From IMG/VR virus record IMGVR_UViG_3300033405_000009: DNA of 64,000 nucleotides. One strand, given 5' to 3'. The notes beneath the pieces are model-generated. The model had not been told where the DNA came from. It searched no databases and saw only the letters and a list, made by a program, of their open reading frames with translations. Origin of the DNA: a virus. Positions within the stretch are counted from its first letter, which is position 1. The number at the start of each line of letters is the position of its first letter. A program made the position numbers and the translations under genes. This document shows, piece after piece, positions 1 through 64,000 of the stretch.

Positions 1-405
1 TCCAAGTAGTCATCAGCTCGGCATTGGAATCACCGATCACGGCTTTTTTGAATCGTTTGGCTCGAGCGAGCTCGAAGAAAATGGCTCCTCCGCCCAGGAA
101 AGGCTCGTAATATGTTTCAATTTGGTCAGGTAGTCTGACCAAGACCCTCCCCGCTACACGAGCTTTACCACCGGCCCATTTGACGAACGGATAGGGAGAT
201 TTTTTGGACACTGGCGACAATACAGTTAGTAGGGATGGGAGGAGTCGAACCTCCGTGTCTTCTTTGCAAAGGTGATCATTCTTTGCTGCATTTTTGGTTT
301 AGAGTGATCAGCTCTATTCCAAAAAAGACCAGGCCTTCGAGAAACCTGTGAGCTGCCGTCTCGCACCCCTATGTAGCGTCATACGTTCGATGGATTCGAA
401 CTTAA

Positions 406-657
406 GTGTTGGCTCTGAGTATGAGCACCCGAGAATCAGGGAATATATCCTTCTTTGAGAAGGGTGTAGAAGATATCTTTAAGAAACTGGAAGGAAATGA
501 TTCTCCTGAGGCGGAAGCGTATCGCCTCAGGGCGGACGCCCTTCGATGCAATGCCCGCAAATGGACTCAGGAAACTCCCATCGAGGACCGAAAGAAGGCT
601 ACCGACGATTTATTTTCATTATTCCGAATCGTGATGGAATCAGGTAATCACCACTAA
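406..657 (+). CDS. hypothetical protein (C-term ..IVMESGNHH)
   Basis: ORF 83 aa; carries VMES motif near C-terminus. Confidence 0.4.
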   Translation: MLALSMSTRESGNISFFEKGVEDIFKKLEGNDSPEAEAYRLRADALRCNARKWTQETPIEDRKKATDDLFSLFRIVMESGNHH

Positions 658-965
658 TTCATCTCGCTGATTACGCGCATGCTCGAAGCGATGTCGTAAA
701 ATTCTGCCTGTTGATCAGCTTCCAGTTGACCGAAAGGCATCAGCCGTGGATCCCGACGTCGATTGACATCCCGAGCCAGCCCGAATACCCACCCTTCGTT
801 GATGGCCGCTCGAGCCCAAGTATCATGGATGCACTTGGCCTGAATGAGTACAGGGACGCTCTTGTCGAGCATCTGCTCTAGACTACGAGGATGAACTTTC
901 GCCAACACCTGATGACGTCTCAGTAGTTCTTCGGCCTCAACGCGCTCCTGTGCTTTCTTGCTCAT
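654..965 (-). CDS. hypothetical protein
   Basis: ORF 103 aa, convergent with 406-657, 4-nt overlap. Confidence 0.45.
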   Translation of the reverse strand: MSKKAQERVEAEELLRRHQVLAKVHPRSLEQMLDKSVPVLIQAKCIHDTWARAAINEGWVFGLARDVNRRRDPRLMPFGQLEADQQAEFYDIASSMRVISEMN

Positions 966-1017
966 AGGTCTAGTTCCATACGGAAATTAAGGGTGAATTT
1001 TTTCCCCTTTATGGGCT

Positions 1018-1431
1018 GTGCCGATTAGGTTTGACCCTATGAGCACAGCCCAATTCACTCTCACGCTCTCTCACACCGGGCTGCTCCCCAACGGGCAGCC
1101 GAACCTTAACGACGTCCTGGTAAACGATTTGGAAACTGGTGGCCAGTTTCAACTTCGGAAAGTCCCGGTTTACGTCCCTGTGGGAGGATCCATTACGTTT
1201 CCTCTAAGCGCCAACGGACTTTTGAGTTATGCCAACGGCGTAATTTCAAAGTTCGTCAGCTCGGGAGTGTTGACTGCTCAACTCTTCATGCAGCCTCCTA
1301 TTTACACGGACGTGACACGACCTGCTGCTACAACTTTTCCAGTTGGGGCAATGATCTATAACACGTCCGATAACGCTCCGAATTACAGTGACGGCACTGC
1401 TTGGCGCGATGCAGCTGGCAATCTGACGTGA
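1018..1431 (+). CDS. hypothetical protein, possible virion/fibre component
   Basis: ORF 137 aa directly upstream of collagen-like gene. Confidence 0.5.
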
Positions 1432-1444
1432 GGATGAACGGACA

Positions 1445-2080
1445 ATGCCCCTTCTAGTTTACAACCTGACTGGAACTCCGATCACTCTCACCGGGGTCTC
1501 ACCGGCAGTTATCGTTCCTGCTAGTCCAAATCCTCCTGTTCCAGGACCAGCTGAAAATGTCACGGGACATTTGTTTGGACTAACCTTTGCTCAGTATGCG
1601 GCTCTTCAGGCCCAACCTGGTCTACTCTATCGTTGGACCAACCTTCCTGAATTCCCTGTCGGAGGGCTGACAACCTTCAGTTCTCAACCCACGGGTTCTC
1701 CTACAGGGTCGGCAGGTCCGCAAGGTCCTACCGGTCCTATCGGTCCTCAAGGGGCTCAAGGAGCCACCGGCCCCGCTGGAGCTCCACAGGGTTCTCCTGG
1801 TGTGACTGGAGCAACCGGCCCAATTGGTGCTACCGGAGCTCAAGGAGCCACCGGCCCCGCAGGTTCCCCACCATCTGGTGTTACAGGTAATATGTCTGGG
1901 ACTCCAGGATCAATCGTAGTGAACGATTCAAACGTGCTTTCCACGAGCAAAATTCTCTATAGCCGAAAAACGGCTGGTGGAACTTTGGGTGAGGTCAGCA
2001 TTTCTGCACAGTCCAACGGATCGTTTACGTTGCTTTCCACCGGCAACGAAACTTCGAATTTCAACTACGAAATCCGCTAA
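1445..2080 (+). CDS. collagen-like (Gly-X-Y repeat) protein, fibre-like
   Basis: [24 protein letters not shown]... triplet repeats in translation. Confidence 0.6.
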
Positions 2081-2421
2081 AGACACTGCTGTAGAGCTGT
2101 AGCAGCTAACTGAGAGGGCTCATCAGAGTCCTCTTTAAGTTGCTGTAATAGTTCTCGCAAAAATTTGAATTTCTCGTCAACCGATGCAGTCAGTTTCAAT
2201 TGACTGAATCCGTCGAGTAATCTTCTAACAGCTTGTGTCGTGTTATTCGAGGGCAGTACGGCCAATCGTGCTTGCGTCCTACCGACCCAAAAAGTCTGTG
2301 TCAATACGTTTGACGTAGAGAGATTAGTGAATGGATGAACTCCAGTCTCATGATAAGTGAGATACTTTCTGGCATAAGTCATTGCGAAAGCTTTGATCCA
2401 TTCTTCTTCACTAACATTCAT
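2077..2421 (-). CDS. hypothetical protein
   Basis: ORF 114 aa. Confidence 0.45.
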
Positions 2422-2423
2422 AA

Positions 2424-2744
2424 TTATCTACTCGGCGAACAACGAGAAAAATTTCTCTGTCTATGAACCATCCAGCCTCGATCATGAGACACGAGTCCGC
2501 GATAAGCAGTGCTAGGGACTTGAACAGGCCTAGGATCCGGAGCAAGCTCCCGAGAGGCACGCAGAGCGAGAGAGTGTGCGTGAGCTTTTTCGAACTCTTG
2601 CCTCAATCGGATGAGTTCGATTTCTTTGGCAGTCAGTCCATGTGAAATGATTCCATCGTAGAAATTGGACGCAGCTCCGGAAATAGTAATGGTAATGATG
2701 GAGCTAGTATACCCGTAGCTTGAACCTGTACCATCGGGCGGCAT
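2424..2744 (-). CDS. hypothetical protein
   Basis: ORF 106 aa in same-strand run. Confidence 0.3.
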   Translation of the reverse strand: MPPDGTGSSYGYTSSIITITISGAASNFYDGIISHGLTAKEIELIRLRQEFEKAHAHSLALRASRELAPDPRPVQVPSTAYRGLVSHDRGWMVHRQRNFSRCSPSR

Positions 2745-2767
2745 ACATCACATTACTTATTGAAGTT

Positions 2768-3193
2768 TTACATGCTCATAACTTCAGCCACAATAGCCAT
2801 ATTTTCAAGCCACATTCGATTTGCTCCAGGAATCTCAGCAAAACGTCTCATCTGCCCCGCCGATCCGTGTTGGAGCACAATGCTTTGGAATCTCTTTACG
2901 TTGGCACCTTGAATGTCCCGAGCGAATGAGATGGCACACTCTGCATTGTCTGAATGAAGCGCTATCAGCTGCAAGCGCTTAATATCTACACCTTTGCGTC
3001 CACCCCATTGTTTGGCGAACACATAGGCGACCCATTCATTCCGGTAACCGTAACCGTAACCTTGAACGGGTGGTTGACCGGGACGATTGTATCCGGGAGG
3101 AACCCAGTGCTGGTAGGCCGAAGCATCACCGGCCAAAATCGCATTATATTGGGATTGCAATCGCCGCGTCAACGCTGCTTTTTGACGACGCAT
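2768..3193 (-). CDS. hypothetical protein (C-term AEVMSM)
   Basis: ORF 141 aa. Confidence 0.5.
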   Translation of the reverse strand: MRRQKAALTRRLQSQYNAILAGDASAYQHWVPPGYNRPGQPPVQGYGYGYRNEWVAYVFAKQWGGRKGVDIKRLQLIALHSDNAECAISFARDIQGANVKRFQSIVLQHGSAGQMRRFAEIPGANRMWLENMAIVAEVMSM

Positions 3194-3291
3194 GGAACAC
3201 CTCTCTCAAGGCATGGTAGTCTTACTCCTTTGTGAGAGAGGTGAGTTCCCGAGCATGTGATTATTCTACACTCAACAACGTTCGAATGCAA

Positions 3292-3672
3292 TTACCAAGA
3301 AGAATCAATTACAATATCCCGAAGGGGGGTAGAAAGCGAACCAGTATAATGAGTCCCGGAATAATCGGGAGAACCTGATACGACCCAAGTGTCGTACTTT
3401 CCTCCAATGTTGTGATCCATTCCCCGCATTCTGTAGTATATGACGGTCGTAGAACCGGCTGTAATGCCAGCAAGTGACTGTTTCGAAGTAAAAAATGAGA
3501 CACTTGAGTAATCTAATCCTGGTTGCCTATCACCAAAAATAGGCCATCCATACCAACCATTCGATGTTGCTGGAGCTCCACCATTTGCAGTATCTGATTG
3601 AGGGCTAGCAGGAGTGATTTTGCTCTCCGCTCGAATGAAAATATTGGCAATGCCCTGATCTACTGAGGCCAT
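3292..3672 (-). CDS. hypothetical protein
   Basis: ORF 126 aa immediately downstream of fibre-like gene. Confidence 0.5.
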   Translation of the reverse strand: MASVDQGIANIFIRAESKITPASPQSDTANGGAPATSNGWYGWPIFGDRQPGLDYSSVSFFTSKQSLAGITAGSTTVIYYRMRGMDHNIGGKYDTWVVSGSPDYSGTHYTGSLSTPLRDIVIDSSW

Positions 3673-3680
3673 GAATCACC

Positions 3681-5345
3681 TCATTGAACAGGGGTAGTTG
3701 ACCCGTCATACGGCCCGATTACAAGACATGGAGAATAACCTGTAGCTGCTACTGAGACTCCAAGCAGAGATTTAGATTCGAATGTGTCATATGTGTTGCC
3801 GATAGAACTATAGAACAACCATCGGCAACGTCCTTTGTACTGATTCTTGGAGTTAGATACGGAGCTCAATCCGTTCGTATAGATAGCAATAGGTTCTAGA
3901 ATAAGCGGTCTTGTAGTGGCTGGAGAATTGATGATTCTCATCGGGCTCCCGAGAGAGTTTGACGTTCCAATAGCGTAAGTTACATTGCTGATAATATCCA
4001 CTTGGGGCATTGCCGTATATGCATTGAATACATCGAGTGTTCCATTTCCTCGAGATTGATTGCCGAAGAAGTATGGATAGCTTCCATTACGGAGATTAGT
4101 AACTGCAAATGTGTACTGCAAGCTTCCATAGCTATTTTGAGTAGATGAATTAGTAAGCGAGCTATATGAATTGCCATTGCCTGGCACGAGAAATACAAAC
4201 GGATCACAGTCTCCAGGTTCTGTATCATCGAGTCTAAGGAGACCAAAACCTACAGCAACGTTTGTAACTGAGCTATTCGACAGAACAATATAGAATGTTC
4301 CATCTGCACTCACGCCTGTAGCAGGTGTGCAGTTGGTGGCAGCTATTTGAGCATTAGTTTGAAAGCCACTGGTGTAAATAAAGAATCCGGTAGTCGTGGT
4401 ACTGCCGGCAGTACCACGAATTACGATGCCTTTGGACGGGAATCCGTTGCTGGTACCACCCATTCCAGGTCCGACTGCGGCTGTACAACCTGTTTGAGAG
4501 GCAAGGCTCGAGAACAATTGGGTGCTTTCGCCGGAAGCATCGAAACACCCGTAATAAATAGTGCCGCTAGTTTGTGAAGTATCTTTGAAAAACATCACCT
4601 CACGGTTGTAAGTGACGATCGTTCCAGTGGGGGAGAAAGTCGCTCCGCTGGTGCTACCCGTGATTGTGTGAGTATTGTCGAATGTTCCAGTATGCGGTAG
4701 AACTGCCATCCATCCAGAACTTCCTACGGAGTCCCAGACGTAGCCCATCAATTCGCCTTCAGCAGAGCTGGTAGCTTGTGTAATGGTTTCACCACGGAGA
4801 GGTGTTCCCGTGGGAGCAGCGCTAATCGGGATTTTTTGAGTTTGAGGACCACTTAGGACGATCCATGCGTCCACGGTATCGAGCCCGATAGTTGTAGCAC
4901 CAATAGTGGTTTGTGCTACGGGGGTTCCAGAAACCCATGTGCCAGTTCCGCCCGTGCAACCCGTTAGTTGATTTCCACCGCTAGTACCGGTATAATTGAC
5001 CGTTTGCCAGCCATTTGCAGCTGTTAGAATTGATACATATCCAGAAGCGCTAAAAGAAGAAGTAGATGAGACATTGATGCTGAAAGTACCCGTTAATGTA
5101 CCAGTTCCTGTAGTGGCAGTAGATGTATTGGTATATGAATCTGTAGTGGGATCAGATGCTCCACCCCAAATATCATTAGCAGCTGTTCCACTAGTATCTT
5201 TAGTGCCAGCAGAAGCTCCGGCACCGCTGGCTTTATAAGTCCAGCCAGCGGCCTTCATCGTTCGTGTCAATTTCCAGAGCGTTGCGAAAACGTTAGTAGC
5301 GCTCGGGATCGCGAAATTTGTGGCGTATTTAGTTGCCATAGCCAA
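3681..5345 (-). CDS. Ser/Thr/Gly-rich fibre or adhesin-like protein
   Basis: 554 aa, long low-complexity T/S/G tracts typical of tail fibres or receptor-binding proteins; no motif-level ID. Confidence 0.55.
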   Translation of the reverse strand: MAMATKYATNFAIPSATNVFATLWKLTRTMKAAGWTYKASGAGASAGTKDTSGTAANDIWGGASDPTTDSYTNTSTATTGTGTLTGTFSINVSSTSSFSASGYVSILTAANGWQTVNYTGTSGGNQLTGCTGGTGTWVSGTPVAQTTIGATTIGLDTVDAWIVLSGPQTQKIPISAAPTGTPLRGETITQATSSAEGELMGYVWDSVGSSGWMAVLPHTGTFDNTHTITGSTSGATFSPTGTIVTYNREVMFFKDTSQTSGTIYYGCFDASGESTQLFSSLASQTGCTAAVGPGMGGTSNGFPSKGIVIRGTAGSTTTTGFFIYTSGFQTNAQIAATNCTPATGVSADGTFYIVLSNSSVTNVAVGFGLLRLDDTEPGDCDPFVFLVPGNGNSYSSLTNSSTQNSYGSLQYTFAVTNLRNGSYPYFFGNQSRGNGTLDVFNAYTAMPQVDIISNVTYAIGTSNSLGSPMRIINSPATTRPLILEPIAIYTNGLSSVSNSKNQYKGRCRWLFYSSIGNTYDTFESKSLLGVSVAATGYSPCLVIGPYDGSTTPVQ

Positions 5346-5358
5346 TCGCTACGGCTCA

Positions 5359-5862
5359 TTAGGCGCTCAATACCTCCCCAATGATGATTTGACGAATGGC
5401 GTCGAGTATCGCTTCCGCATTAATAGACTCGAGATCCCCTTCGAGCTCAATTTTCGGCTCGGCGATTCCGGTCATTGAAATGACCACATTTCCATCTTTA
5501 GAAATCGCGGCTGAATACATATGTCCGAGACCGCGACGGCCACGATCCATTTCAAACCGGAAAGTGCAGGTTTGTGGGATCCAACGCCCCGGTTTGAATT
5601 TAGCAGGACGTCCCCACGAGGAATATTTTTCAACCGGAACCGGAAGAATTTCAACCAGTCCTCCTCGTTGCTCCAAGTTCAAATCTCGGAGAAAGGGATC
5701 ATTAGTGGATTTCCACCGAATTTCTCTTAGAACTTCCTTCAGATACGCCAAAGCAGCGTCCTGACGGAAGATAAACCATTCCTCGACAGCCAGCGTTGTG
5801 CCCATAGACGAACCTCGTTGAACTGAGGTTCCGGGCGGGCCGCGGATGGGAGGAAGAGTCAT
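5359..5862 (-). CDS. hypothetical protein
   Basis: ORF 167 aa. Confidence 0.5.
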   Translation of the reverse strand: MTLPPIRGPPGTSVQRGSSMGTTLAVEEWFIFRQDAALAYLKEVLREIRWKSTNDPFLRDLNLEQRGGLVEILPVPVEKYSSWGRPAKFKPGRWIPQTCTFRFEMDRGRRGLGHMYSAAISKDGNVVISMTGIAEPKIELEGDLESINAEAILDAIRQIIIGEVLSA

Positions 5863-5897
5863 TCGCAGAGCGTGGAGAGGTATTGAGGAAAGCTTGG

Positions 5898-5968
5898 CTC
5901 CGGCGCAGGGAATCGAACCCCGATTCGAAGATTCAAAGTCTTCTGTCCTGCCGTTGAACGACGCCGGA
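5898..5968 (-). tRNA. tRNA-Gln(UUG)
   Basis: acceptor pairing tccggcg/cgccgga, T-arm GGGAATCGAACCC, anticodon loop rc CTTTGAA. Confidence 0.6.
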
Positions 5969-5988
5969 ATACCGGCTACTTTACAATT

Positions 5989-6063
5989 TGGAGCCCCCTG
6001 TCAGAGTCGAACTGACCTTTCCAGTTTACAAGTCTGGTACATCGCCACCAATGTTTAGAGGGC
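5989..6063 (-). tRNA. tRNA-Thr(UGU)
   Basis: encoded CCA (TGG on plus), acceptor gccccct/agagggc with G-U, loop rc CTTGTAA. Confidence 0.5.
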
Positions 6064-6068
6064 AAATT

Positions 6069-6482
6069 TTACGGTCTTGTACGTCCAAGGATCTCGAGAG
6101 CTTCATTTACGTCAATGTCTCGAAGTCCATACTTTGAAGACACTCTGACTTGATAAGCTTCGAAGCCTGTAAGCTTGATGTCATCCAGGACGACATACCT
6201 TTCAAAAGGCCCTTTCGCCGCAATGGTCTCGAGAATACGCTTTACGCGGTTATCGTCGTAAATCGCGTAGCCCCCGAATCGGCCTTTGAACCCAGCTCTA
6301 TGAAGGCATTCTGCTGTTGTCTCCTCAGACAGTTCTAACATCCAGAGAGAATGAATATAGAAAGCCACATCAGGAGCAGCCAGCCGATTAGCGATGGTGA
6401 CTAAATCTGGATCCAAATGTCCGGGTCTAAAGTCCCCACCACGGTTCAAAACTCCGTCAAGATCTAGGAAAATAGCTTTCAT
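6069..6482 (-). CDS. HAD-superfamily hydrolase/phosphatase-like
   Basis: N-terminal FLDLDGVL (HAD motif I DxDGx) and VVLDD motif. Confidence 0.55.
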   Translation of the reverse strand: MKAIFLDLDGVLNRGGDFRPGHLDPDLVTIANRLAAPDVAFYIHSLWMLELSEETTAECLHRAGFKGRFGGYAIYDDNRVKRILETIAAKGPFERYVVLDDIKLTGFEAYQVRVSSKYGLRDIDVNEALEILGRTRP

Positions 6483-6778
6483 TTTCGCGCCGGAGTCTTC
6501 TCTCCTTGGAATTTTACGTCAAGTCCTTTAATGAACTGATCAATATCTTCTTCCTCGGGAAGATCAAACTCACCTGCCTTGATCTTACGAATCAAGACGT
6601 CTGCTTTATTCTTGATGAATTGAAGAGCTAGATCGATTCGTTTAGGATCTTTCAATTTGAGAGCATCTTCGAACTTCTCTCGAAGCAGATACCCGTCCTC
6701 AGATTCCCACACATTTTTCAGAACCGGCTCTGGACAATCGAGAGCGAGAATCTGACGGGCAATCCTATGGAAATTCAC
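6479..6778 (-). CDS. hypothetical protein
   Basis: ORF 99 aa, start overlaps upstream gene stop. Confidence 0.5.
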   Translation of the reverse strand: MNFHRIARQILALDCPEPVLKNVWESEDGYLLREKFEDALKLKDPKRIDLALQFIKNKADVLIRKIKAGEFDLPEEEDIDQFIKGLDVKFQGEKTPARK

Positions 6779-7029
6779 AATGAACAGGCCTAGAAAAACC
6801 CTAGTTTAGTAGGGTTTTGGGTGGGATCTTTACATTTTTGGGAGAAACTTCCAGATCTAGTCTCTAGCCCAGAATTCATATCTCCATCCAAAAGCGATGT
6901 TTGGATGTGTGCAAAATGCAATCAAATTATCCTATCTGGAATTGGACAACCTGTCGATCCAGAATTGAACGATTCTTTCCTATTGAAGACTGCGACACTG
7001 CAATAGTGAAATTCATCATGGAAAACTAG

Positions 7030-7114
7030 CGGAACCATCTGGAGTCGAACCAGGACCTTTTACAGCCACCTGATTAGCAGTCAGGCGTAGAGACCTCCTC
7101 TACTTATGGTTCCA
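7030..7114 (-). tRNA. tRNA-Ser(GCU), type II
   Basis: acceptor ggaacca/tggttcc, T-arm tctgg-agtcgaa-ccagg, anticodon stem cctga/tcagg, long variable arm. Confidence 0.6.
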
Positions 7115-7118
7115 TTGC

Positions 7119-7195
7119 GGCAAGAATAGGAATCGAACCCGACCTTTCGGCAGTCCTAGTTTTCGGAACTAGCGCGGATGCCTTACCGCCTTTCT
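7119..7195 (-). tRNA. tRNA-Ser(CGA)-like, imperfect T-stem
   Basis: acceptor ggcaaga/tcttgcc, anticodon stem ctagt/actag loop rc TCCGAAA; T-stem only 3/5 paired. Confidence 0.35.
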
Positions 7196-7207
7196 TGCCA
7201 AACTCTT

Positions 7208-7291
7208 GCGGATGGGGAGGGATTCGAACCCCCGGTGGGTTGTCCACGGCGATTTTCAAGACCGCTGCCTTAAGCCTCTCAGCCACCCATC
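7208..7291 (-). tRNA. tRNA-Ser(UGA), type II
   Basis: acceptor ggatggg/cccatcc, T-loop attcgaa, anticodon loop rc CTTGAAA. Confidence 0.6.
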
Positions 7292-7326
7292 CATTACGAT
7301 TCGAGAACTTGTTGAAACGATCCGGG

Positions 7327-7408
7327 CGGAGAGTAGAGGAATCGAACCTCTGACCTTTCGGTCCCCCTCGCTTTCCAAGCGAGTTACCAACCTTCAGTGG
7401 TACTCTCC
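7327..7408 (-). tRNA. tRNA-Ser(GGA), type II
   Basis: acceptor ggagagt/actctcc, T-arm agagg-aatcgaa-cctct, loop rc TTGGAAA. Confidence 0.65.
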
Positions 7409-7784
7409 ATTAACTCATCATTACGAAAAAAACCAAACAACCTCGATTTCGACATTCATGCCAGTCGCGTCCATGTTGACAGATTTTGCCCTGTCTCATC
7501 AACATTTGTTGACAGTTAGAGCATCGTCTGAGAGTTCGCTGTTTAGGCTTGCACCAATAGTCCCTATTACAGTTCTTGCATTTACGTTTGCAAGACTTGG
7601 TGCAAGACTTCTTCGTCGCAGTTCGGGAGATCACGTACGTTATGAGGATGTTCTGCGGCTTCATGAATGGTGCGAGAAATACCGCACCGTTTACAGGTCC
7701 AAGTCCACCATTCAAAATTATTAGCTTTTGGTGGGTTGGTCCAATCGTGCGTTCGCGCGTTATGCCATTCTTTACTTAGCTCCA

Positions 7785-7861
7785 TTGGTCGGAATGGCCG
7801 GACTCGAACCGACGACCCTCTGTCCCCCAGACAGATGCGCTACCAGACTGCGCCACATTCC
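7785..7861 (-). tRNA. tRNA-Pro(GGG)
   Basis: CCA encoded, acceptor cggaatg/cattccg, loop rc CTGGGGG. Confidence 0.5.
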
Positions 7862-7896
7862 GATTGATGGCCCGTATGCCGCCGGGCCCACGCGGA

Positions 7897-8415
7897 TTAG
7901 GACACGCTCTGTCCGAGCCATGAAGCCCAGTCAGGGTGTGCCGTGCGAGGATCGATTCTGGCCGAAGATAACGGCAGGGACTTCGGCTTCACCGGCCTCG
8001 AGAGCAGCCTCATGCCGGCCTCTTCCGGGGTCCGGTCGCGCTTACGCTCGTTGCAGCCGTAGCAAGACGTCACGATGTTCTCCCAGACCGTCTTGCCGCC
8101 CTGCTTGCGCGGGACCACATGGTCGTAGTTGAGCTCGTGCGCTTCCTTGTGAGAACCGCAGTATTGACACCGAAACCCGTCCCTCGTGAGGACGTTCAGG
8201 CGCGAGAACTTGACTGCACGCTTGACGCTGTTGATGACTCTCTTGAGTCGCACGACGGCCGGCATCTTCATGCTGACAGACGGCGAGCAAATGGTTTCAT
8301 CGTACTCCTGCAGAACCTCCACGTCGCCCGTGTAGAGCATCGTGATTGCCTTCTGCCAAGGCACGACCTTATGCGGAGCGCACCAGGGAGTGAGGAGGAG
8401 CGTCTGCGTGTTCAT
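7897..8415 (-). CDS. HNH homing endonuclease
   Basis: YDHVVPRKQGGKTVWENIVTSCYGCNERK HNH motif. Confidence 0.7.
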   Translation of the reverse strand: MNTQTLLLTPWCAPHKVVPWQKAITMLYTGDVEVLQEYDETICSPSVSMKMPAVVRLKRVINSVKRAVKFSRLNVLTRDGFRCQYCGSHKEAHELNYDHVVPRKQGGKTVWENIVTSCYGCNERKRDRTPEEAGMRLLSRPVKPKSLPLSSARIDPRTAHPDWASWLGQSVS

Positions 8416-8496
8416 AGTTCACCTTCGCCTTCGCTTTGAGTATCGCATGTTACTATTCTCCGGTTAGAACTTACAGCCGAAACTGTAAGATGAGGA

Positions 8497-8844
8497 ATGG
8501 CCCGAAAGCCGAAAGGTTATCGAACTTTGTCCGTTGATGGGTGCCAGTTCTTTTGGCGCCTTACCCCACAACGCTATGAATGGGAGACGAACAAAGAGCG
8601 TGGGTATGTGAAAGTGGTCCCTGCTGGAGAAGTCAGCAGGCTTGAGGTCGAACTCTCTTGGCAGTACGGCGACTGTGTCACTCCAAGTGATATGGAGGCT
8701 CTCATCCGCGTGGCGCTCGAGAAATGGGATCCGAAAACCCGAGGGACTTTCAGAATGCCCGAAACTCCAGTCACAAAACTGATGACCGTACGACGGAAAG
8801 AGGTGGAAGACCTTCGAGCGATCGCAGAAGTGATGCTTTCTTAG
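8497..8844 (+). CDS. hypothetical protein (C-term AEVMLS)
   Basis: ORF 115 aa. Confidence 0.5.
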   Translation: MARKPKGYRTLSVDGCQFFWRLTPQRYEWETNKERGYVKVVPAGEVSRLEVELSWQYGDCVTPSDMEALIRVALEKWDPKTRGTFRMPETPVTKLMTVRRKEVEDLRAIAEVMLS

Positions 8845-9116
8845 GATTCCATCACTTCTTTAACTGCTTCCATTCCGAAGTGTTCACGAACGATTTCGCC
8901 CATTTCGAGTGCCAAAGCTTCCAGCATCACAATATGACTTTGGCTCAGAACGCCGTTCGCGTCCTCAGACGTCATTACCAGATGGACTCGACCTTTCGCG
9001 AATCCGATGGTCACTAGAACTGGTCGGTAGGCTGTGTCATAGCCCGTACCTTCGAAATGCCCGTGTTTGTTCTTGAACGGAATAGCGATTTCGCGAGGGT
9101 CCTGAGCCATGCGCAT
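8841..9116 (-). CDS. hypothetical protein (C-term KEVMES)
   Basis: ORF 91 aa, convergent with 8497-8844. Confidence 0.5.
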   Translation of the reverse strand: MRMAQDPREIAIPFKNKHGHFEGTGYDTAYRPVLVTIGFAKGRVHLVMTSEDANGVLSQSHIVMLEALALEMGEIVREHFGMEAVKEVMES

Positions 9117-9143
9117 TCATACGCGCGAAGGTTTAGGATTTAC

Positions 9144-9227
9144 TGGTACGAGGGATGGGACTTGAACCCACAAAGAGACCGATTTTGAGCCGGCAGGCTG
9201 TGCCATTCGCCATTACTCCACCCTCGC
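9144..9227 (-). tRNA. tRNA-Leu(CAA), type II
   Basis: CCA encoded, T-arm atggg-acttgaa-cccac, loop rc CTCAAAA. Confidence 0.55.
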
Positions 9228-9242
9228 GTGATGAAACTCAGT

Positions 9243-9320
9243 AGGCCCGAGGGGACTCGAACCCCCAAAGGAACGGATTTTAAGTCCGCAAGCTGTGCCA
9301 TTTGCTACTATCCCACAGGC
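9243..9320 (-). tRNA. tRNA-Leu(UAA)-like (acceptor pairing unresolved)
   Basis: T-arm agggg-actcgaa-ccccc, anticodon stem gcgga/tccgt loop rc CTTAAAA; 5' acceptor partner not found. Confidence 0.35.
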
Positions 9321-9338
9321 CCATGCAGAACTCTACAG

Positions 9339-9420
9339 TGTCGACGAGAGGAATCGAACCTCCACGGTTGTTAACCACAAGCACCTCAAGCTTGAGCGGC
9401 TGCCATTACGCCACGTCGAC
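9339..9420 (-). tRNA. tRNA-Leu(GAG), type II
   Basis: acceptor gtcgacg/cgtcgac, anticodon stem caagc/gcttg loop rc TTGAGGT. Confidence 0.55.
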
Positions 9421-9434
9421 GTGAACTTCTCAGT

Positions 9435-9467
9435 CCGACAGATGGGACTCGAACCCACAACTTCTAG
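9435..9467 (-). other. orphan tRNA 3' fragment (T-arm plus acceptor 3' strand only)
   Basis: atggg-actcgaa-cccac T-arm with no room for 5' half before next tRNA. Confidence 0.35.
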
Positions 9468-9552
9468 TGTCCTCAGAGGGAGTCGAACCCTCATTGCCCA
9501 TTTAAGGGCCCAGGTTCTCAGCCTGGTGTGTCTGCCATTCCACCATGAGGAC
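9468..9552 (-). tRNA. tRNA-Leu(GAG)-like, type II
   Basis: acceptor gtcctca/tgaggac, perfect T-stem gaggg/ccctc, anticodon stem ccagg/cctgg loop rc CTGAGAA. Confidence 0.55.
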
Positions 9553-9707
9553 GTTATTCTTCCATGATCTTCTTACAAAGCTCGATATCGCAGTCAACAT
9601 CGGCTGCATACATTTGCGGTTTGTGACCAGGAGCCCATCCAACTCCTTCGCATCCGCAACGAACACACTTCCAAATATCTTCTCTAGCTGCATCTTTGCG
9701 ACCTGTG

Positions 9708-10028
9708 TCAATCCATTGATGGCGCGTCATCGAATTCTTCTATGAGCAAATCCCACCAGGCAAACCATTTCGCGCAATTGCAGTCTTTCAAAACTACAAT
9801 TCGAGCGTGGAATGCACAAGCAGGACAAGGGACATGATCGAATCCTGGTCGGTATTTTTCGACTAATTTAAGATACTGAGCTCGAATTGATTTTCCCGAC
9901 CAAAATCGCCATATTGAGATGAACCATAAGATGCAACAAGGGCGAATACCAGAGTGCCTCCCACAGTAAATTTCATGGAGCCTATGGATCATCGGTCTCA
10001 TGGTGCTCTCGGCGGGAGTCGAACCCAC
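9708..10028 (-). CDS. hypothetical Cys-containing protein
   Basis: ORF 106 aa. Confidence 0.4.
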   Translation of the reverse strand: MGSTPAESTMRPMIHRLHEIYCGRHSGIRPCCILWFISIWRFWSGKSIRAQYLKLVEKYRPGFDHVPCPACAFHARIVVLKDCNCAKWFAWWDLLIEEFDDAPSMD

Positions 10029-10076
10029 AAACCCGGCTTCTGAGACCGGTTCCGTTGCCAGTTAGGATACGAGAGC
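10001..10076 (-). tRNA. tRNA (anticodon CAG, type I length; identity uncertain)
   Basis: CCA encoded, acceptor gctctcg/cgagagc, T-arm gcggg-agtcgaa-cccac. Confidence 0.45.
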
Positions 10077-10082
10077 AGAAAT

Positions 10083-10358
10083 TTAGGTCGTCATGATTTC
10101 GCTCACCACAAATTCTTCTTCTCCAACCGAGAAGTCGAAATAGCGATTTGCTTGCTTGATCAACTCGAGCAGTTCTTCTGGCGGAACGTGTTTATCACAC
10201 GCAGCTGAACGGAACTCAATGATGTTCTCTGAACGACCGGCGAGGTAGAAGAGAACGGCTTTGTCGCTACACTCTTCACATTTGACCATTGGTACCCCGG
10301 AGGAGACTCGAACTCCCAAAAGCACGGCTTCTAAGGCCGCTTGCTGTGCCATTCGCAA
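10083..10358 (-). CDS. hypothetical protein (C-term SEIMTT)
   Basis: ORF 91 aa. Confidence 0.45.
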   Translation of the reverse strand: MRMAQQAALEAVLLGVRVSSGVPMVKCEECSDKAVLFYLAGRSENIIEFRSAACDKHVPPEELLELIKQANRYFDFSVGEEEFVVSEIMTT

Positions 10359-10392
10359 CTAGCTCACCGGGGCATAGTACAGGACGTGGGGA
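10309..10392 (-). tRNA. tRNA-Leu(UAG), type II
   Basis: CCA encoded, acceptor accccgg/ccggggc, loop rc CTTAGAA. Confidence 0.55.
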
Positions 10393-10396
10393 TCGA

Positions 10397-10469
10397 ACCC
10401 ACCAAAACTGGTCTGTCGAACCAGCGTGTTCACCAGCTCACTCGTCCTGCATGATTTTGTGGGACCAGA
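10397..10469 (-). tRNA. tRNA-Val(GAC)
   Basis: T-arm gtggg-gatcgaa-cccac, anticodon stem ctggt/accag loop rc TCGACAG; paralog of 10841-10916. Confidence 0.5.
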
Positions 10470-10478
10470 AGGGATCGA

Positions 10479-10551
10479 ACCTTCACCAACTCAGATATCA
10501 GCCGAGTGAGGGCAACCAGCCCGTGTAGTCCCGAACGGTGGGGAGACCGGG
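10479..10551 (-). tRNA. tRNA-Ile(GAU)
   Basis: T-arm gaagg-gatcgaa-ccttc, loop rc CTGATAT. Confidence 0.5.
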
Positions 10552-10557
10552 AATCGA

Positions 10558-10629
10558 ACCCGGATTCCATGCTTATCAGACATGGGTACTAACCGTTATA
10601 CGATCTCCCCGAAACTTTAGGACTCGAGG
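10558..10629 (-). tRNA. tRNA (anticodon GAU-like)
   Basis: acceptor ggggaga/tctcccc, perfect T-arm ccggg-aatcgaa-cccgg. Confidence 0.5.
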
Positions 10630-10841
10630 ATTTGCTCAATCATGGCAAATCGTCGAATCTCTGCGAGTGTGGCTTTACCCACGCTTTGGCTGTTCTTCCA
10701 GTCTACCTTATCACAGCACTCCTGACATCGTGGTTCACAACGCATTTCATTGCCTGAAAACCAGTGCAGGAAAACTACGGATTTACGATATGAGCAGTTC
10801 TGGCATTTCGGATATGAACGGAATGCCTTTAGTCTACTCAT
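10617..10841 (-). CDS. hypothetical Cys-rich small protein
   Basis: ORF 74 aa, CQNCSYRK...CEPRCQECC. Confidence 0.35.
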   Translation of the reverse strand: MSRLKAFRSYPKCQNCSYRKSVVFLHWFSGNEMRCEPRCQECCDKVDWKNSQSVGKATLAEIRRFAMIEQILES

Positions 10842-10916
10842 TGGTACAGGACGTGGGGATCGAACCCACCGAAACTGCTGTGTGAAAGCAGCGTGTTCAC
10901 CAGCTCACTCGTCCTG
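10841..10916 (-). tRNA. tRNA-Val(CAC)
   Basis: CCA encoded, near-identical to 10397-10469 except anticodon arm; loop rc TTCACAC. Confidence 0.55.
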
Positions 10917-10918
10917 CA

Positions 10919-11176
10919 TCATGACTCCATGATTCGGAAGATGATTTCTTCCTCTTCTGTAGCTCGAACCATTCGATGTTTCCATCGTGTGGGGTTATGT
11001 TTGTCTGCTGGGACCTCTTTCACCTCCGCAACTCTATGAACAATAATTTCCCCATCGGATGGTAGGACTCCTGAATTGGTCAAGGTCCCAACTTCCATTC
11101 GAGTGTGAGATGTCCTAAAGAGGGGCATTCTCAAGAATACAACGGGTACGGGAAGAGGGGATCGAACCCCCGACAT
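10919..11176 (-). CDS. hypothetical protein (C-term FRIMES)
   Basis: ORF 85 aa. Confidence 0.45.
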   Translation of the reverse strand: MSGVRSPLPVPVVFLRMPLFRTSHTRMEVGTLTNSGVLPSDGEIIVHRVAEVKEVPADKHNPTRWKHRMVRATEEEEIIFRIMES

Positions 11177-11227
11177 TCACCTTGTAGGGGTGACGTTCTA
11201 CCGCTGAACTATTCCCGCATTATTCAG
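11156..11227 (-). tRNA. tRNA-Val(UAC)
   Basis: acceptor acgggaa/ttcccgc, anticodon stem tcacc/ggtga loop rc CCTACAA. Confidence 0.5.
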
Positions 11228-11456
11228 ATGCTGCGATTTTTTCCTCTCGGATTTTCTTCCATTCTTCTTCTGACCTAATCGGAAATAGCGTAAGTACCTT
11301 TCCTCTCAAGTTGTCGTAAGAAATGGTGACGCATGGATTGAGCTTGACAGTCATGGACCCATCATCATGGAGCCAGCCCACTCCAATTTTTCCTCGATCA
11401 GCAGACGTTGTGTCTTTGACGGAGAGTTCATGAGTTGGCTTCTGCGATGTGTTCAT
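11220..11456 (-). CDS. hypothetical protein (start trimmed to avoid tRNA)
   Basis: ORF track 11220-11519; internal Met MNTSQ used because N-terminus overlaps tRNA-Pro. Confidence 0.35.
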   Translation of the reverse strand: MNTSQKPTHELSVKDTTSADRGKIGVGWLHDDGSMTVKLNPCVTISYDNLRGKVLTLFPIRSEEEWKKIREEKIAASE

Positions 11457-11473
11457 GCGGAAAACTACACTAG

Positions 11474-11547
11474 TCGGGGTGACAGGAATTGAACCTGCGG
11501 TCTCGTGGTCCCGAACCACGCGCTTTACCAGGCTAAGCTACACCCCG
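11474..11547 (-). tRNA. tRNA-Pro(CGG)
   Basis: acceptor cggggtg/caccccg, loop rc TTCGGGA. Confidence 0.55.
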
Positions 11548-11744
11548 ATTTTCTGCAACTGACGCATCTCTTGCGAGATGATGAGCTTGTCGAGTCTACG
11601 ACGCCCTCTACGAAGACCTTTCTTGAGACCCCATTGCGGCGGATGGCAGCAACAATGCGTCTTTGGCCATCCGCGCCAATTCTGCATTCCGCCCGATCTT
11701 TTTGCTTGCTCTACGAAATGTCCAGCGCCCATCTGGGACTCCTA

Positions 11745-11815
11745 GTAGCTGCGGAGGGAATCGAACCCTAACCAGGTTGACCTTATGAGAGTCACCTATC
11801 TCCTAGACTCGCAGC
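11745..11815 (-). tRNA. tRNA-Met/Ile2(CAU)
   Basis: T-arm gaggg-aatcgaa-cccta, loop rc CTCATAA. Confidence 0.45.
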
Positions 11816-11817
11816 CA

Positions 11818-12180
11818 TTAACTTGTCATGATCGCGTTTACGATGCAGATGTCGCTACTTTCGCAAGCGCACTGCGGAAAACCTTTGGGGATGAGACAGA
11901 TGCCTTTATTGATGGCCTTGATGAAATTGTCTCTCGTGTTTGGCAAGAATGGGATCACGAAATCCATTGAACTTAGTCCCTTGATCTGAGTCAAGAAAAC
12001 TTTCCATTCATGATTGCCACATCGAAAAATAAACTGCAATTTTTCTTGACTCACTTCAAGAGTCGCTCGTTTCTTGGTTTCTTTACGGGCTAGTTGCAGT
12101 CCGCGTACAAGATTGACGCATCCTGTGAAGGGATGCTCTATCGGGCCTAACACCATTACAATTCCCCTCGGGAGTTTCAT
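11818..12180 (-). CDS. hypothetical protein
   Basis: ORF 120 aa. Confidence 0.4.
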   Translation of the reverse strand: MKLPRGIVMVLGPIEHPFTGCVNLVRGLQLARKETKKRATLEVSQEKLQFIFRCGNHEWKVFLTQIKGLSSMDFVIPFLPNTRDNFIKAINKGICLIPKGFPQCACESSDICIVNAIMTS

Positions 12181-12473
12181 GTTTCCAAGATCTCGAAACA
12201 GAAGAGCTCTTCTTGAGTCATTTCAAGTGAACTCTCCAAGAAATGAGGACCGAATGGATGTCCGTTGCATCGTGAATAGATACGATACTTTCCGTTCTTA
12301 TCCCGTTCCCAAGACCGGGCCCAAGAACTCGCTGCTCGAGGGCATTGTTCAGAGAACATTTGATAACGGGAAACCCAGTCACACCGTTTAGGATCCGGCT
12401 TCTTCGGTTCTGGCTTCGGCCTTCTAGGTTGCCGGGGTGCCATGAGACATCCTACAGTTAGTAACGGGGTCAA
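12177..12473 (-). CDS. hypothetical protein
   Basis: ORF 98 aa, start/stop overlap with 11818-12180. Confidence 0.4.
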   Translation of the reverse strand: MTPLLTVGCLMAPRQPRRPKPEPKKPDPKRCDWVSRYQMFSEQCPRAASSWARSWERDKNGKYRIYSRCNGHPFGPHFLESSLEMTQEELFCFEILET

Positions 12474-12480
12474 GAATTGG

Positions 12481-12551
12481 ATGCGGCCCTCGGAGTCGAA
12501 CCGAGCTGATCGAGCTTATGAGACTAGATCGACGTCCCCGTCTGCGCCGCA
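12481..12551 (-). tRNA. tRNA (CAU anticodon, weaker anticodon stem)
   Basis: perfect T-arm ctcgg-agtcgaa-ccgag; acceptor 6/7. Confidence 0.4.
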
Positions 12552-12555
12552 CAAG

Positions 12556-12626
12556 TGCCTCTAGGAGGAGTCGAACCTCCCACGTCCGGCTTCGAAGGCC
12601 AGCGTCTGCATTCCGTCAGTAGAGGC
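12556..12626 (-). tRNA. tRNA-Arg(UCG)
   Basis: acceptor gcctcta/tagaggc, T-arm ggagg-agtcgaa-cctcc, loop rc CTTCGAA. Confidence 0.6.
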
Positions 12627-12632
12627 ATTGGT

Positions 12633-12706
12633 TGCAGGCACGGGGAATTGAACCACCGCTGTCTCCGGGTTATGAGCCCGGCGTGGAGCCGTTTCACTCG
12701 CCTGCA
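12633..12706 (-). tRNA. tRNA (CAU anticodon) with mismatched T-stem
   Basis: acceptor tgcaggc/gcctgca, anticodon stem ccggg/cccgg perfect, loop rc CTCATAA, T-loop TTCAATT. Confidence 0.45.
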
Positions 12707-12707
12707 G

Positions 12708-12774
12708 TGCCTCCAGCAGGATTCGAACCTGCAAACCAACCTTCGGAGGGTCGGGTCTGTCCATCAGTGAAGGC
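12708..12774 (-). tRNA. tRNA-Arg(CCG)
   Basis: T-arm gcagg-attcgaa-cctgc, loop rc CTCCGAA; short D-arm. Confidence 0.45.
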
Positions 12775-12830
12775 GTTCATGGTAGAGTACGACTGGCTTT
12801 CCAGCCAACACACCACACACGGAGTCTATC

Positions 12831-13016
12831 ATGTCTGATTCGAAACCGTATGAAATCCGAGCTCAAATTCTTCATCTTGCTCAGGACATTCTCTCGGAGA
12901 ATGCCCATCTGAAATTGCAGAATTCTGGTCGCCGACCCGACGACGTTCCTTCCTATACGACGGAAGAGGTCCTCGCCGAGGCGGAGAAACTCTACGAGTT
13001 CGTCTCTAAACGATGA
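12831..13016 (+). CDS. hypothetical protein
   Basis: ORF 61 aa between tRNAs. Confidence 0.35.
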   Translation: MSDSKPYEIRAQILHLAQDILSENAHLKLQNSGRRPDDVPSYTTEEVLAEAEKLYEFVSKR

Positions 13017-13017
13017 T

Positions 13018-13093
13018 TGGTACCCCTAGAAGGACTTGAACCTTCAGCCTCCACGTTCGTAGCGTGTTGCACGATCCATCGTGCTGTAGGGGC
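13018..13093 (-). tRNA. tRNA-Arg(ACG)
   Basis: CCA encoded, T-arm gaagg-acttgaa-ccttc, loop rc CTACGAA. Confidence 0.55.
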
Positions 13094-13223
13094 ATAGGCC
13101 TCCAGGGAGTTGAAGACCGATAGCGAGCGCTCGCTATTGGTCTGAGGCTCCCGTTTCCACGCTTGCGTGGCGTCCTTCTGCTAGACGATGGAGATTGTAG
13201 GACTCCATCATGGAAGTCCCTAG

Positions 13224-13297
13224 CGTTCCCAGGGGGATTCGAACCCCCGTTTGCGCCGTGAGAGGGCGCCATCCTTGGCCAGCTAGATGATGGGAAC
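13224..13297 (-). tRNA. tRNA-Glu(CUC)
   Basis: acceptor gttccca/tgggaac, T-arm ggggg-attcgaa-ccccc, anticodon stem gcgcc/ggcgc. Confidence 0.55.
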
Positions 13298-13298
13298 A

Positions 13299-13727
13299 TT
13301 ACTTTCGAAAATGAGTGCGAATCTTGTGACAGTTGGCACAAACAACATCGCATTTCTGGATTTCTGCTCTGATCATTTCTAGTGCTTTGAGGCTATGAGC
13401 GGCAATTTCACTCACACAAGAAGTCTTCGTAGTTGGATCTCGATGATCAAATTCCATGATATACGAAGGAAAAACCCCTTTACAGTCATGGCACGGTTTG
13501 TTTTTTGCTTCTTCACGAAGCCTTGATGCTTCGATTCTTAAACTAGTATTTCTTTCTTTGACAGCAGATTTTTGCTGAGTTTTATTGGCCTCATACCAAA
13601 ATTCATTGTAGGTTCTTTTGCATGCACGACATCGACTCTGCCGTGTTCCTTTTGTCTTAGACTTCCAAGCAAAATCTGTATCTTTTTTCTTATTACCGCA
13701 TTTTAGGCAAACGCGCATTCTAAACAA
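13299..13727 (-). CDS. HNH homing endonuclease
   Basis: CHDCKG...HxxxR...CANCH zinc-binding HNH pattern; paralog of 17683-18114. Confidence 0.65.
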   Translation of the reverse strand: MFRMRVCLKCGNKKKDTDFAWKSKTKGTRQSRCRACKRTYNEFWYEANKTQQKSAVKERNTSLRIEASRLREEAKNKPCHDCKGVFPSYIMEFDHRDPTTKTSCVSEIAAHSLKALEMIRAEIQKCDVVCANCHKIRTHFRK

Positions 13728-13798
13728 ATGCTACATTAGAATCCTAGACGGCGTGAGAGGCCAGTGTCCTGGGCCGCTAGACGACGGGAACATCGTAG

Positions 13799-13869
13799 TG
13801 CTCGCACGGAGAATCGAACCCCGTTTAGCTGGCTGAGAACCAACTGTCCTACCAGTAGACGATGCGAGC
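13799..13869 (-). tRNA. tRNA (anticodon CUC-like)
   Basis: acceptor gctcgca/tgcgagc, T-arm cggag-aatcgaa-ccccg. Confidence 0.45.
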
Positions 13870-13927
13870 GTTAAACCAGTTTCAGGGCGGACTGGCAGCC
13901 GTTCCAAAACTCCCTTGCGAGAGTGCC

Positions 13928-14002
13928 TGGTGTCTCCGGGCAGAGTCGAACTGCCAATACGGAGGTTCGCGACCTCCAATCTATTGTTCCGATAGCAGAG
14001 AC
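13928..14002 (-). tRNA. tRNA-Arg(GCG)-like
   Basis: CCA encoded, T-arm ggcag-agtcgaa-ctgcc, anticodon stem ggagg/cctcc. Confidence 0.45.
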
Positions 14003-14191
14003 ATGAAGAGCGAGTGCTCTTATCCGCCGCAGAGACCGTTTTTAAGGCGGTATGCGACACGGTACCCCCAAGAGGTAACGATCCTCTCTTCTACGGTTTA
14101 GAAGACCGCGAACTGTCCATCAGTGGGGGCATGAAGGATTTGCATCCTTATCTTCCAACACGGCCCCGATTAGCGGTCGGGAATGTTGGAA

Positions 14192-14273
14192 TGGAGAGGT
14201 TGTCGTGAGTCGAACACGGACTTGTCGCCATCGGTTTTGCAGACCGAACCCAGATACCGTCTGGTACAACCTC
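14192..14273 (-). tRNA. tRNA-Cys(GCA)-like (long variable region)
   Basis: CCA encoded, acceptor gaggttg/caacctc, loop rc CTGCAAA. Confidence 0.45.
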
Positions 14274-14315
14274 ATAATCACACGTACGTTGCCGAGTTGA
14301 ACGGCTTCCGAACCA

Positions 14316-14340
14316 CGGCGAGGAGGGAATTGAACCCTCA
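14316..14340 (-). other. orphan tRNA T-arm fragment
   Basis: gaggg-aattgaa-ccctc with no acceptor partner. Confidence 0.3.
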
Positions 14341-14377
14341 CAGGGCGTCCCCTGCACGACCAATCACGCACGTGTGG

Positions 14378-14450
14378 AGCGGGTGACGAGAGTCGAACTC
14401 GCCTTGGACTCCTTGGGAAGGAGATGCCTCACCACGTCGGCTTCACCCGC
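14378..14450 (-). tRNA. tRNA-Gly(CCC)
   Basis: acceptor gcgggtg/cacccgc, loop rc TTCCCAA. Confidence 0.5.
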
Positions 14451-14451
14451 A

Positions 14452-15048
14452 TTACACTCTGAGAGCTGCTTCTACCGAAGAGAGATAAACTTGATGGTAA
14501 CGATGGTCTCCATATGGAAGACCAGCCCCTCCAACTAGCTGTCCATTTTGAGCCTTGAGACTCCAATCTTTCCCGTTCCGAATGGTGTGAAGAGCGGCCA
14601 TCGAGTCCATGTGATGGACCCAACGCAAAACAGCGTAGCCAAACGCTGGACTTCTCGAACCACCCATTTGACAATGGACGTAAATCGGACCGAGGCCGAT
14701 CATCATCTTCGCAAAACTAACTGCATGCCTTACGGTATCCACATTGAATGGAGTTCCGTCATCCGGCACGCGACACTCAGAAAGATTGGGAATGCCTTTC
14801 CCCTCGTCTGAATGTTCAGTTTCTACGTTCAGAACCGAACGAATCCCGAAATCTTTCGCCAAATGCTCCCAATCCGTTTGATCGCAAATTGAGCCCCCGA
14901 TCATGAGATCTGGTGTCACCCACCACCTTTGAACCGGGTGGTTCGGATCGGGAGCGTAAACGCGATTGGTGTAAACTTCGGCCATTCCCATGTGGGACTT
15001 TACTGGAGCAGGAAGGCGCGGATCGAACGCGCGTTTCTCTGGGGGCAC
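14452..15048 (-). CDS. dual-specificity / protein-tyrosine phosphatase-like
   Basis: active-site signature VHCQMGGSRS (HC-X5-R); true start probably at internal Met ~14985. Confidence 0.55.
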   Translation of the reverse strand: MPPEKRAFDPRLPAPVKSHMGMAEVYTNRVYAPDPNHPVQRWWVTPDLMIGGSICDQTDWEHLAKDFGIRSVLNVETEHSDEGKGIPNLSECRVPDDGTPFNVDTVRHAVSFAKMMIGLGPIYVHCQMGGSRSPAFGYAVLRWVHHMDSMAALHTIRNGKDWSLKAQNGQLVGGAGLPYGDHRYHQVYLSSVEAALRV

Positions 15049-15148
15049 CAGAGTGTTCTACCGTTGGTTTCGCCAGTCTACGGTCTCCGAAGTGGCCAGT
15101 TCCGTTCCTTTAGACTAGGTACACCTTATTGAACTACTCCTGCAGAAC

Positions 15149-15478
15149 TTACGATTCCATCACGTCTTCAACGATCTCTTGGATTTGTTCGTCGATAGAT
15201 CCGATGAAACCGAAGAAACTTGCCAGCTTTCTCATCATTACTCCATGGCAGGACGGAATGATCCAACCTGAATGAGACGCAGTTAGAGATGGAAGGATAG
15301 GTTCTTCCACTGGAGCTCTCGAACTACCACCTTTGGCTCCACAGAATAGGCAAATGAAGCGATCTTCAATTACTGGCTGACCTCTAATCAGCTTTGTTTT
15401 CTCCGGGTCCGTGGAATGGCTCCAAGTAGCACCTTTTACGGAATTTGAACTTGTCCACTGCCACTTGTGGTGGTCCAT
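15149..15478 (-). CDS. hypothetical protein (C-term EDVMES)
   Basis: ORF track 15149-15577; start trimmed to internal Met MDHHKW because N-terminus overlaps tRNA-Gly. Confidence 0.4.
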   Translation of the reverse strand: MDHHKWQWTSSNSVKGATWSHSTDPEKTKLIRGQPVIEDRFICLFCGAKGGSSRAPVEEPILPSLTASHSGWIIPSCHGVMMRKLASFFGFIGSIDEQIQEIVEDVMES

Positions 15479-15552
15479 TGGAGCGGGTGAGGGGAATCGA
15501 ACCCCCTCCCTCTCGTTGGCAACGAGAAGCTCGACCTTCGAGCTACACCCGC
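15479..15552 (-). tRNA. tRNA-Gly(GCC)
   Basis: CCA encoded, acceptor gcgggtg/cacccgc, anticodon stem tctcg/cgaga loop rc TTGCCAA. Confidence 0.55.
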
Positions 15553-15586
15553 AAACTTCTATCGAACTTACAAACAAGAGGTAGTT

Positions 15587-16072
15587 ATGTCGGAAGAGAA
15601 CATGTCGGAAGAGAACAGCTCAGAACTTGTTGTGGAATCTTCAGATTCAACTCCACCTTCGAAGAAACCCAGCAAGATGCGTGACCTTGCTACACTCATC
15701 AGCGCCGTGACGGCCATGATTGTAGCCATTGGGTCCTACTTCAGACCGCAAGATCACACGGTTACGCAAAAATCCTACGAGACTTGCGTTGATGGGATTG
15801 CTAAGATCCAAGACGCCGAGCAAAAGAACCATGACGACATCGCGAACCTCCGCGGATTCGTCGAGGGTTATACTCACGGGCACGTTCCATTTGCGGAACC
15901 TTCATTCGAGGGAAAATCTAGCTCCTCTTCCCCGACTACTAGCCCGACTACTAGCCCCTCAACTTCCACGATGAAGACTGTAGACGTTCTCTTGGATGCG
16001 AATGAACCTCCGGCTCAACATCCGAAGCCGGCCCCCTGGAATCCCCCGCCTTTCTCTGCTATTGTGAAGTAG
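15587..16072 (+). CDS. hypothetical membrane-anchored, Ser/Thr/Pro-rich protein
   Basis: hydrophobic segment LISAVTAMIVAIGSYF; C-terminal S/T/P low complexity. Confidence 0.5.
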   Translation: MSEENMSEENSSELVVESSDSTPPSKKPSKMRDLATLISAVTAMIVAIGSYFRPQDHTVTQKSYETCVDGIAKIQDAEQKNHDDIANLRGFVEGYTHGHVPFAEPSFEGKSSSSSPTTSPTTSPSTSTMKTVDVLLDANEPPAQHPKPAPWNPPPFSAIVK

Positions 16073-16155
16073 CTGAAAGCTAAATCGGCTTAGTATTTCA
16101 CTTGAGCGGCCAGTGGGTATCGAGCCCACATCTTCAGGTTGGAAACCTGAGGCGT

Positions 16156-16596
16156 TCAAACTTGAACGGTCGCAATCAGCCTGCGTTTGGCAGTCACACG
16201 TCTATGACAGTTAGCACAACGGATTTCGCATTTGGCGATTTCTTTCTCGATTTTCCAAATCCTAAAACCACAACCAACCATTCTTGATATGTCACAAATC
16301 TTATCACCTTTTACGTGATCAAAGTCTAAAACTACGGGGTCATTCTCACCGCAATCCACACATGCTCGTTCAGATAAAACTTTTTGAACGTAATCCTTAG
16401 CTTGTTGGATCGCCCTATTGCGGATGGGCTTCATTCGATCGTAAACTGAAATTGGATTATTTTGATTTCGCAACCGAATTCGCTCTCTTACGCATGATTT
16501 GCAATCAGGTCTTAGTTTCCCATCCATTTTTGCAGGATGCAAGAAACTAAATTCCGCTTCAGCTAATACTTTTTGGCATTTTGTACATTTCTTCAT
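16156..16596 (-). CDS. HNH homing endonuclease
   Basis: CVDCGEND...DHVKGDK...CANCH. Confidence 0.65.
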   Translation of the reverse strand: MKKCTKCQKVLAEAEFSFLHPAKMDGKLRPDCKSCVRERIRLRNQNNPISVYDRMKPIRNRAIQQAKDYVQKVLSERACVDCGENDPVVLDFDHVKGDKICDISRMVGCGFRIWKIEKEIAKCEIRCANCHRRVTAKRRLIATVQV

Positions 16597-16602
16597 GTTG
16601 GA

Positions 16603-16628
16603 ACGTTACCAATTGGTAACGTTCCAAC
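16603..16628. promoter_or_regulatory. perfect 26-nt palindrome GGAACGTTACCAATTGGTAACGTTCC
   Basis: seen directly; sits immediately upstream of HNH gene start and downstream of tRNA-Gly. Confidence 0.4.
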
Positions 16629-16697
16629 AGAGCGGATGGCGGGCATCGAACCCGCACGGCACGGCTTGGAAGGCCGGCTGACTGCCAAAGTCGCATC
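16628..16697 (-). tRNA. tRNA-Gly(UCC)
   Basis: acceptor gcggatg/catccgc, T-arm gcggg-catcgaa-cccgc, loop rc CTTCCAA. Confidence 0.55.
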
Positions 16698-16725
16698 CGC
16701 GTTCCCCACACCATACTTGGTGACT

Positions 16726-16800
16726 GGGTGGAGCCGTCAAGGGGGATCGAACCCCAGCCCTTCTCTATACCAAAGAGATGCTCCGCCTTGGAGCTATGAC
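16726..16800 (-). tRNA. tRNA-Thr(GGU)
   Basis: CCA encoded, acceptor gccgtca/tgacggc, anticodon stem tctct/agaga. Confidence 0.6.
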
Positions 16801-16820
16801 GGCAAGTTGTACTATGTTGA

Positions 16821-17069
16821 ATGAGCCATGTCTGCACTCTCTACGAGTATGAAGGCCGTTTTCACGTTAGTGGAGTCTGTCTTTGTGGCCTCGGTGCAAC
16901 CATGTCTTGGGCGACCAAGGGTACCGATGGCAGCTTCGAGCCCCGATGCGGAAAATGTCGACGGGCAGATGCTCGATACGATCGATCTAATAACAGCAAT
17001 CCCGCATATCACGAGATTGACCGTGAGATCTTCGAGTATCTTTGCGTGCAAGAAGTGATGGAATCTTGA
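16821..17069 (+). CDS. hypothetical zinc-ribbon-like protein (C-term QEVMES)
   Basis: ORF 82 aa, CLCG...CGKC. Confidence 0.45.
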   Translation: MSHVCTLYEYEGRFHVSGVCLCGLGATMSWATKGTDGSFEPRCGKCRRADARYDRSNNSNPAYHEIDREIFEYLCVQEVMES

Positions 17070-17335
17070 GTGCCACAGGCGGGAGTCGAACCCGCCACTC
17101 CAGGGTAAAGAACTCTCGCAAACGCGCTTCCCTACTCCGGCAGTTTACGGCCAGGTCTGCGTTTGTTACCAAACGCAGCGGAGTCCGGTGCTTCCGCAAC
17201 TCAAGAGTCCACCCAATCTCGTGCAGTGTTCAGCTGAACCTCGCCCAGAAGATCTTGCACGAGACCAGTCCAAGAAGCCTCTTCTCGAGGTCATCATTTC
17301 CGTTTAACGATGGCCGTCCCGGCGGCCCGCTGTGG
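17070..17335 (-). ncRNA. ~266-nt element closed by tRNA-like acceptor stem and canonical T-arm (intron-containing tRNA or other tRNA-like ncRNA)
   Basis: T-arm gcggg-agtcgaa-cccgc at 17078-17094; acceptor gccacag pairs with ctgtggc at 17329-17335; internal GGCC/GGCC D-like stem and 9-bp hairpin 17156-17177. Confidence 0.35.
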
Positions 17336-17459
17336 CATTCGTGGAGTTTACGGAACTCGAATCCGTATCTGCGCCTTTTCTGACGCTGCTCTACCTTCAC
17401 ATTTGAACCCGGGCCCAGACTCAAACGTGCGACTTTCGCCTTGAGCTAAAACCCCGCAG

Positions 17460-17530
17460 CTGAGGAGGAAGGAATCGAACCTTCATAGCGAGTGCCAAAA
17501 GCTCGCGTCCTGCCGTTAGACGACTCCTCA
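17460..17530 (-). tRNA. tRNA (anticodon UUG or UUU; loop register ambiguous)
   Basis: acceptor tgaggag/ctcctca, perfect T-arm gaagg-aatcgaa-ccttc. Confidence 0.45.
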
Positions 17531-17619
17531 ATGGAGGACTGTCAGGCAACAATGTCAACACTCCCGTGTTGAGTACTCCCGCCTTCGAATCACCTTTCTA
17601 CGTGACTCTGACAATCCAG

Positions 17620-17692
17620 TGGAGTTGACCGGGAACGATCCGGCAACCTCGAGCTTGCAAAGCTCGCGCTCTCCCGATTGAGCTACAACCCC
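17620..17692 (-). tRNA. tRNA-Ala(UGC), non-canonical T-loop
   Basis: RNA reads GGGGTTG-TAGCTCAATCGGGAGAGC-CGAGC TTTGCAA GCTCG; T-loop ATCGTTC. Confidence 0.55.
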
Positions 17693-18114
17693 GTTTTGGT
17701 CATTTGTCGATGGTACGTTCTATCTGCATGACAATTAGCGCAAACTACCTCACATTTTTGGATTTCTGCCAAAACCACTTCTTCAGAATGTTTCCATATT
17801 TCATTAATGGTGCCCATTTTGACTGTTCCAGGCAAGTGGTCAAATTGCATACGCCAGTACGGGTGAATTAGTCTACAGTCGGCACAAGGTTTATTCTTGG
17901 CTTCTCGGACCATTTCTTTTAATTTTTGTTCTCGGGTTTTAGAGTGTTCTCTACTCTGAGAAATATGTTTTCTACGATTAGAAGGATTAGAATACCATTC
18001 TGACCAATATATCTTTTGGCAATCACGACAGACGCTGCTATATCCTGCTTTCTTTTTATTGAAAGAATCCGTAGATTTTGTCTCTCCGCATTTAGAACAA
18101 AATTTCTTCTCCAT
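17683..18114 (-). CDS. HNH homing endonuclease
   Basis: CADCRLIHPYWRMQFDH...CANCH; paralog of 13299-13727. Confidence 0.65.
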   Translation of the reverse strand: MEKKFCSKCGETKSTDSFNKKKAGYSSVCRDCQKIYWSEWYSNPSNRRKHISQSREHSKTREQKLKEMVREAKNKPCADCRLIHPYWRMQFDHLPGTVKMGTINEIWKHSEEVVLAEIQKCEVVCANCHADRTYHRQMTKTGL

Positions 18115-18211
18115 GTCTAGATTTGCAATGGATTTATTATTGCAAATCTAGACACAAGCCTTGCAAAGGCCTGATCCTGCCATTAGACTTATGGCCCCAA
18201 TGTGAACTTTG

Positions 18212-18282
18212 CTGGGGTGTAGGGACTCGAACCCCAATAGGCGGCTCCAGAGACCGCCGTCCTGCCATTAGACGACACCCCA
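18212..18282 (-). tRNA. tRNA-Gln(CUG)
   Basis: acceptor tggggtg/cacccca, anticodon stem gcggt/gccgc loop rc CTCTGGA. Confidence 0.55.
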
Positions 18283-18374
18283 AAGCGAGTGTAGCCCCGT
18301 CGCTTGAGCTACATTCAGCCCAGCTGCTCGAAGTAATCCTCAGGAGCGACCCCGAGGTTCCTCGTCAGCTGTAG

Positions 18375-18448
18375 TGGACCCAGACGGTGACGATCCGTCT
18401 ACCTCCGCGCTGCCAGCGCGGCGCTCTCCCAACGTGAGCTATGGGCCC
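18375..18448 (-). tRNA. tRNA-Ala(GGC), non-canonical T-loop
   Basis: RNA reads GGGCCCA-TA-GCTCACGTTGGGAGAGC-G-CCGCG CTGGCAG CGCGG; T-arm GACGG ATCGTCA CCGTC. Confidence 0.55.
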
Positions 18449-18449
18449 T

Positions 18450-18598
18450 TGGCACTGCGCTAGGAATCGAACCTAGTATCTAAGCGTCCACGATCTTCTT
18501 CTCAGCACCACCCATTCGTACGGCGCCGTACGAGATGAGCAGAAAACTCCGAGCCTCCAATCGCGACCTTCAAAGGAGTGGCACCAGCCACCGCATTG
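18450..18598 (-). ncRNA. structured region ending in tRNA-like T-arm/acceptor/CCA without a clean 5' acceptor partner
   Basis: 3' end ctagg-aatcgaa-cctag + cactgcg + TGG; 16-nt perfect palindrome CGTACGGCGCCGTACG at 18517-18532. Confidence 0.3.
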
Positions 18599-18669
18599 TG
18601 GACCGCCGGGGAATCGAACCCCGATCCCTCCCGTGCGAGGGGAGTGTACGCCCGTTGTACTAGCAGCCC
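18599..18669 (-). tRNA. tRNA-Ala(CGC)
   Basis: acceptor GGGCTGC/GCGGTCC with G-U pairs, D-stem GTAC/GTAC, anticodon stem CTCCC/GGGAG loop CTCGCAC, T-arm CGGGG TTCGATT CCCCG. Confidence 0.55.
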
Positions 18670-19185
18670 GTTTCGAATAAGTGGAGTAGATGTGTAAGCC
18701 GGGTTCTGTCGAGGACGATCATTCATCTAGGCTCGGCATTGCTGACGAGCTCAAGCAGCACACCCGAGAGCATCGGTCGGGCAAACCGCTCTCTGTTGGC
18801 CTTGCTCCAGGTGAGGTTTAGCGCAGTTTACATCACTGCAAACTGGGCAGGGTCTTACTCCTGCCTTTGCACCCTTACCACGGTCGAAACCGTGGCGGTT
18901 TTCTTTCTGTTCCACTTTCTGTCGGATCACTCCGCCTGGTCGTTAACCAGCACCCTGCCCTGTGGAGCCCGGACTTTCCTCTCGCCTTTCGGCCAGCGAT
19001 CGTCTCATCTACTCCGAAGATTGGTGGTACTCACTTGATTCTGCAGAATCTTTACACCCTCAAGAGGCCGTTACGGGAATCCTCCTTTTGGTGAAGGGCG
19101 ACAAGTGATCATGATCGAACGGATCTCTCCGCCCGCGCCATTTCCTTGCTGAGTACCGTCCCTAAGCAGTTTCGAACCTGCTCGG

Positions 19186-19253
19186 CACGCCCGGAAGGAA
19201 TCGAACCCTCATCCGGAGTTTTGGAGGCTCCGTTGGCACCTTGCCTCGGACGT
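19186..19253 (-). tRNA. tRNA-Trp(CCA)-like
   Basis: T-arm gaagg-aatcgaa-ccctc, loop rc CTCCAAA. Confidence 0.4.
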
Positions 19254-19319
19254 ATGGTGAGATGGGAATGATGAACGAGGGACCTAGAAATCAGGTCGTC
19301 ATTCCCATTCACATCTCAG

Positions 19320-19391
19320 CGCCCACGAAGGGAGTCGAACCCTCCTCACTGGCGTGACAAGCCAGCCGCCTCACCGGATGCGTACGCGGGC
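19320..19391 (-). tRNA. tRNA-Asp(GUC) copy 1
   Basis: anticodon stem ctggc/gccag loop rc TTGTCAC; paralog of 21175-21246. Confidence 0.55.
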
Positions 19392-19873
19392 AGTTTTCTA
19401 GTGCCGTAAGTCGATGTTTGTGAATGACAGTTTGGACAAAGAAATCGGAGATTGTCTTTGTCATTATTGGACCAATCTCCGTCTCTATGATCGATTGGGA
19501 GTGTTAATGGTTTGCCATTCCATTTCGGGCCTTGACCACAAGCTTCGCACTTATGCTCTACTCCGCTTTCTAAGAGAGCTCTTCTCAATTGAACGGTGGG
19601 TAGTCTTCTCTTACTAGTCGGAGTGAAGATTTGTGACGGAGCTTTTCTTTTAGTTGAAAATTTTCCTGTGAACCCTCTCCTGAAATGAGAGGTGTTCAAT
19701 TCATACTCTTCAATCCTTCGCCGGATGAGGCTACTGGTGCTTCCGGAATATGATTTGAATCCGAGTCGAGTTAGGACTTCTGCAAGAGAGAAACTTTCTC
19801 TTACAACTCTTTGTAGTACCTCTCGCGTGTATTTCACACGGTCATCATACAAGCGTCGTGAGCCAGCCGTCAA
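19346..19873 (-). CDS. HNH homing endonuclease
   Basis: CEACGQGPKWNGKPLTLPIDHRDGD...NLRFLCPNCH. Confidence 0.6.
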   Translation of the reverse strand: MTAGSRRLYDDRVKYTREVLQRVVRESFSLAEVLTRLGFKSYSGSTSSLIRRRIEEYELNTSHFRRGFTGKFSTKRKAPSQIFTPTSKRRLPTVQLRRALLESGVEHKCEACGQGPKWNGKPLTLPIDHRDGDWSNNDKDNLRFLCPNCHSQTSTYGTRKLPAYASGEAAGLSRQ

Positions 19874-19926
19874 GCGCCGTCACCAGCTGGCTCACGAGAC
19901 ACTGGGAGGCTTGCGCCTCCCAGTGT

Positions 19927-21123
19927 TCACTCGACGCTGACGATGACGCCCGCGCCGACAGTCTTGCTACCCTCACGAACAGCGAACCTCATTCCAGGCT
20001 CGAGTCCGATCGGAACCATCAACTCCAGCGAGACCTGTGCGTGATCTCCAGGGTTGATCATCTTGTTTTCGCCGAAACTCGTCACCGTTCCGGTGACGTC
20101 AGTCGTGCCGAAGAAGAATTGAGGTCTGTATCCCGGGAAGATCGGCGTGTGCCGACCACCCTCTTCTTTCGGAATCACGAATAGCTCCGCGAGAGCTTTT
20201 GCGTGAGGTTGTACGGAGCCGGGAGCGATGAGCACCTGACCACGAACTACCTCATCACGAGCCACTCCTCTGAGGAGAAGCCCACAGTTTTCGCCCGCGC
20301 GAGCCTCCACTTGATCCTTGTGGAACATCTGGATGCTCGTGACCACGACTTGACGAGGCTTGGAGTCTGCCTCTATCAATCCGACAATCTCGACGGGGGA
20401 CCCAGCCTTGAGGACACCACGCTCGATGCGACCCGTGACGACAGTGCCGCGACCAGGGATCGTGTGTACGCCTTCAATGGGCATCATGAACGGCGCGTCG
20501 TAATCTCGCTTCGGATCGGGAAAATGCTGGTCCATTGCGGCAACCAGCTCTGTGATGCAAGCCCCATCCACCGCGGGATTTCGGAGCGCCTTGAGCGCCG
20601 ATCCCTTGACCACCGGACAGTCTTTGTAGCCGTGCAGCTCCAAACGCTCGATCGTCTCCATGACGACAAGATCCAGAAGCTCAGGATCGGAGATGTCCAC
20701 TTTGTTGATGAACACTACGATTCTCTGAACCCCGACCTGACGAGCAAGCAGAATGTGCTCTTTCGTCTGATACTGAGGTCCTTGGCTACCGTCCACCAAG
20801 AGCACGGCCCCGTCCATTTGGGCGGCGCCAGTGATCATGTTCTTGATGTAGTCCGCGTGTCCAGGACAGTCGATATGCGCATAATGCCTAGTAGCACTCT
20901 CGTATTCGACATGGGACACGTTGATGGTCACCGTCTTCGACTCGTCTCGGACCGTGCCGCCCTTGGCGATATCCGCGTAGCTCTTGATCTTCGCGAGCTT
21001 CGCATGCGCTTGTACGGCCAGAAGAGCCGCCGTCAGCGTAGTCTTGCCATGGTCGACGTGTCCGATAGTCCCAACATTCACGTGCTGCTTCGTCACTGTG
21101 CCTTCGCCTCGGGTTGCCAGCCC
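19927..21123 (-). CDS. tuf: translation elongation factor Tu (bacterial type)
   Basis: [15 protein letters not shown]-loop, [12 protein letters not shown] motifs; ORF-track N-terminal extension to 21204 overlaps tRNA-Asp so start is probably non-ATG near 21123. Confidence 0.8.
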
Positions 21124-21174
21124 TTCTTCTCCTTGTAGTGCCCCGTCAGAAGTGTTCTGACTCCAGGGGCTCAG

Positions 21175-21246
21175 CGCTCTCGACCGGAATCGAACCGGCC
21201 TCATCGGCGTGACAAGCCGACTGCCTCACCAGATGCATACGAAAGC
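21175..21246 (-). tRNA. tRNA-Asp(GUC) copy 2
   Basis: T-arm accgg-aatcgaa-ccggc, anticodon arm near-identical to copy 1. Confidence 0.5.
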
Positions 21247-21334
21247 ATGCAGACTAACGTTCTGATCAGACTTACTTCGATGGGCAGGCCGGAAGATCCT
21301 ATAACTGAGATCCTCTGGCCGACCCATCAAAAAC

Positions 21335-21419
21335 TGGTACCCCCGGCAGGAATCGAACCTGCGATGACTTTCGTCTCCGGTTTAGGAAACCGGCGCCTTA
21401 TCCACTAGACTACGGGGGC
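21335..21419 (-). tRNA. tRNA-Arg(CCU)-like with 14-nt variable region
   Basis: CCA encoded, T-arm gcagg-aatcgaa-cctgc, anticodon stem ccggt/accgg loop rc TTCCTAA. Confidence 0.45.
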
Positions 21420-21423
21420 GTAA

Positions 21424-21744
21424 CTAACTTTGCAAAAGAGAAGCGATCACGAAATGGTCCCAAAAGTCTTTCTTTTTTAAGAATTTGAATCCGTCCAATC
21501 GAACGAGTTCATGAATTATGATGGTTTCTCGATACCCTTCTTCTGGAGTCCCAGGGTCGTATCCTGTTAGCTTTGATGTGAAATCACATTGCCCGCAGTG
21601 GACAAAGATCAAGTGTTCCTTTTTCCAATAATCGAAAAAGAGCTCCGGAGGTTGAGGAAGATCTATTACGGGAGTGTGTTTCTTTATTCTGTGCGCGATG
21701 AGTTCCGCGATCCAATCGTTAAACTGTTCGAGTTTCAACTGCAC
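21424..21744 (-). CDS. hypothetical protein
   Basis: ORF 106 aa. Confidence 0.45.
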   Translation of the reverse strand: MQLKLEQFNDWIAELIAHRIKKHTPVIDLPQPPELFFDYWKKEHLIFVHCGQCDFTSKLTGYDPGTPEEGYRETIIIHELVRLDGFKFLKKKDFWDHFVIASLLQS

Positions 21745-22046
21745 ATAACTACATACACCAAGAAGAGCTTGTGATAATCTTCGATACCTGTCCCATATGC
21801 ATGGTCTTTTGAGGTAACGAATTGCTCTATGAATTTCGGGTTCTTGAAGAGTTCGGCGGTTGTTTTATCAACTTTATCCAGGTCCAGATGGAGATTCCAT
21901 TTGCAACTATCACAAGTTGCATGGAGCAAACCGACTCCGTAAGTGGAGTTGATACGAACTTTCGGAATCTTGCCTCCTGGATGGACTACTCGAGTTCGAT
22001 GAGAAACGGCCATTCGCAGCCATTCACTAACCGGATCGATCTCCAC
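21735..22046 (-). CDS. hypothetical protein
   Basis: ORF 103 aa. Confidence 0.45.
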   Translation of the reverse strand: MEIDPVSEWLRMAVSHRTRVVHPGGKIPKVRINSTYGVGLLHATCDSCKWNLHLDLDKVDKTTAELFKNPKFIEQFVTSKDHAYGTGIEDYHKLFLVYVVMCS

Positions 22047-22061
22047 TCAAGACTTTACGGA

Positions 22062-22085
22062 GTGACGTACGGGAGTTGAACCCGC
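22062..22085 (-). other. orphan tRNA T-arm fragment
   Basis: acggg-agttgaa-cccgc without acceptor partner. Confidence 0.25.
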
Positions 22086-22137
22086 CTTCGCTGATTCACA
22101 GTCAGCCCCATTCCCACGACTGGCAACGCCACCATAA

Positions 22138-22743
22138 TCACTGCGAACTAAGAGATTTGCAACAACGAAAGCCGGTTTCGTAGAACCGGAAAGAAGGATG
22201 GTGCGCGTCGTTTGACTGACCGCACGAAGTTTTCTTCGCCCAAAATCCGCCTTTGAGCGTGTATGGATGATCTCGACCGTCACGGGAGACCACCCATTCT
22301 TCAACGCTTCCGAGGAGATCGTAAACCCCATCAGGGTTTTTGCATTGCGGCCAAGACCCAGAAGGCTGTCCTTGCCAAATGCGTCGAACTTCTCGTTTTG
22401 TTGCGTCTTTTGAAGCACTTGGAAAGAAAGCTTCTTCTTTCCATTCGAGCCACCGTCTGATGTTGAGACATGGACCTTGAGTAGGCTCACAAGCCGCGTC
22501 CCACTCATCTTCAGTGCATAGTCTCTTTTCTCGAGCCTCACACCATTTTTTCCCATCCATTGCGGATTGCATCACCATCGGATTCAGACCCTCAACGTTC
22601 GGGGCCTCGAATCTGTCCATGCAAACTCCGTGAGTCAACACCATGTCCTGAGGACAAACTGGTGAGAATTCCAGGAGAAGGAATGTGATGTAGATGAAGA
22701 CCGTCATTGTACGCATCCTACAGTGCGTCGACATGTCTGGCAA
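22138..22743 (-). CDS. secreted FGE/SUMF1-like (formylglycine-generating enzyme family) protein
   Basis: N-terminal hydrophobic signal-like segment; C-terminal ...RFYETGFRCCKS resembling FGE-sulfatase domain end. Confidence 0.4.
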   Translation of the reverse strand: MPDMSTHCRMRTMTVFIYITFLLLEFSPVCPQDMVLTHGVCMDRFEAPNVEGLNPMVMQSAMDGKKWCEAREKRLCTEDEWDAACEPTQGPCLNIRRWLEWKEEAFFPSASKDATKREVRRIWQGQPSGSWPQCKNPDGVYDLLGSVEEWVVSRDGRDHPYTLKGGFWAKKTSCGQSNDAHHPSFRFYETGFRCCKSLSSQ

Positions 22744-22938
22744 GCGGATGAAGAAGTCGAACAGACTTCATTCGGTGTGATCAAGGTGTTCGAATGCGCG
22801 GAATGTCGGAGTCGCGTTCACTTGAATGCTGTCGCCCATAAGAAGGACGATAGTGAACCGAACGAATTCGACTTGGATTTTTACGACGTTCCTTACGACT
22901 GCGAAGAGGCAATCGTAAAATTCATCATGGAAAATTAG
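22723..22938 (+). CDS. hypothetical protein (C-term KFIMEN)
   Basis: ORF 71 aa. Confidence 0.35.
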   Translation: MRRHVWQADEEVEQTSFGVIKVFECAECRSRVHLNAVAHKKDDSEPNEFDLDFYDVPYDCEEAIVKFIMEN

Positions 22939-23012
22939 TCGGGGCGACTGGAATCGAACCAGCGATCTCAAGCACCCAAAGCTCGCGCACTACCAAACTG
23001 TGCTACGCCCCG
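22939..23012 (-). tRNA. tRNA-Pro(UGG)
   Basis: acceptor cggggcg/cgccccg, loop rc TTTGGGT. Confidence 0.55.
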
Positions 23013-23105
23013 AAAATTTTGATCACGCCCGAGTGTGAAAGCCGGTGACTTGTGTCAGCTTTTCTGGCTGTTGCCTTTACCATTTGGCTACTCCCCCGTA
23101 AAAGT

Positions 23106-23165
23106 GGAGGAGGTTGGATTCGAACCAACAATTGCGTGTAGGCTTACAAGGGTGGGCGCGATCAG
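23106..23165 (-). other. tRNA-like 3' element (T-arm gttgg-attcgaa-ccaac) lacking 5' acceptor partner; paralog at 23566-23634
   Basis: two similar copies each followed by an intact tRNA. Confidence 0.3.
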
Positions 23166-23240
23166 TGAGTCCTCTCGGAATCGAACCGAGTTCTTCTGCT
23201 CTTCAGGCAGACGCTGAATCACCAGACTAGCTCAGGACTC
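23166..23240 (-). tRNA. tRNA-Phe(GAA)
   Basis: acceptor gagtcct/aggactc, perfect T-arm ctcgg-aatcgaa-ccgag, loop rc CTGAAGA. Confidence 0.6.
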
Positions 23241-23565
23241 GTTACAACTGCATGAGACGAAGTGCTGCTTCTGCGGCCTCACGTGAAGTGCAGAGAGCGT
23301 AAAACTGAAGAAGACCACCATAAGCGTTGAAAGTCGGGAGATGTTCCTTCCTCTCGGCCTTTCGGTCGGTCTCGGCTACTCCGAATTTCCAACCAGAAAA
23401 GGAAGGACTGACGATTTGATCGAAAGGCGAGTGAACGACTTCCTGAACATTCACGACTTGCAGCATGATGGCTCCAAAAGGTTAGATAGCGCCCGAGTGA
23501 GAAAGCAGTTGCTTTTGCTAGCTTGGATGGCTAGTGTCCTGACCTCTAGACGACTCGGCCATATT

Positions 23566-23634
23566 GGAGGCCGAGGTTGGATTCGAACCAACGTTACTTA
23601 TGCTTGTGTGCTTTGCTCGAGTGGGCGTTATCGG
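23566..23634 (-). other. tRNA-like 3' element, paralog of 23106-23165
   Basis: acceptor-like ggccgag pairs upstream (ctcggcc 23555-23561) forming hairpin rather than acceptor. Confidence 0.3.
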
Positions 23635-23706
23635 TGACCCCAGCGAGAATCGAACTCGCATAAGCAGATTGAAAATCTGCGATCCTAACCTTTAGACGAT
23701 GGGGCC
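23635..23706 (-). tRNA. tRNA-Glu(UUC)
   Basis: perfect T-arm gcgag-aatcgaa-ctcgc, anticodon stem gcaga/tctgc loop rc TTTTCAA. Confidence 0.55.
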
Positions 23707-23794
23707 GTTTGCCTTTACACGCTGATGCGCCAACGTTAAAGGCTGCTTACGTTGAACGGCGGGCCGCGCATGGGAGGTCGCTCGTTCGGAGATT

Positions 23795-23926
23795 GGGGGA
23801 CTTCCGGAGTCGAACCGGATGCTTGTGGGGATTGCTGGATGGCCCCTTTCAGGGCCGAGGTGCAATACCTAACTGCCTTGCGGCCTAGAGTGTGAGTCTA
23901 GTTGGGCGCCGTGCCCAAAAGTCCCC
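23795..23926 (-). ncRNA. long tRNA-like RNA A (~132 nt): tRNA frame with ~60-nt insert between anticodon-like arm and T-arm
   Basis: acceptor ggggact/agtcccc, T-arm tccgg-agtcgaa-ccgga; insert has GCAA-tetraloop hairpin and second hairpin with compensatory changes across copies. Confidence 0.5.
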
Positions 23927-24027
23927 GTAACTTTTCCTTTACTCTTTCGAGTCAGCCACTTATGGGCAGCTGATCGAAATTTACGCTTGGCTTGACGCCT
24001 CGCGGCCATGTTTCGCATGGAATTCAT

Positions 24028-24170
24028 TGGAGAGGGATCTTGGAGTCGAACCAAGTATGCTTGTGGGTACTACTGAGTGGCTCCGTGAGGAGCCGAGTTG
24101 TAATACCGGAACGCCTTGCGGCGCCAGTTTTACTGACTGGTAGGCGGCCGTCGCCCATATCCCTCATGTG
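24028..24170 (-). ncRNA. long tRNA-like RNA B
   Basis: acceptor gagggat/atccctc, T-arm cttgg-agtcgaa-ccaag, conserved gcttgtggg...ccgag...gccttgcggc blocks. Confidence 0.5.
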
Positions 24171-24210
24171 TTTTGTGAAAGTTTAAGGCAGCCGAGTTGT
24201 AGTGCTGTTT

Positions 24211-24285
24211 TTGGTGCAAAAGGTCGGATTTGAACCGACCAGTGTTTCCGTTCCGGGGAAATGCTCCACCTAGGAGCATCTTTTG
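24211..24285 (-). tRNA. tRNA (anticodon loop CCGGAAC, identity uncertain)
   Basis: CCA encoded, acceptor gcaaaag/cttttgc, perfect T-arm gtcgg-atttgaa-ccgac. Confidence 0.45.
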
Positions 24286-24317
24286 CGTGTTAGCACTACG
24301 GGTTGGCTGCCTTGGCG

Positions 24318-24462
24318 GGGATCCCTGGATTCGAACCAGGATTGCTTGTGGGAACCGCTTGGTGGTCCCTTTCAGGACCGAGTTGCGATGCCGGACTGTC
24401 TTGCGACACAGTTTAACCAACTGTTGAGCTGCCATTGCTCAAGATCCCCAAAATTGTGGCAC
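24318..24462 (-). ncRNA. long tRNA-like RNA C
   Basis: T-arm ccctggattcgaaccagg; acceptor ggggatc/gatcccc; same conserved insert. Confidence 0.45.
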
Positions 24463-24490
24463 CCGAGTTGTGATGCTGATTTTTGCAAGA

Positions 24491-24562
24491 GCGAGTTTCG
24501 AATTCGCCCCTTCGGTTTAGCAGACCGACGTTCCACCTAGGAACATCTTGCGTGTAAGCATC
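24491..24562 (-). tRNA. tRNA (anticodon GCU-like, type I length)
   Basis: T-arm gcgag-tttcgaa-ttcgc, anticodon stem tcggt/accga. Confidence 0.4.
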
Positions 24563-24580
24563 ACTGATTGGGTGCCTCAG

Positions 24581-24651
24581 AGCCGCCGAGTGGAGTCGAA
24601 CCACCCTCACCGCATTACGAAAGCGGGGTTCTCCCAGAGAACTACGACGGC
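24581..24651 (-). tRNA. tRNA-Thr(CGU)
   Basis: T-arm agtgg-agtcgaa-ccacc, loop rc TTCGTAA. Confidence 0.45.
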
Positions 24652-24767
24652 GTGAAGTGCTCCATTACACTCACCATGGCACTCCCTATGAGTTAGGTGA
24701 CTATAACGGTTGGGTTGCACTTACCCGATTAAGGCGGCCTGATTCGAAGTCAGAACCTTAACCACGG

Positions 24768-24904
24768 TCGAGGAGCCAGGAGTCGAACCTGGATTTTTGC
24801 TTGTAGGAACTGCTGGTTGGCTCTTTTCAGAGCCGAGTGGCAATGCCGGCTGCGCCTTTCGGCTAGCTCCCTTTGCTAGTGGGGGACCGACCCCCTATCT
24901 CCTC
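24768..24904 (-). ncRNA. long tRNA-like RNA D
   Basis: acceptor cgaggag/ctcctcg, T-arm ccagg-agtcgaa-cctgg, conserved insert. Confidence 0.5.
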
Positions 24905-25055
24905 GTTCTATCGATCTCTACATTCGACGAGTTCCAGTTTACGGAACTCATCAGCGTCTCAGGTAGGTAACGATCCTACTTTCTCTCGCTTAACAGGCGA
25001 GTGCTATTCCATATTAGCTTCTGAGACAATGAACTTTTGTTAACAAGTTCTTGTT

Positions 25056-25496
25056 ATGAGAACTTGTAAGAAGTGTGGAAACTCTATTCCTCGGTACACC
25101 GAGGTGGACGGTAAACAAGTTTCGCTCACTAACAGGACCCTGTGTTTGGGGTGCAGTTCGCTTAAAAAGCCACGTTCTTTTCCAAACTTAAAACGTCAAA
25201 AGAATATGATACTCGTTACCGCTTATCGTCAGAAAACGAAACAGAAGGCTGTAGAAACTAAAGGAGGTAAGTGCGAAATCTGTGGATATGACCGTTGCAT
25301 TTCTGCACTTATCTTCCACCATCGCGACCCATCTACCAAGTCTTTCTCCATCAATGATGGTAGAACTCGAAGGTGGGAGATAGTTGAAAACGAGATCGTT
25401 AAATGCGCACTCCTTTGTCACAATTGCCATTCCGAAGTCCACGCGGGACTTATTCAGCTCCAGGGGAAGGACTCGAACCTCCAGCCTCTTGGTTAA
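25056..25496 (+). CDS. HNH homing endonuclease
   Basis: CEICGYDRC...FHHRDP...CHNCH. Confidence 0.65.
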   Translation: MRTCKKCGNSIPRYTEVDGKQVSLTNRTLCLGCSSLKKPRSFPNLKRQKNMILVTAYRQKTKQKAVETKGGKCEICGYDRCISALIFHHRDPSTKSFSINDGRTRRWEIVENEIVKCALLCHNCHSEVHAGLIQLQGKDSNLQPLG

Positions 25497-25531
25497 CAGC
25501 CAAGCCATGGTACCCATACCAAAACCCTGGA
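25458..25531 (-). tRNA. tRNA-Asn(GUU)
   Basis: acceptor tccaggg/ccctgga, anticodon stem cttgg/ccaag loop rc CTGTTAA; overlaps 3' end of HNH ORF. Confidence 0.55.
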
Positions 25532-25677
25532 ACGAAAGTGGAACTCCGTGATCCGTACCACGGAGTTCCCTCGCGCGAAGGCTTTTCGGTGACTTCCAGC
25601 CACACTACTGCGCCCTCTCTATCGCTCTGCGTAGATTGTCAGAGAACTGGACCCTTCACGTTTGAGGGGCCGTTCGG

Positions 25678-25744
25678 CTGAGACGGAAGGATTCGAACCT
25701 TCTTCGACGGAATCAGAAACCGTCTTATCACCTTGAGCATCTCA
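25678..25744 (-). tRNA. short tRNA, anticodon ambiguous
   Basis: perfect T-arm gaagg-attcgaa-ccttc, acceptor 6/7. Confidence 0.35.
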
Positions 25745-25757
25745 ATGTTTGTCTTCG

Positions 25758-25829
25758 TGAGCCCTGAAGGAATCGAACCTTCTACACGCGGCTTAAGAGA
25801 CCGCTGTTCTACCAGTGAACTAAGGGCCC
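25758..25829 (-). tRNA. tRNA-Lys(CUU)
   Basis: T-arm gaagg-aatcgaa-ccttc, loop rc CTCTTAA. Confidence 0.55.
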
Positions 25830-25860
25830 GCTTTTGTTTTGAGGCTGGGGTTTGCCTCAG

Positions 25861-25932
25861 TGAGCCCTGAAGGAATCGAACCTTCTGCGCGCGGCTTAAA
25901 AGACCACCGTTCTACCAGTGAACTAAGGGCCC
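25861..25932 (-). tRNA. tRNA-Lys(UUU)
   Basis: paralog of 25758-25829, loop rc CTTTTAA. Confidence 0.55.
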
Positions 25933-25992
25933 CCTTTCTTTGTTTTTGGCCCCTGTTTGAGGGGCTTGGTCTTGCGTTTCATCTGTGACTCC

Positions 25993-26080
25993 AGTGTGGG
26001 CGATAGGATTCGAACCTACTCAGGCTTATTGGCGTTGCGGGCGGGTTACAGCCGCTTGAGCTCTCCAGGGCTCAGCACCC
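25993..26080 (-). tRNA. tRNA-Tyr(GUA), type II
   Basis: T-loop attcgaa, D-arm gagc-cctggaga-gctc, loop rc CTGTAAC. Confidence 0.5.
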
Positions 26081-26137
26081 ACGCGATTTTGTTGCGCGCG
26101 TGCGCCGCCGTATACTGTTCTCGTCGCGTTGCCATCT

Positions 26138-26620
<483 letters not shown>

Positions 26621-27016
26621 TTACGGGTGTTGAGAGAAGCCGCCCTAGGTATCCTCCACCAGATTAGCGAGTCCGGGCTTACGGCTGGTGGAGGACGAAA
26701 TGAGTGTTTCGGTTGACTGATGCTGCGCGGCGCCCATACCGACACACCAGTCCGCTTTCGGCATCGCTGCCGTTGGCGTCATGGTAAAGGTCGGTTGATA
26801 GCGCAACATTGTCGAACTCAGATCTTCCTGTTGGTACCGCTTCCCGAGTACTATAGCACACGCAGAGCGAGTGCGCAAGTATTTCGTTGTTCGGTGGTTG
26901 TTCGGACCCTACACTTGAGGGTTTCGGACTTACGAAGGCTGTCCTGAGACTTCCGCGTAGTGCGGAGATGCCAAGATTCCACCCATTCTACATCTGACTC
27001 ATCCGAATTTATGGAT

Positions 27017-36486: not shown

Positions 36487-37725
36487 CTAGCCCTTCACAC
36501 ACATGATCTGCTTGAGCGTGTAAACGATATCGACCAGATCGCTTTGAGCTGCCATTACATCTTCGATCGGCTTGTAAGCACTCGGGCTCTCGTCGATTAC
36601 GTCCTTATCCTTGCGACAAGCCACACCCTCCGTCGCCGCTCGGTGCTCCTCGAGTGTGATACTCCGCTTGGCCTCCCCACGAGCCATCGTACGTCCTGCT
36701 CCGTGTGAACATGAATTGAAGCTCTCCGGGTTACCCTTCCCGCGCACGATATAACTCTTGGTGCCCATCGAACCCGGAATAATGCCCATGTCCCCGAGTT
36801 GAGCACGCACAGCACCCTTACGAGTCACCCATACATCTTCTCCGAGGTGATGCTCTCGAGCCACATAGTTGTGGTGACAATTCACCACTTCTCCGGTAAG
36901 AGTGAAGCGCGGGAGTCCAGCCTTGCGGACCGCCTCGATCACGGCTCGCATCATGAGATCACGATTTGTGCGAGCATAGTCCTGGCACCAGCTGACCGCC
37001 TTCACGTAGTCGTCGAAATGCTCGGTACCTTCATCCAGATACGCGAGGTCTCGGTTTGGAAGACGACGGTCGAGACGCTCCATGTCCTTCTTAGCGAGCT
37101 CGATGAAATAGGTTCCGATCTTGTTCCCAATCCCGCGGGATCCGGAATGGAGCATGAACCAAACGTTTTGGTCCTGATCGAGACATACTTCGACGAAGTG
37201 ATTACCTCCTCCGAGCGTCCCAAGTTGTCCTTCCGGATTTCCCTCCTTCGCACGACCATGACGTCCCACGACTTCCTTGAAGCCCGGGACAAGCCTCCCC
37301 CACGCCTCTGTGACGTACTTCGGGGTCTTCTCCCAGGACCCGACCGCGCCTTTATCTTTGGCGCTACCATGCGGAACGGCCGCTGAAATGTGGTCAAAGA
37401 GAAGCTTGTCAGCATTGACCGGAAGATCTGAGGCGTTGAGACTGGTACGCACGGCGGCCATACCACATCCGATGTCTACCCCGACAGCCGCCGGGATGAT
37501 GGCCTTCAGGGTCGGAATGACACTTCCGACTGTCGCCCCGATACCGAAATGGACATCAGGCATGACAGCAATATGCCCATGCACGATGGGAAGCGTGGCG
37601 GCCTGGATAAGCTGAAGCTTGGCTCCAGCTTCGAACTTCACTCCATTCGTCCATGCCTTGATGGGAACACGTCCGCCCTCGACCAACTCGTAGCTCATGC
37701 CGCATGTTACATGCGAACTGCACAA
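36487..37725 (-). CDS. rtcB: RtcB RNA 3'-phosphate/5'-OH ligase
   Basis: GGGNHFVE, CHHNYV, SCSHGAGR signature motifs. Confidence 0.85.
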   Translation of the reverse strand: MCSSHVTCGMSYELVEGGRVPIKAWTNGVKFEAGAKLQLIQAATLPIVHGHIAVMPDVHFGIGATVGSVIPTLKAIIPAAVGVDIGCGMAAVRTSLNASDLPVNADKLLFDHISAAVPHGSAKDKGAVGSWEKTPKYVTEAWGRLVPGFKEVVGRHGRAKEGNPEGQLGTLGGGNHFVEVCLDQDQNVWFMLHSGSRGIGNKIGTYFIELAKKDMERLDRRLPNRDLAYLDEGTEHFDDYVKAVSWCQDYARTNRDLMMRAVIEAVRKAGLPRFTLTGEVVNCHHNYVAREHHLGEDVWVTRKGAVRAQLGDMGIIPGSMGTKSYIVRGKGNPESFNSCSHGAGRTMARGEAKRSITLEEHRAATEGVACRKDKDVIDESPSAYKPIEDVMAAQSDLVDIVYTLKQIMCVKG

Positions 37726-37753
37726 ATTTACGCTTTTTATTGTAAGATAATGT

Positions 37754-37957
37754 ATGGAAATGTGGGATGAATCGGTGTTGGAATTTATGAACCTTTCAAG
37801 ACGTCAGCGAAAGACTGTAATTATGCATCTCTTCGACAAATGGCATGAACTGAAGCGCACCAATCCGCAAGTCGCAGAAGATTTCTTAATTGGACTTCGA
37901 GTCGTGGATAGCTTGCATCATGCGTCAGACTGCGTGCGAGAGGTCATGGAATCCTAA
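37754..37957 (+). CDS. hypothetical protein (C-term REVMES)
   Basis: ORF 67 aa. Confidence 0.45.
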   Translation: MEMWDESVLEFMNLSRRQRKTVIMHLFDKWHELKRTNPQVAEDFLIGLRVVDSLHHASDCVREVMES

Positions 37958-37970
37958 GCTTCCATGACCT
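37941..37970. terminator. 30-nt perfect palindrome formed by two convergent gene-end motifs
   Basis: AGGTCATGGAA-TCCTAAGC-TTCCATGACCT; both stop codons in loop. Confidence 0.4.
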
Positions 37971-38154
37971 CTGCGACTCTCATCAGCAAGCATTCTTCCA
38001 GAGTGATCTCTTCGTAATACTTCATGTGATCCACTTTTAGAATGTTTTGATAATAGACATCGCAGCATGCGATGGTTCGACCTGGCTCAGATTTAATGCG
38101 TAGAAAGCGTGTCGCCGTTATGGGCAGCCCACAACAACCATCACAGATAATCAT
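37954..38154 (-). CDS. hypothetical protein (C-term AEVMEA)
   Basis: ORF 66 aa. Confidence 0.45.
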   Translation of the reverse strand: MIICDGCCGLPITATRFLRIKSEPGRTIACCDVYYQNILKVDHMKYYEEITLEECLLMRVAEVMEA

Positions 38155-38363
38155 CGTGGGCGAGGGAACAAGCAGACTTCCTTTTTATCCACATGCACTG
38201 CGTAAGTATAAAGTTTGCCGAGAGTCTTCTCGAGATTGGTGTGAAGATCTGCTAGTGCAGTCTTCTGATCCGGACCTTTTCCGGAAACCTGAATCGATCG
38301 ATTGAGCGCTGAAATGATCGTTTCAGTTCTCGACGGCGTGATTTCAAGTCTCATATCATCCAT
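38151..38363 (-). CDS. hypothetical protein
   Basis: ORF 70 aa. Confidence 0.45.
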   Translation of the reverse strand: MDDMRLEITPSRTETIISALNRSIQVSGKGPDQKTALADLHTNLEKTLGKLYTYAVHVDKKEVCLFPRPR

Positions 38364-38365
38364 GA

Positions 38366-38635
38366 TTAGCTCTCCAAGATTCCGCGAACCATTTCATAAT
38401 TACAATCGCTGGAAATTCCTTGCTTGAGAGCATTCTTGTTAATGGATGATTTATGAGATTCCTCACGGATTCTAACAGGTCCCGCCCCACAACGCTTGCA
38501 AACGTATGATCGGAACCCATGAAGATGCATCTGAATATGAGATTCTTTGGTGGCGCCTCCCGCTAAATGAATTCCCATGCTCGACGGGACGAGCTCCCAC
38601 CGATGAATGGCTTTCTTCATCGGCTTGCCGTTCAT
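38366..38635 (-). CDS. zinc-ribbon protein (C-term RGILES)
   Basis: likely start MNGKPMKK overlapping upstream stop (TGATGA); CKRCGAG. Confidence 0.45.
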   Translation of the reverse strand: MNGKPMKKAIHRWELVPSSMGIHLAGGATKESHIQMHLHGFRSYVCKRCGAGPVRIREESHKSSINKNALKQGISSDCNYEMVRGILES

Positions 38636-38850
38636 CACGACTCCATCACGTGTCGGACGATGCATTCAGGATGTGCGCATTTATCAAGAGCCATACGATG
38701 TTCGCAATGATGATTTTTGAAGATCGTAGCAAGCACTTTGAAGGTAACGGCGGCGTCACATTTCGCGTATTTCGCAAGATTGTCGAATTGGTCTTGAAAT
38801 TGCTTCAGAACCAGTTCCATCTGCAGAACATGCGAAATACGCGAACTCAT
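38635..38850 (-). CDS. hypothetical protein (C-term RHVMES)
   Basis: ORF 71 aa. Confidence 0.45.
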   Translation of the reverse strand: MSSRISHVLQMELVLKQFQDQFDNLAKYAKCDAAVTFKVLATIFKNHHCEHRMALDKCAHPECIVRHVMES

Positions 38851-39545
38851 CAGCGTCTTGCTCGGCGTTCTGCCTTCAACCTTGCTCGGCTCTTAACGAC
38901 CTTCGGGAAGAGAGAAGTCATATAGGGATGGGCATTCGTTTGAGTTTCGAATGGACCCATCCATGCGACTCTCGACTTGAGGTCCAAATTTTCAGGAGTC
39001 TCCTCGAGATTCAGTCCAAGTGAAGAACGCTCCACGAATCCGATCTTTACATTCGGTTTCAAGAGAGGCTGCACCGTCTTGAAAGTAGTTGAGACAGCCC
39101 CGGGCTCGCTCGAGAAATAAACACCTTTGTATAGAATCTGGTAGTCCATACCTTGAGCAATAGGCTCGCCATTTTTGAGCTCCCACGCCAGTTTGTATCG
39201 CTCTACAGACTTCTCGACCTTTGGAATCAGGGCGATGGCATAGTCTTTTTCCCGACTCAGAATGTGAAAGTTGAACCAGCTGGTAGGAGACCCTTCAGAC
39301 CAGTCAACAATATGATTGAAAATCTGTTCTGCTTCATCCAGAACGAAAATCGGCCACGGGTCGCCTTCGGGCGACACACCCCAAAGTATGGCCTCGGCTC
39401 TTCCGTCTGGAAGCGCATTGATCATGTTCGAAAAAGCTCTCATCGAACTCGGTTCGAGATCGAGCGTTTGTCCTGCATTACCCGTCAAGAGCGGGATATA
39501 ACTCACCACATAATGAACGAGTTTTTTAGATTTGGTGATAGGCAT
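38850..39545 (-). CDS. hypothetical protein
   Basis: ORF 231 aa. Confidence 0.5.
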   Translation of the reverse strand: MPITKSKKLVHYVVSYIPLLTGNAGQTLDLEPSSMRAFSNMINALPDGRAEAILWGVSPEGDPWPIFVLDEAEQIFNHIVDWSEGSPTSWFNFHILSREKDYAIALIPKVEKSVERYKLAWELKNGEPIAQGMDYQILYKGVYFSSEPGAVSTTFKTVQPLLKPNVKIGFVERSSLGLNLEETPENLDLKSRVAWMGPFETQTNAHPYMTSLFPKVVKSRARLKAERRARR

Positions 39546-39819
39546 AATTAAGTTGCTCCCTCGCTTTTGCGTTTGGCTTGTCTTTCAGGTAGATGACAGG
39601 CTTGAGAGCGCCAGTTCGAATACTGACCTGTTCGATGAGGCCGTCGAGCACAGTATCAGTGAAAATCTCCTCATCCTTCGGATCCACCATGAGGAGAAGC
39701 TCCAAATCGAAGAATACTTTGCGACGAGCAAAATTGGCTTCGTCAGGTTTCTTGACCATCGCCTCGATGAGTTTCATGAACCATTGCTTTTCTTCAGCTT
39801 CCCACTTGATCATGAGCAT
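39526..39819 (-). CDS. hypothetical protein
   Basis: ORF 97 aa. Confidence 0.45.
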   Translation of the reverse strand: MLMIKWEAEEKQWFMKLIEAMVKKPDEANFARRKVFFDLELLLMVDPKDEEIFTDTVLDGLIEQVSIRTGALKPVIYLKDKPNAKAREQLNYAYHQI

Positions 39820-39837
39820 CTCTCGGTATGATCTGAT

Positions 39838-40134
39838 ATGGACTGCGTGTTTATTAATGGAAAGTGCTGGACTTGTGGTGGATCAGGCCTTAAAGTCGTA
39901 CATCGGCAAGGGGACCCAGTTGATCCGCATGAATTAGACCCTGAGGAATCTCCGCCACCAACTTATCCTCCCGAGTATTACCCGAATGGGTACCCGATTC
40001 TGCAGCAAGTTTACAAGAGTCAAGCGGTTTGGGCTGGAACCATGTATGCAACTTGTGATTGTCGCATCATCCGGAGCCCGCCATGGAATGGGCAGCTAAA
40101 TTTGAATCCGAATTACGGATTAAGCTTCGGTTAG
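39838..40134 (+). CDS. hypothetical protein
   Basis: ORF 98 aa. Confidence 0.4.
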   Translation: MDCVFINGKCWTCGGSGLKVVHRQGDPVDPHELDPEESPPPTYPPEYYPNGYPILQQVYKSQAVWAGTMYATCDCRIIRSPPWNGQLNLNPNYGLSFG

Positions 40135-40971
40135 CACTTCGAAAAATCGCTGTCTATCTCTCAACGCAATAGCGATTTTTACATCACTGTCGCGGTTCAA
40201 GCGAGCCCCCCACTCGCCCTTATGTCGGTACATATCGACGCGCTGAAATTCGCAAATCTCAGGCTCAATAGCTACGGCCATCGCTAAAGGATCGTGAAGT
40301 TTTTTCCCATCAGGATTCTTCTCTAGATAGAGTTCCATCCCTTTGAGCACGAGATCTAACCCAGCAGTTCGTTTAGGCAGCGCTTTAACTCTCGCATGGA
40401 ACTCGGGATCCCATGCGACTCCATGACATACATTTTTACCTACGAGTAGCTTCTCTCCAATATGCGAACTGGCCAGCATTCCTTCCGCTACTTTTGGAGC
40501 GCCGTTGAAATTGAAAGTTGGACAGGTTTCTCGTCCGGCAAATTTCTCTAGACGATATTCCGGGGGCACCACAGAATCACCAGCAAATCCGCCTTGTGCC
40601 ACCCATCGCGGGAAGCGCGGCAAAGAAATGAAATTCTTAAGAGGAGCTCCTGTTAAGAGTGTTGCTCCCAAATCTACCGCATAATTCAAGACATCGAGCG
40701 CATATCTGTCCGGCATCAATGAGAACGAGCCGAGCCATTTATCATGAAATGCGCTCACCGCAGGCTTTGTTCGGCTCGGATCTCCTCCAATGGGAACATC
40801 TTTGCGATCCAAATGATCCAGCACGTGTCTTGCGAGCCCGACTTGATCGGGCCCACCAGGAGTAATCGTTACGGAGACAAGTTCGACCCTCGGATGCGTT
40901 GCCAGGATGGCGAGCGTCATCACATCATCCGGATCTTGCGTCTCCATGTCAAAATGGATGCGATGTTTCAT
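40120..40971 (-). CDS. nucleoside hydrolase-like protein
   Basis: N-terminal HFDMETQDPDDVMTLAIL resembles IU-nucleoside hydrolase DxDxGxDD motif. Confidence 0.45.
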   Translation of the reverse strand: MKHRIHFDMETQDPDDVMTLAILATHPRVELVSVTITPGGPDQVGLARHVLDHLDRKDVPIGGDPSRTKPAVSAFHDKWLGSFSLMPDRYALDVLNYAVDLGATLLTGAPLKNFISLPRFPRWVAQGGFAGDSVVPPEYRLEKFAGRETCPTFNFNGAPKVAEGMLASSHIGEKLLVGKNVCHGVAWDPEFHARVKALPKRTAGLDLVLKGMELYLEKNPDGKKLHDPLAMAVAIEPEICEFQRVDMYRHKGEWGARLNRDSDVKIAIALRDRQRFFEVLTEA

Positions 40972-41153
40972 GATTCCAGCACTGTACGAATTGTCTGTTC
41001 ATTACAGTCGATCGCGTACTTACCGGATGGTTTCTTGAAAAGACCGGAAGTCTTGAAGCCGCAACGTCGGCATTCGAAAAACATTCGATCCTGGTGAGCG
41101 ATCGGATCTGGCTGTGTGTCAACCAGTTTCCATCTATGCGGTCTCCACTTCAT
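40968..41153 (-). CDS. zinc-ribbon small protein (C-term RTVLES)
   Basis: ORF 61 aa. Confidence 0.4.
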   Translation of the reverse strand: MKWRPHRWKLVDTQPDPIAHQDRMFFECRRCGFKTSGLFKKPSGKYAIDCNEQTIRTVLES

Positions 41154-41530
41154 GACTCCATGATATTACGTACGATGTTAATGCGTTTCCCACGTGGAAC
41201 CATCTGAATAGGCCCTCGTTTATATCTATCAAGAGTTTCTTTTGTTTCCTGGTGATTCTTTCGAGCAGTTTCCAACTCACGTTCCGCGTTTGAAACTTCG
41301 ATTTGCGAATATCGAAAGTCTCTTTGAATTTCCTCGATGCGTTTATGAGTATCGCATTCGGGGTCGTCGCACATGAGGTCACAGTCACCACAATAAGAGC
41401 ACCATTTGAGGCACCCGTGGCATCTGCCCTCTCCGGGACATTCGGGCTCTTCGTAAGCCTCACTCACGGCCTTTTTCCTTGTCGAATTTATTGATGGCCT
41501 TATGAATGGCAGAAGCCACGATTTTTGCAC
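41150..41530 (-). CDS. Cys-rich protein (C-term RNIMES)
   Basis: CPGEGRCHGCLKWCSYCGDCDLMCDDPECD. Confidence 0.45.
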   Translation of the reverse strand: MQKSWLLPFIRPSINSTRKKAVSEAYEEPECPGEGRCHGCLKWCSYCGDCDLMCDDPECDTHKRIEEIQRDFRYSQIEVSNAERELETARKNHQETKETLDRYKRGPIQMVPRGKRINIVRNIMES

Positions 41531-41678
41531 CGGAGAGTTTGGCTTGCCGATGCAAAATTCCTTGTACGTCTTTTGGTTTGGCTTCGGAGAAATCTGTCAG
41601 ATCTTTTTGTAAATCAATCTGACAGGCCAACAGCACATCATCTAAAAGACGCCGAAGTTCTGATTCTTCCGGACTCAT
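41460..41678 (-). CDS. hypothetical protein
   Basis: ORF 72 aa. Confidence 0.4.
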   Translation of the reverse strand: MSPEESELRRLLDDVLLACQIDLQKDLTDFSEAKPKDVQGILHRQAKLSGAKIVASAIHKAINKFDKEKGRE

Positions 41679-42172
41679 GACTCCATGACCTGACGAACTT
41701 TTTCCTCGTCACAATCCTCCGGCATCTTATCTAGAACTTTGATCAAATCACTCGCCGGACTGTTCTTGAATGATAGTTTAAGACGAGTGCCACAATCCGG
41801 GCACAAAATGACAAATTTATCTTGGTGTTTCGTCACTAACTCATATGCAAGTGAATGCTTTGCTTTACCAAATCTATCACATGCAAATGCGAGCAGTTCT
41901 CGCTTAAATTCCAAGTCTTGTTTGCGAAATTCTAAATTCACTGATGCAAGACACACAGATCCACAGTATTCATTGCAACATGCGGTGCAATTCCCGCCTT
42001 GACAGCGCGGGTCTTCATAACCTTCACAATCTCGAGTAGAACATCGGGGGGCAGAGTCTGGTTCTGGTTCTGGAAGTTCTGGCGATCCGAATAGAAGCCT
42101 CCAAATCCAAACAAGGATTCCGGGCCAGCGCCAAGGAGGTGATTGATTTGTTGTGGTAAGTTCGTCACTCAT
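41675..42172 (-). CDS. Cys-rich protein (C-term RQVMES)
   Basis: multiple CxxC pairs. Confidence 0.45.
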   Translation of the reverse strand: MSDELTTTNQSPPWRWPGILVWIWRLLFGSPELPEPEPDSAPRCSTRDCEGYEDPRCQGGNCTACCNEYCGSVCLASVNLEFRKQDLEFKRELLAFACDRFGKAKHSLAYELVTKHQDKFVILCPDCGTRLKLSFKNSPASDLIKVLDKMPEDCDEEKVRQVMES

Positions 42173-42426
42173 TAGTTCGAATTACTCTTTAGAAGAGATA
42201 CATCGAACTTTACGAGAGGTAGATTCCGAATCCAGGATCGAACGTCTTCTGGAGCCCCTAGAATCTTCGCTAGTTCAGCCGTTGCCATGGGTGTATGGAC
42301 TTCACCCTTCTCATTCCAGACAAAATTTCCGTATGGGACAGGTCCGATATCCACTCGGACGTCTTCTCCAGGATGGCTTACGGACAAATCTGCTGCAATT
42401 TTTGCTCGGATCTGATCGGGTGTCAT
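42172..42426 (-). CDS. hypothetical protein
   Basis: ORF 84 aa. Confidence 0.4.
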   Translation of the reverse strand: MTPDQIRAKIAADLSVSHPGEDVRVDIGPVPYGNFVWNEKGEVHTPMATAELAKILGAPEDVRSWIRNLPLVKFDVSLLKSNSN

Positions 42427-42467
42427 ATTGATTATCTACTCTGATCGGATGAGAACTTCGTTACAAG

Positions 42468-42737
42468 TTAAGAATTCATGATCTCCTGAACAGTGTGGCT
42501 ATTGATGGCTTCCAAAATCACATCTGGATCTGGGGAACTAAGAGGAAGCCATTTGCCTTCTCCAGGCCACTCGCTCATCACAACAAGAACGAGCTTCGAA
42601 CCACCATCTTCTCCCGTAATAATTTCAAATGAGTATTTTTTCTCGCGAAAAACGAACGGTTTCCGCTGACCCGTATGAAAACGCAGCCAGGCACGCCGCA
42701 GGACTCGTTCGTCAGATGATAAGATGGGACGACTCAT
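42468..42737 (-). CDS. hypothetical protein (C-term QEIMNS)
   Basis: ORF 89 aa. Confidence 0.45.
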   Translation of the reverse strand: MSRPILSSDERVLRRAWLRFHTGQRKPFVFREKKYSFEIITGEDGGSKLVLVVMSEWPGEGKWLPLSSPDPDVILEAINSHTVQEIMNS

Positions 42738-42810
42738 TCGCGTGTTGTACGCGCAACGGTTCGAAATCTAGCATACACGCAAATTTGGCCATGGCTCGAG
42801 TAATGAACAA

Positions 42811-43464
42811 GTGAGCTCTTACGAATCGCGCGTCTCGCGCACACAAAGCCGGTTTCTCGCCGCTCTGTCACATTACGGAATTGAAGCCAGTATCACGGTG
42901 GGAGCCAGAGGCAAATGCACATTAATTGTGGATGATTTCAAATACCCGTGCGCCTTTTACGACGGAACGGTCTACCTTGTCTCCGGAATATCTTCACCTG
43001 TCTCTTCAGAGAAGAGACATTATATCTCCATGCCTAAGCGTTGGAAAGGCGATAGGTGGAGAGATTTCCACTATATTCAAAGCGCGATCCTGCACGGAAA
43101 TAAATCCGCTGCAGATTACAAAGCGTGGCTACAGCGGACTCAATGGAGTAGAGATTTACAAGAGCTAGTGAGTCGATTCTCGAACATGACACTCAAGGTA
43201 TCATGTGGTCAGGATCTCGTTTCCAATAAGCTTCTGATCAAAGTTGAAGGTTCCACTACAGGGACTAAGCTCGAACGGTGGCGATTCGAGCATATTGTCA
43301 AGATGTGGAGTGAATGGGTTGGAACAGGACGACAAGTAGTAATGACTGCAGATGACATGAATTGCACTTGCAATCTCCAAGGATGGTTCACTGAGCCCCA
43401 GGCTCGAGAATTCATCCTATATCTCATCGAAACTCAAATTGCGGCCGATGTTATTACCTCATGA
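42811..43464 (+). CDS. hypothetical protein
   Basis: ORF 217 aa. Confidence 0.5.
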   Translation: MSSYESRVSRTQSRFLAALSHYGIEASITVGARGKCTLIVDDFKYPCAFYDGTVYLVSGISSPVSSEKRHYISMPKRWKGDRWRDFHYIQSAILHGNKSAADYKAWLQRTQWSRDLQELVSRFSNMTLKVSCGQDLVSNKLLIKVEGSTTGTKLERWRFEHIVKMWSEWVGTGRQVVMTADDMNCTCNLQGWFTEPQAREFILYLIETQIAADVITS

Positions 43465-43482
43465 TCCTATAGTCTTTGAATT

Positions 43483-43806
43483 TCATTTGATGCGATATGG
43501 GAACATTCCATCCCATTTAACCTTGTTCGTCAGCCTACAAATTGCCAATCTGACGTCACCAGGTTGGACCAAGTGCCAACCTTGAATTGATCGTCCATTC
43601 GATGATTCGATCATCGGACGAGCTTGAAGCTTATCTTCAATCGCATACAGGACACCAGAAATAGCCATTCGTTTGGAGGAATCTGTCGGTAGGACCTCTA
43701 AAATGAGAGCTCGCAAACGAGCTTCTGTAATTCGGATGGTCGACGTCGGAGCGATCCCAATTCGACGTTGAAGTCCTCTCTTTTTTGTGATTGATTCGGT
43801 GGTCAT
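43483..43806 (-). CDS. hypothetical protein
   Basis: ORF 107 aa. Confidence 0.45.
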   Translation of the reverse strand: MTTESITKKRGLQRRIGIAPTSTIRITEARLRALILEVLPTDSSKRMAISGVLYAIEDKLQARPMIESSNGRSIQGWHLVQPGDVRLAICRLTNKVKWDGMFPYRIK

Positions 43807-44054
43807 ATGTTCATAACCTCAAACACAAGACCTTCTTCAACTGTTACTTCTTCTACTAGAAAACGGACTTCAATGAAATCTAGTTTATGGTTTGGACATC
43901 GATACTTCACGTTGCCCCATTTCATGATGAATGCATTTCGAGTCGGGCTCCCGCAGGTTTTACCCGACGCGTATTGAAATCGGCAATTGAAATAACTACC
44001 AGCAGGGTCCATTGGTGATTGAGTCATGATCCCATGATCTCCCCAACCAAACAT
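43803..44054 (-). CDS. hypothetical protein (C-term FEVMNI)
   Basis: ORF 83 aa. Confidence 0.45.
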   Translation of the reverse strand: MFGWGDHGIMTQSPMDPAGSYFNCRFQYASGKTCGSPTRNAFIMKWGNVKYRCPNHKLDFIEVRFLVEEVTVEEGLVFEVMNI

Positions 44055-44308
44055 TCTTCAATCGTCGGGGAGAGAGCTTCTCCGTTAATTGTGTCGTCAG
44101 TATAGATATACTGTTGTCCACACCCTGAGCAATGATCCAAACGAGAAAGGCCACCATTAGTTCTAACGACCAAAAGAATTCCTGGTGGATTATAAGCGCA
44201 ATGAGGGCATTCAGATCTATACGGACTGTCGTCAGAATATCGGATCAATTCTGAATGCTTGACCTGAATCCATTGTCGTCTCAAATTCTTACCAACTTCT
44301 TCGCTCAT
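44024..44308 (-). CDS. zinc-ribbon protein (C-term GEIMGS)
   Basis: CPHC...CSGC. Confidence 0.45.
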   Translation of the reverse strand: MSEEVGKNLRRQWIQVKHSELIRYSDDSPYRSECPHCAYNPPGILLVVRTNGGLSRLDHCSGCGQQYIYTDDTINGEALSPTIEECLVGEIMGS

Positions 44309-44979
44309 GAGTTCATGTCTAGTTCTATGAAATTCATCTGCTCTGCACTCTTACAAGCTTCTTCGTAAGACTCACCGATTCCTTCCGAAGGTCGAATTTG
44401 GATTCCGAGCTCACGCATATCGCGTCGGTGATCCACTTTCCCCGGCTGGTCATCCACACGGCAGACTCCATAACGCTGAGTGCCTGCGGGTCTGCTCTTA
44501 GCATCTCCGCGATCCACTACGACCCAAAGACCACCGAAATCTGTCAAATCGACATCATCGGCAAAATATGACCCGTTCAAGTCGTAACCACCCGCTCCGG
44601 AACCTTGCTTTTCGGAAGGGTCGCTTCGGTATCCGAAAGTCGGTTCCTTTACTCCGAACTCAGAAAGATCTGGTTCAAACCCAATAGGCGGTGGCGCAGG
44701 AAGAAGCGCAATTCTTTCAGATTCAGTTTGAGTTGTTCTCAGTTCAAGATCTCCAAGGTCTACAGACAAACTCGGATCCAATTCTTCCGGCAGTTTAGTG
44801 GTTTTTACGGACGTCGATCGCTCCCTATGAGGAATTACTTTGGCCGGACCAAATAGATCCTTCAAAGTTGGGAGCCAGCCGGGTCGACCTTTGTTACTCA
44901 CGAGAAAATTTACGCCGAAAATTCGAGTATCTGCTGGATGAGTCGAATATATGCCATAAATTTCGTAAATATATGGCAT
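44305..44979 (-). CDS. hypothetical protein
   Basis: ORF 224 aa. Confidence 0.5.
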   Translation of the reverse strand: MPYIYEIYGIYSTHPADTRIFGVNFLVSNKGRPGWLPTLKDLFGPAKVIPHRERSTSVKTTKLPEELDPSLSVDLGDLELRTTQTESERIALLPAPPPIGFEPDLSEFGVKEPTFGYRSDPSEKQGSGAGGYDLNGSYFADDVDLTDFGGLWVVVDRGDAKSRPAGTQRYGVCRVDDQPGKVDHRRDMRELGIQIRPSEGIGESYEEACKSAEQMNFIELDMNS

Positions 44980-44982
44980 ATA

Positions 44983-45189
44983 TTAAGAAGATATAATATG
45001 GTATATTAGGGTCTCTTGACATGTCAAGTCTCGAACAAATGGATGGAGAGCTTCTTGTTCAGGAGGCCTGAGTGTGAATGAAGTTGTCTTTAATCCGCAA
45101 TTGCGACATTCCCAATAGCGACGCCTGGCATGACCACCAACTCTTTTGACAGTGTTGAGACGCCAGATATGTTCACTCGGCGACTTCAT
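44983..45189 (-). CDS. zinc-ribbon small protein
   Basis: ORF 68 aa, CRNCG. Confidence 0.4.
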   Translation of the reverse strand: MKSPSEHIWRLNTVKRVGGHARRRYWECRNCGLKTTSFTLRPPEQEALHPFVRDLTCQETLIYHIISS

Positions 45190-45464
45190 TCGTTCATGAT
45201 TCTCGCAATCATTAGCACATCACAATTGTGAAATCTCATATTCAAGCCTCCGGCCCAAGCCTGAACCGGAACGTATGTAGTTTTGTAGTCGTTGAAATCA
45301 GGAAATGCGTGTGCTTTCGGAAATTCGCAAATAGTTCCACAATTAACACATCTAATGCGCTGCCTTCGACCCGGATAAATGGCACTCTTAGTAGGTGGAC
45401 CGTCATCAGTCCACACGTGTCCACGGTCTGACACGATTCTCGAGCGTGCCGGACCCTTACTCAT
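45186..45464 (-). CDS. hypothetical protein (C-term ARIMNE)
   Basis: ORF 92 aa. Confidence 0.45.
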   Translation of the reverse strand: MSKGPARSRIVSDRGHVWTDDGPPTKSAIYPGRRQRIRCVNCGTICEFPKAHAFPDFNDYKTTYVPVQAWAGGLNMRFHNCDVLMIARIMNE

Positions 45465-46165
45465 GAGAGCATAACATTCGCCACTGATGCTTCTTGAAGC
45501 AAATCGTGAAGTACATCTTCAAGATTCTCGAAAGCGGACATTCGACGATAGAGATTCCTAATTTGGCGCAAATTTTCTGAAGCCACCCATTGACTGTCGT
45601 GCTTGATGGCGAATTCGATCCAGTCCTTAACATCTCGTTTGCGCTGAATCTCAGTCGGCTCATCGCCTCCAGTCATATTACTGTCTTCCCAGTCCCATTT
45701 GAGATACTGCTCCGCAAATTTGATTACGAAGCGACGAGCCTTGGTGTGGAAAGACTTTTTGATGTCCTTCGGAAGACGAGCCCTGTCAATGTCTGAAACG
45801 ACTTTGAATCGTGTTCCAGCAATGGTGTCGAAAGGTTCATATGAACATGGACCGAGATGATCAACATCTTCCTTCGTGCCGAATGCGTGAATCCGCTTTC
45901 GGACGGAATCTGTCGTCATGAAGCTAGCGAGCGGGTCGGTCATAATCCATTCAAGAAACCCCACTCGAATTGGTTCAAGACGAGCCATCAAAAAGGCCCT
46001 TCCAACATGACATGCAGTATTGGAAATGGGTTTAATTTCGGTCTCTCTCATCCAGGTATCGAGAACTCCGGTATTCAGCCAATATGTAAACAGAACTCGG
46101 AGAATGTTGTGTTCTGGAGAACGAGTGTTTGACGTCTCATATGGAAAAATCACAGGCTTCGTCAT
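45461..46165 (-). CDS. hypothetical protein (C-term ANVMLS)
   Basis: ORF 234 aa. Confidence 0.5.
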   Translation of the reverse strand: MTKPVIFPYETSNTRSPEHNILRVLFTYWLNTGVLDTWMRETEIKPISNTACHVGRAFLMARLEPIRVGFLEWIMTDPLASFMTTDSVRKRIHAFGTKEDVDHLGPCSYEPFDTIAGTRFKVVSDIDRARLPKDIKKSFHTKARRFVIKFAEQYLKWDWEDSNMTGGDEPTEIQRKRDVKDWIEFAIKHDSQWVASENLRQIRNLYRRMSAFENLEDVLHDLLQEASVANVMLS

Positions 46166-46692
46166 TGCTCCATGATCTCCCGAATATCTGCCAGTCTCAT
46201 GTGTTCAACGCCCTGCATCAGGTAACGAAACCATTCTGGCATGATGTCTTTAATCCAAGATTTGCCAGTCTCGTACGCTGGATAAACCTCGAGCATTCGG
46301 AAGTATTGTCCGATGATCTCGCCATTGTGCGGTCCTGGCGTTGCCAGCAATTGCATCACCGTAATGAACTCAGCTTGCGAGATCGCAGGATACCCGGGAA
46401 AGGGTTTCGGCAGCGGAGGGTGGATGCTATAACGCATTCCGCAGATGCCCCATCGGCTCTCCCCGATTACCCTGCGCATCTTATAATCCCAACGAGATCG
46501 TGACTGGCCGTTGAGTTTTTCTTGAATCTCATAAGGAAGTTCCTCTTCAATTCGAAACTTCAAGTCGTTGACCCGCTGCCCATGAGATTGGATTGTAGCC
46601 ACGAGACGAGCTTCAAGTCGTATTTTGTTCTTCCCGCCGATATTGCACATCGTGGATGGAATTTCTTCGTGGTACTCGACGACTTGATTCAT
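46162..46692 (-). CDS. hypothetical protein
   Basis: ORF 176 aa. Confidence 0.5.
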   Translation of the reverse strand: MNQVVEYHEEIPSTMCNIGGKNKIRLEARLVATIQSHGQRVNDLKFRIEEELPYEIQEKLNGQSRSRWDYKMRRVIGESRWGICGMRYSIHPPLPKPFPGYPAISQAEFITVMQLLATPGPHNGEIIGQYFRMLEVYPAYETGKSWIKDIMPEWFRYLMQGVEHMRLADIREIMEQ

Positions 46693-47390
46693 CAGGACGT
46701 CAGAGCCTCATGGACGACGGCTTCTGGAATCCATTGTTCGACGGTCTCGGTTGGGTCCTCCCGAAAGAATTTGATCTGCTTGTGTCCTGCAAAGAAAAAC
46801 AGGACCGTGTAAAGAGGCCTGGTGGGATCGCATTGTTCCCAACCTGACATGAAGGTACAGGGAGGCCCGTGGACTACTTTCCAGGTTCCTTCGACAAGCA
46901 AGTGTCCTTCTTGTCCAGCGGGAGCATCGGACACATCGCCAACACCGTCAATGTTGAATGACCCAATGAAGCCCGGAATCTTTGTCAACTGCTCCGTGTA
47001 ATTGCCTTTCTTCTTGGAAAGGGCATATCCCGACTGTAGCAGTCGACTGAGACTGGCGAGATGCTTGATCACGAGTCCATCACCTCGATACAGAACATGA
47101 CGTCGCAATCCGGAATTTGCTCCAGAACCAGTTCCTTTGACAAACGCTGCCCGCCTCTGCGGAGCCACTGCGCATTCATCGAATAGTCTTCCACTACACG
47201 GAGAGAGCAGACAATGCATTCCTGCGTCTCCAAGGACCCGTTTTGGATGATAGTTTTCCAACAGTGTTCCATCACGACTCCATGACTTCATAAAGGACAA
47301 TTTGTTTTTCCAGCGACTTGATGCGTTTCTCCCAAGGCACCAATGAAATCTGATGCTCTGCGGCTTCTCGTTTGAGTTGGTCCAACCCAT
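46692..47390 (-). CDS. hypothetical protein
   Basis: ORF 232 aa. Confidence 0.5.
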   Translation of the reverse strand: MGWTNSNEKPQSIRFHWCLGRNASSRWKNKLSFMKSWSRDGTLLENYHPKRVLGDAGMHCLLSPCSGRLFDECAVAPQRRAAFVKGTGSGANSGLRRHVLYRGDGLVIKHLASLSRLLQSGYALSKKKGNYTEQLTKIPGFIGSFNIDGVGDVSDAPAGQEGHLLVEGTWKVVHGPPCTFMSGWEQCDPTRPLYTVLFFFAGHKQIKFFREDPTETVEQWIPEAVVHEALTS

Positions 47391-47469
47391 TTTGGGATGG
47401 CTTCTTCTCCAACTTTCGAAGACGTGCCGTCACATCGATCCTGTACTTGGCACCTGGAATGATATTCAT
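47272..47469 (-). CDS. hypothetical protein (C-term YEVMES)
   Basis: ORF 65 aa; overlaps start of downstream ORF. Confidence 0.35.
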   Translation of the reverse strand: MNIIPGAKYRIDVTARLRKLEKKPSQNGLDQLKREAAEHQISLVPWEKRIKSLEKQIVLYEVMES

Positions 47470-47744
47470 GCGCTGAGAGCATCCTCCACGACAGCCATCA
47501 TATCGCGGGCCAGTTTCTCGCCCTCAACCAGGGTGGAGAACCCATCCGCGAGATCCAGCTCATAAGTCTCACGGTCTCCACCATGATCGATGGTGATACC
47601 TTCATCTTCGTACTGAGCGCAGACGCCTTGAAGCTTGTCCCATACTCCTGACCGAGAAAAGTCGTATGTTTTGGAAGAGACGACCTGACCCTCGGATTCA
47701 TCAGTGTGGAATGCGATTGTGATCTTCATTGGTGCGCTTCTCAT
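47466..47744 (-). CDS. hypothetical protein
   Basis: ORF 92 aa. Confidence 0.45.
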   Translation of the reverse strand: MRSAPMKITIAFHTDESEGQVVSSKTYDFSRSGVWDKLQGVCAQYEDEGITIDHGGDRETYELDLADGFSTLVEGEKLARDMMAVVEDALSA

Positions 47745-48982
47745 TCGTAGTCCCTCACCGCAATGAAACTAGCACCCTTCGGCTTCCCAGCGTCGGTCTT
47801 GTCCATGTAGCGATAAGTCACCACAGATCCAATCGGAGGAGGGTTGCGTCGATCTTCGTCTGTGAGCCCGCCGCCGAGGTTGAACTCGATGCCTTCCGGC
47901 GTCCGAACCTCCAGACCGCCCGTCCTGCCCTTGTGGCGGCCTTTCCCGGCCTCATAACCGATGACCGTGGCCTCCGCATCCTTCCACGGCTTGACCTTCA
48001 GAATGGTGGCGCTCCGGGCCGCGACGTACCGAGATTTCGGCTCGCGAATCATGACCCCCTCAGCCCCGAGAGCAACCAAGCGATCCAACTCCTGCTTGAG
48101 GTGATCGAGCCCGAGACATGGGTTTTGATCGACCATCTTGAAAAAGTCGCTGTGGCGATGCTTGAGGACACCCTCGAGCAATTCCATCCGCTTCTCGAAT
48201 CCTTCGAGGGTGAGGTGTGGCATGTCGAACGCGCGGTAGCATACCTTCTTCCAGCGGTCTCCGGAATCCACGCTCTTGACGACACTGATCGTCTGCTGGA
48301 AAGCATGACGCCCCATCCACAGCTCACCGTCGAGCGGGTGGTCGGGAAGACCGTTCCGGAACCAATCCGGGGCGTAGAAGATGTTGCCTTGGCGGGAGAT
48401 GAACTGCTTCCCGTCCCAATAGGCGCGCACCCCATCGAGCTTCTCGCTCATCCACCAGCCCTTGGGGCTAATATCGGCCTCCTCAAACGGATGTGCGAGG
48501 AGGATGGGCGGCCCGAAGAACTTCGCTTTCTCGTCCTGACGGAGCTTGCGTCCAAGCTCCTTCTCCGCCATCTCCTCGATCTGAGGCCGCATTTGCATGA
48601 GGAAATCCATGCCGGCGCGGCGACAGTGGTTGACGAACGATTCGACGCTTTTGCCCTCCCAACCCGGCTCACCAAGAGCGACGCTCGACACCGGATTCCC
48701 GTTGCCGGACGCGGCTCTCGGAGCGTTGCTAAGGTTGGGTGCAGAGGTCGGGAGGCGACCTGTGGTGATCCCTACGGCAGAGATACCGCCAATACGGGCC
48801 GTCTCAGCTGCATCACCGCAGACCTTTCGCAGGTGCTTGCAGGTGCGCTTGTCGATGGGAACCGACTGATTGCGCCATGCAGGGCAAGAGCAGCTCTTGA
48901 CTCCACCCGAGTTCTTGAGCTGGTAGGGCTTGGACCCTGAACCCTGCACCTCTGCCGTATCGCCGTCGTGATCGAGCGCCAT
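47741..48982 (-). CDS. ATP-dependent DNA ligase with N-terminal Cys-rich zinc-finger-like domain
   Basis: KLDGVRAYW (motif I KxDG), EGVMIREP (IV), ILKVKPWKD (VI); N-term CSCPAW..C.H. Confidence 0.75.
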   Translation of the reverse strand: MALDHDGDTAEVQGSGSKPYQLKNSGGVKSCSCPAWRNQSVPIDKRTCKHLRKVCGDAAETARIGGISAVGITTGRLPTSAPNLSNAPRAASGNGNPVSSVALGEPGWEGKSVESFVNHCRRAGMDFLMQMRPQIEEMAEKELGRKLRQDEKAKFFGPPILLAHPFEEADISPKGWWMSEKLDGVRAYWDGKQFISRQGNIFYAPDWFRNGLPDHPLDGELWMGRHAFQQTISVVKSVDSGDRWKKVCYRAFDMPHLTLEGFEKRMELLEGVLKHRHSDFFKMVDQNPCLGLDHLKQELDRLVALGAEGVMIREPKSRYVAARSATILKVKPWKDAEATVIGYEAGKGRHKGRTGGLEVRTPEGIEFNLGGGLTDEDRRNPPPIGSVVTYRYMDKTDAGKPKGASFIAVRDYE

Positions 48983-49021
48983 GCGGAACCTCCGCCGATC
49001 GTACGCTCGCGCACGCAGGAT

Positions 49022-49459
49022 TTAGCTCTCCATGACTTCGCGAACCATTTGTTGATTTTGCCAGTCAACCACATCTGGAGTGAGCGGCGGGAAATCTCGA
49101 GCTACACATCTCGCGAAATCCCCTAAAAGGCGCGGAAGCTGATCACTCATCCCTTCTTCGCGAAGAATATAAGAAAGTGGCCGGTTATCAGACTGTCCGT
49201 TGACCGCCCGGGTGAAATGTATCAAAGCCGTGAGGGTATCGAATTCCGGGTATCCGAAGATGACCTGTCGAAGTCCAACTAGTGCAAAGACAAGAGCTTC
49301 TTGAGCATCATCCCCACCCCACATGCGAGGAGCCCGCTCCAGATTTTGAAGTATCTTCTCTATCCTAATGAGAAGAGTTTCGAGCCTCTCCATCAAAATG
49401 GCTTCGGCTCGGTCTTCTGGAAGAGCTCCGCAATCTCGAGCAAGAGTTTGGCAGTCCAC
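49022..49459 (-). CDS. hypothetical protein (C-term REVMES)
   Basis: ORF 145 aa. Confidence 0.45.
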   Translation of the reverse strand: MDCQTLARDCGALPEDRAEAILMERLETLLIRIEKILQNLERAPRMWGGDDAQEALVFALVGLRQVIFGYPEFDTLTALIHFTRAVNGQSDNRPLSYILREEGMSDQLPRLLGDFARCVARDFPPLTPDVVDWQNQQMVREVMES

Positions 49460-49641
49460 AGATCGATGGGCTTGCTCGGATTATCCCAAGTGTCGTAGCC
49501 GCGCTCGGTCCGGATAGGGTTCTGAAGGTGGCGTTGCATGTGCTCAGCTGCACGTTCGCGACATGCCTCCGCAACATCAACCTCTTGACATTCGGCCCTA
49601 GTCTGATGGATCTTAATCTTCATAGGAGAGCTTACGCTCAA
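49393..49641 (-). CDS. hypothetical protein
   Basis: ORF 82 aa overlapping start of 49022-49459. Confidence 0.3.
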   Translation of the reverse strand: MSVSSPMKIKIHQTRAECQEVDVAEACRERAAEHMQRHLQNPIRTERGYDTWDNPSKPIDLWTAKLLLEIAELFQKTEPKPF

Positions 49642-49653
49642 GCCTATTCGAGT

Positions 49654-50100
49654 TTACGCAGTCATGACCTCGCGAACCTTCTTGTTGTTGCCCACAATGC
49701 GCCGGATTTTGACCACGTTATCCTTCCAAAATTGAGTTTGATGGACTGCGTTCCCGATGTTGGTTTGGCACTTCTGGATGAGGGGGATGACGTCCGCTAC
49801 CTCATGCACGCAGAAACGCTGGAATGACCCTTCTCGCATGATCTCCTCGTGCATCCTCTTCGTGAAGAAGGTTGCATTCGGATCGAGCGGCATGTGCTGA
49901 TGAGTACCCCAGACCCGAATCCCGGTCAGGAGCTTCCCGATTCCGAAGGCCGAGATGCTGTCGCACTCGAAGAAGAAGTCCGTACCGAGTTTCACCAACT
50001 CGGCGTCGAGCCATTCTTGGATGTCAGGGCGTGTGACGAACCAGACGGTTAGTCTTTCTGCGATCGCCGTTTTAAACTGGTAGGAAGTTCGGTTGATCAC
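49654..50100 (-). CDS. hypothetical protein (C-term REVMTA)
   Basis: ORF 148 aa. Confidence 0.45.
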   Translation of the reverse strand: MINRTSYQFKTAIAERLTVWFVTRPDIQEWLDAELVKLGTDFFFECDSISAFGIGKLLTGIRVWGTHQHMPLDPNATFFTKRMHEEIMREGSFQRFCVHEVADVIPLIQKCQTNIGNAVHQTQFWKDNVVKIRRIVGNNKKVREVMTA

Positions 50101-50148
50101 ATGATCAGTACGTCGCGGATCGCGCGAGCTACAACCATGCGAGCCGTC

Positions 50149-50814
50149 TCAAGATTCCATTACTCCTGCAACCGAACAGAGGTCCCAAGACTCTTGAATT
50201 ACAATCTCATTTACTTCCGGTTTTTTCGTGAAGAGAATAAGATCGTCCAACTTGTTACCGATCCAATGATAATCAACCAAATACGCAATATCACCGTTCC
50301 GGCTTTGAGCCGGATTGGAAATTCTCTGTTGAAATGCAAGAATGTTCTGAACGTTGCTAAGGTCAGGAAACTCCAAGTCCACAGGATCTTGCGGATGGAA
50401 CTCACCAGGCTTTTCCAAACGCTGTTGCGCCAAATAATCTCTACTATTTTGTTTGCTGCGATTTACTGCAACAATAGCTTTCATCACCTCATGCATCCTC
50501 GCCAAACCCATCTTGAGTAGGACTTTGTTGGGTGTCGGGGTGCGCTTCACCTCTCTCAAGCCAGAGAGTTTATCTAGAACTTCTTGTTCATTTGAAGTGT
50601 TGAAGAAGAACGCTGTGGCCTTTGCAACTCCGTAAATCATGGGTTTCTGGATTCCCATGATTTGTTGCATCATGATCATCCCTTTGACGAAATCGTCAAT
50701 CCCCCTAGTATCAGTCGTTCCAACCGAACAATTCTTGATATCCGACCTTTTGTAAATACCCACAGCTTGAGTTAGAGCTCGATCAAGCACAGATGACCTT
50801 AGGATCTGACTCAT
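50149..50814 (-). CDS. hypothetical protein (C-term AGVMES)
   Basis: ORF 221 aa. Confidence 0.5.
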   Translation of the reverse strand: MSQILRSSVLDRALTQAVGIYKRSDIKNCSVGTTDTRGIDDFVKGMIMMQQIMGIQKPMIYGVAKATAFFFNTSNEQEVLDKLSGLREVKRTPTPNKVLLKMGLARMHEVMKAIVAVNRSKQNSRDYLAQQRLEKPGEFHPQDPVDLEFPDLSNVQNILAFQQRISNPAQSRNGDIAYLVDYHWIGNKLDDLILFTKKPEVNEIVIQESWDLCSVAGVMES

Positions 50815-51528
50815 TCAGGACTCCAATACGCTCGCGGTCACAGTTTCATCCCATGCTGTCTTCACATCTTCGAACGAAACATGGCGACCTACCAAAAATT
50901 TGAATTGTTCGCGGCATTTTTCCATTGACTCTCGAATATCAATCCCGTTGAACTCCCTGTACTTCTGTTCTAGAAGAAGAACTCCGTTCATTGCTGCAGC
51001 CGGCATATCTCGAACGGTATAAGAATCTGTTCCGAGATATGCACACTGATTCTTAATGCAACGAAACGAACGTTGCTGCAATGATTTCGGATTCAGGTGT
51101 TTTCCCACCCAACGATGGAGTTCTTTATTGCAACATAACCAGGGAATCCAGACGGCCAGCATGGCACTCATGATCAAGTTTGTGTCCCACTCTTGAATCT
51201 TGAGACTCGATTGATTTCGAGAATTATGTTCCAAATTGGACACGTCAGTCGTAGCGAAGTTCAGAAAATTTGTCTGCCCTTTACGCTCGAACCAAACAAT
51301 AGAAGCCAGTTTGCGAAATGGAACGCCCGCGACGTTGCGAGCACTCGTGGACCTATAGATTTTAAGACCCTCTTTTGGATACCCTGGACAGTTTGTCTCG
51401 TATACAAAGTCCCAATTGGCTCGTTTGAGATCGTGATTTTGAATCGTCACGGCTTGGAGAAATCCGTCTTCTTGTGCTCTCATGCCGCCATGATCCCCGC
51501 TACAACGCATTCCGGATGGTCGCACCAT
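50815..51528 (-). CDS. hypothetical protein (C-term ASVLES)
   Basis: ORF 237 aa. Confidence 0.5.
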   Translation of the reverse strand: MVRPSGMRCSGDHGGMRAQEDGFLQAVTIQNHDLKRANWDFVYETNCPGYPKEGLKIYRSTSARNVAGVPFRKLASIVWFERKGQTNFLNFATTDVSNLEHNSRNQSSLKIQEWDTNLIMSAMLAVWIPWLCCNKELHRWVGKHLNPKSLQQRSFRCIKNQCAYLGTDSYTVRDMPAAAMNGVLLLEQKYREFNGIDIRESMEKCREQFKFLVGRHVSFEDVKTAWDETVTASVLES

Positions 51529-51941
51529 GAAGCATGTTGAACTGGTGAGAAATTCTTTTCCAAATCATCAATGGCATACTCGATCATAGTTTGTACGCAT
51601 TCCTCGAGGAAATCTTTTCCGCCTTGATCATCAGATACGCCTACCATCCCAAGAGATGCTCGTCCAAGCGCCGTCGCGTAGTCTTCTTCGGCAGCGAGAC
51701 TTGCCTGAACATATAGATCATAGAGTTTATCGTCTTCTCCCAGTGGTTCACATCCATCCCACTCTACGGTCTCTTGATTGTAATGGATGGAAATATCCAG
51801 TTGATGCCCCCTCCACATTCGTTTCCGGTGTTTGACAGCTCCGAAACTTGGGATGTACTGGATCGAGAGAGTAATACTCATGTGATCACGGGGAGTACGT
51901 GCCGATCTGCCAGATCTACAACCCGCGCAGATCGGCAACAT
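51480..51941 (-). CDS. hypothetical protein
   Basis: ORF 153 aa. Confidence 0.4.
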   Translation of the reverse strand: MLPICAGCRSGRSARTPRDHMSITLSIQYIPSFGAVKHRKRMWRGHQLDISIHYNQETVEWDGCEPLGEDDKLYDLYVQASLAAEEDYATALGRASLGMVGVSDDQGGKDFLEECVQTMIEYAIDDLEKNFSPVQHASWCDHPECVVAGIMAA

Positions 51942-52534
51942 CCGAGCGTACAGATCAGCGGAGGTGTGCTATGGGTGATGACAAAACTCCTTTCGAGAGA
52001 AAGGGTGCTCCGGCTCCGGAGAAGCAAAATGAGAAATGGGTCCGGATGAGGCTCAAGACTCGCTCAGGAGTCGCTATCGTGAAGCACCTGATGCTCTCTC
52101 ATAAGGAAGGAGATACTTGCATCTGCGGAATTCCAACGCAAGAGATTCTGGATGGGCTCGAGTGGGACCATCCGAGCAAGAATGCTTTCTACTACGCGTC
52201 GGCTTACAGGCATTACCCGCGTGTGATGAAGCTCCTTCCGAGCTTCAACCACACCAAATATGTCAAAATGTTCATCGAGTTCAAGACCATTCCCGAGATT
52301 TTTACGCTATTCGCAAGCACTAATACCCCGTATGATCCCGAAGAATTGAGGAAACGTCTAAACGAGAAATGCAAAGGATCCTGGTGGGCAGATCCTGTGC
52401 TCGGGGAGTGGTTTACCCTCCAAAAGTCATCCAAACACGGGATGCTTCGTCGTTGGTGGAAATGTGATGTCTTGAAGCCTCTTGTAGAGGAATTGCGAGA
52501 GGCCGAAGTCGTCGTCGGAGTGATGCAATCGTAA
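51899..52534 (+). CDS. hypothetical protein (C-term VGVMQS)
   Basis: ORF 211 aa. Confidence 0.5.
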   Translation: MPICQIYNPRRSATSERTDQRRCAMGDDKTPFERKGAPAPEKQNEKWVRMRLKTRSGVAIVKHLMLSHKEGDTCICGIPTQEILDGLEWDHPSKNAFYYASAYRHYPRVMKLLPSFNHTKYVKMFIEFKTIPEIFTLFASTNTPYDPEELRKRLNEKCKGSWWADPVLGEWFTLQKSSKHGMLRRWWKCDVLKPLVEELREAEVVVGVMQS

Positions 52535-52586
52535 CAGTTCTGCGCAAGCTCGTAAATTCGCGATCGCACGACGTACTGGAGGTAAG

Positions 52587-53309
52587 ATGGCGATTCCTTC
52601 ATTCTCGGTTAAGGCGGTTTACCACCCGTCGTGGATGAGTCAAAGACAGGCTCCGGGGCCACTTACTCCAGAGCAGAGGTTACATCTCCTAGCCAAAGAG
52701 TATGCGACCGAGTTGGTCTTGAACCATCAATGGTGGAAGGACCGGATCGATAATTTCGTTAAGCATGTTGAGAACGCGCGCCTCAGCCAGCCCGTGCCGA
52801 ATCATTCGGGTCGCGCAGCGAACATCTCGCTCAAACTAACATCGAAATGGAAGATTCTCCTTCCCTTCGCCGCGGAGGAGAGAGGCTCGAACGTTCGAAC
52901 GCAGAGAGCGATGATGGAAGAAGCCTGGATTGCTATTGGAAGAGCCATTCCTGCGGGTGCTGGTATCAATGATTCGTGGCGTCTTTGCCAAGAATGGAAC
53001 GCTCAGATCAAGGCCAAGTTCGGCTGCGATCACGTCTCTCCATCACATACGGATATGGAGATTGCAGTTGTGGACACAATCAAGAAGCGCATTCAAGGCA
53101 AGCTCACCGCCGTTGACAGAGCCGTTGCAACCGTGCACGAGTTCCTCTTGTCTGGTGGTCTCGAAGAGAAGTTCACGTCGCATCAAACTGCGAGAGCCAT
53201 GGAGGCTCTCAAAGCATCAGCGGTCCATGCTTTCAAACATGGTGGCAAGCTCGATGATATGATCACGCTCCTCAACGAGTGTCTCGTCGAGTCCACGATG
53301 GAGTCATGA
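52587..53309 (+). CDS. hypothetical protein (C-term VESTMES)
   Basis: ORF 240 aa. Confidence 0.5.
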   Translation: MAIPSFSVKAVYHPSWMSQRQAPGPLTPEQRLHLLAKEYATELVLNHQWWKDRIDNFVKHVENARLSQPVPNHSGRAANISLKLTSKWKILLPFAAEERGSNVRTQRAMMEEAWIAIGRAIPAGAGINDSWRLCQEWNAQIKAKFGCDHVSPSHTDMEIAVVDTIKKRIQGKLTAVDRAVATVHEFLLSGGLEEKFTSHQTARAMEALKASAVHAFKHGGKLDDMITLLNECLVESTMES

Positions 53310-53536
53310 GCACTGGTCTCACATTTTTGAATTGGACCCTCACAAAATCTTCGGCTTCGCCTGAATTTCAATGCGATAGCTTCGGATGTAGACGCGAAGC
53401 TACGCATGTTTTCGAAAACAGGAAAGTACGTAGATTTGAATTCCGATGTCGAATCTGTGCTCCTCGAATCAATTGGGACCATTGGACGGCAATTGATCTC
53501 AATGAGTATCTCGTCAGCCTGGTAATGGAGTCATGA
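53279..53536 (+). CDS. zinc-ribbon small protein (C-term SLVMES)
   Basis: CDSFGCRR...CRICAPR. Confidence 0.4.
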   Translation: MSRRVHDGVMSTGLTFLNWTLTKSSASPEFQCDSFGCRREATHVFENRKVRRFEFRCRICAPRINWDHWTAIDLNEYLVSLVMES

Positions 53537-54543
53537 GCAAAATCAAAGACCAAATCATTCGTGAAGAAGAGGCAGCCGAGCGCGCCGCCACAAATCCGAC
53601 AGATTCGCGCGTATTGACCGGCGGAGGTGATGAGATGATCGATCCCGCTGTCGAAGCCCGTTACAACGCCGCACTGACTGGTTCCACTGGTCTGCTCGCA
53701 GTTCCCCCGCCGCCCGCGGAGGACCCCGCTCCGGAGAGCACCGAGCGTCCCGTCTCGCAAGTTCCCACCGCTCCCGCAGTCGACCCGACCGTCGTCGTTG
53801 GCGGGGTGAAACTCCAGAAGATGTACCACGGCAAACTGATCCTCCAGGGGGTCTGCTCGCATTGCGCCCACTGCGGTCAGGCTCTCACGGATTCCGAGTC
53901 CGTGGAGCGCGGTATCGGCCCGGTCTGTTCGCGCAAGGGCTACTTCGAGGATCCGAAGGACTCGGACGAGATGCAGGCAATGATCGATCTCGCGGAGTAC
54001 CCGCAGTTGGTCGAGTTCCTCGTCGAGCATTACAAGCCGCAGGGCATCCGCGGGATGGTCAATGGGCTCGTCCGGGTCTGTTCCCTCAATCGCCGAAGCC
54101 CCGTGCACCAGGCATGCACGGATGCCATCCAGAGCCTCGGTTACGAGAAGCTGGCCTCTCTGCTCCGTGAGAGCCTCGCTGTTGTGGAGATCAAGGAGTC
54201 CAAGAAGTTCCCCGGCTCCATCGAGGTCTGGTGCAAGAAGGACGAGTGGAAGTTCCGTTTCACCAATGCCCTCAGGTACCAGCTGGGTGGGCACTTCGAG
54301 CGCGATCTCAAGGCCACGGTGGTTCCGGTCACCAAGGACGTCGATGGTGTGACCACTTCCTTGATGATCTACTCGCCTTCGGCTAAGGGTCAGGTCACGC
54401 ACCGCCGGTACATCTGGAACCTCCTCCTGGCCCACTACGAGGGATTCTACGTCAAGGTGGTCAAAGGCGACACCAAGACCTGCACCAAGATCACCACGAA
54501 GACCATCACCAAGGTCAAGAGCGTCCCGCCGCCCGCTTCCTGA
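53533..54543 (+). CDS. hypothetical protein with CxxC..CxxC pair, GC-rich
   Basis: ORF 336 aa; CSHCAHCG...CSRKG. Confidence 0.5.
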   Translation: MSKIKDQIIREEEAAERAATNPTDSRVLTGGGDEMIDPAVEARYNAALTGSTGLLAVPPPPAEDPAPESTERPVSQVPTAPAVDPTVVVGGVKLQKMYHGKLILQGVCSHCAHCGQALTDSESVERGIGPVCSRKGYFEDPKDSDEMQAMIDLAEYPQLVEFLVEHYKPQGIRGMVNGLVRVCSLNRRSPVHQACTDAIQSLGYEKLASLLRESLAVVEIKESKKFPGSIEVWCKKDEWKFRFTNALRYQLGGHFERDLKATVVPVTKDVDGVTTSLMIYSPSAKGQVTHRRYIWNLLLAHYEGFYVKVVKGDTKTCTKITTKTITKVKSVPPPAS

Positions 54544-54613
54544 TACCAATTCAGGTCATTGCAAGAGGCCGGCAGGATTAACTGCCGGCCTCTTTGTATT
54601 ATGGAAAGTTGCA

Positions 54614-55132
54614 ATGGAACAGATTGATTTTCGCAAGGCGATTCACCGGGAGCAGATGCCCCTCCGGGTCAAATATATCCTAAGACGCCATTCGGTCGAT
54701 ACCAACTTGCAGGGCAAGAACATCCGTCACGCTCAAGCAGACAGTATCAACTTTTCAGGATGGTTCCTGTTCACGTCCGTCAAGTTCGATGAAGTGCTGG
54801 CGCTCCTCAAGAGCGTCTGGCCGTCTGCTCGCAGGGCTGACGCCGAATTGACGATCGAGATGCTGGTCAACGAAAAGTTTCTGCGAAAGATGCAGGAAGA
54901 AGTCTACATCATCGATTACCCGCAGCAGGAGCCTGCCTCCAAAACACCGACGCCTCCACCATACCAGACTATAACCACACGCGGGAACAAGCAGCGATAT
55001 AAGGAGCGAAGGCGCGCAGGCATTTGTCCTCGTTGCCTTCGTCCAGCGAAGAACAAGAACCGCCACGCTAACTCGGCGCATCGAGCCGAGGAGTGTAACG
55101 AGAATATCTGCGCCAATATCATCGAGAGCTAA
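54614..55132 (+). CDS. hypothetical protein
   Basis: ORF 172 aa. Confidence 0.5.
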   Translation: MEQIDFRKAIHREQMPLRVKYILRRHSVDTNLQGKNIRHAQADSINFSGWFLFTSVKFDEVLALLKSVWPSARRADAELTIEMLVNEKFLRKMQEEVYIIDYPQQEPASKTPTPPPYQTITTRGNKQRYKERRRAGICPRCLRPAKNKNRHANSAHRAEECNENICANIIES

Positions 55133-55380
55133 TGAAATACTCCAATTGGTCCAAGAAGTATGAGCGAGAATCCAACCGGATCAATCGCGCCCGTCAAAAT
55201 AAGGACCGGAGAATGAATATCTCGTTTCAGGGAACGAGTTACGAGGTGATCCGCCTCAAGGAAGGGACTTACGAGGTTTTCCGGTTGGGTGGACTCATTA
55301 AGAATCCTCCCTATCAAATCCTTCGGAAGGCTAAGGAAGCCTTTTGCGAGCTCGATGTCCAAGAGGTAATGCTCGCCTAG
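55132..55380 (+). CDS. hypothetical protein (C-term QEVMLA)
   Basis: ORF 82 aa, ATGA overlap with upstream. Confidence 0.45.
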   Translation: MKYSNWSKKYERESNRINRARQNKDRRMNISFQGTSYEVIRLKEGTYEVFRLGGLIKNPPYQILRKAKEAFCELDVQEVMLA

Positions 55381-55402
55381 ATTTTCAATAACCAGTAGGC
55401 AT

Positions 55403-55768
55403 ATGGCACTGGATATTCTCAAGATTGCTGCCCGCATTGCCGCCCCCGTCGAAACCATGACGGTCGAAGTGGAATGCAGTATGTGCGATGGAAGCGGTGA
55501 GGACGTCGAGTATAAAATTGAATGTGAAGTATCCCCACAGGACCTCGAACTGCGCAAGGTGACCAGGGTTGATACCAATCAGGAAGTGGACCCGGAAGCT
55601 TTCCAAATTGTATTCGGCAAGACCGCTTTGATGGCCCTCTGGGAGGAAGCCAAGCAGCGCGCTATTGATATCACTCAGGCCCGCCGCGAGGAATCTTTGG
55701 AAAGCCGCGGAGGTGGGTCCCCTCCAAAGCCTAAAGCTCCATCAGGCGTTCAATCGCAAGAAGATTGA
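55403..55768 (+). CDS. hypothetical protein
   Basis: ORF 121 aa. Confidence 0.45.
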   Translation: MALDILKIAARIAAPVETMTVEVECSMCDGSGEDVEYKIECEVSPQDLELRKVTRVDTNQEVDPEAFQIVFGKTALMALWEEAKQRAIDITQARREESLESRGGGSPPKPKAPSGVQSQED

Positions 55769-56111
55769 CTGACTCTTCGATAGACTCACAGTCACAACCG
55801 AAAAAACATTTACATCCTTCGCACATCTCGTGGAGCCCTTCCGACTCAATAGGCTCACGGTCTAGGATGTACGTGAAGTGGAATTGACGCTCCAAGTATT
55901 CCTTCAAACGAGGAAGGAACTCGTGATGACTGGTGGGAGTGTGCCGAGGCTGGGTATCGGCTCCTTCTCCAACCCAATCATGAAGTCCATGTTTAAGCCA
56001 TTTTGAAGTATCCTTTCGGATACCCTCGTCTAAATGGGCTACGGTGATTACTCCATTCTCCCAAATGAGAATAAAGAGAGTGTCAGTGGAAGAACGAATA
56101 GTAAGGGTCAC
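55731..56111 (-). CDS. hypothetical protein
   Basis: ORF 126 aa. Confidence 0.45.
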   Translation of the reverse strand: MTLTIRSSTDTLFILIWENGVITVAHLDEGIRKDTSKWLKHGLHDWVGEGADTQPRHTPTSHHEFLPRLKEYLERQFHFTYILDREPIESEGLHEMCEGCKCFFGCDCESIEESVNLLAIERLMEL

Positions 56112-56533
56112 GATTCCATCACGTCTTTGACGGCCTTCACCCGATCACGATACAAGGAATCGATGTCCACGCTGTAATCAATGTCGTAGCAGTCGGGCAA
56201 TTTAACCCAGAATCGCTGCTTCGTAACGGGCTTCCCGTTTTTCACCACCTTCCAGGTGATGCTATCGTAGTCGTCGCCGACTCGAAGCGCGGACTTACTG
56301 AAAGTCCGGATGTACACGCGATCGCATTCGAGCGTGGTGCCGATGGGAAGGGTGGCTCGGACTTTTTGCAATTCCTTGCCATATCCATAATCACACCGCT
56401 TCTTCTTCGGATCTGCCTTGATGAATTCTCGAGCAATCGCAAAATTGAGATTCCGATGTTCGAGGTAAAGGTCGAACGTCCAAGGAGCTACAAGATTAAG
56501 CCTGTCGCCGCATGCAGGAATGAACAGTTTCAC
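56108..56533 (-). CDS. hypothetical protein (C-term KDVMES)
   Basis: ORF 141 aa. Confidence 0.45.
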   Translation of the reverse strand: MKLFIPACGDRLNLVAPWTFDLYLEHRNLNFAIAREFIKADPKKKRCDYGYGKELQKVRATLPIGTTLECDRVYIRTFSKSALRVGDDYDSITWKVVKNGKPVTKQRFWVKLPDCYDIDYSVDIDSLYRDRVKAVKDVMES

Positions 56534-56542
56534 ACGAGCCTC

Positions 56543-56929
56543 CTATGATTCCATTACTCGGGATACGATGCAATTTGGGTGAAGACAGTTTTTAGTGTCA
56601 TCGTCATCCGACGCGAGCTTAAACTGAACATGCTCGTGAAAACAGGTATCAATGTTAAATGATTCGGGGTTGGCAATAATTAGAGCCCCGAGTTTCTCCA
56701 TGTCGCTCTTCACGATAAGCTCCATTGCTTGGAGCCGTACCCGATTCCCAACCGAGAAATTTTCCAGTCGGAATCGAGGTTTGTATTTGAAAGCCAGTCT
56801 CCCCATAGCGACATTCTTGGTAGGTCCAAGGTCTCGCAAAGCAGGTTTCTGTACGACGAAAGCAGCCCACCTTTCGTGGAGGGGTGCATTTGGCAGGAAC
56901 CTTAGCACAATTTCGGACGGCTCTACCAA
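56543..56929 (-). CDS. hypothetical protein (C-term SRVMES)
   Basis: ORF 128 aa. Confidence 0.45.
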   Translation of the reverse strand: MVEPSEIVLRFLPNAPLHERWAAFVVQKPALRDLGPTKNVAMGRLAFKYKPRFRLENFSVGNRVRLQAMELIVKSDMEKLGALIIANPESFNIDTCFHEHVQFKLASDDDDTKNCLHPNCIVSRVMES

Positions 56930-57156
56930 AACGTCAGCCCTCTTGAGCGTTTCTCACGCCTTGTAATCAGCCAATACACCAGATTCGCCACCTGACGGTC
57001 GCTCATCTGGTCCAGGTGTTTGAGTTGTAGCCAACGTGCGAAACGACGCAGATTCTCCGGCTTCGCTCTCCTGAGTTGCCGTCTGGTCAGACATGGACGG
57101 TGAAATCCGCTGCTGTCCATACCGGAGAGTACGCTCGGGATCGCAAGATCTACGCC

Positions 57157-57552
57157 CTAGGCGTTAAGGATCATTTCTACCAAAAGTTCCCGATATTCAT
57201 TCTCGGTGATGCTGTGCCAGGTATCCCAAGAGTGATACCTTCTGGCTTCGGCCGTCATCTCCTCATCACAGAATATACTCATGCAAACAGCTGCAGCCTT
57301 TTGCGGCGGTCCGTATACGTCGTATGGGTCCTGCTTCCAAAATAATCGAGCGGGACGTTTACAGATATCGCATCTGAAAGCGCGCATCTTTAAAAATACT
57401 CGTCGTTCCACCACCATGAAAAGTAGAGTTGCGGCTCCTGTGGTTCTGCCTCGACCCACGCGATCGGGTCGTCCATCTGGCGCTCCTGCTCCGCGGCCCA
57501 CGAGCAGCCCGGCTCGTGCACCGCGAGCGGCGCCACGCCACACCCGGGGCAC
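57157..57552 (-). CDS. hypothetical protein (C-term EMILNA)
   Basis: ORF 131 aa. Confidence 0.4.
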   Translation of the reverse strand: MPRVWRGAARGARAGLLVGRGAGAPDGRPDRVGRGRTTGAATLLFMVVERRVFLKMRAFRCDICKRPARLFWKQDPYDVYGPPQKAAAVCMSIFCDEEMTAEARRYHSWDTWHSITENEYRELLVEMILNA

Positions 57553-57588
57553 TCGGCGTCATCGGGCGTCGCAGGCTCGAGCTCCATC

Positions 57589-58044
57589 TCAAGAGTTCAA
57601 CACTTCAGAAACAGTCATTTGATCTACGAGTTCTTGGCAGAACGTCTGGGCTTCCAATGTCACGAGTTCCAACCAACTATGGTATTCCTCGGTCGCACGT
57701 ACCGTAGCACCCGTAAGTGTAGGCATGAAGATCGAAGATCTGGTGTCCTTAGGAACTTTCACGCGAGTGTCCGCGTTAGTGCGGGTGCTCTGGACAACTT
57801 TCACCATTTTGCCGATGGTGAAATCTCTCAACTTGAATCCTTCCGCATCGTACTTCAAAACCAAGATTTCATATTTCGGAATATAACGAGCCTCGAAATT
57901 CATCTTGGCAATGCGATACTCTTGAAATTCCGCGGCATGCCTCGGTGCGTCTGAATCTTTCGCAATCTTGAACCGGATTTGCTCCTCGCAGTTAAAGATT
58001 TGAACACATTGGATCTCTTCGGTCACCGCATACCGCTCAGCCAT
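57589..58044 (-). CDS. hypothetical protein (C-term SEVLNS)
   Basis: ORF 151 aa. Confidence 0.45.
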   Translation of the reverse strand: MAERYAVTEEIQCVQIFNCEEQIRFKIAKDSDAPRHAAEFQEYRIAKMNFEARYIPKYEILVLKYDAEGFKLRDFTIGKMVKVVQSTRTNADTRVKVPKDTRSSIFMPTLTGATVRATEEYHSWLELVTLEAQTFCQELVDQMTVSEVLNS

Positions 58045-58584
58045 TTAACACTCCATGATTTCATAGACGATAATTAGGTCGTGAACTTCATGAACGAGGT
58101 CTCGATAAGTATCACGAAAGCCCGGACGCTTCTTACAAAGCTTCAGCAAGAGATTCCCAAACTCGCAAGGCTGACGCCTGTCCTTGGACATTTTGACAAT
58201 ATTCCAGACCACGAAAGGGTCTACATCCGGGAGTTTGCGCAAGCAGGCCATTGCGTCTTGCGGTACAGAAGTGTGGCCGGTATCAACACAGAAACCTTCA
58301 CGAATAATCCGATTCGTGTCGTAATGCGCTGCTAGATGATCGGCTGCCACTGCGGCATCTCTATTGAGGAGATACTGACGAAGCACGTTTGAATGCTGTT
58401 GTCGAACGCGCTCCCTCAACCAATCCAGAGTCCACTTTGGACGCTGGCGCTCCAATTGAGCCTCACGTTTAAGCTGACTCATTGTTGACTCCACTTCGAG
58501 AAGTCCGCGAGCGATTCGTGAAGGACCTTTCCGAGTTCCTTCGCGGCGTGCTCGGCGTTCTCTTGTGTGAAGTTGACGAACCAA
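58045..58584 (-). CDS. hypothetical protein (C-term YEIMEC)
   Basis: ORF 179 aa. Confidence 0.45.
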   Translation of the reverse strand: MVRQLHTRERRARREGTRKGPSRIARGLLEVESTMSQLKREAQLERQRPKWTLDWLRERVRQQHSNVLRQYLLNRDAAVAADHLAAHYDTNRIIREGFCVDTGHTSVPQDAMACLRKLPDVDPFVVWNIVKMSKDRRQPCEFGNLLLKLCKKRPGFRDTYRDLVHEVHDLIIVYEIMEC

Positions 58585-58757
58585 TCCACGAAGATCATAT
58601 CGTTGTTCTTGCTGACGTCGGATTCCCAGAACAGAGATCCGTCCTCGTCCTCACTACCGAGGTACTCGTCGAAGAAGATTTCTTCTTGGTCCTCGGTCAG
58701 CGGGAACTCAGGGCTTTGGAACGTTTGCTTATCACGATATCGAAATTGGATCTTCAT
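58479..58757 (-). CDS. hypothetical acidic protein
   Basis: ORF 92 aa; 5' part overlaps downstream ORF start so true start uncertain. Confidence 0.35.
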   Translation of the reverse strand: MKIQFRYRDKQTFQSPEFPLTEDQEEIFFDEYLGSEDEDGSLFWESDVSKNNDMIFVDWFVNFTQENAEHAAKELGKVLHESLADFSKWSQQ

Positions 58758-58769
58758 GAAACCCTCGTT

Positions 58770-59519
58770 CTAGGTCTTCATCACGATTGCCACGTTCGCG
58801 AGATCCATGACGTCTTTGCAAAACGTCTGAATGAATCCATCCTCGATAAGCCAGTGGGGCAGATTCTCCCTTAGAGCTCGAACTCGATAAGGGACTTTCT
58901 TGTCGTTAACATCGCTGACAGAGAAGCGGATGATGTGGATTGCCAGAGTTTGGGCAATCATCTTATACGCCGAAATGGCGTTACCACTCGAAGGTTTTGC
59001 ATAGAGCTTGTGAACGGTGATTTTCTTCTTCGGCTCCCAATCGTGGAAGTCATGTACGAAGGTCATCTGTCCATTGCTCTTCATGCGGGCGTTTCCGACT
59101 CGGAGATGGAGAGGTTTCCAAGTCTCGTAATCCCCGCCTCGTCCGTTCTCGTCGTATCCGATACCAGGACAATGAACGACGATCTCCACTTCTTTGAAAA
59201 GTAGCCCTCCATGCTCTCCGTTGATGACTCTTTGAGTGTCAACACGGAGAGGCTCTCCATACCATGGAATATTGGCTCGGGTAACGATCACCTTCGGCTG
59301 GAAGACCCGAACGGTGGCTCGAAAATCATCATTTCTATCTCGACCCTCCGTCATGCATGGAATCTGCCGGAGACAAAAGCCTTTCGTCTTTAGATCTTCC
59401 AACGCCCGTTCGGCCATTCGTCCGAAACGAACCATCCGGCGTAGCTCACGGATAGCCATTTCAGCTTGGTACGGATTATCGTCGTTATCGACAACGAACG
59501 GGAAAGGAGCTTTCAGCAT
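58770..59519 (-). CDS. hypothetical protein (C-term AIVMKT)
   Basis: ORF 249 aa. Confidence 0.5.
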   Translation of the reverse strand: MLKAPFPFVVDNDDNPYQAEMAIRELRRMVRFGRMAERALEDLKTKGFCLRQIPCMTEGRDRNDDFRATVRVFQPKVIVTRANIPWYGEPLRVDTQRVINGEHGGLLFKEVEIVVHCPGIGYDENGRGGDYETWKPLHLRVGNARMKSNGQMTFVHDFHDWEPKKKITVHKLYAKPSSGNAISAYKMIAQTLAIHIIRFSVSDVNDKKVPYRVRALRENLPHWLIEDGFIQTFCKDVMDLANVAIVMKT

Positions 59520-60017
59520 TTAGCTCTCCAACACCGTCTGAACAGTATGCTCGTCGATAGCGTCTTCCATGATCACACGCCAATCATCAGGCGACATATC
59601 TTGCGCATTCGATTGGCCCATGAATCGCCGGAGTTGCTTCTTAAAATGATCTCGCATGCGAATGCGACTCGGGTCTTCCCCAAGAGATGACACCACTTCA
59701 ACAAAATCGACCAACCCGCGTTGATGCATTACTGCCGGGTGCGGAGGAGAGCGCCAAGAAGGCACTTTCGGATGACTTGGCTGCATTTCCCAACGGGAAA
59801 GATTAGCGAACTCGTCCTTGTGTTCAATGCATACACCGAACGTATCGCCCTCAACCACTAGATTACGTCGAATGGGTTGAGAATAATGGACACGATAAAA
59901 AGCGACGGCCTTTTTGCCGCAACCGCGCTGCTGGGCTCGGTCTACCATTTCGATAGCACCAGCGCTATGCTGTTTGACCTTCTTGATCTGCCACACCATG
60001 CAAGCGCAGGGAATCAC
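59520..60017 (-). CDS. hypothetical protein (C-term QTVLES)
   Basis: ORF 165 aa. Confidence 0.5.
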   Translation of the reverse strand: MIPCACMVWQIKKVKQHSAGAIEMVDRAQQRGCGKKAVAFYRVHYSQPIRRNLVVEGDTFGVCIEHKDEFANLSRWEMQPSHPKVPSWRSPPHPAVMHQRGLVDFVEVVSSLGEDPSRIRMRDHFKKQLRRFMGQSNAQDMSPDDWRVIMEDAIDEHTVQTVLES

Positions 60018-60092
60018 GAGTGGGACCTCCGATCTCGGATACGCACGAGCCCGCAGAATTTAGCGGGCTCGACTTGGTTATGTGCGAGGCAA

Positions 60093-60359
60093 CTAGGGCC
60101 GTGGAAGCCTGATGAGCAAGTTCAATAGGTCATGATCCATACGAGCGTTCTCCAATAGCTCAAGCTCCTTGAGGATATTGGCTCCCACGTTAGCTTGAAT
60201 GTTTTGCTGGCCGACGTCGAGCTTATCGCCTTGGAGGTCAGTTGCGAACCATCCAAAGGATGGTTCCTTAAGAGCTGCTTCGAGTTGACCTGTCAGCTGC
60301 GCGAAGATGCGGCGCCTGGCATTCTCCACCGTGTAGTTATCTGTTCTGGTTGCCATCAT
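60093..60359 (-). CDS. hypothetical protein
   Basis: ORF 88 aa. Confidence 0.4.
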   Translation of the reverse strand: MMATRTDNYTVENARRRIFAQLTGQLEAALKEPSFGWFATDLQGDKLDVGQQNIQANVGANILKELELLENARMDHDLLNLLIRLPRP

Positions 60360-60760
60360 TCCTCCATGATCTGCTTGATTGGGATCTCGATGATTCGTTG
60401 ACGAATGCGTTCTTTGATTTCCTCCAGCGGACCGAAGAAGATGCGGAGTCCAACCCCATCGCTCGTATACCAGATATCACGTCCCGCGGCTTCCACAGCG
60501 ATCATAGCTCCGATTTCGAGGATCTCCGCCCACTGACCAGGATCCATTTTGGACTCTTCCGGAGCGTAAAGGTAGTCGAAATCCGTGAGTCCATCTTCGC
60601 GGAAATTGTCATCCGCTTCCCCTGGATGAGCACATAGCCCGTTGTCGTCCCGAGTCACGATATACTGCTTGATGAGTTCATTCAATTCCGCATCGCTTCG
60701 AAGCTTCACGTCAATCCTCCATGATCTGGTAAACGATCGCTTCGTCGTGCGACATCTCAA
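60356..60760 (-). CDS. hypothetical protein
   Basis: ORF 134 aa. Confidence 0.45.
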   Translation of the reverse strand: MRCRTTKRSFTRSWRIDVKLRSDAELNELIKQYIVTRDDNGLCAHPGEADDNFREDGLTDFDYLYAPEESKMDPGQWAEILEIGAMIAVEAAGRDIWYTSDGVGLRIFFGPLEEIKERIRQRIIEIPIKQIMEE

Positions 60761-60923
60761 TCATGTTGATGTTGAAATTAACCCGCCGAGTCTTAGTGCA
60801 CGGTTCGCAATATCGCCAAACCAATCCGCGGTCAGACGATTCTGGTGACTTTAGCCTAAAGAAATGAGTTGCAGTATGGAGACAGCCTTCGCTTTTGAAG
60901 CCACCTCTATTGATGCAATTCAT
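60711..60923 (-). CDS. hypothetical protein (C-term YQIMED)
   Basis: ORF 70 aa. Confidence 0.4.
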   Translation of the reverse strand: MNCINRGGFKSEGCLHTATHFFRLKSPESSDRGLVWRYCEPCTKTRRVNFNINMIEMSHDEAIVYQIMED

Positions 60924-61162
60924 CCGACCACCGTGACTTGGAACTCCTTCCCACTGCGGGTTCGGATAACGAATCCCGCATTCTCGGTGAGAACACCGGC
61001 CTCTGCGAAGGAGCGAACGGTGCAGCGCTTGGGGAAGACTTCCAAGGCGTCCAAACAGCTCGTGTCCACCTCTTCTTGATCGTCCGCGTCCTTGGCGACC
61101 AGGAGCCCCGTAAGAACGGTTTGAAGAGTCTCTGCCACGGTCTTATCAGTCAATCCAGCCAT
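60920..61162 (-). CDS. hypothetical protein
   Basis: ORF 80 aa. Confidence 0.4.
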   Translation of the reverse strand: MAGLTDKTVAETLQTVLTGLLVAKDADDQEEVDTSCLDALEVFPKRCTVRSFAEAGVLTENAGFVIRTRSGKEFQVTVVG

Positions 61163-61207
61163 TGGTGCCTCCGATCTGAATACGCGAGCGAATGCGAGAT
61201 CTGCGCC

Positions 61208-61438
61208 TCACGATTCCATGATTTGCCAAACGATATATTCACCGTAAGAAATTCGTTCGACATTCATCGGTAAATGTTGGTTGGCGAATGAATGTCCCCA
61301 ACAGAATGCACGCGGGCGACCATGTTCAAGATAGAAGAAATCAGCTTTCTTGCTACATTGATAGAAGCCTGTAGACTCTGGTGAGCGCTTCTCGTCGTAG
61401 GAATCGCACGGGAATCTTATCATGGGAGTCCAACTCAT
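61208..61438 (-). CDS. hypothetical protein (C-term WQIMES)
   Basis: ORF 76 aa. Confidence 0.4.
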   Translation of the reverse strand: MSWTPMIRFPCDSYDEKRSPESTGFYQCSKKADFFYLEHGRPRAFCWGHSFANQHLPMNVERISYGEYIVWQIMES

Positions 61439-61914
61439 GACTCCATGATTTCCTTGACCATTTCAATGGGATGAGGCCAGATAATCCCTCGATTAGCCCA
61501 TTCCCAGCCAGCTTTCTTGGCGTCTGCTAGATCCCAATCGGCTCCGCGCCAGTTCTCCCGATCGTGTTCGTAATTGCGTGATTGCTTGAGAATCAAATCA
61601 AACGTCTGCCCATCATTGTGAGCATTCGGATAAATTTCAGCGTAACGAGTGTGAGTTCCGTCTACGCTTTTCCACGAAAATCCACCTCGCGGCTTGTCAC
61701 CTTCGCTGAAGGACCCTTCCCGAGCCATGAGTTCTCTCTCAAACTCCAGTTGGACTTGACGCTCCGACATGAAGCGCTCTGCATCCAACACTAGCTGCAA
61801 GAGCCGTCCAGGAATGAAGTTCTCAGGGCAGTCCGATTTGGCTCCCTCAGCCGCCATTCGTGCAATCTCTTGCAGTCGATGTTGGATCGCCTTGAGTTTT
61901 TGATCGGATCGCAT
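61435..61914 (-). CDS. hypothetical protein (C-term KEIMES)
   Basis: ORF 159 aa. Confidence 0.5.
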   Translation of the reverse strand: MRSDQKLKAIQHRLQEIARMAAEGAKSDCPENFIPGRLLQLVLDAERFMSERQVQLEFERELMAREGSFSEGDKPRGGFSWKSVDGTHTRYAEIYPNAHNDGQTFDLILKQSRNYEHDRENWRGADWDLADAKKAGWEWANRGIIWPHPIEMVKEIMES

Positions 61915-61958
61915 ATAATTAGTACGCGCGTGTCAGGTTCATTTATCCGACACTTCGC

Positions 61959-62198
61959 CTATGATTCCATGATTTGGAAGATCTCGAATTCGTCCGCTGA
62001 AATTTCTGCGCGGAACCATTTATTCAGTTTGTGTTTCGGAATGAGAACTTTTGCGCATTCCTCGCAGTATGCGAGAGCGATGTCTGTTATCCCATTATCA
62101 GTTCGAATCACGATGAACCTGGTCGCAACACTCGTGGCGCTGCGACACAAGTTCTGATCGGGTTTGCTGAGACAGCAACGTCTCATCAGCCGGGCCAT
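61959..62198 (-). CDS. hypothetical protein (C-term FQIMES)
   Basis: ORF 79 aa. Confidence 0.4.
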   Translation of the reverse strand: MARLMRRCCLSKPDQNLCRSATSVATRFIVIRTDNGITDIALAYCEECAKVLIPKHKLNKWFRAEISADEFEIFQIMES

Positions 62199-62743
62199 CT
62201 ACCTGAATTCAAATACTCGCACAACACCCAGGCATGGCTCATAGGCCCGTTCCTATCAATCCCGCGTCCCGTATCATGATCTCGCAGGAACACCGGGCCG
62301 GGGTGCTGCTTGGCTTTTTCGACCCAGCCTTTAACTTCCTCGTCCTGGAGCCAATGTTCCACCAAGCGTCGGAATGCAGGGACATAAATAGCCCTTCGGG
62401 CACCGCCGGGGCTGGTGATCAAAGGGATTCCTTCTCCCCGCCAAGCCCCGATCGGACGCTTCGCCTTCCCCCGACGCCAGTCTCCCATGAGAGTGAGCTC
62501 GTCTGGACGCCCTCCAAACTTGAAGATCTTGCACCCTTGCCAAAGGCATTCGACTGAAACAGCATCCACCCCTTCGTAATGATGATCGATCGCTTGGTTG
62601 GTCGGGTTACTCCAAACCCAACTCTCGAACGATCCCTTGTCTGCGGTGTCGTTGCCGCCGCACGTTGAAATTACGAGCGCTGAAGAATCCGAGATCCTGA
62701 CCCTCATCCCAACGGCTGTAAACTTACCCATCGAAACAATCAT
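62186..62743 (-). CDS. hypothetical protein
   Basis: ORF 185 aa. Confidence 0.5.
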   Translation of the reverse strand: MIVSMGKFTAVGMRVRISDSSALVISTCGGNDTADKGSFESWVWSNPTNQAIDHHYEGVDAVSVECLWQGCKIFKFGGRPDELTLMGDWRRGKAKRPIGAWRGEGIPLITSPGGARRAIYVPAFRRLVEHWLQDEEVKGWVEKAKQHPGPVFLRDHDTGRGIDRNGPMSHAWVLCEYLNSGRWPG

Positions 62744-62798
62744 CGCGTCACCTCCGATCGCTAATACTGCGCGGATCGTCGAATTTGCGGCGCGCGAA

Positions 62799-63116
62799 CT
62801 AACTTTCGAGGACGTCTTGCACTACGACTTCGGGGAAATGACTGAGGATGTACTCCTCCACTGCTTTCGGATCACGAATCACATATGTGTCCGAATTGCT
62901 AGATCCGTGATCGAAGGACGCCAACCAGAAAGTTTGGTCAGGCACTACATCGCATAGAGCCGATGTATATCCGATTCTCTGCCTTTGCTCACCAGCTGAA
63001 AACCACTTCTGGAGTGAAGGCATCTGACGCAGGTACTCGAGACATTCTTTCTTATTGCGAGCACTCTTGTATGCGGTTTGGAGGAAATTACTAATCCGGG
63101 TTGCATACTCAATCAT
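62799..63116 (-). CDS. hypothetical protein (C-term QDVLES)
   Basis: ORF 105 aa. Confidence 0.45.
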   Translation of the reverse strand: MIEYATRISNFLQTAYKSARNKKECLEYLRQMPSLQKWFSAGEQRQRIGYTSALCDVVPDQTFWLASFDHGSSNSDTYVIRDPKAVEEYILSHFPEVVVQDVLES

Positions 63117-63455
63117 TTAGCTCTCCATGATATCTTCGACGATTCCGAGAGATACTTTCTCGATAGCATCCTCTGTATCTTGACGCATCTTAGTTACGAG
63201 AAGATTGGCGTCCCGAGTAGCCGCGCGAGCGATGAGAGCTGACGGGAAGCAGGTGTTCGTAAACCCGCAAAACGCGCACGTTGCCAAGAAACTGGGCGGC
63301 ATCGTGTGCTGTTCCTTGAACTCGCTTGCATCGCCTTCATTCGTCGCACGACATGAAGTGCACTTGAACTGAATGGGTGGTGCTTTGACAACTCTCATCA
63401 GTAGAGGTCCTCGTGCGTCCCGATCTCGTCCGAAGCGCCACGCGCGTTGCACCAC
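63117..63455 (-). CDS. zinc-ribbon protein (C-term EDIMES)
   Basis: CTSCRATN...CAFCGFTN. Confidence 0.45.
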   Translation of the reverse strand: MVQRAWRFGRDRDARGPLLMRVVKAPPIQFKCTSCRATNEGDASEFKEQHTMPPSFLATCAFCGFTNTCFPSALIARAATRDANLLVTKMRQDTEDAIEKVSLGIVEDIMES

Positions 63456-63685
63456 TCCTTCACGAAATCCGAGATCTTGTCAACGGTGAAGTTGAAGATC
63501 GCGAATCCGGTATGCTGCCGCGAGACCAAGGCCATGAAGCCGGGTGGGTCGACACTCGGTTCCTCAAGCAAGAATTCCAACCCTCGAGAGCCGAACTTCT
63601 TTTCGAGTGCGTCTCGCAGAGCACGGAGTTCGAACTTTTCCACCTCTTCCGCGTTCTCTGCCACGACATGTTTACGGTCGATCAT
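63398..63685 (-). CDS. hypothetical protein
   Basis: ORF 95 aa; start ATG overlaps upstream stop (ATGA). Confidence 0.4.
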   Translation of the reverse strand: MIDRKHVVAENAEEVEKFELRALRDALEKKFGSRGLEFLLEEPSVDPPGFMALVSRQHTGFAIFNFTVDKISDFVKEWCNARGASDEIGTHEDLY

Positions 63686-63966
63686 GACTCCATCACTTCC
63701 GAGACGGTCAATTCATTGACAGCTTCTTCGACGTCCACAACCGTCATCTCCCGAGCAATCTTCTTGTGGGAACGCACAAACTTGAGGAGATCTTCAACAA
63801 CCTCCCATTTCTCGTTCAAATGTTGGATGATGCGGAAGATCTCGACAGCGGACAATCCTCCGAAAGAGCGACTTCGACCTCCTTTGCGGTAACCCGTAGA
63901 ACCCTTCTCTTTGAAGAAGTCCACCAGGGCTTTCGTCCTGGCGTGCTCTCTCTTCTCTCGATTCAT
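63682..63966 (-). CDS. hypothetical protein (C-term SEVMES)
   Basis: ORF 94 aa. Confidence 0.4.
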   Translation of the reverse strand: MNREKREHARTKALVDFFKEKGSTGYRKGGRSRSFGGLSAVEIFRIIQHLNEKWEVVEDLLKFVRSHKKIAREMTVVDVEEAVNELTVSEVMES

Positions 63967-64000
63967 CCCCAGGACCCACGACGGAATGGTCCACGGAACA

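What the first reader, a model, noticed from the sequence alone, without database searches (positions are those of the whole stretch)
23795..24904. Family of four ~135-nt tRNA-like RNAs with a conserved 60-nt insertion
Elements at 23795-23926, 24028-24170, 24318-24462 and 24768-24904 each have a perfect tRNA acceptor stem, a canonical T-arm, a D-like arm and an anticodon-like hairpin. They are 55-65 nt too long for a tRNA. The extra segment lies between the anticodon-like arm and the T-arm. It contains a conserved GCC-GCAA-GGC tetraloop hairpin, a GGTATTGCA-like block, and a second hairpin. The second hairpin shows compensatory base changes between copies (ggcccc/agggcc, ggctcc/ggagcc, ggtcc/ggacc, ggctct/agagcc). 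This indicates a selected RNA structure. The anticodon-like loops lack U33. They resemble the small stable RNAs (species 1 and 2) encoded in T4-like tRNA clusters more than decoding tRNAs, or they are tRNAs with non-canonical introns.
Basis: seen in the sequence. Interest (0 to 1): 0.75.

Follow-up and report, generated by a model that had tools for sequence, protein, structure and literature searches.

The report
Phage tRNA mimics with docking arm
A huge bacteriophage encodes a family of about 135-nt RNAs that look like transfer RNAs carrying an extra, strongly conserved structured arm. In related phages these RNAs sit beside a conserved protein operon, so they are probably the RNA parts of a so far undescribed RNA-protein system rather than ordinary decoding tRNAs.

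Summary
On the minus strand, four 132-138-nt elements fold as cloverleaves. Each has an extra arm between the anticodon-like arm and the T arm: helix hB, a 5x5 internal loop with invariant CUC(G), then helix hA. An invariant YACAAGC linker follows.

- In two copies it pairs the leader and trailer of a complete tRNA-like gene.
- In two copies it joins the ends of a circularly permuted tRNA-like gene (T arm, capped acceptor, D arm), which is the layout of bacterial YrlA Y RNAs.

A covariance model finds at least 137 distinct relatives in huge-phage contigs. 17 of 18 modelled pairs show double compensatory changes.

In 40 of 59 related phage loci the RNAs lie beside a conserved operon, always on its strand. 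The operon encodes a 630-aa helical-repeat plus vWA protein, a 320-aa protein, a JAB peptidase, a ubiquitin-like protein ending in FG, and a ThiF/E1 enzyme.

Anticodon-like triplets and discriminator bases match real tRNA identity rules, but U33 is often missing.

Best reading: Y-RNA-like tRNA mimics whose arm docks that protein. The mechanism is inferred by analogy with Ro60 and Y RNA, and Ro60 homology is inconclusive. The intron and permuted-tRNA readings are not excluded.

The parts
23795..23926 (-). e1: tRNA-ordered element. Acceptor GGGGACU/AGUCCCC, discriminator C, loop CUCACAC, arm inside the variable region.
   Evidence: RNAfold -57.9 kcal/mol, z -4.8. R1 hit 23803-23870, 88.5 bits.
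24028..24165 (-). e2: tRNA-ordered element. Acceptor GAGGGAU, loop CAGUAAA (Tyr-like GUA, A33), ends U-CCA.
   Evidence: RNAfold z -5.7. R1 hit 24039-24108, 89.4 bits.
24313..24449 (-). e3: tRNA-ordered element. Acceptor GGGGAUC, loop UGGUUAA (Asn-like GUU), discriminator G, encoded CCA.
   Evidence: RNAfold z -3.9. R1 hit 24324-24393, 94.3 bits.
24768..24905 (-). e4: tRNA-ordered element. Acceptor CGAGGAG/CUCCUCG, discriminator A.
   Evidence: RNAfold centroid shows the cloverleaf plus arm. R1 hit 24776-24848, 88.2 bits.
24185..24313 (-). X1: a complete tRNA-like gene (24212-24286, 'Ser gga', loop CCGGAAC, ends ACCA). Its leader and trailer pair as the same arm: AAGGCAGCC / 5x5 loop with CAACUC / UAGUGCU, then AACACGCA.
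   Evidence: RNAfold -54.5 kcal/mol, z -7.5. ARAGORN and Rfam tRNA calls.
24458..24576 (-). X2: tRNA-like gene (24483-24552, loop CUGCUAA) flanked by the same arm: GGCACCC / AAUCA vs AACUC / GUGAUGCU, then UACACGCA.
   Evidence: RNAfold z -5.8. Rfam tRNA 39 bits.
23485..23632 (-). P2: circularly permuted tRNA-like gene. Order: arm strand, CACAAGCA, T arm, acceptor 3' strand, U-CCA-AUAU cap, acceptor 5' strand, D arm, anticodon-like arm (CAUCCAA), arm strand.
   Evidence: RNAfold -50 kcal/mol, z -5.8; the ends pair through hA, the loop and hB. R1 partial hit 23576-23624.
23021..23163 (-). P1: second circularly permuted tRNA-like gene. Acceptor GGGGGAG/CUCCUCC capped by ACUUUUAC; loop CAGAAAA.
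   Evidence: RNAfold z -4.6. Weak Rfam YrlA hit, 24 bits. An orthologue in L017 at 4290-4450 has compensatory changes in hA.

Best explanation
The eight elements are non-coding tRNA mimics of the Y-RNA (YrlA) kind, not standard decoding tRNAs.

All share one module: helix hA, a symmetric 5x5 internal loop with invariant CUC(G), an 8-bp helix hB, and a single-stranded YACAAGC linker. I infer that this module is the docking site for a phage protein. The candidate is the ~630-aa helical-repeat plus vWA/MIDAS protein encoded beside such RNAs in related huge phages, in an operon with a ubiquitin-like protein, an E1 (ThiF) enzyme and a JAB peptidase.

The rest of each RNA keeps the tRNA elbow, the acceptor end (C74 nearly always, CCA often) and, in many copies, an anticodon-like loop with a matching discriminator base. 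It can therefore still be handled by tRNA enzymes: RNase P, whose RNA is encoded in the same array, the CCA-adding enzyme, and perhaps aminoacyl-tRNA synthetases or host tRNA-targeting nucleases. The RNA would thus tether the protein to tRNA-recognising factors, as Y RNAs tether Ro60.

The three gene topologies present the same module on the same L-shaped body:
- as a capped hairpin inside the tRNA body (e-type);
- as a leader-trailer duplex (X-type);
- as a duplex joining the ends of a permuted gene (P-type).

Shown here: the structure, its conservation, the three topologies and the gene linkage. Inferred: binding to the protein, processing, charging, and the biological role (probably protection or control of tRNA function during infection).
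For: Structure and covariation.

The same module appears in three topologies in this window and again in distant phages:
- L017, which is syntenic with the window.
- L009, where the order e, X, e, X, P, P follows directly after the operon.

P-type elements have the YrlA gene order. The Rfam YrlA model aligns locally to their T arm, capped acceptor and D arm, below threshold: 28.1 and 22.8 bits in L009 and 24 bits on P1.

Gene linkage:
- ORF clustering found a cassette next to the RNAs in at least 15 loci.
- Of 59 IMG/VR loci fetched through the vWA protein, 40 have R1 hits within 6 kb.
- All 108 hits are on the gene's strand.
- 13 control loci fetched through another window protein (252 kb) have none.
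- The cassette is conserved: vWA 59, ~320 aa 55, JAB 52, ubiquitin-like protein ending RPKTPFG 50, ThiF 43 loci.
- The window's closest relative has the cassette plus an e-type RNA elsewhere on the same 436-kb contig (L237 and L052).

Non-decoding character:
- 13 of 137 elements lack the anticodon-like arm.
- Only 69 of 124 have a 7-nt loop, and U33 is present in 36 of those 69.
- The loop is not conserved between orthologues (e3 UGGUUAA vs L017 UGUGAAA).

tRNA-like handling:
- C follows the discriminator in nearly all elements and CCA is encoded in 32 of 137.
- The discriminator matches the anticodon-like triplet in 31 of 55 cases against 18.4 expected (p = 5e-5). GUA goes with A in 12 of 16, UCC with U in 7 of 8, GUU with G in 4 of 6.
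Against: - The operon is not in this 64-kb window. Its presence in this phage is inferred from a relative.
- The Y-RNA motif GNCGAA(N)G / CGAA is absent from the module, and Rfam YrlA scores are far below the gathering score of 69.
- Retained identity elements, a very uniform CGGUAAA loop in Tyr-like copies, and the lack of canonical tRNA-Tyr and tRNA-Trp in the array could mean that some copies are working tRNAs.
- There is no expression, binding or processing data.
Confidence: 0.5

Rival explanations
1. Interrupted and permuted tRNA genes. On this reading the module is an intron-like processing element. An endonuclease would cut both strands of the 5x5 loop and RtcB would join the ends. That would remove the arm from e-type genes, circularise P-type transcripts before RNase P opens the acceptor cap, and release X-type tRNAs. 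This would be a bacterial-virus analogue of archaeal bulge-helix-bulge processing.
For: - RtcB is encoded 12 kb away.
- The same element occurs as an insert, as a leader-trailer duplex and at the ends of permuted genes. Those are the three contexts of the archaeal BHB motif (own knowledge).
- P2 encodes U-CCA just before the cap.
- Anticodon-like and discriminator bases match tRNA identity rules.
- The array has no canonical tRNA-Tyr or tRNA-Trp.
Against: - The loop is 5x5, not a 3-4-3 BHB.
- No splicing endonuclease was found in the window or in the linked cassette.
- 13 of 137 elements have no anticodon arm, so excision could not give a tRNA.
- The invariant YACAAGC lies outside the hairpin and would remain.
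- Half of the loops are not 7 nt or lack U33.
- RtcB is not part of the conserved neighbourhood.
Confidence: 0.17
2. Working tRNAs with a giant variable arm. On this reading the elements are charged and used on the ribosome. The arm and the altered position 33 would make them resistant to host anticodon nucleases, or let a phage factor (for example the array-encoded EF-Tu) distinguish them.
For: - Identity-consistent discriminators.
- CGGUAAA is conserved across 13 different acceptor stems among 16 GUA copies.
- C74 or CCA is present.
- A phage EF-Tu lies in the array here and in L017.
- No other tRNA-Tyr is in the window.
- Phage tRNAs with anticodon-loop changes that evade nucleases are known (own knowledge).
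Against: - U33 is absent in 15 of 16 Tyr-like copies and in half of all 7-nt loops.
- 55 of 124 loops are not 7 nt, and 13 elements lack the arm.
- Loops differ between orthologues.
- P-type copies would be two-piece or capped molecules.
- L046 has both a canonical tRNA-Tyr and a GUA element.
Confidence: 0.15
3. Decoys. On this reading the anticodon-like stem-loops mimic host tRNAs (Tyr, Gly, Asn, Met and others) to soak up host tRNA-cleaving defence nucleases, with position 33 changed so that they bind but are not cut. The arm would only stabilise the RNA.
For: Close copies of real anticodon loops except at position 33. Many copies per genome.
Against: This does not explain the invariant CUCG and YACAAGC letters, the linkage to the vWA, ubiquitin-like and E1 operon, or the elements without an anticodon arm.
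Confidence: 0.1

Closest known systems
YrlA-type bacterial and phage Y RNAs bound by Ro60/Rsr (Rfam RF02553; Chen et al. 2014, PMC4201824; phage phiLo Ro60-Yrl, PMC12135203)
   Same: - A tRNA-mimicking domain with T arm, D arm and acceptor-like stem, joined to a stem / internal loop / stem module.
- A YUAY-like start of the linker before the T arm (CUAC/CCAC here).
- P-type copies have the same permuted order: T arm, capped acceptor, D arm.
- Genes lie next to, and on the same strand as, a helical-repeat plus vWA protein gene.
- Several paralogous RNAs per locus.
   Different: - No GNCGAA(N)G / CGAA motif. The conserved letters are CUC(G) on the other strand and YACAAGC.
- Rfam scores are 23-28 bits against a threshold of 69.
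- Most copies are not permuted: they have an open acceptor end with C74 or CCA and a capped module.
- Most keep an anticodon-like arm, and the module sits at the variable-arm position.
- The partner protein has no detectable TROVE domain by sequence and comes with ubiquitin-like, E1 and JAB genes.
T4 species 1 and 2 stable RNAs (rnaC, rnaD)
   Same: Stable-RNA-sized genes (119-139 nt) inside a phage tRNA cluster. rnaC has a T arm and a terminal stem.
   Different: There is no shared arm or motif. R1 matches only the T arm of rnaC (15 bits). rnaD does not fold significantly (z -0.8).
Intron-containing, split and circularly permuted tRNA genes of archaea and Cyanidioschyzon merolae (bulge-helix-bulge processing)
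   Same: One RNA element is found as an insert in tRNA genes, at the joined ends of permuted genes, and in leader-trailer duplexes. An RtcB ligase is present in the genome.
   Different: A bacterial virus. The loop is a 5x5 loop with conserved sequence rather than a 3-4-3 BHB. No EndA-like enzyme was seen. Some copies lack an anticodon arm.
Class II tRNAs, tRNA-Sec and allo-tRNAs (long variable arms)
   Same: An extra helix emerges between the anticodon and T stems. The D stem is extended to 5-6 bp. The commonest anticodon-like triplet is Tyr GUA, and bacterial tRNA-Tyr is a class II tRNA.
   Different: The arm is 45-60 nt with an internal loop and invariant letters. It is shared by copies with Gly-, Asn- and Met-like loops, whose tRNAs are class I. 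U33 is often absent.
'Novel tRNA-like molecule' linked to SPFH/Band-7 scaffolds in RtcB repair systems (Burroughs and Aravind 2016, NAR 44:8525; known to me from the abstract only, paper not held)
   Same: A tRNA-like ncRNA proposed as cofactor of a scaffold protein in RNA-repair contexts. This window has RtcB and an MVP-like protein with an SPFH-type shoulder domain.
   Different: It could not be compared, because no sequence was available. Here the RNAs are not linked to the MVP-like gene: 0 hits in 13 homologous loci.

Membership tests
YrlA / Y RNA (RF02553) | Covariance-model score at or above the Rfam gathering score (69 bits) | tested here: not met
   e1-e4 give no hit at E<=5. P1 scores 24 bits. 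P-type elements in L009 score 28.1 and 22.8 bits, local to the T arm, acceptor and D arm.
YrlA / Y RNA (RF02553) | Permuted tRNA-like domain (T arm, capped acceptor-like stem, D arm) closed by a long 5'-3' stem with an internal loop | tested here: met
   Met by P1 and P2 and by P-type copies in L009 and L017. NOT met by e1-e4, which have normal tRNA order, nor by X1 and X2.
YrlA / Y RNA (RF02553) | Ro60-binding motif GNCGAA(N0-1)G / CGAA in the 5' strand of the stem (PMC4201824, PMC12135203) | tested here: not met
   The 5' strands read ..GCC-A-N-C-N-A-G.. The conserved letters are CUC(G) on the 3' strand and YACAAGC.
YrlA / Y RNA (RF02553) | Encoded within a few kb of, and on the same strand as, a Ro60 (TROVE + vWA) gene | tested here: inconclusive
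   In 40 of 59 loci the RNAs lie within 6 kb of a helical-repeat plus vWA gene, always on its strand, but that protein is not demonstrably TROVE. No Bxz1-type Ro60 was found in the window or loci, and the operon is absent from the window.
YrlA / Y RNA (RF02553) | Physical binding to Ro60/Rsr | not testable with these tools
   Needs pull-down or EMSA.
Ro60 / TROVE protein family (candidate partner protein) | TROVE (HEAT-repeat ring) domain followed by a vWA domain with MIDAS | tested here: inconclusive
- No TROVE Pfam hit in 30 members.
- Foldseek finds nothing significant.
- The protein has an extra N-terminal beta domain.
Canonical tRNA (RF00005) | Detected by tRNA models; 7-nt anticodon loop with U33; variable region of 4-5 nt or one simple arm | tested here: not met
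   e1-e4 are not called by ARAGORN or Rfam. U33 is present in e1 only. The insert is 55-65 nt. Family-wide, U33 is present in 36 of 69 7-nt loops.
Canonical tRNA (RF00005) | 7-bp acceptor stem, T arm with GGUUCRAnYC, D loop with GG, discriminator plus C74/CCA | tested here: met
   137 of 141 elements have at least 6 of 7 acceptor pairs; C follows the discriminator in nearly all; CCA in 32 of 137.
T4 species 1/2 RNAs | Sequence or structure similarity to T4 rnaC or rnaD beyond a T arm | tested here: not met
   R1 with filters off scores 15.2 bits on the rnaC T arm only. The folds are unrelated.
BHB-type tRNA introns / permuted tRNAs | Bulge-helix-bulge (3-nt bulge, 4-bp helix, 3-nt bulge) at the exon-intron junctions | tested here: not met
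   The module is helix / symmetric 5x5 loop / helix.
BHB-type tRNA introns / permuted tRNAs | Excision and ligation giving a mature ~75-nt tRNA | not testable with these tools
   Needs RNA-seq or northern blots. An RtcB gene is present.

The most novel reading that the evidence does not exclude
Huge phages run a previously unknown RNA-protein pathway. In it, aminoacylatable tRNA mimics, built in three circular permutations around one docking arm, are bound by a Ro60-like vWA protein. They are functionally coupled to a phage ubiquitin-like conjugation set (ubiquitin-like protein ending in Gly, E1, JAB). For example, the E1-activated ubiquitin-like protein could be transferred onto the charged 3' end of the mimic, or onto host tRNA-targeting defence proteins recruited by the mimic.
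Probability: 0.12. Interest if true: 0.92.

Novelty: new variant of a known kind. Interest (0 to 1): 0.76.

Why it matters
- This would add a large, phage-borne branch to the Y-RNA / tRNA-mimic world. It keeps a free acceptor end and tRNA identity marks and exists in three circular permutations, a natural demonstration that only the 3D arrangement matters.
- It gives a candidate RNA partner to a widespread uncharacterised operon of huge phages, whose vWA protein alone has at least 1801 homologues. The operon combines a vWA protein with ubiquitin-like, E1 and JAB genes, a combination currently studied in bacterial immunity.
- It shows that tRNA counts for huge phages miss a class of tRNA-derived genes, and that some calls are misleading. 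X1 is called tRNA-Ser but has no long arm and no U33.
- If the rival reading is right, these would be the first protein-spliced or permuted tRNA genes in a bacterial virus.

Tried and rejected
- BLASTN of the region against GenBank phages found only the neighbouring tRNA-Pro.
- The first collection pattern was too loose; most of the 120 loci were chance matches and had to be filtered with R1.
- Known ribozyme, riboswitch or other Rfam families: nothing in the region at E<=5 except tRNA, weak YrlA and chance hits.
- T4 rnaC and rnaD: not related.
- Canonical Ro60:
  - tblastn of mycobacteriophage Bxz1 gp220 found nothing in the window or loci.
  - It found nothing in the huge-phage relatives LR756500/501/503.
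  - Rfam YrlA was not found at threshold next to Bxz1 gp220 either.
- Link to the window's MVP-like protein: no RNA within 10 kb in 13 homologous loci.
- Link to RtcB or EF-Tu: not part of the conserved neighbourhood. EF-Tu is shared only with L017 and L103.
- Operon genes in the window: absent.
- hhalign of the vWA family against one Ro60 aligned only the MIDAS motif.
- PDB sequence searches of the 320-aa and ubiquitin-like proteins gave nothing.
- PHROGs and NCBIfam gave no names except ThiF-type hits.
- Burroughs and Aravind 2016 and the 2020 Ro60 review are not held, so they could not be read.
- The AFDB fold library was unavailable.
- All real genome-contig hits are short MAG contigs, probably mis-binned phage, so no host could be named.
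Full report
**Context.** The window comes from a huge phage.
- Its 852-aa ORF (30674-33232) matches only the 462-735-kb 'uncultured phage' records LR756500, LR756501 and LR756503, at 42-43% identity.
- Positions 5.9-26 kb, minus strand, hold an array of 44 ARAGORN tRNAs.
- The array also holds a bacterial class-A RNase P RNA (18679-19015, 287.6 bits) and an EF-Tu gene.
- The finding lies at the upstream end of this array.

**Observation.** On the minus strand the four elements are e1 23926-23795, e2 24165-24028, e3 24449-24313 and e4 24905-24768.
- RNAfold predicts, for each, a 7-bp acceptor stem, a 5-6-bp D-like stem whose small loop contains GG, a 5-bp anticodon-like stem and a short GNRA hairpin.
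- The arm reads: hB 5' strand, NNCUC, hA hairpin (6 bp, mostly a GAAA loop), ANCNA, hB 3' strand. A single-stranded YACAAGCA linker and the T arm follow.
- tRNA finders do not call these elements.

**More copies in other topologies.** The motif ACA[A/C]GCA occurs eight times on the minus strand between 23.1 and 24.8 kb and four times in the other 62 kb. The four extra sites carry the same module, but open rather than capped.
- X1 (24313-24185) and X2 (24576-24458): the leader and trailer of a complete tRNA-like gene pair as hA, a 5x5 loop and hB. The YACACGCA linker runs into the acceptor stem.
- P2 (23632-23485) and P1 (23163-23021): the gene is circularly permuted. The order is module strand, linker, T arm, acceptor 3' strand, a short cap (U-CCA-AUAU in P2), acceptor 5' strand, D arm, anticodon-like arm, module strand.
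- MFE folds recover exactly these architectures, with z-scores of -4.6 to -7.5.

**Relatives and covariation.** I built a covariance model of the arm, linker and T arm (R1).
- Applied to loci fetched by pattern scans, it found clear homologues in huge-phage contigs of 100-620 kb.
- It also found homologues in short MAG contigs binned to Myxococcota, Proteobacteria, Gemmatimonadota and others, which are probably phage.
- On 35 distinct sequences, 93.9% of cells pair and 17 of 18 pairs have changes on both sides. 0 of 500 shuffles reach this, and slid controls give 33-58% pairing. The alignment is model-fitted, so it leans towards the structure.
- Invariant letters are CUC(G) before hA, ACAAGC after hB, and the T loop.
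- Extending each hit gave 137 distinct elements with at least 6 of 7 acceptor pairs, median length 133 nt.
- L017, from a 436-kb contig syntenic with the window (EF-Tu 88% identical), has five e-type, one X-type and one P-type copy in the same array position. They show compensatory changes in hA.
- L009, from a 497-kb contig, shows the order e, X, e, X, P, P. The three topologies are therefore a conserved set.

**Nature of the tRNA-like body.**
- Between the acceptor stem and the module, 83 elements have two hairpins, 39 have three and 13 have only the D arm. The anticodon-like arm is therefore dispensable.
- Where that arm is present, the loop has 7 nt in 69 of 124 elements. Within those 69, C32 occurs in 50, A37 in 51, A38 in 51, but U33 in only 36.
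- The commonest triplets are GUA (16), UCC (8), CAU (7) and GUU (6).
- The discriminator base follows tRNA identity rules: GUA with A in 12 of 16, UCC with U in 7 of 8, GUU with G in 4 of 6.
- Overall there are 31 matches in 55 cases against 18.4 expected (p = 5e-5), ignoring relatedness.
- Tyr-like copies almost never have U33 (1 of 16; CGGUAAA eight times).
- C follows the discriminator in nearly all elements, and CCA is encoded in 32 of 137.
- The RNAs therefore descend from real tRNAs of several identities and keep the acceptor-end features. Their anticodon loops are degenerate, or altered in a way expected to impair ribosomal decoding (established role of U33; own knowledge).

**Resemblance to Y RNAs.**
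- Rfam's YrlA model gave a weak hit on P1: 24 bits against a gathering score of 69.
- It gave cleaner local hits on the P-type copies of L009 (28.1 and 22.8 bits), aligning T arm, capped acceptor, UA and D arm.
- YrlA RNAs are tRNA mimics with that permuted order. They are closed by a stem / internal loop / stem that binds Ro60, they have a YUAY start of the variable region, and they are encoded within about 4 kb of Ro60 on the same strand (PMC4201824; PMC12135203).
- P-type copies share that plan, and the linker here starts with CUAC or CCAC.
- The Ro60 motif GNCGAA(N)G is absent. The e-type copies are the un-permuted form, which has not been described for YrlA.

**Gene linkage.**
- Clustering ORFs from RNA-bearing loci revealed a cassette present in at least 15 of them.
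- Its genes are:
  - a ~630-aa protein with a C-terminal vWA domain;
  - a ~320-aa protein with no family match;
  - a JAB/JAMM peptidase;
  - an ~90-aa protein ending in RPKTPFG plus 0-2 residues, typical of a ubiquitin-like protein precursor;
  - a ThiF/E1 enzyme.
- Searching IMG/VR with the vWA protein gave 59 loci, almost all from contigs above 100 kb. The five genes are conserved in 59, 55, 52, 50 and 43 of them.
- R1 found 108 hits in 40 of these loci. All are on the operon's strand, either just after ThiF or less than 2 kb upstream of the vWA gene.
- Thirteen loci fetched through the window's MVP-like protein (252 kb) had none.
- The contig of L017 carries the operon with an e-type RNA 230 kb from its tRNA array (L237 and L052).
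- In GenBank phages the vWA protein occurs only in 'Virus Rctr197k', directly after a 36-tRNA array.
- The operon is not in the present window.

**Is the partner a Ro60?**
- The family has at least 1801 members, all unnamed.
- AlphaFold models show a small N-terminal beta domain, a ~300-residue helical region and a vWA domain. Mean pLDDT is 78.9 for the full-length model and 72.9 for residues 1-415.
- Foldseek, Pfam TROVE and PDB profile searches are negative.
- The architecture is Ro60-like, but homology is unproven.

**Interpretation.**
- The best-supported reading is a Y-RNA-like ribonucleoprotein. The invariant module is a protein-docking arm, most likely for the linked vWA protein. The tRNA-like body engages tRNA-handling factors.
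- The three topologies all place the same arm on the same body. hA is longer (7-10 bp) when it must hold two RNA ends together than when it is capped (6 bp).
- Binding, processing by the array-encoded RNase P, charging and the role of the ubiquitin-like pathway are all inferred.
- The main rival is that the module is an intron-like processing signal for interrupted and permuted tRNA genes, joined by the phage RtcB.
  - In favour: the three contexts and the retained identity marks.
  - Against: the copies without an anticodon arm, the degenerate loops, the invariant linker outside the hairpin, and the absence of a linked endonuclease.
- Working tRNAs with a giant variable arm, and nuclease decoys, are further possibilities. 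They could overlap with the main model.

**Novelty.** YrlA-type tRNA mimics, including phage ones, are known. The following appear undescribed in the literature I could search:
- the present consensus (CUCG / YACAAGC arm);
- the un-permuted, acceptor-open form with tRNA identity marks;
- the coexistence of three permutations;
- the linkage to a vWA, ubiquitin-like protein, E1 and JAB operon in huge phages.

A 'novel tRNA-like molecule' mentioned in the abstract of Burroughs and Aravind 2016 could not be checked.

Noticed in passing
window 18679-19015 (-): A full-length bacterial class-A RNase P RNA (287.6 bits) is encoded inside the phage tRNA array, so the phage may bring its own tRNA 5'-processing ribozyme.
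   Followed up: no
window 30674-33232 (+): An 852-aa ORF has major-vault-protein domains (Vault_3 8e-10, MVP_shoulder 1e-29). Homologues occur in 13 IMG/VR huge-phage contigs and in LR756500/501/503. It is not linked to the RNA family (no R1 hit within 10 kb).
   Followed up: partly
window 36487-37725 (-) and 47741-48982 (-): An RtcB RNA ligase (Pfam 1.6e-123) and an ATP-dependent DNA ligase lie 12-24 kb from the array. RtcB bears on the intron / repair rival explanation.
   Followed up: partly
window 19927-21204 (-): A complete EF-Tu homologue (three domains) lies inside the tRNA array. It is 88% identical in the syntenic locus L017, and a weaker relative is in L103.
   Followed up: partly
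window 5895-26000 (-): Among 44 ARAGORN tRNAs there is no canonical tRNA-Tyr or tRNA-Trp. The only Tyr-like anticodon loop is in element e2 (CAGUAAA, A33).
   Followed up: partly
window 13299-13727, 16156-16596, 17683-18114 (-), 25056-25496 (+); also 7897-8415 (-): Small paralogous ORFs are scattered between tRNA genes; one has a CHNCH...H HNH-like motif. A Pfam-confirmed HNH endonuclease is at 7897-8415. Relatives occur in L017 and L142. These are probably homing-type nucleases populating the array.
   Followed up: no
window 18057-18690 (-): ARAGORN's permuted 'tmRNA*' call spans three tRNA genes (Gln, Ala, Ala) and overlaps the start of the RNase P RNA by 12 nt. It is very likely a false call.
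   Followed up: no
window 23241-23484 (-): A 245-nt stretch between P2 and tRNA-Phe has no tRNA, ORF or Rfam match. It contains GC-rich hairpins such as GGCCGAGAGGAAGG... Its function is unknown.
   Followed up: no
window 14452-15048 (-), 22138-22743 (-), 40120-40971 (-): Weak or partial domain hits within or near the array: dual-specificity phosphatase (below Pfam cut-off), FGE-sulfatase-like, and inosine-uridine nucleoside hydrolase.
   Followed up: no
L215-L273 (e.g. L215 7844-10875): The huge-phage operon has a ubiquitin-like protein with an invariant RPKTPFG C-terminus, a JAMM peptidase (HSHPGSG...PS..D), a short ThiF/E1 enzyme and an unassigned 320-aa protein that may be the E2- or E3-like component. 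It resembles bacterial ubiquitin-like conjugation cassettes but is phage-borne.
   Followed up: partly
L287 (KX853510.1, Virus Rctr197k) 5070-10932: This is the only GenBank phage record with the vWA protein. The gene is annotated as a misc_feature, possibly disrupted, and follows directly after a 36-tRNA array. Only partial R1 hits (linker plus T arm) were found, at 19484-19586 after the ThiF gene.
   Followed up: partly

Follow-up and report, generated by a model that had tools for sequence, protein, structure and literature searches.

A gene for the RNA ligase RtcB in a phage that brings dozens of its own tRNA genes raises the question of which RNAs the enzyme mends and whether other genes nearby share in the task. 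The window analyzed here, a stretch of 64,000 nucleotides, comes from a large phage that has not been cultured (Table 1). Its first-pass annotation gathered RtcB, an ATP-dependent DNA ligase, two HAD phosphatases and about 53 tRNAs in one RNA-repair toolkit, which would reseal tRNAs cut by host defence nucleases or mature tRNA-like RNAs that bear inserts. The identities of these genes, their intact catalytic motifs and their arrangement are read directly from the DNA. Judged on sequence, and with a probability of roughly 0.6, the phage makes an active E. coli-type RtcB that most likely reseals cut tRNAs, while the HAD_SAK_2 phosphatase, the ligase and the NT5C-family gene are separate matters.

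Table 1. Features of the 64,000-nt window discussed in the text, with window coordinates.
Feature	Position	Strand	Remarks
tRNA gene array	5895..26082	-	43 (strict) to ~53 (lenient) tRNAs; HNH/EndoVII homing-type endonuclease genes interspersed
HAD_SAK_2, stand-alone "Swiss-army-knife" HAD phosphatase	6069..6482	-	Pfam PF18143, E 4e-12; distal end of tRNA array
tRNA-like gene, 48-nt hairpin insert in D-loop, 6-nt anticodon loop	17342..17455	-	Rfam tRNA 36.3 bits
Bacterial type A RNase P RNA, full length	18679..19015	-	Rfam RF00010, 287.6 bits, E 5.8e-93
EF-Tu homologue, three-domain, within tRNA array	19927..21204	-	Pfam GTP_EFTU, D2, D3
tRNA-like gene, anticodon loop CAC, ~55-nt variable-region insert	23795..23926	-	Homologous to 24313-24449
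Second tRNA-like gene, homologous variable-region insert	24313..24449	-	
NT5C-family 5'(3')-deoxyribonucleotidase, HAD superfamily	33324..33941	+	Profile match
170-aa orphan ORF after DUF4326	35496..36008	-	No family match
DUF4326 protein, 89 aa	36001..36270	-	Pfam PF14216, E 1.6e-26; third gene of rtcB run
68-aa ORF downstream of rtcB	36274..36480	-	No known family
rtcB, RNA 3'-phosphate/2',3'-cyclic-phosphate to 5'-OH ligase	36487..37698	-	E. coli-type, short form, 403 aa
Lig E-type ATP-dependent DNA ligase, N-terminal SWIM-like zinc finger	47741..48982	-	413 aa

The open reading frame first reported for RtcB at 36487-37725 is present on the minus strand. Translation probably begins with the ATG at 37698, which yields a protein that is called in the same form on public metagenome contigs; contigs from ENA and JGI carry an identical protein. 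The Pfam RtcB profile (PF01139) is matched over its entire length (1-426 of 426; E 1.6e-123, 413.6 bits for a cut-off of 27). The protein also matches RtcB structures in the PDB, and its motifs align to those of T. thermophilus and human RtcB. Residues D75, C78, N166, H167, H184, R188, H276, H332 and R336 are invariant in an alignment of nine phage and bacterial sequences (46-66% identity). They include the ligands of the two-metal site (D75, C78, N166, H167, H184 and H276) and the guanylylation nucleophile, H332 in the SCSHGAGR motif. We take these ligands to be the counterparts of E. coli Asp75, Cys78, Asn167/His168, His185 and His281, and H332 that of His337, the guanylylation site in the SHGAGR motif (Tanaka/Chakravarty/Shuman work). 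The first-pass annotation had named non-conserved active-site residues as the observation that would speak against it; all residues for metal binding and the nucleophile proved invariant. Since the protein is full length and keeps all of them, an active ligase of 3'-phosphate or 2',3'-cyclic-phosphate ends to 5'-OH ends in this tRNA-rich phage is a credible prediction. It should need no archease, as expected for an RtcB of the E. coli type. Its closest bacterial relatives, RtcBs with 60-66% identity, are scattered across many phyla and give no clue to the host.

ARAGORN with default settings finds 43 tRNAs, all on the minus strand, at 5895-25932, and Rfam adds six at or above its gathering score of 29 bits. 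About four further sub-threshold Rfam matches agree with relaxed ARAGORN, making the figure of ~53 tRNAs a fair lenient count, the strict one being 43-49. The array decodes all amino acids but Trp. Its physical linkage to rtcB is loose, because the nearest tRNA lies 10.4 kb away with opposite-strand genes in between and tRNAs are missing from the 10 kb around RtcB in the majority of other viral loci. In favor of a link, at least one tRNA is near RtcB in 8 of 22 such loci, and an array of 9-10 tRNA genes adjoins it in 2 of 22.

The steps of the RtcB reaction are established chemistry. In the phage enzyme His332 would be guanylylated with GTP and Mn2+, and the 2',3'-cyclic phosphate end of the RNA would be opened to a 3'-phosphate. 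GMP would then pass from the enzyme to this end, yielding RNA(3')pp(5')G, whose attack by the 5'-OH of the other fragment would restore the phosphodiester bond. We infer that the substrates during infection would be host tRNAs and the ~50 tRNAs of the phage itself, possibly with other translation RNAs. The cuts may be made by metal-independent ribonucleases that belong to host defence or to competitors, for example anticodon nucleases, HEPN toxins, MazF-type toxins or colicin-like ribotoxins, and resealing would complement the phage tRNA supply. The repair of defence-cut tRNAs thus survives from the earlier proposal, with an intact RtcB in a tRNA-rich phage in its favor, while the unity of the toolkit does not. 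It fits a comparative analysis of jumbo phages that ties RtcB to tRNA-targeting defence and proposes that tRNAs, RtcB and a stand-alone SAK-HAD counter tRNA cleavage (PMC7824862).

The enzyme could instead mend RNAs other than tRNA, such as 16S and 23S rRNA or mRNAs cut by MazF- or colicin-E3-type ribotoxins, or respond to general stress, the richness in tRNAs being incidental. rRNA fragments are known substrates of bacterial RtcB, the type of RtcB found here is the common bacterial one that occurs in rtcR-rtcB-rtcA stress operons, e.g. that of Acinetobacter L001, and the position of rtcB outside the tRNA array, together with the scarcity of tRNAs around other viral RtcB genes, points in the same direction. 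Such activity is however compatible with tRNA repair, and the published association of RtcB with tRNA-targeting defence argues against it as the main role. RtcB is present in 701 of 50,697 phage records, large phages dominating (Mycobacterium 221, Bacillus 63, Listeria 58 and Caulobacter phiCbK-like 30). These large groups are presumably tRNA-rich, which also weighs against an incidental relationship, and we hold this reading to be unlikely.

Three insert-bearing tRNA-like genes in the array might provide RtcB with another task, the sealing of phage tRNAs during splicing or maturation, if their inserts were excised to leave 2',3'-cyclic phosphate and 5'-OH ends for joining. In archaea and animals, tRNA splicing relies on RtcB as its ligase, and the three genes fold into strong structures (z-scores from -3.6 to -4.1, with -3.55 for 17342-17455). 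However, the inserts in the D-loop and variable region form closed hairpins, so that the tRNA body can form without their excision, and the predicted folds lack the motif of a 3-nt bulge, 4-bp helix and 3-nt bulge. Neither a group I intron nor a self-cleaving ribozyme (hammerhead, twister, HDV or any other) turned up when the array was scanned permissively against Rfam. The ~75 ORFs scanned include no member of a splicing endonuclease family, and the calls of ARAGORN in intron mode are mostly neighboring tRNAs fused together. Maturation of these RNAs by RtcB, the second role put forward in the first-pass annotation, is therefore very improbable.

Resealing of cut tRNAs remains the preferred function of RtcB, and the genes around it were considered for a part in the same process. 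rtcB is the first of a short run followed by the 68-aa ORF, the DUF4326 gene and the 170-aa ORF. The tight spacing between rtcB and the 68-aa ORF (6 nt) suggests that the two are co-transcribed. Family searches with the 68-aa ORF gave no match, and the 170-aa ORF matches nothing in Pfam, PHROG or NCBIfam and found itself alone among 5.8 billion proteins. DUF4326 is, by published prediction only, a phosphoesterase acting on ribose-linked phosphates (PMC9503650), and among 28 other viral RtcB loci two (L007 and L027) also have it less than 5 kb from RtcB. The window and the 10 kb beyond its start yielded neither RtcA nor archease, Rsr/Y RNA, a polynucleotide kinase or an ATP-dependent RNA ligase, and the T4-type heal-and-seal pair of polynucleotide kinase-phosphatase and Rnl1/Rnl2 went undetected there too. 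A Pfam scan of the ~75 ORFs likewise gave none of the partners of rtcBA or Rsr-Y RNA operons (RtcA cyclase, RtcR regulator, Ro/TROVE), and the sole YrlA match reaches 26.8 bits, where the gathering score is 69, and overlaps tRNA-Lys genes. Between rtcB and the ligase lie 10 kb with ~25 genes that have no Pfam or PHROG match, so the proposed block is no demonstrable functional unit; the tRNAs and both HAD genes fall outside 36487-48982, the interval assigned to it.

The ligase was correctly recognized as an ATP-dependent DNA ligase with a Cys-rich N-terminal finger. It matches DNA_ligase_A_M and DNA_ligase_OB_2 of Pfam and, over residues 158-410, solved Lig E-type DNA ligases (4d05, E 8e-61), and it has all nucleotidyltransferase motifs (K181-x-DG, DGELW, EGVMIR and LKVK). 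The two-domain core for adenylation and OB fold is shared with the Lig E minimal ligases (PDB 4d05, 8u6x, 6gdr). The bacterial Lig E proteins have a minimal architecture and possess a signal peptide, whereas the N-terminus of the phage ligase does not look like one and belongs to an additional 157 aa that bear a SWIM-like finger. Its C31-x-C33-x14-C48-x-H50 is a CxCxnCxH SWIM signature, with a Pfam SWIM (PF04434) score of 13.6 bits (E 0.052) that lies below the cut-off of 19.6. A related huge phage (L051) encodes a full-length homologue in which C31, C33, C48 and H50 are invariant, at a locus with no RtcB nearby. There the ligase is 3.4 kb from a gene coding for a 237-aa protein, compared to 12.3 kb in the window, where this gene is found downstream of the rtcB run. 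Since no RtcB intervenes between these two genes in the relative, the rtcB stretch is lineage-variable and accessory and the ligase belongs to the core. The Lig E type and this retention, finger included, speak against membership in RNA repair, and we judge that the ligase would seal DNA nicks in replication or repair.

HAD_SAK_2 is a recognized family of RNA-end phosphatases. The window protein scores 47.1 bits against its cut-off of 27.5 and displays motif I DxD (D7-L-D9 in FLDLDG) and the DD of VVLDDI. Proteins of this type were described as stand-alone RNA-repair phosphatases in jumbo phages (PMC7824862). The phage gene, 30 kb from rtcB, probably codes for an RNA 3'-end phosphatase of a repair route other than that of RtcB, to which its chemistry is antagonistic rather than cooperative because its product, a 3'-OH end, is unusable by RtcB. 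Of the two HAD phosphatases assigned to RNA repair this one stands. The other reads as an ORF on the plus strand only, opposite to rtcB, and was rejected since NT5C enzymes act on deoxynucleotides; it belongs to nucleotide metabolism.

The genes could also be unrelated altogether, accessory and core functions that happen to share 64 kb of a gene-dense genome. The unannotatable genes that part rtcB from the ligase, the relative that has the latter without the former, the strand of the NT5C gene, and the distance of HAD_SAK_2 from rtcB and its unsuitable product are all in line with this. Yet tRNA or translation RNA is the common theme of RtcB, HAD_SAK_2, the tRNAs, the RNase P RNA and EF-Tu, which lie on one strand within 32 kb, a concentration that seems unlikely to be random. 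Complete independence is judged improbable.

The RNase P RNA covers the whole model (1-367 of 367) with both P4 strands intact. It lies within the tRNA array, its end 9 nt before tRNA-Ala(cgc), and other large viral contigs (100-463 kb) have it in their tRNA arrays too, with compensatory changes; a full-text literature search found no paper describing a phage-encoded RNase P RNA. The EF-Tu homologue is divergent: no EF-Tu of the phage collection shares more than ~53% identity with it, and most of the matches there are on bacterial or unannotated records. A tentative extension of the tRNA-resealing role is that RtcB may be the repair arm of a largely self-sufficient tRNA supply, in which ~50 tRNAs would be transcribed together with the RNase P RNA and freed by it from the precursor, EF-Tu would deliver them to the ribosome and RtcB would reseal them when cut. 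A phage RNase P ribozyme and EF-Tu beside tRNAs suggest that what certain huge phages replace in the life cycle of tRNAs goes far beyond their supply, and this neighborhood matters more than the RtcB finding. The latter is one more uncultured case of the published pattern of large-phage tRNA arrays and RtcB set against tRNA-targeting defence, and as stated raises no new question. The searchable literature yielded no tested phage RtcB, and the window enzyme, intact and E. coli-type, is a clean candidate for a first biochemical and genetic test. The window also encodes a homologue of the major vault protein; this protein, the RNase P RNA and EF-Tu are greater surprises than RtcB.

Three known systems place the phage enzyme in context. 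The bacterial rtcR-rtcB-rtcA operon (E. coli; Acinetobacter L001) has the same short type of RtcB, 60-66% identical and with the same catalytic residues. It differs in its partners, as the window has no RtcA cyclase or RtcR, and it is orphan ORFs and DUF4326 that come after the phage rtcB. T4 Pnk and Rnl1, which act on PrrC-cleaved tRNA-Lys, share the proposed logic of a phage enzyme that reverses anticodon-nuclease damage. There, a kinase/phosphatase heals the ends before ATP-dependent sealing, whereas RtcB directly seals 3'-phosphate and 5'-OH ends with GTP; neither Pnk nor Rnl was found in the window, where HAD_SAK_2 alone resembles a healing arm. The Caulobacter phiCbK-like jumbo phages code for an RtcB ~60% identical to that of the window over 97% of its length (NC_019405 gp240, "tRNA splicing ligase"). 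Their rtcB is likewise found amid hypothetical genes and not inside a tRNA cluster, but the DNA shows no similarity and the neighboring genes are others. These phages presumably carry tRNA genes of their own, as the window phage does. The latter has about twice as many, and adds to them the RNase P RNA and EF-Tu.

The first-pass annotation grouped RtcB, a DNA ligase, two HAD phosphatases and about 53 tRNAs into one RNA repair and ligation toolkit. All the genes named are present in the window; the interpretation is correct for RtcB and over-inclusive for the remaining genes. The RtcB polypeptide matches the entire Pfam RtcB profile (413.6 bits), bearing out its presence in the window, and its most likely start codon is corrected to the ATG at 37698, which gives the 403-amino-acid form called in public assemblies. 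Its active site, whose degeneration the annotation had considered, is intact. Residues D75, C78, N166, H167, H184, R188, H276, H332 and R336 are all invariant in alignments to the solved Thermus thermophilus and human RtcB proteins and in a nine-sequence phage and bacterial alignment (46-66% identity), so the assignment is not refuted. Matched by position and motif, these residues correspond to the metal ligands, the arginines and the His337 guanylylation site of the E. coli enzyme (numbering of the Shuman laboratory). The protein is of the short E. coli type.

Features of the window and of other viral loci discussed in the text
Feature	Position	Strand	Remarks
HAD_SAK_2 protein	6069-6482	-	profile match; distal end of tRNA array
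HNH/endonuclease VII homing-type genes (four)	7897-8415, 13299-13727, 16156-16596, 26138-26560	-	within or flanking tRNA array
Cys-based dual-specificity phosphatase	14452-15048	-	HCx5R motif; inside tRNA array
tRNA-like RNA with insert	17342-17455	-	48-nt perfect hairpin in D-loop; six-base anticodon loop; Rfam tRNA 36.3 bits
RNase P RNA, type A, full length	18679-19015	-	tRNA strand; Rfam 287.6 bits; both P4 strands intact
EF-Tu homologue, three domains	19927-21204	-	embedded in tRNA array
tRNA-like RNAs (two, ~135 nt)	23795-23926, 24313-24449	-	structured variable-region insert of ~55 nt
Major vault protein (MVP) homologue, 852 aa	30674-33232	+	MVP_shoulder E 9.6e-30, Vault_3; between array and rtcB
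NT5C deoxyribonucleotidase	33324-33941	+	sole open strand
237-aa protein, phrog_6452	34748-35461	-	>300 homologues, many on huge-phage contigs of 100-445 kb
170-aa orphan		-	next after DUF4326 gene, overlapping its end
DUF4326 protein	36001-36270	-	3 nt from 68-aa ORF
68-aa ORF		-	6 nt from rtcB, downstream
rtcB ORF	36487-37725	-
ATP-dependent DNA ligase	47741-48982	-	adenylation and OB_2 domains
RNase P RNAs of other viral loci	L034 4030-4350; L042 8153-8517; L049 536-887; L040 4462-4786; L036 875-1112

The closest relatives of this RtcB, with ~60% identity, are those of phiCbK-like Caulobacter phages. Bacterial relatives 60-66% identical occur alike in Myxococcota, Nitrospirota, Acidobacteriota, Planctomycetota and Burkholderiales, and because identity is flat across so many phyla an inference of host or donor from RtcB fails. 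The best "phage" matches, labelled "Acinetobacter phage MD-2021a", belong to a mislabelled bacterial chromosome. CAKLQH020000004.1, CAKLQF020000002.1 and related contigs of this name are ordinary Acinetobacter chromosome that contaminates phage-database searches; they carry purF, pyrD, rpoH, aroA, an rtcR-rtcB-rtcA operon, RNase P RNA and EF-Tu.

Most plausibly, the phage RtcB would reseal RNAs, tRNAs foremost, that carry 2',3'-cyclic-phosphate and 5'-OH ends after cleavage by ribonucleases of the host or of competitors. The same function was inferred from comparative genomics of jumbo phages (PMC7824862); the literature searched holds no experimental demonstration of RNA resealing by RtcB in any phage. 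In the reference collection, 701 phage records contain RtcB, chiefly those of large phages, and in some loci the gene directly adjoins tRNA arrays (L013 and L017). In the window the physical linkage is loose, the rtcB gene being separated from the tRNAs by 10.4 kb with intervening genes on the opposite strand. A tRNA-rich phage encoding RtcB is a further case of an already described pattern.

The figure of about 53 tRNAs is fair as a lenient count, made of 43 ARAGORN predictions, six additional Rfam hits at or above the gathering score and four weak Rfam hits coinciding with relaxed ARAGORN calls. All amino acids are represented except Trp. The ARAGORN "tmRNA" at 18057-18690 overlaps three tRNAs, lacks Rfam tmRNA support and is regarded as an artefact, and the intron-mode calls are mostly fusions of neighbouring tRNAs, only two of them indicating genuine insert-bearing elements. 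Three tRNA-like genes do bear inserts. The two longer ones, which default tools failed to call as tRNAs, are mutual homologues; their acceptor stem and their D, anticodon and T arms are normal, and the insert consists of two GNRA-capped hairpins. These inserts are what speaks for RtcB acting as a splicing or maturation enzyme of the tRNA-like RNAs, as had also been proposed, but this role is very improbable. All three inserts fold independently, leaving the tRNA body able to assemble around them; a bulge-helix-bulge motif is not predicted in any of the three, neither group I introns nor self-cleaving ribozymes emerged when the array was scanned permissively with Rfam, and a splicing endonuclease was not detected among ~75 ORFs.

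Four HNH/endonuclease VII genes intersperse or flank the array, which suggests that it is a hotspot for mobile endonucleases. The array also codes for a phosphatase of the dual-specificity type. Its AlphaFold model, of very high confidence (pLDDT 96.5), has a generic DUSP fold and matches protein phosphatases of the dual-specificity class rather than RNA phosphatases, and the protein was rejected as an RNA-end phosphatase. Homologues are found on huge-phage contigs; in relatives the gene lies outside tRNA arrays. Several bacterial homologues carry a fused receiver domain. This phosphatase has no RNA link.

The most unexpected feature of the window is the bacterial type A RNase P RNA, which lies within the tRNA array in the same orientation as the tRNAs and stops 9 nt ahead of tRNA-Ala. 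Matches in the reference phage collection are confined to two mislabelled Acinetobacter "phage" contigs, one Salmonella genome record and four unannotated faecal "Bacteriophage sp." contigs. A search of IMG/VR with a 19-base P4 motif retrieved 19 loci. On contigs of 100, 190, 363 and 463 kb, full-length RNase P RNAs sit within dense arrays of tRNA genes that share their orientation; the array of a 155-kb contig holds a truncated copy, and for two more copies (contigs of 39.5 and 38 kb) a single tRNA was detected nearby. Compensatory changes affect 47 of the 73 predicted pairs among seven viral copies. Full-text literature searches of incomplete coverage gave no description of a phage-encoded RNase P RNA, which amounts to no more than absence of evidence.

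The EF-Tu homologue shares at most ~53% identity with any EF-Tu in the phage collection, where most matching records are bacterial or unannotated. Bacterial EF-Tus are usually far less divergent from each other than this. The vault protein homologue has about the length of eukaryotic MVP, and its residues 491-786 align to residues 476-788 of the rat and human proteins. Phage major vault proteins were already reported in a 2023 preprint (10.1101/2023.11.10.566534).

Downstream of rtcB, a short ORF, the DUF4326 gene and an orphan gene follow on the same strand. DUF4326 proteins are predicted to process ribose-attached phosphates in ADP-ribose derivatives (PMC9503650). Of 28 other viral loci with RtcB, two have such a gene no more than 5 kb away from it, which hints only weakly at an association. 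The phrog_6452 gene was dropped as a partner of RtcB, being found near the ligase without RtcB in a relative. It resembles a conserved core gene of huge phages, and the invariant residues of its product include H10, R20, D56, Q74, N83, P89 and T91. An inosine-uridine nucleoside hydrolase-like protein (40120-40971, minus strand) has a profile match in its C-terminal half only, and a small RyR-domain protein is encoded at 654-965 (minus strand).

The HAD phosphatases only partly fit the proposed toolkit. The one at 33324-33941 is present, and its identity as NT5C places it in deoxynucleotide metabolism, not RNA repair. HAD_SAK_2 was described as a stand-alone RNA-end phosphatase family in jumbo phages (PMC7824862), which sustains the RNA-end assignment. 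Partnership with RtcB does not hold, since HAD_SAK_2 yields 3'-OH ends that are used by ATP-dependent RNA ligases and not by RtcB. Neither a polynucleotide kinase nor an Rnl ligase was detected in the window or the 10 kb beyond it.

All tRNA genes and the majority of long ORFs of the window lie on the minus strand. Megablast against 50,697 reference phage records gave no nucleotide-level relatives of the window or of the rtcB-ligase block, and nearly all ORFs around rtcB and between rtcB and the ligase have no family assignment in Pfam, PHROGs or NCBIfam (~75 ORFs). Metagenome contigs from ENA and JGI (35-98 kb) carry genes identical to those of the window, and relatives measure 440-485 kb. 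Origin from a large uncultured phage is indicated by the homing-type genes of the array, a tail-fibre-like gene with collagen and K1-lyase C-terminal domains, a Dam-type methyltransferase encoded just outside the window start, and homologues of several genes on viral or metagenome contigs of 160-485 kb.

The domain organization of the ligase confirms its presence, though as a gene of DNA metabolism and not of RNA repair. Its core, spanning residues 158-410, has the full set of nucleotidyltransferase motifs and is matched at E 8e-61 by solved ATP-dependent DNA ligases of the Lig E type. In a related huge phage (L051) the phrog_6452 homologue lies at a distance of 3.4 kb from the ligase and RtcB is absent from the interval; in the window this interval is 12.3 kb and contains rtcB and ~25 genes without recognisable family. 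We conclude that rtcB lies within an expanded accessory stretch and that the ligase is a conserved gene of DNA metabolism. The 157-amino-acid N-terminal extension of the ligase carries a SWIM-like C31-x-C33-x14-C48-x-H50 signature (Pfam score below threshold), invariant in the full-length L051 homologue (5284-6579; 42-46% identical). The fusion of a Lig E core to this finger (CxCx14CxH) is kept in L051 and partly in the uncultured phage LR745208.1 (485 kb). Bacterial Lig E is minimal, and the phage ligase differs from it by the N-terminal SWIM-like finger.
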